DNA of 33,243 nt from Pelomyxa schiedti (Eukaryota; Protista; Evosea). Every line of letters begins with the position of its first letter. Within the stretch, counting starts at the first letter, position 1. Of this stretch, positions 1 through 33,243 are shown piece after piece. Where the stretch lies: positions 1 through 33,243 of the forward strand of contig JAHLWZ010000984.1 in the NCBI GenBank assembly GCA_020536535.1. Direction: 5' to 3'. The position numbers and the translations under genes were made by a program. The notes beneath the pieces are model-generated. The model saw nothing but the letters and a program-made list of their open reading frames with translations, was not told where the DNA came from and did not search any database.

Positions 1-157
1 ACTTTGTGTTCGTGGTGGTAGAGTGTTGTGGTTCACTTGGGAAACATGTTGTTCAGTTGTTTGAGCCAGTGTACAACACGAAAAACGTTGGGGGCACACG
101 ATTCCCACCATTTATTCATCCATTTACAAAATCGAAGAAATCCACATCAAAGTGACA

Positions 158-191
158 TGACACAAAGTGCGCCGCGGCGCACTTTGTGTCA
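158..191. repeat. Perfect 34-bp palindrome
   Basis: TGACACAAAGTGCGCCG|CGGCGCACTTTGTGTCA: two 17-bp arms that are exact reverse complements, with no spacer. Confidence 0.95.
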
Positions 192-339
192 CGAGTCGGT
201 TTCGCCAAAGGGCGCATTTGGCGCACAGTGTGAAGTTCTCCCCAACCTCACAACCATCATTGCACTGGGAACGTACATGTAAGAAAACGGACATATAAGC
301 AACACGCAATTCACCACACCTCCACCTGGGCATAGTTGA

Positions 340-1389
340 GATGGTAGTGGAGACACCTCAACGTACACAGGCTGCCTCATCAACAAGAAGTGCAACAGCC
401 GTGGAGCGTGGTCCCCCAGCCGCGAGTCCTACAACAGTGAGTGGCACGATGGCAGGATGCACGGCCGCGGCGCCTACATGTAGTGTGCAAATGAGGAGAA
501 GGCCGCTGGTACAAGGCACTACTAGTCTCGATCGCATTGACAATGATGGCGATTGTGATTATGGGAAGAACAGTGGTGGAACCACTACCACCACTTCTGC
601 TTCTTCTTCTGCTTCCACTTATTCTGGTTCTGTGGAAAAGGAGCTGATGGAGATGGTGTATGCAGGTGAGTGGGATGGCATGGAGTGGGGACTTGGAGGC
701 CAAGTGATTTTCCTGGTGACATGTACCATGGCCAGTGGGACCACAGCAATTGCACTGGGCTTGGGAGCATGTTATTCGGTGCAAGGGAAGGAGGGCAGAG
801 AGTGGGAGCAAGCTACGTTGGAGAGTTGAGGGATGGCAAGTTCCACAGGAGAGGGCCATGCAGCTGTGGACACACGGTGACAGGTACGATGGCCAGTTTG
901 AGTTTCAAAAACCAGATGGATGATGTGGGCCAGGGATGGGTCATCATTCACAGGGATGGGACAGGGGTGCATCACTGAAGGGAACAAGGATGTGGCCGAA
1001 TGGTGACAAGTTTGAAAGCACTGTTGTGTGAGCTTTAACACATTTGAAGAGAGAACTGGAGGTGGTGCTGACACCCCTCAGTTCGGGATGTACTGGAAAA
1101 GCAACTTTGCGACTGTGAGGCTGCCTGCAAGAAGGTTCTTGGGCAGACACTCACAGTTCAGAACAGCAATTTTGGGCAACCACCATCGACAAAGCACTGT
1201 TGTGTCATGTGTGCAGTGCGGGCACCAAATATCCAGTTCCAGCCATGTGGCCACGTTATCCTGTGCTCTGTGGTATGATTTTTCTTTTCTGTTGCCAAAC
1301 AACCAACAACAAAACAGTGTGCCACGACGGTTGTGGAGAGGTGCAAAGTGTGCTGCACTCCAATCAACCTCAAGACAGATCTCACATAA
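340..1389 (+). pseudogene. Degenerate MORN-repeat + C3HC4 RING E3 ligase gene
   Basis: MORN motifs are spread over several frames (TYTGCLINKKCNSRG, YNSEWHDGRMHGRG then TAG at 481, VYAGEWDG, GDMYHGQWDH, LWTHGDRYDGQF, WPNGDKF). A spliced RING follows: CVMC-AVRAPNIQFQP-CGH-VIL-CSV|C-ATTVVER-CKVC, intron 1273-1317, stop 1387-1389. The 5' limit is approximate. Confidence 0.85.
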
Positions 1390-1452
1390 AAATGTTACTG
1401 AACGAACCCAAGTGCACAGACGGCTGTCAATGATGAACGTCGCTTGGCACAC

Positions 1453-1468
1453 GATTTCCGCGAAGTGG
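1453..1468 (+). promoter_or_regulatory. Candidate CGCG-core promoter element upstream of A1
   Basis: GATTTCCGCGAAGTGG. A 15/16 match occurs inverted upstream of A2, and TTCCGCGAA occurs upstream of K2. Confidence 0.45.
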
Positions 1469-1580
1469 GTGTCAGGGTTTACGATGATGGCGTCGCTCAC
1501 AACAACCGAGACTGGTTTGTCACCCCACTTTTTCCTTCACTTTCATTCAGTTCGGGTTATAATAAAAACCAGGCATCGAA

Positions 1581-3980
1581 ATGCGAATTTGTCCCACCTC
1601 GTCTTTTTCTTCATCGTCATCATCATCATCGCCGTTCTCACCCTCATCACTGCATGTTCTCCAAGTTTCACGGGTTGTGTTGGACATGGTGGTGAGACCA
1701 GGCTGGCTCGACAACGACCGCAAACGCGAGCACAAAGTATGCAGGAACACGGACCTGTTCCGTGTCGGCGAGGCGATGTTCCCCCTGGTCGTGGTCGTGT
1801 GCTCCAGGGCAATTGCACTCTCCCGCTCTCGCGGCGAGCCCCGATACTCTGTGATCACGAGTGCTGCCAGTGTCCCTGCCCCTTGCTGCGTCGCTTGGCT
1901 CATCAACAACAGGGACTGGTGCTTCCACAGCCCCAACAGCATCAGCACAGTTGCTCTGCCACCCACAACCCAACCCACAGTCACAAAGTCAACTGAAAGT
2001 AAGAGCAGCAGAAGACACAGAGGTGTAACAACACGAGATGGTGGTGGAGTGGTGGTGGTGGAGCGACGTCGTGATTGGGGGGAGTCATTGTCTGCTGTGA
2101 AGGAGGTTGTGGCTGCACTCATGGGTTTGTGCATCGGTGGCCACCTGCTGATGGCCAAGGCAATGCTGGGATTTGGCCTAAATGATGGAGCAGTGACTAA
2201 TGGCGGGCAATGTTTGTGGGATGGGTGGGGTGTTGCGCGGTGGGGGTTGTTGAACAAGGAAGAGAAAAACGGATTGAGGGAAAAGGTGACTGAGTATGTG
2301 AGGGAAGATTGTGGCAATCTCATGTTCATGGACCAAGTGTGTGGAACTGGTGGCAACTTGGATGTTGTCAAGTGGTTGGTAGATGATGTGATTGGGGTTG
2401 GGGAGCACAGAAACAGGACAACGTTGCGTTTGGGTCTGTATGAGCCCCTGAAGACGTGCTTGGGGCGTGGGAAAATGGAAGTTTTCAAGTGGCTGTTTGA
2501 CAAACTTGAGATGGAGGGGGCCCAGTCACTATCCCAACTTGGGCATCGGGGCCTATTCTTTGCCTGTGCCCTGGGAGAGTGTCCTGGAAATTTCAAGTGG
2601 TGCCTTGAGAATTTACAGGTGGGAAACGGCAAGGAAAGTCTTGTTCAATTACTTCTGAAAAACAGGCACACGACTGTGAAGGATTGCCAATGGCTTGAAA
2701 GTGATATCTGTGAACATGGACTGAGCGATTGGCTCGTTCTTGAAGCAAATCAACAAGTTGAGGTTGCCAAGTGGCTTCTTACGTGGTTCCCCTCTGATAG
2801 GCTAGATGAGAACACATTTAATTGCCTCTGCAAAAATACTGGAGACACAGAACTCGTTGAGTCGTTGATAACAGAAAAGAATTGCAATCCAACAGCAGAG
2901 TCCTTTGCATCGGCCTGTTCAACATCAGCAAAGCATGGTTCATCACTTGCAAAGTGGCTTTCAACGAGGGTGACACTCTCAGAGTCTGACATCATACACT
3001 CCCTGGTTCAGGCACTCCTGTGGAACAACACTGAGGTTGCAGAATGGTTGGAGGGTACCTTCCACGTGATGCAGTCCATCAACGCCAATACAGAGATTGC
3101 AGGAAACGCATTGGAAGAGATATGCAAGGGGTGCCCGTACATTTTCAAAGAAAACTTGGATGGTTTGAAGTGGTTCATCAAGCACATCTCCTCACCTTCT
3201 TCACTGAAAATGAGTTCCATTCACAACGCTGTTTCCAGGGCATTGACGGTTTTCCTTTCCGATACTGCTGCATTTGTGTTGGAAAGCTTCCCGCAGTTTG
3301 ATCCTCACGTTGACCAAAAACTGTTTCGGGAGATCGCATTGGCCTTCATGAACTTCAACCTTCCTGCTCTGCAGCGGCTCTCCAAGTTGGTTTCTGCTGA
3401 TGACGGATCCTCGTCGTTGTTGACACCTTCACTCGCGGCACAGTGCCTCACATCCAGTGATTTCCACCCGTACTCCAGCAAGGCTGTCAAGTGGGTGATT
3501 CGCAAGTTCAACCTGAAGTACAACCACATCAGAGCCAATCACAACCTTCTGCTGCTCAAGTTATTGTCTCGGAAGAAGAACGGGTGTGCTCAGTGGCTTC
3601 TTGACTCCTTTGACATCCCTCTGAATGATGTATGGTTTTGTTTCGCTATTCTTTGTCCGTTTTAACCACAATGCCAAACAAAACAACAAAAGGTTGCTGA
3701 AATGGCTAGAACCTGCACTGCATCTGAAGCATCAATTGAATTTAATTGCCTTGACCTTGTTGGATGGAAGTTGCTTGAGAGGCATTACCCCACAATTGAT
3801 GCTGCCATGATTCGGCGTCACTTCATTCCAATGCTTTCCAAGTCACCACATGTGGCAATACACACCATCCACTCCTTTGGAATCACTCTCAATGAGTTCC
3901 GCAACTACGTGAAAACACAAAGCATTTATAGTGTTGCTGAAGCCACAAAGATTTGGCTGGGAATGCCCCTCTCTTCCTGA
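1581..3980 (+). CDS. Ankyrin-like/helical-repeat protein of unknown function, paralog A1 (2 exons)
   Basis: Long ORF, intron 3630-3692 (GTATGG...AAAAG), then last exon 3693-3980. Recurrent ankyrin-like motifs GNLDVVKWL, GKMEVFKWL, NNTEVAEWL, GDTELVESL. Close paralog at 13693-16040. Confidence 0.85.
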
Positions 3981-4146
3981 TGAAGATCCCACTCTCCGCA
4001 GGAAGGAATTTTTCCCTGCTTTTCCTTTGTCTTCAATCAAAAACAAACACAAACAAGTGAGTGCTGTCCCCGAGAGGGACAAAAACAACAGCAGCACCTT
4101 CTTTGACCTTGTAAAAAAATTATACACAATTTTCGGAACAACGACA

Positions 4147-4512
4147 ATGGCAACGAGGGCAACGTCTCCTGCAACGGTGACGATGGTTGTTGAACAAAAG
4201 TTGCCAGGCGGGGCAAGGTACACGGGTCGCCTCGTCAACAACAAGCGCGACGGCAGGGGCACCTGGACGGGCACGACCGGCGAGGCCTACGACGGCCACT
4301 GGTGCGACGACAGCCTGCACGGCCGCGGCCGGTACACCTGGCCCAGCGGCGACGCCAACGACGGCGAGTGGCACGCCGGCAAGCGCGACGGCTGGGGCGA
4401 GCACCGCCACGCCGACGGCGGCCGCTTCGAGGGCCTCTGGAGGGACGGCAGCTGGAAGAGGGGCGCCTGGCACAGCAAGAACGGCGTCGGCGTGTACGCG
4501 TTTTTCTGGTAA
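4147..4512 (+). pseudogene. Truncated MORN-repeat gene copy (5' part only)
   Basis: 4171-4498 matches 10362-10689 with 3 mismatches, then switches abruptly to unrelated sequence with a stop at 4510-4512. Confidence 0.85.
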
Positions 4513-4811
4513 ACAGTGTGCACACAGTTTGCAGCACGCCAACGGCCAACAGACACACCAATGTGCTTCCCACCCCAAAGATCAGGCACAGCCGTTTTTG
4601 ATTTGGAACGATCGATGTAGCGTACCATGGATCAGGAGGCCCTTGGACAGCCAAGGGATGGATGTGAGGCCAAAATAATGGTGTTGTGGTGTGTTGCGTC
4701 GCGGTGCGGTCACGTTGCGTTGCATTAGCCTTTGCCGTAATCGATACGGACCTTTCTGTGGTATTCCCTACCTCTCTCGCTTCTCCTCTTTTTAACTTTT
4801 TGTAGGTCGGG

Positions 4812-5440
4812 CCCGTTACATTTTGTTTGTATTCCTCAACTCAACCAGGCCAAAGCGGTCTGCAAGGCACCAGAAATAACATTTCACTGCCTCCGCGCAG
4901 TTCCAGCCACATTGCCGGCTGAAACTCAGGCAAGTGTCTCTTTTCTTTTTCTTTTTCCTTTTCTTTTTCTTTTTCTTTTTCCTTTTCCTTTTCCTTTTCC
5001 TTTTCTTTTTCCTTTTCCTTTTCCTTTTCCTTTTCCTTTTCCTTTTCCTTTTCCTTTTCCTTTTCCTTTTCCTTTTCCTTTTCCTTTTCCTTTTCCTTTT
5101 CCTTTTCTTTTCTTTCTTTTTTGGGACTGATTGTGCGTCACTCCTGATACTCCACATATCCTCTCTAGGCACCAAAGCATTACTCTCCAGGCTAGCCAGT
5201 TACTGTCACCAAGTATTAGCCCATTACATTTTGTTTGTATTCCTCACCTCAACTTAGGCCGAAGTGGTCTGCAAGGCACCAGGAATAACATTTCACTGCC
5301 TCTGCTCTGTTCCAGGCCGCCACATTGCCGGCTTAGCACATGTGTGTATTCTTTTCTTTTCTCAGTTCTGATAACCACTGTAGATATCTGGCAGTGGTGG
5401 GTTAGACAACTGATTGTGCGTCACTCCTGATACTCCTCTA
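4812..5440. repeat. Imperfect tandem duplication (2 units)
   Basis: About 4812-4920 resembles 5220-5332 (CC.TTACATTTTGTTTGTATTCCTCA...TCTGCAAGGCACCAG.AATAACATTTCACTGCCTC...CACATTGCCGGCT). ACTGATTGTGCGTCACTCCTGATACTCC occurs at about 5126 and again at about 5409. Confidence 0.85.
4940..5122 (+). repeat. (TTTTCC)n polypyrimidine microsatellite
   Basis: About 180 bp of pure T/C, with perfect CCTTTT units over about 5011-5106. Confidence 0.97.
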
Positions 5441-5736
5441 GGTCGCTAAGCACGCACCTTCATTCTGCCCCCACCCAACACTCCTGCAATGGAAATAAGT
5501 TATTCTTAGTAGTAACAACTATTATCATCAATCATGTGCGGTATTGTGGGAAAATGGGGGAGACTCACTCTCACTGACAGTAACACTAATACAAAGCTGT
5601 CAGATAGCCACCAATAACAAATACAAGCAACAAGTTTCACACCATGCACCTGCACCACAGTGCGTCTGCTCAGTTTGAATGGTTTTTGATAAAAAAGTCA
5701 CCAGTGTTCCTGACTTTGAAAAAAAGAAAAACAACA

Positions 5737-8700
5737 ATGGCAGCATCCCCTGTCTCACCGACCACGGTGGCGATGGTTGTTGATCAAAAGTTGACAAGCG
5801 GCGCAACCTACACAGGGCGCCTGGTAAACAACAAGTGCGACGGCAGAGGCACGTGCACGTGGCCCAACGGCACCACGTACTATGGTGAGTGGCACAACGG
5901 CAAGAGGGACGGGTGGGGGTACAAGATAGAGCGGTTCTCGCAGTTCGAGGGCCTGTGGAGGCACGGCAGGTGGAAGAGGGGAACGTTGCACCACAAGAAG
6001 GGCGTATATGTCTATAGTGGTGAGTGGGTGCTGAATGAAACAAACAAAAAAAGGAAATATTACCTGCAAGGGTGGGGTGTGAAAAGGAGGAGTAGGAGGC
6101 ACAGCACCGAACATGACGCGGAAACAACAACTACGGTGTATGAGGGTGAGTGGGACAGGGGCAAGTATCACGGATGTGGCACGTTGAGGTCATGTGATGG
6201 CTCAGGTGACATCTATCATGGCATGTTTGATCACGGCAAGAGGAGTGGGAAAGGGAGGATGCTGTTTGGTGACAACAACCAAGGAGGAGGCAGCTACGTT
6301 GGGGAGTGGAAGGATGACATGTTCCACGGTCTGGGTGTAAGACTGTGGGCAAATGGTGACAGGTATGATGGTCAGTGGGTGTGTGGCAAGGAGAACGGTG
6401 AAGGAACAAGCACGTGGGCACGTGATGGGAAATCGTTTGATGGTGTTTGCGAAGCGGGTGTAATCAAGTCGGGCACAATGAGGTGGCCAAATGGTGACCA
6501 GTTCTCAGGCACGTTCAGGGGGGATGGTGTTGGGGAAGGAACAGCCACATTCAGGAGTGGCAGTGGTGGGCCCACATCGGGGGTGTTTCTCCAAGTTGAA
6601 GGCACTCTGAAGGAAACTGGCGTTTTCCAGGGACAAGAGAACAGCAGCATCAGCCATTGCATGGGAGGTGGAAACGTGCAGATGGAAGTGTGTGTTGTTG
6701 AGGTCATTCATTCTTTTCAATTTTCAACAGATCAAAGAGAGAAAGCACAAAAATAAGATTCAATCGTTGAAACAAGAACTCCAACAAGTGAAACAGAAGC
6801 TGGACAAACAAACTGAGTGTGAGTGTGTTGTGGTCTCATCCTGCTTCTTTTCTCCAAGATTTAAAAAACCTTCACAATGTAGGCTTTGAGCACTTGTTGA
6901 AGCACATTCAACATGGTGTTTGGATGAAATCGATTGGACAAGGTGAGACACAAGATGATGTTCAAGTCTGTGTGATGAACAAGGTGTCAGTCACACTGGA
7001 AGGTCACAACACCACATTCCCTGAATCTGTTTGTTCATTGTGCCCATTGGACAAGGTACAACCAAAGAATGAAAAAAGTGTCTGATGAAGAATTAATTGT
7101 CCAAACACACAGGTCGTGAAGATGGAAGTTGAGAAGTTGTTCGGAGTGGATGAAAACCAACAAGTTGTCACTTTCTCCACCATTGATAAATCTGATGAGG
7201 TTGCACTCTCACTGTCATTGTCTGCCATGCCGTTATCTCAACTGGCATCCCATTTTCCTTTGGAGGATGTTCCAGGTTCTTTTTTTCTCCCTTCGTTGGC
7301 ATGACACAGTCAAACAACACAGAGGTGAAGGTGAGGATGATGCCAGTCATGGCCATCAAAGAAGAAGAACTGAAATTTGTGTCACCTTTGGGAAGTGGAA
7401 GCTACGGGTCAGTGGGCAAGTTCATCCACACTCCCACAGGCAGACAAGTTGCTGTGAAAACGCTTTATGACATCATTGCGTCAGACAGGAACATTGAGAG
7501 GTTCAGGCTTGAGGCAGAGGTATTTACATTCATCCATTCCTCACATTGCCAGTGTTTTCAGATGCAACATAATCAAACACACACAGATTGTGAGTGGGTT
7601 GAGGCACCCCAACATCCTGAAGTGTGTTGGAACATCAATCACCACTGGAACTGGAAAACTTCAGATTGTGTCAGAGCTCATGTGTTGCAGTCTCAGGCAA
7701 CTTCTGAAGCAGGTTTGATGACTTTGATTCTGGTTTTCTGTTCATTGCCACGACAATACATCTTCATCATCTCCAGAAGAAGCAATTGAGCGTCAATGAA
7801 GTAGCAGCCATTTCACTGAATGTTGCCAAAGGGATGGACAGCCTCCACAGGTTTGTAGTGTTGCATCCTAAAAAATTGGCATGGCATCCCCATTTCAAAC
7901 ATACTAGGCAAAACTTCATGCACCGTGACCTGAGCAGCAACAATGTTCTTTTTGACTCAAATGGAATCCCAAAGATTTGTGACTTTGGTAATTAACGTTC
8001 CCCCTTGATTCTTCCTACACAACACAAAGGTGAATCCCGAGCAATGGACACACAACAAGGAACAGCAAGAACCATTGTGCCTGGAACACAAGTTTACATG
8101 GCCCCACAAATGTTCACAACACATTATTCATTTGAAGGTTGCCCCCTTCTTCACAAGTGTCACTAGGGTTGTGCGGGATATAATAATAAATTAAATATCT
8201 CAAAAGATGTTTTACAAAAACCAGTTCTGTTTTTCTTTCTGTTTACTAAATATATGTTTTCAAAATAGGGGACATTTGGGGTTTTGGCATTCTGGTTTCA
8301 GAGATGCTGAATGGTGACATTGTTGGCTCTCCCTTTGACAGACTCCCTCTCCAGTCACAAGCAAACTTCATGACCGAACAGAAGAGATTGCTCTCACATA
8401 CAGAGGTTGAAGGTTTGAATCTCCTCTGTTAGTCTCTATGCCACTAAGGAACTAAACAGAAGTGGACAAACTGTGCCAGGAAATGCTGAGCCAGAAATCC
8501 AGTGACTCAGCGATTGCGAGTTGCCTCAGCCGTAGGAATGCTTCCCTTGATGCCGTGATCCGCGCCGCTCATTCCCCTGATTCCCTGATTATGTTGCCGG
8601 CAACAACAGCAGCAGCGGATCTCATCGTTCTTGTTGTTCAGTCATGCCTCTCCATCCTCGGTGTGTGGCGTTTGAGCTCCTTCTCACACCTATTTTATTT

Positions 8701-8937
8701 CACCCACCAACCAACCAACCAATCACACACACAGAGAGGAACCGGATGCCCTTCACTGTGATTTCCAAATTGCTGTTGTGTGTGTGCACCACAATCTTGT
8801 CGCACCACACAACAGGGGGTACTGCTGTTGATAGAGTGACAGATGACCGAGTCAACGAGTCCATCGAACGGTGGCTCAATGCACTCGCCCCTGCAATCCA
8901 CGCCACTTCATCACCCTCATCCTCATCACACTTGTAA
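5737..8937 (+). CDS. MORN-repeat + coiled-coil + ubiquitin-like + TKL-type protein kinase, paralog K1 (12 exons)
   Basis: Introns 6688-6730, 6819-6858, 7056-7112, 7276-7322, 7520-7586, 7713-7776, 7851-7907, 7988-8029, 8138-8268, 8413-8459 and 8661-8734 give an open frame. It contains MORN repeats, a Ubl-like segment (VKMEVEKLFGVDENQQVVTF, weaker call) and kinase motifs GSGSYG, VAVK, HPNI, HRDLSSNNVL, DFG, YMAPQ, DIWGFG. Confidence 0.9.
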
Positions 8938-9223
8938 CTCGAAAAAATTGAATTGATGGAGTTAGATGAGGAACAAAAAACAAAACAGATGGATCAGGTG
9001 CCGTAGGTTCAACCAGCGTTGAAGAAACTACCCGCGCATACGAACACAATCCTTTTTGTTGTGCAACGTCTTTTCTTGGTTTTTTCTTTTTAACGTTGTG
9101 TGGGGTGAAACACAAATAAGTAATTGGAGCTCGTACTTTTTTGTGTTTCACTCACGACTATGTGACCGGTTTGAAAAGCCTCCACCGGTTTGGGCATGCA
9201 ATCAATGCATAACACACGAAGGC

Positions 9224-9797
9224 AGGCAAAACTCCATGCACTGCCACTTGAACAACAATAATGTTCTTTTTATTCAAATGGAATTCCAGGCTTTGTGACT
9301 TTTGATAATGACCTCCGCTCCAAATTTCATTTCCACAAAATGAACAAAGGAGTTTCCTGAGAAATGGATCAGCAACAAGGAACAACAACAACAACAACAA
9401 CAACAACAGGAGCCATTGTGCCTGGAACTGTTGTTTACATAGCTCCATCGATGTTCACGACACATTAGTCAAAGGTTGCGGACAAACAACTTACAAATAC
9501 CCTTCTTTTAATCGGAAACATAAAAGAAGGACATTTGTACATTTGCATACTGTTGTATCTATTTTCACCAAATATTTACCTTTTTTTTGTTTTTAGGAGA
9601 CATCTCGGCATTCCTGTGGCCGAGATCCTGAATGGTGTCATTGTTGACTCCCCCTTTGACAAAAACTCCTGCTCCTCTCACAGGCAAACTTCATGATTGA
9701 ACAGAAGCGATTGCTCTCTCCGCCGGAGGTTGAAGGTTTGTTGTGTTATTCACACTGATCAAAACAAATCAAACATAGGTGGCCGAACTGTGCCGGG
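9224..9797 (+). pseudogene. Decayed fragment of the same kinase (about subdomains VIb-X)
   Basis: Collinear with K1 7908-8480: MHCHLNNNNVLF replaces MHRDLSSNNVLF, the segment is frameshifted, CCATTGTGCCTGGAAC and CAAACTTCATGATTGAACAGAAGCGATT are retained, and there is a (CAA)n expansion at about 9381-9408. Confidence 0.9.
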
Positions 9798-10099
9798 TTG
9801 TGTGTTTGAGCCACAAGCAAGGCATATCCACTTCCGCTTTCAAGCGGACTTATTTGGGGTTACAAGTTTGCCACAACCCAGCCTAAAAAACAGCGATTGC
9901 AATAAAGGAAGCACTACCGTTTTAAGTATGCCACATCCTCCTCCCACTTGGTGTTAGTTTTAATTAACATTCCGGCAACTGCATCGCAAACAGCACAAGT
10001 TGGCCCTCTCATTCCCTTTCGCTCTCGCCAAAGGTAAAAACCACCTTCATACCACACACCCCTCCCTCTCAGTCCACCTTCACGCCACATGTGCCTGCT

Positions 10100-10140
10100 G
10101 TCGCGACGACAAGGTGAACGGCCGCGGCGTGTACAGGCAG
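10100..10140 (+). pseudogene. Tiny MORN-repeat relic
   Basis: Translates as RDDKVNGRGVYR, compared with CDDSLHGRGRYT in K2. Very short. Confidence 0.4.
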
Positions 10141-10282
10141 GTACACAAACAACAACAATGTGGGAATGCTACCCTTTGCTCATCAAGGCACAAGAAAGGC
10201 TAAAAAGTTGCTGGATTTCTTATTCGATTTTACTCCTTTGTTATGTTGGTGGTTTGTCGTGCAGGCTCTGAGCCCAGATATC

Positions 10283-10305
10283 CCAATCAGAAGACCTTCC
10301 GCGAA
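10283..10305 (+). promoter_or_regulatory. CCAAT box + TTCCGCGAA upstream of K2
   Basis: CCAATCAG at 10283 and TTCCGCGAA at 10297-10305, with the ATG at 10329. Confidence 0.35.
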
Positions 10306-10328
10306 CTAATCGGTCCATTCTCACAACA

Positions 10329-13300
10329 ATGGCAACGAGGGCTCCTAGGTCCACTGCCACAGCAACGGTGACGATGGTTGTTGAACAAAAGTTGCCAGGC
10401 GGGGCAAGGTACACGGGTCGCCTCGTCAACAACAAGCGCGACGGCAGGGGCACCTGGACGGGCACGACCGGCGAGGCCTACGACGGCCACTGGTGCGACG
10501 ACAGCCTGCACGGCCGCGGCCGGTACACCTGGCCCAGCGGCGACGCCAACGACGGCGAGTGGCACGCCGGCAAGCGCGACGGCTGGGGCGCCCACCGCCA
10601 CGCCGACGGCGGCCGCTTCGAGGGCCTCTGGAGGGACGGCAGCTGGAAGAGGGGCGCCTGGCACAGCAAGAACGGCGTCGACGTGTACGACGGCGAGTGG
10701 GCGTGGAACGAAACAGACGAGGTGTCTGACATGCAGGGGTGGGGCGTGCAGAGGAGGAAGAGGCAGGCGGACAGCGGCGGCGATGTGGCAACGACGACGA
10801 CGACGACGGTGTATGAGGGCGAGTGGGACGGCCACGAGTGGCACGGGAGGGGCACGTGGGTGTCGCCTGATGGCTCGGGTGACATCTACCACGGCATGTT
10901 TGAGCACGGCAAGAGGAGCGGGATTGGGAGGATGATGTTTGGCGGGGAGGGAGGGAGCTACGTCGGGGAGTGGGAGGACGACGTGTTCCACGGCCGGGGC
11001 GTGAGGCTGTGGGCAAACGGCGACAGGCACGAGGGCCAGTGGGTGTGTGGCAGGGAGGACGGCGAAGGGAGAAAGACGTGGGCGCGGGATGGGAAATCGT
11101 TCGATGGTGTTTGGGAAGTGGGTGCGATCAGGTCGGGCACAATGAGGTGGCCAAATGGTGACCAGTTCTCAGGAAGCTTCAGGGGGGATGGTGTTGTTGG
11201 GGAAGGAACAGCCACGTTCAGGAGTGGCAGTGGTGGGCCCACATCGGAAGTTAAAGGAACTCTGACTGAAAACGGTGTTTTCTGGGGATGTGAAAACGGC
11301 ATCAGCCATTGCATGGGAGGTGGAAACATGCTGTTGGAGGTGTGTGACTGTCTTGCCACGAATTTCTTCACTCTTTTCAACAGATCAAAGAGAGAAAGCA
11401 CAAAAAAAAGATTCAATCGTTGAAGCAAGAACTCCAACAAGCGAAACAGAAGCTGGACAAACAAACTGAATGTGAGTGTGTCCTCTCATTATCATTCTGT
11501 TTCTTTTATTCAGAGAATCAAAAAACCTTCACGGGCAGGCTTTGAGCACGTGTTGAAGCACATTCAACATGGTGTTTGGATGAAATCAATTGGACATGGT
11601 GAGACACAAGATGATGTTCAAGCCAGTGAGGTCTGTGTGATGAACAAGGTGTCAGTCACACTGGAAGGTCACAACACCACATTCCCTGAATCAATTTGTT
11701 CATTGTGCCCATTTGACAAGGTACAACCAAAGAAAGTGACGATTAAGGAAAAAAACAACACACACAGGTTGTGAAGATGGAAGTTGAGAAGCTGTTTGGA
11801 GTGGATGAAAACCAACAAGTTGTCGCTTTCTCCATGATCGATAATCCTGCCAAAGAAGTCATACTATCGCGATCATTGTCTGCCATGCCATTATCTCAAC
11901 TGGCACCCCATTTTCCTTTGGGGGATGTTCCAGGTCTTCTCTTTCTTCTTCAAAAACAAACACCCTCCACCCACAACACACAGAAGTGAAGGTGAGGATG
12001 ATGCCAGTCATGGCCATCAAAGAAGAAGAACTGAAATTTGTGTCGCCTTTGGGAACTGGAAGCTACGGGTCAGTGGGCAAGTTCATCCACACTCCCACAG
12101 GCAGAGAAGTTGCCGTGAAAACGCTTTATGACATCATTGCGTCAGACAGGAACATTGAGAGGTTCAGGCTTGAGGCAGAGGTATTTACATTCATCCATTC
12201 CTCACATTGCCAGTGTTTTCAGATGCAACATAATCAAACACACACAGATTGTGAGTGGGTTGAGGCACCCCAACATCCTGAAGTGTGTTGGAACATCAAT
12301 CACCACTGGAACTGGAAAACTTCAGATTGTGTCAGAGCTCATGTGTTGCAGTCTCAGGCAACTTCTGAAACTCTGTGCTGCAAAAACAACACAACTGAGC
12401 ATCAAAGAAGTTTCAGCCATTTCCTTGAATGTTGCCAAAGGAATGGACAGCCTCCACAGGTTCGTGTGAAAAATTCCTTCTCACTGGCATAACAACGACT
12501 ACCTCCACAGGCAAAACTTTATGCACCGTGACTTGAGCAGCAACAATGTTCTTTTTGACTCAAATGGAATCCCAAAAATTTGTGACTTTGGTACGACGGC
12601 TCCATCTGTATTCTTCACTTCCCACACAAAACAAACAGGTGTTTCCCGAGCAATAGATCTACCACAACAAGGAACAACTACAGGAACCATTGTGCCTGGA
12701 ACACCTGCTTACATGGCCCCACAAATGTTCACGACGCATTATTCATTTGAAGGTTGCAACAATTTTTATTAATTCGATAGAATAATAATCAAAATAAGAT
12801 TATTATTTTCAATAAATATTTACATTGTACTGCTGAACAGGAGACATTTGGGGGTTTGGAATTCTTGTTACGGAGATGCTGAACGGTGAAATTGTTGACT
12901 CCCCGTTTGAAACGCTCCCGGTCCAGTTCCAATCAAACTTCATGATTGAACAGAAGCGATTACTCACACCTCCGGATGTTGAAGGTTTTATTCCCTCTGC
13001 GGGTCTATCCATTCCGCTCATCCATTCAAACAGAGGTGGACAAACTGTGCCAGGAAATGGGGAGCCAGAAATCCAGTGACTCAGCGATTGCGAGTTGCCT
13101 CGGCCGTAGGAATGCTTCCATTGATGCCGTGATCCGCACAGCTCATTCTCCAGCAACAGCACCAGCAGCCGCGGACCTCATCGTTCTTGTTGTTCAGTCA
13201 TGCCTATCCATCCTTGGTGTGTTTGAGCTCCTTCTCACCCCTAACTACATATATGACTGGACCAACCAAATCACACACACAGAGAGTAACCGGCTGCCTT

Positions 13301-13446
13301 TCACAGTGATTTCTAAATTGCTGTTGTGTGTGTGCACCACCATCGTGGCGCACCACACAGGGAGGACTGCTGATCGAGTTACAGATGATCAAGTCAACGA
13401 GTCCATCAAACGGTGGCTCAATGCACTCCACACCTCGTCACACTGA
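10329..13446 (+). CDS. MORN-repeat + coiled-coil + ubiquitin-like + TKL-type protein kinase, paralog K2 (11 exons)
   Basis: Introns 11340-11383, about 11476-11515 (shifted, uncertain), 11721-11767, 11934-11983, 12181-12247, 12460-12510, 12591-12638, 12753-12840, 12985-13033 and 13217-13282. Same motifs as K1 (GTGSYG, VAVK, HRDLSSNNVL, DFG, YMAPQ). Confidence 0.85.
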
Positions 13447-13489
13447 GTTTACGGCTTGTCATCAAACCAAACCCGAAGATTTGATGGTT

Positions 13490-13505
13490 CCACTGCGCGG
13501 AAATC
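13490..13505 (-). promoter_or_regulatory. Same candidate element, inverted, upstream of A2
   Basis: CCACTGCGCGGAAATC is the reverse complement of GATTTCCGCGCAGTGG. Confidence 0.45.
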
Positions 13506-13692
13506 ATGGTGACACCTTCACACCTCAATGTTTTTTTCCTCATTTCCTTTGGGGCGAACCTCTTCAACAAACAACATGAACAAAGGCCCAGAGTCAGCGC
13601 AAGGGCCCTTGAAGGTCGAGCATTGTAGGTCCTTCCCCTCTTTTTCCTTTCTTCTGTCGGACACGAGAATCAAAGTCAACCGAAAAGAAGGC

Positions 13693-16040
13693 ATGGACAA
13701 GCGAAGTTATCCGTCATCGTCGTCACCGTCACATGTTCTCGAAGTGTCGCGTCTTGTGTTGGACATGGTGGTGAGGCCTGGTTGGCTCGACAACGACCGC
13801 AAACGCGAGCACAAGGTATGCAGGAACACGGACCTGTTCCGTGTCGGCGAGGCGATGTTCCCCCTGGTCGGGGTCGTGTGCTCCAGGGCAATCGCACTTG
13901 GTGTCGCTCGCCGCGAGAATCGATACTATGCGATCACGAGTGCTGCCAGTGTCCCTGCCCCTCGCTGCGTCGCTTGGCTCATCAACAACAGGGACTGGTG
14001 CTTCCACAAGAACACGTTTGGTCGTCGAGTTTTACTGCAACCCACACCATCAGCAGCAGTCACTGCAGCTGCAACTGAAACAGAGGGCACAATCAGCAGC
14101 CACCACAGAGGTGTAGCGACACGAGATTGTTGTGGAGTGGGAGTGGTGGTGGAGGAGCAACAACGTCGTGATTGGGGGGAGTCATTGTCTGCTGTGAAGG
14201 AGGTTGTGGCTGCACTCATGGGTTTGTGCATCGGTGGCCACCTGCTGATGGCCAAGGCAATGCTGGGATTCGGCCTAAGTGATGGAGCAGTGACTAATGG
14301 CGGGCAATGTTTGTGGGATGGGTGGGGCGTTTTTGGCTGGGGGTTGTTGAACAAGGAAGTGAGAAACGGGTTGAGGGAAAGGGTGATTGAGTATGTGAGG
14401 GAAGATTGTGGGAAATTCATGTTCCTGGAGCGCCTGTGTGGAACTGGTGGCAACTTGGATGTTGTCAAGTGGTTCGTGGATGAGGTTATGGGAGGTGTGG
14501 AGCATGGAAACGAAACAACTCTGCGTTTGGTTCTGCATGAGCCCCTGAAGACGTGCTTGGGGCGTGGGAACATGGAAGTTTTCAAGTGGCTGTTTGACAA
14601 ACTTGAGATGGGGGCCAAACCACTGGCTCAACCTGAGCACAAGGATCTATTCTTTGCCTGCGCCTTTGGAGAGTGTCCTGGAAATTTCAAGTGGTGCCTT
14701 GAGAATTTACAGGTGGGAAACAGCAAGGAAACTCTTGTTCGAATACTGCTGAAAAACAGACACGCAACTGTGAAGGATTTTCAATGGCTTGAAGGTGATA
14801 TCTGTGAACATGGACTTAGTGGTTGGTACCTTGTTTTCGAAGCGATTCGAAAAGTCGATGTCGCCAAGTGGTTGCTTACTTTGTTACCCTCCAACAGGCT
14901 GGACGAGCATGAATTCAATTGCCTCTGCAAAAATACTGGAGACACAGAATTTGTTGAGTGGTTGATAAATGCAAAGAATTGTACTCCCACAACAGAGTCC
15001 TTTGTATCAGCATGTTCAACATCAGCAAAGCATGGTTCATCACTTGCAAAGTGGCTTTCAACGAGGGTGACACTCTCAGAGTCTGACATCATACACTCCC
15101 TGGTTCAGGCACTCCGTTGGAACAACATCGAGGTGGCAGAATGGCTGGAGGGTACCTTCCACGTGATGCAGTCAATCAACAGCAACCCAGAGATTGCAGG
15201 AAACGCATTGGAAGAGCTATGCGAGGGGTGCCCGCAAGTTATCACAGACAGGTTGGATGGTTTGAAGTGGTTCATCAAGCACCTCTCCTCACCCTCTTCA
15301 CTGAAAATGAGCTCCATTCACAACGCTGTTTCCAGGGCATTGACGGATCCCCTTCCTGATACTGCTGCGTTTGTGTTGGAAAGCTTCCCGCAGTTTGATC
15401 CTCACGTTGACCAAGCACTGCTTAATAAGGTCACATTGGCCTTCATGAAGTTCAACCAGAGTGCACTCACCAAGTTGGTTTATGCTGATGGCTCTTCATT
15501 GTTGACACCTGAGTCTGCTGCGCAGTGCCTCACATCCAGTGATTTCTATCCATTCTCCAGCAAGACTGTCAAGTGGGTGATTCGCAGGTTCAACCTGCAG
15601 TACGACCACATCAGAGCCAACAACAACCTTCTGCTTTTCAAGTTGTTGTCTTGGAAGAAGAATGGGTGTGCTCAGTGGCTTCTTGACTCCTTTGACATCC
15701 CTCTGAATGATGTATGTTCTAGTCCACTTTAAACACAAAGTCCCAAAAACAACAAAAGGTTACTGAAATGGCCAGAACCTGCACTGAATTTAATTGCCTT
15801 GACCTTGTTGGATGGAAGTTGCTCGAGAGGCATTTTTACCCCAAAATTGATGCTGCAATGATTCGGAGTCACTTCATTCCAATGCTTTCCAAGTCACCAC
15901 ATGTGGCAATACACACCATCCACTCCTTTGGAATCACCCTCAATGAGTTCCATGCCTTTGTGAAAACGCAAAGTATTTACAGAGTTTCTGAAGCCACAAA
16001 GATTTGGTTGGGAATGATTGATCCCCACTCTCTTCTGTAA
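13693..16040 (+). CDS. Ankyrin-like/helical-repeat protein, paralog A2 (2 exons)
   Basis: Collinear with A1, with an intron at the same position (15712-15758). The start could instead be the upstream in-frame ATG at 13576. Confidence 0.85.
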
Positions 16041-16248
16041 TTTAAGACAACTCTTTCCCTGTGTTTTTTTCCAACACAACATAAGTAACATTCACACTGG
16101 TGGTGTTTTGTGATTGGACTCAGGAACCGGATTTTGGGACTCAATGCACTGTCTCCTGCAATCCTCATCTTCACTGAGAATGACTCACTACAAACCTGGC
16201 GTGACTAGATCGTTCTGCGTCGTGGATGTTTTGGGTGATCAAATAAAA

Positions 16249-17175
16249 ATGATGGACCAGGTGCGGGAGATGGTGACGTCGGTTCGGCGTATGAAGAAGC
16301 GCCAGGTACCCCACACACTTATGGGTGTATTTGTTCGCAGCAAAATCCTTTTGTTGTGGGGGAAAATATCTGTCTCTATGTCTTTTTTTTTTTCAACGTT
16401 GGGTACTCATTGATGTGATGTGATGTGATGTGTGTGTGTGCAGTTCATGCAGACGTGTATCAATTTTGGACAAATTGTTGCTTCTGCACTCATAATTTGG
16501 AAAACATTGATGATCCTCTCTGGGAGTGAGAGCCCCATTGTAGTTGTTCTCAGGTAAAAACCTACTACTTGATATATTTCAATAAGTAATTACAGTTGTT
16601 AATACTGAATGCCCGCGACTTTTGTACTTTCACTCACGACTTACCTCTGGTTGCAGCGGAAGCATGGAACCTTCTTTCAAGAGGGGAGACCTTCTCTTCC
16701 TGGTCAACTATGAGGGTCCTTACAATGAAGGAGACATCGTGGTTTATAACGTTGATGGACGTGACATTCCCATTGTCCACAGAATTCTTAGAACGCATTT
16801 GAAGTAAGTATTCCCGTATAATCCGGCATCGTTTGTTCCACTTCTCCCCCTTCCAGCCACCAAATTTCCAAACCCCTAACCGCATCGGCAGTGAAGATGG
16901 CAGTCTGAAAATGCTCACAAAGGGCGATAACAATCCTGTTGATGACCGAGGCTTATACCAACAAGGCAAACTGTGGCTTTATCCAAATCAAGTTATCGGC
17001 CGCGCGAAAGGGTGTGCACTTGCACCTCAATTTTTACCAACTCACTCAAATTCTAACAACGCCAAGGTACCTCCCCTACGTCGGGATGATCACCATCGTT
17101 ATGACCGACTATCCCATGCTCAAATGGGGGATGATTGCCATCCTTGCAATTTTCGTTCTTATCAATAGAGAATAA
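16249..17175 (+). CDS. SEC11: Signal peptidase complex catalytic subunit (S26B), 5 exons
   Basis: Introns 16306-16443, 16554-16656, 16804-16891 and 17012-17066. Motifs [43 protein letters not shown] and LPYVGM are present, and the Ser/His/Asp catalytic residues are intact. Confidence 0.98.
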
Positions 17176-17227
17176 CCCCATAGCTTTACTCTCATGGTAA
17201 GGATTTTTTTATTTATTTTTTGGTGGA

Positions 17228-20200
17228 TCAACTGGCAAAGTGGACCAGGTACCTTATTCTGGCCTGTTCTACACGGTACACTATGTGTTGGTGCTCTACA
17301 CATGAGACATTCTTGTATGGTGAATCGATGATGTGGCCAACTGGTACTACTACATTGTCCCTGTGTTGTTGTGGTGATTGGATTGTTAGTGTAAAGCATG
17401 GTGGATAGGACTACACTCACTCTATTGTCATCTGGTCGGCTGGATTTGGTTCTTGGTAACCAAGGGCCCAGGTGGAATCAAACCCGGGAAGTGCCTTTTC
17501 CATGTACTGGTCACGAGGGAGCTGGGCCGGCTTGCCAAGTGCCACCTCAACCAAGAGCATGCAGAACTTAAAGGCATTAGGGGGAATTGTGTGTCGTGAT
17601 ATTGAATGGAATACATCGGAATGCTGTGACCGGCAATAGCGGGAAGCAAGCTGAGCAATGTCGGCAAAGTAGACTATTTGTTTTTTGGACCAGTGTGAGG
17701 AAGAAAAGTACTTACGGCCTTTGCCAAAGCGGTAGCCAGAGGCAGGGGCTTCCGGAGGGGCAATTCGGAGACCTTGGGATATGATTCCAACGAACTAATG
17801 AATGGTCAATGGAAAAAATCACAATGCAGAAACAGAACATTGGTTAAGCAGGACCCGTGCCATAGGAGCTTTCTGTTGCCAAGTACTTTGCTTGGTTCAA
17901 ATCTATCAGATTCTCCTGCCCTGCCATGATGTTAGTTCTTTGCGGAAGAGGTAGAATTTACCTGTCAACACGGTAAATGTTCTTTATTGTTGGGGTGGAT
18001 CTTGGGTGTGTATTTGTGACATATCTAGGAGTAATCAGTTTCCAAACAAGCATAAAACATAATATCTTACTTTTGAATCATTTGCCAATCCTCTGAGCCG
18101 GGTTCGACTGGTTCGATTGCTGCATTCAGCTTGGCATAACATGCATCCACGGAGTTTCTGTCATCTGAGTCTGTCTCTTGAATTATCTTGGTAGCAATCT
18201 CAATATCCGCCAGAGCTCCGACAAGGCGAATTTTATCCTTCAGCATTTCTTGGTTGTTGATAACTGTATTGAAGTTGAATTGGCGAAAAAAGTTCTCAGG
18301 GAAAGTACCAGGTGGCCTAACACGCCCGGTGATGTGTGGGATCTTCCTTCGAAATTGTTACTAAAAACTGGAATTAAAGTTGAGTTACACATAGAAAAGT
18401 GAAGAGTATTGTTCCAAAAGATCGAAGTTTGGGTGTGGCTTTTCCAACTCTTCCTCGATTTTCTTCAAAAAAGAATAGCCTGACTGTATGGAAGCCTTGG
18501 TAAGTTTACCTACCAAGGATCCCGTAAGTGTATTAAGCGCACTGAGGAGAATACTAACCAAGAGGACTTTTTTTCACATCGAACTCCAAATCAGTCATTA
18601 TTCTCTACGAATACAATTACAACTACTATGCCAAAATTTACATCAGGTACCTCCATCATTTTCAAATCAAAAATCATTTTAATGAGCGACTGTACACGTG
18701 GCTCCAGGGTCGAAGTAGTGGCAGCCTTCTTTGCAGCTGCAGTACCCTGTGAAAAAGAATGAGACTTGCTGGCTAAACCAAGGTTCTAAAAATTTAGACC
18801 AATTGTTCAGGGTCGGGTTTAGGAGTGCAATCTATTTCAATCAACGTGTACAACCCACTGCGGGGACTAAAGTTCTCTCTGTTGGACCAATGGTTGGCAG
18901 TCTTCGCTGTAAATCTAGTTCACTATTTAGAGGTGGATTTTAGTGTGGGAGTGGGGTAACTTGGCTTCAAACTGTTTTTTTGCCCTATCTAGGGAGCAGG
19001 GTGGGAACAGCTTGTTTTGACCACGTTCTCCAACTGCAGAGTAATGAAAAAATGGTTTAAGTGTACTCAGTTCATACCTCTTCCCCATCTATTCCACACA
19101 TAAAAGTTACTGGAATCTTTATCTTCCTGAAGAAGTTGGATTGCATAGAATTTGTTGTTGTTATTCCTAATGTTCGTTTGATTCAACATGCAGTCCCAAA
19201 TTGTATCTGATTCCTCATAGACATGATACTTTTCAGAATGAGGAACATATGTATCAACAGCAGCAAGTCCCTTGACAATTACGTGTTTTTTCTGTCACAC
19301 GTTGGCCAAATGTTAAGAACTATGAAGGTAAACCTGTCGAGGAGCTGAAGGTGATTGGGGTCGTTCCAGTTCCTGTGGGGGCTCTGGGGTTGTTGATGAA
19401 GTTGTCGAAGTGGTAGATGTTGTAGTTGAGGTTGTTGGGGCTTCCGTGACAGCCTCCTCTGTACCTGGGGGAGGAACAAGTTTTGGTGGCTCAGTATCCA
19501 CTTCCAAAGGTGGTCCTGTGCGATGTGTGAGCAATACTGCGATTCGTATTGTCAACATACCAACAAGAGACAACGATCCGATCTGAGCAATAAGTGACAC
19601 AATGGATTGTGAGTCAGCGACTTGGATGCCAAATTTTAGGGTCCCACTTTGTGATTGAATCGGTGGTCAGAACCTGCAAGAAAGTGTCATTTCCACGGAA
19701 ATGAATTTGTAATAATGCACGCCTTAAGTATGCTCCGGCATTGTTGGATTGTCTCTGCAAGAAGGGGCAAGTTGGTGCCTTCTTTAAGAGGCAATTCAAA
19801 TCTATGTGATGCGGCCTCAATTTGTGCTGACAGACACTCCAGGTGACTCAGCCTCTCTGCTGCCCGGAAATCTTTGTTTTGTCAAGTTACTCTAGGGAAA
19901 GGATAATTGTCAACAAAGTTCAAACCACAGGCTGCCTTCAACTTGGAGCTGGCCTCAAGCAAAGCGGTTCTTTTCTTCTCAACCTCTTCAGAAATTCGGG
20001 CAAACTGAACAGTGACATCATTCTCAAACTTGGTGATTATCTTTGGGAAGAAGGTTGATGCCAGGGAAGGAGAGAATTGGACTGTTACCTCAGCATAATT
20101 GCTGGTTTCAGTGAGAACTTCATCCTGAAGCAAAGAAAGAGAATTGAAGCGGTCTTTGAGTTCCTGGATGCAAGCAGACAGTGTTTTGTGGCACTCGTCA

Positions 20201-21407
20201 CTCCAATCGTTGATTGGAACTACATTGTGCCCTTTGTGTGAACCAAACTGGGCACACACCATGCAAATTGCACGTTGGCATAGTTCATGATTATCAGCTG
20301 TTGTTGATGACTTGCAGAACAGTTTCAGAGGTTCGTTATGCTCCTTGCATTTCATGATCTGTGTGGGTGGGAAAAGGTGTTGTCTGGCCGAAAGGTCACC
20401 TGCTGTTGGATTGGTGGCGCTCAACTGAGTTAGAGTAATACATGTGGAGTTCCTCAAATCACACACGCGATCATGCATCGAGCACATAGAACATCCGCAG
20501 TCTGCACATGTGACAGTTGCCTCACTTTCACATTCCATGGAGCAACTCACGCTTTTCGGTGCTGTGTGTAAGTGAATTTGTTGTTTGATTGTTGTTGTGC
20601 GATTACCTGCTTTGAATGTATTGATTGCCGGGAACAGTGCCTCATTAACAGCGAGGGCCTCACTTGTCTTGAGTGACCTTGGAACCACTCCCATTGCCCC
20701 GCACAACGGGCACTTGATTGGATCAGTCAAAGTGTCAGCACTCTCACTCCCTTTGCTTGTTCCACCAGCCTGCCAGAAAACCAGTTCATATATCATTATA
20801 CCATCAGCAAAACCCAGTTGAAAAATCCCGCATAGACTAACTTCTCGGAGCCCGCATTATTACGAATTATTCAGCAGCATTATTAGCGACGCATGTATTA
20901 TACCCATAATTTCCATACCTCAGTCACAGCAGCAACCCCCACCCCCTTCCCCGGCAAGCGCGACGACGACGACGCGGCCCCCTGCCCCCCCCCGCCGCGG
21001 CGGGGGCTGCACAGGATGGCGAGCGCCCTGCCCGCGTCGGCGCACGCCCCGCACACCGTGTGCCCGCACCCGCACGACCCCGGCATCACCGCCGGCCACG
21101 CCCCCGCCCCCGCCCCCGTGCCCGTGCTTGTTGTGCTTGTGGTTGTGCTTGTTCTTGCGGTGGGGCTGGTGGTGCCCGGCGCGGCGGGCGTTGGGGATCG
21201 GCACTCGTAGAGCCGGCCGCACACGCCGCAGCGCACGCGTTCGTAGTCGACAGCGTCTGCACCAGAAGTGTAATTTTGCGGAAACATTGGCAACGGTCCC
21301 TTTTCTAAATCTTGTTTGTTGGAAAGGGCACCTTGGGAAGCGGCAAAATTGGTTGAGTCCTCAAGCGTTGGGAAGAGAATTGGTACCGCTATTTTCAGCT
21401 TCTCCAT
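17228..21407 (-). CDS. TRIM-PARP fusion: RING, B-box, B-box, coiled coil, T/P-rich linker, WGR, PARP regulatory domain, PARP catalytic domain (H-Y-Q); about 20 exons
   Basis: Exons (minus): 21407-20919, 20769-20089, 20040-19926, 19871-19697 (or 19721), 19646-19561, 19515-19334, 19291-19078, 19033-18961, 18914-18800, 18746-18651, 18604-18559, 18509-18389, 18346-18309, 18263-18071, 18024-17962, 17920-17839, 17794-17716, 17673-17615, 17566-17421, 17360-17228. Motifs: CGVC...CGHTVCGAC...CPLC; CKEH..LKLFC..ICMVC..H.GH; LNQTNIRNNNNKFYAIQLL...[60 protein letters not shown]. Confidence 0.9.
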
Positions 21408-21564
21408 TTCTTTGTTGTGTGATAACTTTTTTCCTGGTTCACAATAAATGCTCATTGGCAATGTTTGGTAATTAACAAACTTTTTTTTTTTTCTGTCACT
21501 GTTGGCTATGTTTACACAAGGTGGATAACCACAATTTGAGGGGATGTCGGGAGTGACCACAAGA

Positions 21565-24090
21565 TTATTCAGCGGAAGGGACAATAGGTGGCTGTTGCTG
21601 TTGTTGCTGAGCCAGTTGTGCTCGCTGTTGTAGTACAAGCAATACTTGTTGCTGTTGTTGCTTTTGGGCATAGTCCAGTTCACTCGTAAGAGCGAGGCTA
21701 CGCCGAAGATTTGAGCATGCAGCAAGAACGCAATCCTTCATGAATGTAAGTGGAATACCTATGTGGGTGAAGTTAGTGTACAGGTATTGGGGAATGATGA
21801 CAAACCGTCGCCGGCCGGAACACAGCTGCGGCAGCACCATACAAAGTCTAGGAGGTAGGTTTTGAGTATGTGGGCGAGGGAGTCTATGAAAGCGGTTGAC
21901 TTCTTGATGTCGATGCTGCCTAGGGCACACCATTCTGCAAATACAGTCCGGCTTCCTTTTTTAGAGCCGGAACCTGATGCGGAGCCAAATGCATTGAGAA
22001 ATGATGCCGCCCGGTTTGACTCATATTCGGCAATTTGAGGACCAGTAAGTTCATCTTCAACGCACTTGGTGAGTTTTCCTATCCACTCTACAATTCTGGG
22101 CATTGCTGTGGTGCTGAGGAGTGGGTACCCAGGTTCGTTCCGGGCCGTAATTTCCCAAACATGGCTGGGGAATGTCATGGGGTGGGAGTCGGTTTTATTG
22201 TTTGATGTCTCACTATTGGTGGAGGATGTTGTTGTGGATGTAGCAGAGGTGCTGTCAGTACCCCCGATTTCTGCGGTCTCTGTTGATCCAGAGGAATAGC
22301 TCAATAAAAATTCAATCTCGTCCTCAGCTTCCACATCTTTGGCTCCATTTTCCCCAACAAAAACCGTTTTCCTTGTCTCATTCATGCTCGAAGTGAAATG
22401 TAGTATCTTTTTTGAAATTAGATAGAGGTAGTTGTAATTACTAATTTCTCACCTCTTCCAGCCTTCTAGCTTGTCTCGGAGTAAGCACACAGGCTAGGTG
22501 TTCTGGTTGCAATATTTTCGGGGGATTTTCTGCCAGATAGGCATTCAAGCGGATCCGTACTTCCCTCACCCATACTGCAGCTAAGTGTTGTACGAGGTGA
22601 CATTTATCCAAAGATATATCCTTTTCACCGCACGTAAGAAGAAACTTGTGCATCAGCTTTTCATAGAGGTATCGGCTCTTGATTTGCTGTTGTAGCTGTG
22701 CAGCTGCAGAAACGGGTGCTGTGGAGTTAAGATCAGCGGTGACAAAAGCGATGATCTCTTCATGAGAGGCTGTTGGAGGGAGTACATGGTCAGCTTTTGT
22801 AGTGTGACGGGCTACAAGTACAATCTTCATTTCATTGAGAGGGTAGGGTTGCACTGTGGATGAATTAGTTCTTTTATCCGGTGAGGAGCGCGTTTGTCTA
22901 GCTCTTTTTGTCTGTCTGATTGGCCGTCTCCTGGGTGGAGATGGTTCTGGGGAAGGTGATAGTTCCTGTTGGGTCTGGGGCTCATTTTTTTGTTGTTCTT
23001 GTTGCTGTATAACCCTCTGCAAACCTGGTTGGAGAGCTTGTTGTAACACTTTCTGCAAATGCTCCGGATCCGGTACATTAGATTGCTGCGATTGGGATTG
23101 AAACATTGCCTGCGCCTGCGCTTGTTGTTGTTGAAGTTGAAGCAATTGCTGTTGCTGCTGCCACTGTTCTATTTGGAGGAGAAACTGCTTTTGCTGTAGT
23201 GCACCAACGTCGACTTGTTGTTGCATCTGCATGTTTTGCAAGGGAAGGGGTTGAATGGGGTTTGAGGGTTGCATTGTCTGCTGCACGTGAATTTGTGGAG
23301 CTAATTGTTGTTGTATCGGTTGAGCGAGTTGTTGTGGGAGCTGCTGGGGGATCTGTTGCTGGAGTTGTCGCATCTGCAACTGTTGGAGTTGTTGTTGCTG
23401 TTGCTGTAGCCTTTGCTGGATTTGTTGTTGTTGCTGTTGGAGTTGGTGTTGTTGGAGTTGTTGCTGCTGATGCTGGAGCTGTTGCTGCTCCAATTGCCTC
23501 TGGTCGAGTTGTTGAATGTCCAGCTGGTGTTGCTGTTCTTGCTTCACAGTTTGTTGCTGCATTTGGTTTTGTAGGTTGTAAATTTGTTGGATAGGCATGA
23601 AGTTGGGGCCTTGTTGCATTGGCGGTTGTTGTTGCAACTGAAGTAGCTGCTGTAGCTCTACCTGTAACTGGTCTGGAACCTGTTGCCTATTGTCTGTAGC
23701 TCCCCCAGCAAGGATTAAGTGAGAAAGTAGGTCCCTCTTCTGTGCGTATTCAGCCTGCTGAGCAGCATCATAGTTAGGAGTAGGTCCCTGCTGCTGAGCC
23801 AGCATCAATAACCGGGAAGAATCCGAGATAGTGGCTGCTCCAGGAGGGTTATTGCTAGGGTCACCAACAACAAGGCCACCAATCCCAGTTCCACCCATTC
23901 CATTACCAATTCCACCACCCATCACCATACTTGCTGCCATTTGTTGTTGTTGTTGAGGAGGAACAATGGTGTTGTTAGTAGTAGGGAGGAAGCCTGGGAT
24001 TTCCTCCGGCTTGATTCTTATTCCCGCGGAAGGGACAGTGCATTCCATAGTCTTTTGTCCTTGTGCCACAAGTTGGAAATTCGTATTCAT
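21565..24090 (-). CDS. SPT3: SPT3/SUPT3H-like (SAGA, double histone fold) protein with long Q-rich N-terminus, 3 exons
   Basis: Introns 22452-22407 and 21805-21759. YEKLMHKFLLTCGE...LVQHL...ILQPEHL...RRLEEIL resembles the TAF13-like N-terminal fold. YESNRAASF...FAEW...FIDSLAHIL resembles SPT3 Y.ECRQASF...FREW...IIDILGFL. The match is divergent and was judged by eye. Confidence 0.7.
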
Positions 24091-24570
24091 CTGTTGTGAA
24101 GAGTCGTCGGGGCGATTAGAAGTGAATAAATTTTTTTCGTCGGCGGCGGACTTACGCGAGAGGAACTTTTTTGTTTGTTTCGGTTTTTTTTTGTCGCCGC
24201 GGCGTAGAGTAAAAACAATGCCGAGCCGCGGCTGCGTGATGTTTTTGTGCTTGCTTTTTGCTTTTTTTCGAAATTATAAATAGGAAATGTCATTTTCCAC
24301 AACACTCACCGTTAGCAGGACAGTGATGCCACCCGTTGACAAGTACTAGTCACTGCGTGTTTGGTTCTTTTTAATATGTCTGTGGATCAAGAATCTGAAC
24401 ATGAATGAGGCCTGAGCTAGCAGATACCAGATCATGGGCGTCGTCTTTCCAACTCACAGTGGCATCTCTATTTGCCTGCTTGTCATCGTACTATGTCTCG
24501 ACACACATACCAGCCAAAAAAACCAAGAAAATAACAATCGGCAGTGAGAAGAGATCGGATCTCGTGTCTG

Positions 24571-25956
24571 ATGGATCGGCCAAAGGGCACTACGGCAGTC
24601 GCTGGTGTGGTTGTGGCTGTGGTTGTTGGGTGTCTGTTGTGTGGGAGATCTGATGCGAGCGGCGTCGGAAACAACGGGCCGTCGACGACGCAGTCGTTCT
24701 GGTTCTCTTTCCCTGACTGGATGCCAAACTGCCCGCCGTCGATCGGAGGCTACCACTACGTCAGCAGCACCGTTGTATCATTTTTGGTCTTTCTGGTGTG
24801 CGGCGCCTTGGCCATCATTACTGTCATCAAATACCACGGGGTCAAGCTGCAACGCACAATGCACAAGCCTCCTGGCGTGAGCAACACTATGTGGATTTCG
24901 TTTTTCCTTTCCTTTGGTACATGGTATGCACACTAGTATTCTTTCTTTCTTTTTTTTATGCTGGAACCACACCGGCACCTTCTCAACACTTTTTTACAGC
25001 GCTGCCTTCCGCGGGTTGTTGCTGTGCTTTGGATATGGCCATGACGCATTACTCACGGCTCTTAAAGTGATTGAGAGCGTATGCTTATGCACTTCAGGAC
25101 TATTTATTTCTCTTGCTGTTGACTATCAAAGAAGATTTAAGTCGAGCCGTATCTTAATACAACTTTAATTTGTTACTCACACCATCTAGACCTTACTCAG
25201 ACAAGAGTTGATCCGCGTAAAGGCCGCATCAATGAGGCTAAGCCCCTTCTTTCCTACAATAGACATATTGTGGATATGCCTTGCAACCTGAGGTGTCAAT
25301 GCCCTGTGTGGACCGAAGTGGTATTTGTACTGATTATGTTGCAGTTCTTGGTTGTACTTCTGTTCCTCCTTGCGTAAGTGGCACCGCCTCAATACTATTT
25401 ATTATTGAACTATGTAGGGCTGAGTTAGACAGCAAGGGGTATTACGTTGTATTTTTAATATCGCTAACCTTGGAGTTCCTTCCAATTGGTACCATTGTCA
25501 AATTTGTTAACCGCTAAAGAGCCTTTTAGTTATTGTGACGATTGTACTACTTGTGCAGCGGCCAGTGGCCCTTGGACCATCGATAGCATCAAGAATATTT
25601 CTTGGAGTGGGCATATTATTTGTAATAGTTACTACCGCACCAGCTTTCACCTGGGCTTTGGTTCTACCTCGTACTTCCCGGTTATCCCTCTCCAAGTCTT
25701 ACAAACCGCAGATCATTGTATTGAGATCTTCTCTGCTATGAGTTGGTTTGATATTATTAACCTTGGGGCGATTCCGGGCCTCTTGTTCCTCTTTATATTT
25801 GTACGGGCAGAGTACTACCGGCAGCAGAAAGAATATATCTGGCATTTCGTCACGTTTGGACAGGTTGAAACAACACCACTAACACAAACAACCCACAACA
25901 CCCCAAACAACTCCGGTAACCCAAACAACAACCTTCCCAATAATGAGGGAGGATAG
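24571..25956 (+). CDS. Seven-transmembrane (GPCR-like) protein with N-terminal signal peptide, 6 exons
   Basis: Introns 24924-24999, 25149-25189, 25374-25417, 25489-25529 and 25671-25711 give an open frame with an N-terminal hydrophobic segment, 7 further hydrophobic helices, DYQRRF after TM3, and an N/T-rich tail. Confidence 0.8.
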
Positions 25957-26242
25957 TGAGGGTTTCTCAACATCGTTCTCTTATCTTTTCTTTTATCCTT
26001 CTCGCGTCTCATTAGTTTGTTTTGCTGTACCAATGTGCGGTTACGTAAAGTCATTTTTCTCATCTCCAACAGGCTGGATTCCAACCAAAGTACTTTGACT
26101 CACCTGGCATTTCCAGAAAATCCAACCAAGACGAATGAACACTACACCCTTCACAACAGCACACAGTGTCAATTTTGTTTGTGGTAATATAAAACCATCC
26201 ATTGTTTAACAATGTAGTGATGTGGGGATTTTCAGACTTTCT

Positions 26243-27536
26243 TTACCTAAGCTGACAATGCAACTGAACAAGTACAATGCCAGAAAGTGTATCACACAAG
26301 TCAACAAGGAGGCATTTGGAAGTATGAGTGTGGCTCTTCTTTGTATCAGTTGCAGTTGTAGTGGTACATCTTTGGCCAGTTGTAGGAACAGCTACAACAA
26401 AAGGGACAAAGCCACAGTTCCTGGGATTCAGTTGAACTTGGTATGCACACATTGGAATGTGACGCAACCTACGTGGGTTGATGAGGTCGGATGAGTGGAA
26501 CACACTCATGGATTCACTGAACAGGTGGTGTGGGCCAAGACTATGCAGAACGGGGACAGATGATGTGTTCAGTACTGTCTCCTTGGTGTTGGTGTTGAAC
26601 AGATACCATAACGGGGGGACGTTGCATCGGTGTAGTGTGTGAAGTGTGTTGTTGATCCAAATGAAATCGTAAGCAGCGGGTGGTGCGCTAATGACCTTGT
26701 CAATGGCCAGTGCGTTGCTCTCAAATGACCTCGGCAAATCCACAATCAGCACCTCAGTCGAGTCATCGGATGCAATACCCTTCATCAGGATGGCTTTGTT
26801 CCCATCAGAATGCAACAGCTTCCCAGCAATAAAGAAGGCCCACGCTCCAGATCGGCTCAGGTGAAGCCTTATCCCGTCGCTCTCATCGTGTGTCAAGCAG
26901 CCATCAGCAAGCCTCCACAGGTACACGCTTGATTCAAAGTGGAAAATGAGCCAGCTTGCATTCATCCCAATCAGCTCGAAGTCCTCTGTAGGAAAATGCG
27001 CCAGGGTCCTCACGCACAACCCATTCCTGCCGGCCACAAACACCGTTTGGCCGTACGAAGCGTCAGGTTCACCAACAAATCCTTCCATCAGGAATGTGTT
27101 CCCATCACCGAATGCGGCATAAATGTTGCTGCAGTCGTAGGGTTTCGACAGGCAGTGGAATGAGCCGCAGTCGACGACGCCAAGCGTTGGTGACTGGCAC
27201 ACCCATAAGTGCACTGCATCGCCCTGATGTCCTGTCATTGTGCACACCCTCCTCGACTCCACAGACATCACCCATTTTTTACCCCACTCCACAAACAATG
27301 GGGCCATAGACACCAAGCAAGAAATTGGTGGTGATGGTATCACTCTGTTGACATTCGGCTCATAAAGATTTATTCATTAATTAATTTGTTCTTATTTAAA
27401 CTCAAGTGAGTGTACACCCCTCATGTCTGTTTGGTCTTGGGAATACCTACCGACCGTCATTTGAAAAATGAGTTATGGGAGCGCACGCGACGGCGATGAA
27501 CTGGTCCTTGGCCGACAACACCGCCGAAACGCTCAT
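26243..27536 (-). CDS. AKDQF/SPTLGVV family protein, copy 1
   Basis: Exon 1 MSVSAVLSAKDQFIAVACAPITH, intron 27450-27345, then a long exon 2 with VEWGKKWV, SPTLGVV, WINNTLHTLH, LHC. Confidence 0.85.
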
Positions 27537-27611
27537 TGATTGTTCTTGGAAAACGTTGTTTATTTGATTGTCCAAAAAAAACATCCAGTTCTTTTTTGCT
27601 TGTTTTTTTTT

Positions 27612-28694
27612 CTAGGGCTGACAATGCAAGCTGGCAAGTGCAATTCCAGAAATGGTATCACACAAAACGACGCGGGTGTGGTTCGTTGCATTTTCTGTAT
27701 CCGTCGTTGGTGCAGGAACCGCCACAGGAACAAACCCACAGTTTGCAGGCTGAAGGTGAATGGGAAGGTGATGGACACAACAGGGAGTGGTGAGGTCTGA
27801 TGAATGGAACACACTCATCACTTCACATTTGTCAACGAGGCACAGGTGGTGTGGACCAAGGCTTTGGTGATAGGAGGACGGAAACGAAAATGTGTGCAAT
27901 GTTTCCTTTGTGTTGGTGTTGAACACATACACCATGGACGGGGACTCCATGACCAAGTGTACTGTGTGCAGTGTGTTGTTGATCCAGATGGAATCGAAAG
28001 CTGCAGGTGGTGTGCTCAGAACCTTATCAATTACCAGTGTCTTGCTCTCAAATGTTCTCAGTAAGTCTACAAACAGTATCTCAGACGAAACCTCGTTACC
28101 CTTCATCAGGATGGCTTTGTTCAAGTCAGAATGCAACAGGTTCCCACCAAAGAACAACCACAGTGCTCCAACCTCAGATAGGCCCAACCTTCCCACCAGT
28201 CTCCCATCGCTCTCCTCCTTTGTCAAACAGCCATCAGCAAGCCTCCACAGGTACAGTCCTTCGTCGAAGTAAAGGAATAGCCAGTTTGCATTCATGCCAA
28301 TTAGTAGGGAGTCATCAGAGCGAGCTCCAACATCACTGAATGCAGCATAAATGTGAGTGATAGACTGAGCTTCTGGGCAAACAAATGAACCACAGTCAAC
28401 GACACCCAGTGTTGGTGACACATTAACCCATAAGTGCACGCTATCCTTTCCTTTTACAGTGCACACCCTCCTTGATTCCACAGACATCACCCATCTTTTT
28501 CCCCACTCCACAAGCAATGATGGGATGGACGCCAAGTGGCAAATTGGGGGTCTGACGTTTTCATCGTTACTCCCGTTTCTATTAGTTATTTCTTATGTCT
28601 TCGTTCACCTGTTGCCACTGGAAGAGTGAGTTATGGGAGCGCACGCGACGGCGACGAACTGGTCCTTGGCCTTCAACAACGCTGATACGCTCAT
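27612..28694 (-). CDS. AKDQF/SPTLGVV family protein, copy 2 (internal in-frame deletion)
   Basis: Exon 1 MSVSALLKAKDQFVAVACAP, with a short predicted intron 28608-28579. Lacks the roughly 30-aa GNTFLMEG...RTLA block. Confidence 0.8.
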
Positions 28695-28749
28695 TCTTTT
28701 GATTGTTCGAGAAAAAAACATGTTGGAAAAGCCTCCTCTTGTTACATCA

Positions 28750-30051
28750 TCAAAGTTGACAATGCAAGCGAGCAAGAACAACTCCAGAAATGGCATCAGA
28801 TAAATCAAGTATCACGCACTTGGAGGTGTGAGTGTGGTTCCATGCCATTTCTGCAGCTGCAGTAGTGGGGGGAACAATCACAGGAACAAAGCCACCATAA
28901 GTGGGTTGAAGTTGAACTGGTAATGCACCCACTGCAAGGTGATGGACACGGCAGGGTGTTGTGAGGTCTGAGGAATGGAACACACTCATCACTTGGCTTG
29001 TGTCAACGAAGTAGAGGTGGTGTGGACCAAGGTTGTGGCCATAGTAGGGTGGGCACGAGAACGTGTGCACTATCTCCTTTGTGTTGGTGTTGAACACACG
29101 ATACGACGAGGCCAACAGTGCAAAGTGCAATGTGTGAAGCGTGTTGTTGATCCAAAAACAATCGCAACCTGCAACTGGTGTGATAATGACCTTGTCAATG
29201 ACCAGTGTCTTGCTCTCAAATGTCCTCAGTAAATCCACAATAATGACATCAGTAGAGGAATCAGTACCCTTCCTCAGGATGGCCTTGTGCACATCAGAAT
29301 GCAACAGGTTCCCACCGAGAAAAAAGGCCCCACCCAGAACCACCTTAATCCCATCACTCTCATCATCTGTCAAGCAGCCATCAACAAGCCTCCACAGGTA
29401 CACCTCTCCATGGAAGTAAAAGATCATCCAGTTCGCATTCAGCCCAACCAGTGAGAAGTCTTCCTCTGCGTGAACTTGTGGGAAAAATGCCAGGGTCCTC
29501 ACATACAGTCCACTCCTGTTAGCCACAAATATCCATGGGCCCGTTGTGGCAATCGGATCATCAGGGTCACCAGAGTTGTATCCTTCCATCAGGAAGGTAT
29601 TCCCCTCACTGAATGCGGCGTAAATGTGACTGTAACAGTATTTGGCCGGGCAGTTGAATGAACCGCAGCCAACGACACCCAGTGTTGGCGACACCAGCAC
29701 CCATAAGTGCCAACAAATCCCACCGCGCTCCTTTCCTTGTACAGTGCACACCCTCCTGGATTCCACAGACATCACCCATTTTTTACCCCACTCAACCAAC
29801 AGTGATGGTATCGATGCGAATTGACAAATCGGTGGTGGTGGTATCACTCTGTTGCACATGTGCATTTACATTAGACTCATTTCTATGCCTATTATTGTTG
29901 TGTTTTATTTATTTCGACTACGGGTCACGAAAATGTTCCCATTGTATTGTTGTTGAAATACCCACCGTCCATCATTAGAAAAGCGAGTTATGGGAGCGCA
30001 TGCAACGGCAACAAACTGGTCCTTTGCCTTCAACACCACAGAAACACTCAT
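28750..30051 (-). CDS. AKDQF/SPTLGVV family protein, copy 3
   Basis: Exon 1 MSVSVVLKAKDQFVAVACAP, intron 29965-29849, same motifs as the other copies. Confidence 0.85.
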
Positions 30052-30139
30052 TGACGGATTCTGAGAAAAAAATCAAGCGAACAACAGTTTGCAGCCAAAG
30101 GAATGCCTCATAACACCAAAAAACAGTGTTGTTACTTTC

Positions 30140-31444
30140 TTAGCAGAGCCCACAATGCAGGTGAACAAGAACAACTCCAGAAATTGTGTCTGCTAAACCA
30201 AGTATCGTGCAGTTGGTGGGGTTGGTGTGACATGCAATGTTGCTTGTGGGAACAAAACCACAGTTCCTAGGTCTAAGCATTACCGGCAATGATCCATCTG
30301 GAGGGTGATGGACACAGCAAGGAGTGCTCAGGTCTGACACATGGAACACAGTGACGATCTCGTGGTCAACCTGGCACAGATGCTGGGTACCAAGGTGACA
30401 GATTCTGGCAAACCCATTTGCTGTAAATGTGTGCACAATCTCGTTGGTGTAGGGGTTGAAAACATGCCTCTGGAGACTGATGCCATCATGGGAGTGTAAT
30501 GTGTGCAGTGTGTTGTTGATCCATATGTAATCGAAAACTTCGCTTGGACTGCTAATGACCTTTTCAATGGCTAGTGCCTTACTCTCAAACGTCCTCACCA
30601 AATCAACAAACAGTATCTCACGTGTAACCAGCAAGATAGCTTTGTCCAGATCAAAAGGCAACAGGCTCACACGATGGATAAAGGGATCTCCACCAACCTC
30701 AACTAAACTGCCCTCACCTTCATTGCCTGTCAAACGACCATCAGCAAGCCTCCACATGAACAATGATCCGCGAAGGCAAAGAAGCAACCAGTTTGCGTTC
30801 ATTTCAACCGGTGTGAAGTCACAATCAGGATCTATACATTCTTCTGCCAGTGTCCTCACAACAGACCCATCCCTGTCAGCCACATACACCCATTCTCCAT
30901 CAAGGTGAATAACCCCTTGCATTAGGAATGAGTTCCCATCACTGAAGGCAGCATAAATCCGGTCAAAACGGCCATGTTGTGGAACCCTGAATGCACCACA
31001 GTCAACTACCCCCAGTGTTGGCGACACATTCACCCATAAGTGCGCACAAGCTCCATCGCTGTAGAGTCCCTTTACTGTGCAAACCCTCCTTGATTCCACA
31101 CACATCACCCATTTCTTCCCCCACTCCACAAACAATGATGGATTTGATGTCAACTGACAAATCGGTGGTGGTGAAAGAAAGGCACCACCACCGGCGTCGC
31201 TTTTTCTTCTGTGGATTTGTGTTACTTTGTTTTTTTTCGTTTTGATATGTGTTTTGATGATGGGGGTGGGTGCGTACAAGTGAGTTATGGGAGCGCACGC
31301 AACTGCAACGAACTGGTCCTTGGCCTTCAGCACAGCAAAAACCTCCATCCACCCAGTAAAAACTTGATCTCTTGTTGCCCTGATCTTCTGAGGTGGATCC
31401 TTGTTGGGGACTTTCTCTATTTCGCGTGACGGTGTGCTCCCCAT
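30140..31444 (-). CDS. AKDQF/SPTLGVV family protein, copy 4 (MGSTPS N-terminal extension)
   Basis: 434-aa ORF that includes a probable in-frame intron 31277-31209 at the homologous position. Confidence 0.85.
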   Translation of the reverse strand: MGSTPSREIEKVPNKDPPQKIRATRDQVFTGWMEVFAVLKAKDQFVAVACAPITHLYAPTPIIKTHIKTKKNKVTQIHRRKSDAGGGAFLSPPPICQLTSNPSLFVEWGKKWVMCVESRRVCTVKGLYSDGACAHLWVNVSPTLGVVDCGAFRVPQHGRFDRIYAAFSDGNSFLMQGVIHLDGEWVYVADRDGSVVRTLAEECIDPDCDFTPVEMNANWLLLCLRGSLFMWRLADGRLTGNEGEGSLVEVGGDPFIHRVSLLPFDLDKAILLVTREILFVDLVRTFESKALAIEKVISSPSEVFDYIWINNTLHTLHSHDGISLQRHVFNPYTNEIVHTFTANGFARICHLGTQHLCQVDHEIVTVFHVSDLSTPCCVHHPPDGSLPVMLRPRNCGFVPTSNIACHTNPTNCTILGLADTISGVVLVHLHCGLC

Positions 31445-31602
31445 CGTGATGTGCGGTTCGCTTTGTTGGAAAACAAAGCGATTTCAAGGAAGGCCTTTTT
31501 CTGATCAAAAAGTTTAGTGATTACTGGAGGTCCAGAAGAAAAAGTGAAGCTGTGGGAATTGGCTTTCCACAGTGTAAAGCCAGGCAGGATGCCATGTTGT
31601 TC

Positions 31603-32791
31603 TTACAGCTGACAATGCAGGTGAGCAAGTACAACTCCGGAAATGGGGTCAGATAAACAAAGGTCCAGGCATTTGGAGGTGTGAGTGTGGTTCGAAATGT
31701 TGGTTGTGGTACTGCTTGTGGGAACAACCACAGGAACAAAGCCACAGTTTGTAGGTATAAGCCTGACTGGAAAAGAGTCACCTGGAAGGGGAATTACACA
31801 ACAGGGGGTGAAGTCTGATGAATTGAACACTGTCATGGTTTTCTTGCTGTTAATTTGGCACAACTGGTGTGGACCAAGGTAGGTATACATAAAGGAACCT
31901 GGGAGTGATGGGAATTTGTGCACTATTTTTTTGGTGTTGGTGTTGAACACCTGCCATAACGAAGCCTCTTGATCCCAGTGTAATGTGTGCAGTGTATTGT
32001 TGACCCAAATGGACTCAACAGCTCCAGGTGCACCAATAGACTTCTCAATCACCAGGGTCTTGCTCTCAAATGTTCTCACCAAATCAACAAACTGTATCTC
32101 ATCTGGGTACAACAAGATAGCTTTGTCCAAATCAAAAGGAAACATGCTCACACCAAAGATCAAGTGAGATACGTAAACCCCAGTTGAACTCAAATCACTT
32201 TCGTAATCTGGCAAACCACCATCAACTAGCCTCCACAGGCCCAAATCCCCATTGAAGCAAAGAATCAGCCACTTTTCATTCACCCCAATCCAGGTAAAGT
32301 CATCTGAAGGTTCTGTCGTAGATGCCAGGGTCTGCACATGAGACCCACTCCTGTCTACTACAAACACCCATGCACTGCCCACTTTGTGCCCTTCCATCAG
32401 GAATGTGTTCCCGTCACTGAATGCAGCAGAAATGCAAGTGGTGTACCCAGTATCTGGGCACAGGAATGAACCGCAGTCTACAACACCCAGTGTTGGTGAC
32501 ACCAGTACAAATAAGTGCGCACAAGTTCCATTACGCTCCTTTCCTTTTACAGTGCACAACCTCCTTGATTCCACAGACATCACCCATTTTTTCCCCCATT
32601 CAACCAATAATGGTGCCATTGACACAAAACGACAAATCGGTGGTAGCCGCTGAGCAGTAACGACACCAGTTTTTCTTCTGTGCTTGGTTACTTTTTTTTG
32701 GGATTTGTTGTTGGTTGTACGAGTGAGGTACGGGAGCGCAAGCGACGGCAACGAACTGGTCCTTGGCCTTCAGCACAGCAAAAAAGTCCAT
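31603..32791 (-). CDS. AKDQF/SPTLGVV family protein, copy 5
   Basis: Exon 1 MDFFAVLKAKDQFVAVACAP, intron 32720-32678, same motifs as the other copies. Confidence 0.85.
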
Positions 32792-32874
32792 CACCAAGCG
32801 AGTTACGATAAACAACTTTCTTCACACACAACCAACGACTCAACGACCAAGTAATTAGATACCCGCGCGAAACA

Positions 32875-33243
32875 ATGTCAAGCAAAAACAAAAGCACGAC
32901 GCCCAACGAGTCGTCAGCTGCCATCGCCACTTCTTCCTCCTCGTCGTCGCTCAACGCGATGCAGCCCGTGTCTTCGCCGTTCACGGTGCGCAAGGTGGTG
33001 GTGCTGGCCAACGACCCCAAGGACAGCCAGGCCGTGGTGGCCATGCTGGCCCCGTCGTCGCCGGGGGGCACGGGCACCGGGGGGGCCAGCGCCGTCGGGG
33101 GGGCGCCGCCGGGGTCGCCTGGGTCGCCGTCGCCGTCGCACGGGGCGCTCAACGCGAGCGCGGGGGCGCCCAGGACGCCGCTGGTGGCGAGGGCCCCGTC
33201 GTGCGGCGTCGACTTCGTGGCAACAATGCTAAATGACAAGGTG
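32875..33243 (+). CDS. 5' part of a gene running off the window; possible degenerate Ras/Rab-like protein
   Basis: ATG in an AACAATG context, and the frame stays open to the window end: MSSKNK...FTVRKVVVLANDPKDSQAVVAML-(G/S/P-rich)-RAPSCGVDFVATMLNDK. Confidence 0.6.
   Translation, partial: MSSKNKSTTPNESSAAIATSSSSSSLNAMQPVSSPFTVRKVVVLANDPKDSQAVVAMLAPSSPGGTGTGGASAVGGAPPGSPGSPSPSHGALNASAGAPRTPLVARAPSCGVDFVATMLNDKV

Follow-up and report, generated by a model that had tools for sequence, protein, structure and literature searches.

A young domain-swap chimera joining a TRIM module to a PARP module in Pelomyxa schiedti

In the genome of Pelomyxa schiedti, an RBCC-FN3 gene of the TRIM type has had its FN3/Gly-rich tail replaced by the copied WGR-HD-ART module of a PARP gene located on contig C508. 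The intact haplotype of this chimera holds an open frame of 1,047 aa that runs from the RING through a degenerate B-box1, an intact B-box2 and the coiled coil to WGR, HD and ART, and that is presumably translated. Both parents are traceable in the same genome. At about even confidence, the locus can be read as a young single-copy domain swap, the intact allele of which would specify a DNA-sensing, mono-ADP-ribosylating TRIM protein that probably acts outside the nuclear role of its PARP parent.

The locus and its two halves

Pelomyxa schiedti is a free-living anaerobic amoeba that houses prokaryotic endosymbionts. The window, i.e., the whole stretch of 33,243 nucleotides analysed from contig JAHLWZ010000984.1, carries on its minus strand, in short exons, RING ligands, B-box2, a coiled coil, a Thr/Pro linker, WGR, PARP_reg and PARP in this order. 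Database searches were run exon by exon (matching WGR, PF05406, 1.2e-11; PARP_reg, PF02877, 5e-10; and PARP, PF00644, 4.6e-20), and the joined protein was assembled from coordinates to check frames. An initial annotation had proposed a single gene from RBCC to WGR-HD-ART: the fusion at the DNA level, the order and the short exons are borne out, whereas no RNA contig lies over 19240-21900 to attest the transcript, and the TRIM half and junction are uncovered. The parts are as follows:

Exon 1, 20919-21407, minus: start ATG at 21407; homologous to P0001 residues 2-101
Alternative start ATGs of exon 1, 21452 and 21287, minus
RING ligands 1-6 (CGVC ... CGHTVCGAC), in exon 1, 20919-21407, minus: with a ~50-aa Thr/Gly-rich insertion between them
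Exon 2, 20607-20769, minus: RING ligands 7-8 (CPLC)
Exon 3, 20089-20561, minus: degenerate B-box1, intact B-box2, start of the coiled coil
Putative in-frame 42-nt intron in exon 3, 20466-20425, minus: over the degenerate B-box1 region
Exons 4-5, 20040-19926 and 19871-19723, minus: coiled coil; intron positions match the paralogues
Intron 5, 19674-19722, minus: 49 nt, at a paralogue-conserved position; GC-AG here, GT-AG in the paralogues
Exon 6, 19561-19673, minus: TRIM linker-2 helix region; 2 nt absent at 19638/19639 in the window and X3
Premature TGA of the window allele, 19614-19616, minus: reached once 19722-19674 is spliced; RBCC-only product of 482 aa
Opening codons (GPPLEV) of the ancestral FN3 exon, 19499-19515, minus: followed by the breakpoint 19500/19499
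Thr/Pro-rich linker, 19334-19499, minus: inherited from the C508 PARP parent
WGR domain, 18800-19291, minus: three exons; equivalents of Y569, W589 and R591 retained
PARP regulatory (HD) domain, 18150-18746, minus: five exons; RNA joints seen
ART catalytic domain, 17228-18150, minus: Pfam match and RNA joints
ART key codons, minus: His 17859-17857; Tyr 17671-17669; Leu at K903, 17650-17648; Gln at E988, 17290-17288
Stop TGA, 17230-17228, minus

The 5' half (21407-19500) is the RBCC module of a local RBCC-FN3 family. Eight RING zinc ligands of the C3HC4 type are present in the model (C60, C63, C114, H116, C119, C122, C183 and C186), with loops of ~50 and ~60 aa that go beyond the usual length; because of these long insertions, Pfam gave no RING match on exon 1. 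A local RING profile, which itself includes paralogue P0001, matches that exon (3.5e-11), and the RING segments of P0001 were modelled at pLDDT 80-94. The predicted E3 ubiquitin-ligase activity is to be viewed with caution, given a Gly where many TRIM RINGs carry a 'linchpin' Arg. Of the two B-boxes originally claimed, B-box2 is intact (PF00643, 4.6e-7, above the cut-off, with aligned ligands), whereas B-box1 has lost the last two His ligands seen in P0001 and P0002. As B-box1 is optional in TRIMs (PMC2533329), membership in the TRIM/RBCC proteins stands despite this loss. The coiled coil after B-box2 is a 110-residue helix in the paralogue model, to which the window exons align, and the best PDB matches of that RBCC model are TRIM5, TRIM28 and TRIM72.

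The 3' half (19499-17228) duplicates, at the DNA level and with introns retained, the BRCT-WGR-HD-ART gene on C508; exons are 94.9% and introns 86.4% identical to the parent. The chimera lacks the parental BRCT (4.5e-6) and a basic NLS-like stretch, both encoded upstream of the breakpoint, for which reason a nuclear role in repair is less probable than in the parent's case. The duplication left out the 5' end of the parent, and the only leftover of the duplicate's 5' half to come to light was C4067, which copies the region of the parent's first exon at 93%. A reverse history, with the parent derived from the chimera, was rejected: BRCT-WGR-HD-ART is the widespread form, and the breakpoint cuts an FN3 exon.

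The original description of a complete PARP2/3-type module holds for the domain order, which is that of the DNA-dependent Clade 1 PARPs, and for the WGR, where the equivalents of the DNA-binding residues Y569, W589 and R591 (PARP1 numbering) are all present. It fails at the catalytic site, which has an H-Y-Q triad together with K903L and M890R; the H-Y-E triad and K903 of the poly-ADP-ribose polymerases (PARP1/2) are absent. H-Y-Q/L903 is common to 34 of 117 relatives clustered in one branch; in a quick tree with SH-aLRT support and without bootstrap, the chimera lies inside a 40-row branch (SH-aLRT 99) containing all 36 Q rows. The Dictyostelium discoideum Adprt of this clade may be Adprt2, as its size and domain order suggest. 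The H-Y-Q clade of BRCT-WGR PARPs, to which the C508 parent belongs, is mostly amoebozoan. In PARP1, E988Q brings elongation down 2800-fold (PMC6486540), and by this precedent the clade can be inferred to carry out DNA-activated mono-ADP-ribosylation. The ADP-ribosylation ascribed to the chimera would, because of its H-Y-Q triad, likewise be mono-ADP-ribosylation at best, with the ART predicted to be at most a mono-ADP-ribosyltransferase and not a chain-forming PARP.

The join and its two haplotypes

The breakpoint at 19500/19499 is in frame and mid-exon, with TRIM homology ending just before it and PARP homology beginning at 19499; DNA contigs from two runs bridge it (X3, 19376-20993; X4, 19376-21822). 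The acceptor at 19647, initially chosen as the junction, does not agree with the family: P0001, P0002 and P0003 have a phase-0 intron at the site equivalent to 19722-19674, and tblastn of P0001 gives a frame change at 19638/19639, where the window allele and X3 miss 2 nt that X4 and the paralogues have. With intron 5 spliced at 19722-19674, the window allele terminates at 19616 after 482 aa, whereas the X4 haplotype, in which the additional 2 nt restore the paralogue reading, is open over 1,047 aa.

Both haplotypes bear a GT-to-GC change at donor 5; GC donors make up 1.59% of P. schiedti introns (PMC8887013). A rough splice model, built on 39 introns (34 of them 40-60 nt), scores this GC 19722 at -2.7 bits, the GT two bases on (19720) at -4.2 and donor 19696 at -9.7, with acceptor 19674 at +3.7 and acceptor 19647 at -0.7. 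The splice GT 19720 to AG 19674 is a canonical 47-nt intron that cuts either allele short after 465 aa and was rejected as a compensating splice. The junctions of the initial annotation do yield open frames with 20 introns each (19720 to 19647, 1,038 aa; 19696 to 19647, 1,046 aa); as the normal junction, however, 19647 was demoted by the paralogue intron position, the splice scores and the X4 allele. It is chiefly from the X4 haplotype that a single polypeptide is plausible; that of the window is frameshifted barring a weaker splice.

Expression, selection and competing readings

RNA joints attest eleven introns of the PARP half, and chimera-type spliced RNA of this half extends to 19239 and carries X4's letter at 17471; depth is ~4-14, dropping toward the 5' end, and intron 18799-18747 is unspliced in 2 of the 2 RNA contigs covering it. 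The duplication has an age of dS ~0.13. Its dN/dS of 0.26 (Fisher p 5e-9) is a mixture in which selection before and after fusion is inseparable; with all amino-acid changes placed on the chimera branch and equal synonymous rates assumed, it is at most ~0.55. Exons have 2 indels, both in frame, over 1,623 bp and introns 18 over 648 bp, and the PARP exons (1,620 nt) show no stop and no frameshift, with every splice site retained. The chimera's tree branch measures 0.059 vs 0.022 for the parent, and near-invariant residues have changed, namely R865C (R in 116 of 117), Thr to Val in FYT, Tyr to Cys in IEIDY and an HD Glu to Gly; the excess of 17 vs 10 falls short of significance (p 0.25). Selection has maintained the PARP half as coding sequence, more loosely than the parent, and the residue changes suggest some decay at conserved sites.

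Rather unlikely, on this evidence, is a chimera in decay, either once translated or with a PARP copy that was selected before the join, and with no distinct function now. The weakened donor 5 of both haplotypes, the frameshift allele in the assembly and X3, the lost B-box1 ligands, the altered PARP residues and the intron retained in RNA would all fit, and a genome with at least 150 B-box and 37 PARP-domain matches is expected to produce many short-lived shuffles; set against this are the uninterrupted PARP exons with their splice sites kept, a dN/dS that stays at most ~0.55 even with every change assigned to the chimera, and the very existence of spliced RNA from the chimeric copy. It is improbable that the locus makes two products, a TRIM confined to the RBCC (465 or 482 aa) and an independent WGR-HD-ART protein begun at ATG 19558 or 19189, the latter, in mid-WGR, being preceded by no exonic in-frame ATG in the PARP half. 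The canonical 47-nt splice truncates both alleles, all RNA is seen in the PARP half, and intron 6 (45 nt, stop-free) holds ATG 19558 in frame; yet at such shallow, 5'-ward falling RNA depth, absence over the TRIM half is hardly telling, no promoter region for a second product is apparent where the parent's 5' end was not copied, and ATG 19558 lies within an unremarkable GTATGT donor, that of an intron conserved in the paralogues.

That the window allele itself makes the fusion via 19720 (or 19696) to 19647, the 2-nt loss compensating for the weakened GC donor, seems highly improbable. Three routes are open, including 19722-19674 plus 19621-19516 (1,026 aa), AAG acceptors are frequent in the gene, and 19647 has a branch-like CTGAC motif ahead of it; but the scores of acceptor 19647 relative to 19674 and of donor 19696 are poor, introns of 74 and 106 nt are long here, and the routes cut into a linker that every paralogue conserves, leaving 19647 as a weaker rescue workable in the window allele only. 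Even the pooling of amplified single cells in the assembly (PMC8887013) and the gap-flank duplications of the parent scaffold leave an amplification or assembly chimera barely credible: the two runs sharing the join differ in haplotype, on which ground an assembly chimera was rejected, and the PARP half is 5% (exons) and 14% (introns) off the parent, as a separate locus would be.

Predicted function and relation to known systems

If the intact domain-swap allele is translated, TRIM and PARP2 biology would predict that its coiled coil forms an antiparallel dimer with two WGR-HD-ART modules at the TRIM target-binding position, that the paired WGRs bind DNA ends and that the HD then opens. The H-Y-Q ART would add single ADP-ribose units and no chains, while DNA binding together with B-box2 contacts could cluster the RINGs and turn ubiquitylation on. 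With the parental NLS and BRCT gone, the chimera probably works outside the parent's nuclear repair role; the window's frameshifted allele appears to co-occur in the sequenced culture. A switch by which DNA ends elicit both mono-ADP-ribosylation and RING ubiquitylation in one dimer, possibly as a cytoplasmic foreign-DNA defence, is a doubtful proposal, advanced tentatively.

The locus catches a gene birth early, with both parents, the exact breakpoint, an age and two natural alleles (intact and frameshifted) at hand. A working protein would offer a natural test of whether a WGR bound to DNA ends can activate TRIM RINGs, and of the coupling of ADP-ribose and ubiquitin within a single chain, and the locus highlights the H-Y-Q PARP clade with its putative activity. 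What limits its significance is that it is a single young copy, in a single species, that it shows signs of decay and that the junction is missing from the RNA.

The best 120 WGR-HD-ART relatives (327-1,040 aa, a limit just exceeded by the 1,047-aa fusion) contain no B-box or RING, among the families of 37 TRIM relatives the 25 most frequent (7 rarer ones lying outside these) include no PARP or WGR, 80 metagenome WGR loci have no B-box, and a literature search returned no TRIM-PARP architecture. Within these non-exhaustive architecture searches, RBCC-WGR-HD-ART was found nowhere else, and we could not find a description of a TRIM C-terminal class with a DNA-break sensor, if such it is. The initial impression of an unfamiliar architecture survives to this extent, but E3-PARP fusions were already known, and the view that ubiquitin/ADP-ribose crosstalk runs via separate proteins was overstated: the U-box-Macro-PARP of Dictyostelium and Clade 6A PARP-UBCc have been described (PMC2964712).

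Among Clade 1 DNA-dependent PARPs, which include PARP2, PARP3 and described BRCT-WGR-PRD-catalytic proteins (PMC2964712), the chimera shares the WGR-HD-ART core, the WGR DNA-binding residues and the H and Y of the triad; unlike them, it has an RBCC N-terminus instead of NLS and BRCT, and unlike PARP1/2 its catalytic Glu and K903 are replaced. The H-Y-Q/L903/R890 pattern is common to the chimera and its nearest Clade 1 relatives, Mastigamoeba m51a1_g9470 (57%) and dictyostelid BRCT-WGR PARPs, e.g., KAN0032467.1. Ubiquitin transfer and ADP-ribosyltransferase are brought together, as in the chimera, in U-box-Macro-PARP and PARP-UBCc and in the pairings DTX3L-PARP9 and RNF146, but in none of these is a TRIM RBCC or a WGR-HD switch for DNA breaks part of the same chain. 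Domain order and intron positions are the same in the Pelomyxa RBCC-FN3 paralogues KAH3763280.1 (56% identity over ~510 aa), KAH3757336.1 and KAH3744517.1. The RING-B1-B2-coiled-coil order recurs in the TRIM FN3 subgroup (TRIM9, TRIM67, TRIM18/MID1, TRIM36 and TRIM42), and TRIMCyp is a TRIM5-cyclophilin A fusion in Aotus (PMC2533329). The chimera differs from both its paralogues and the FN3 subgroup in having WGR-HD-ART in place of the FN3/Gly-rich tail and a B-box1 minus two His, and it resembles TRIMCyp as a young TRIM with its C-terminal recognition domain exchanged for a copy of another gene. TRIMCyp is a retrocopy, whereas the insert of the chimera is a DNA duplicate with introns that would bring, in a putative function, an enzyme plus a DNA sensor.

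Domain order and origin of the chimeric gene

On the minus strand, a series of short exons encodes, in order, RING ligands, B-boxes, a coiled coil, a Thr/Pro linker and the WGR, HD and ART domains. Pfam searches recover zf-B_box (4.6e-7), WGR (1.2e-11), PARP_reg (5e-10) and PARP (4.6e-20), bearing out the single-strand order of the initial annotation; all database searches of the chimera were made exon by exon, the joined model being used only inside scripts. The features of the window are:

340-16040: a tandem series of MORN-repeat genes, of which some include kinase exons, alternating with two ankyrin-like genes of ~700 aa; an array of local duplications
~16220-17175, plus strand: SEC11-type signal peptidase gene (Peptidase_S24/S26 matches, one RNA joint), convergent with the chimera, their stops separated by ~50 nt
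21407-17228, minus strand: the chimera (TRIM RBCC half 21407-19500, PARP half 19499-17228)
26243-32751, minus strand: five tandem paralogues (~310-430 aa) sharing the 'VEWGKKWVMSVESRR' motif; no Pfam match in the two of five scanned

When the 52.4 Mb genome is searched with the locus, the stretch from 19499 down to ~17220 matches, introns included, a BRCT-WGR-HD-ART PARP gene on contig C508 (the parent) at 88-91%, and the sequence upstream of 19499 matches several RBCC genes at ~67-70%. The closest TRIM relatives are annotated Pelomyxa schiedti proteins, the best RBCC match being the RBCC-FN3-Gly-rich protein P0001 (Pelo_4859; 56% identity over ~510 residues), and six of six TRIM-side introns lie at paralogue positions. 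The TRIM-derived part ends with the codons (GPPLEV) that open the FN3 exon in the paralogues, and parent sequence follows directly, in frame. Upstream of the breakpoint, the parent itself encodes a stretch of basic residues resembling an NLS, and a BRCT domain (4.5e-6); BRCT-WGR-HD-ART is the usual form among its relatives. Together, the intron-bearing match, the position of the join and the commonness of the parental architecture indicate that a DNA copy of the last three PARP domains took the place of the FN3 tail in a resident TRIM gene.

Fragments 93-95% identical to the parent on contigs C2513 and C4067 represent either a further recent copy, the third, or a divergent allele; an inversion in C2513 may be a misassembly. 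Within the parent (L010:2654-2874 and 4851-5070), sequence repeated on the flanks of two scaffold gaps is an assembly artefact that may break the gene's annotation.

Junction alleles and transcripts

The tblastn alignment of P0001 changes frame at 19638/19639, exactly where DNA run X4 carries two extra letters; run X3 is the same as the window, and the X4 form fits the paralogues' reading (WDPL). If intron 19722-19674, at the paralogue position, is removed, the frame of the window allele ends at 19616 (482 aa), and that of the X4 allele continues through to the PARP stop (1,047 aa). The junctions initially proposed, which use acceptor 19647, do yield open frames (1,038 and 1,046 aa), but in the window allele only, where a third route gives 1,026 aa; in a rough splice model built on 39 local introns, acceptor 19674 outscores 19647 (+3.7 vs -0.7). 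The GC donor of intron 19722-19674 (-2.7) ranks just ahead of the GT at 19720 (-4.2), a margin too narrow to settle the donor; GC-AG introns make up 1.59% of all introns in P. schiedti (PMC8887013), and splicing the GT at 19720 to 19674 leads to a stop at 465 aa.

In two RNA runs of one study, read, like the DNA runs, as assembled contigs rather than raw reads, 11 introns between 17361 and 18960 are seen as joints, and some contigs over the PARP half carry chimera-copy letters while others carry parent letters. The runs show no RNA over 19240-21900, which is weak evidence at a depth of ~4-14 that falls toward the 5' end; the proposed splicing is confirmed for these PARP-half introns, with the TRIM half and junction outside RNA coverage. 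One chimera-copy contig has the X4 letter at 17471 beside copy-specific letters, hinting, with the phase to 19638 that we infer, that the intact haplotype is the expressed one. Both RNA contigs that span 18799-18747 retain this intron, and in one of them the next intron is spliced; retention would end the frame before HD.

Constraint and catalytic type

Chimera and parent are 94.9% identical in exons and 86.4% in introns, with dS 0.125, dN 0.033 and a ratio of 0.26 (p 5e-9) in which pre- and post-fusion selection are not separable. Over 1,623 bp the exons differ by two indels, neither of which breaks the frame, as against 18 in 648 bp of introns; this pattern, with the low ratio, means that the PARP half has been kept coding. 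Since its only in-frame ATG before mid-WGR lies inside intron 6 and none is exonic, translation from the TRIM start appears favoured. Constraint looks looser on the chimera than on the parent: its branch is longer (0.059 vs 0.022) and near-invariant residues are altered in it (R865C, FYT Thr to Val, IEIDY Tyr to Cys), the count of derived changes (17 vs 10) not differing significantly. As the sole RNA contig over the HGS exon differs at three sites, as many as the parent does, R865C may be specific to one allele, or the contig may be a mosaic.

Aligned to PARP1, chimera and parent alike have Gln at E988 and Leu at K903. Q988 is common to 34 of 117 relatives, almost always together with L903; these relatives fall in a single well-supported branch, and most of its members that carry a name are Amoebozoa (Mastigamoeba, Ceratiomyxa, Sappina, Cochliopodium, dictyostelids). 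Enzymes that naturally lack this Glu are characteristically mono-ADP-ribosyltransferases, and E988Q cuts PARP1 elongation 2800-fold (PMC6486540). With Q988 shared by parent and clade, Q988/L903 in the chimera is evidently inherited and no mark of decay, and the ADP-ribosylation initially claimed would be mono-ADP-ribosylation at most. Dictyostelium Adprt1a, whichever clade it belongs to, is a DNA-break-activated mono-ART (PMC5333086). The H-Y-Q rows among P0043-P0136 form a BRCT-WGR-HD-ART clade with Q988, L903 and R890, in which most of the named members are amoebozoan; literature reading not aimed at this clade found no paper describing it as such.

The TRIM half has 8/8 RING ligands and B-box2; B-box1 is without two His. 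In place of these ligands are 42 nt (20466-20425) with GT, CTAAC and CAG as in an in-frame intron, where paralogues have coding sequence, a possible intron gain. In a structure model of a paralogue RBCC (16-sequence alignment), which tests the family and not the chimera, the RING segments are modelled with confidence, the insertions that they flank are disordered, and there is a helix of 110 residues; the best matches are TRIM5, TRIM28 and TRIM72.

Readings of the locus and known architectures

Domain order, origin, breakpoint, both alleles' frames, spliced PARP-half RNA and catalytic residues are established; that the product is a translated, partly constrained TRIM-PARP fusion is about an even bet. 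A chimera in decay, to which the window allele's stop and the looser constraint would belong, is a lesser though serious possibility, set beside a PARP half kept coding. Two separate products from the locus would accord with RNA confined to the PARP half, and are rather unlikely given the lack of an early exonic ATG there. The splice through 19647 as the main route would rescue the window allele, and is less likely still with its lower-scoring acceptor. Artefact is very improbable: the published assembly combines data from several amplified single cells (PMC8887013) and the two DNA runs may be its source, but single contigs from both bridge the breakpoint (at least 123 nt on the short side), and because the runs differ from each other at several positions, an error in one library does not account for the join.

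For a translated fusion, the coiled-coil dimer, HD-release and RING-clustering steps are drawn from established TRIM and PARP2 biology. The coiled coil would form a dimer whose two WGRs bind DNA ends, as PARP2 bridges them (PMC7608914); HD release and mono-ADP-ribosylation would follow, and clustering via B-box2 could activate the RING. Loss of the parent's NLS-like stretch, with a single KKR left, suggests, as a guess, a non-nuclear site.

The genome holds at least 150 B-box and at least 37 PARP-domain matches, and sequence searches, within the length and ranking limits of the relatives examined, found no second TRIM-PARP example. On metagenome contigs L063 (4122-6461) and L071 (2041-4355), gene-dense and perhaps viral, an RNF146-like RING-WWE gene and a WGR-HD-ART gene without introns lie head to head with ~110-130 bp between them, so that a PARP and an E3 that likely reads PAR are neighbours encoded by two genes; an intein-bearing ORF is also present on L063. 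TRIM surveys hold no PARP C-terminus (no 'PARP' in PMC3503706; none in the human table of PMC2533329). A PARP survey (PMC2964712) includes U-box-Macro-PARP (Dictyostelium) and PARP-UBCc forms, and none with a B-box. For its origin, the closest analogy is TRIMCyp.
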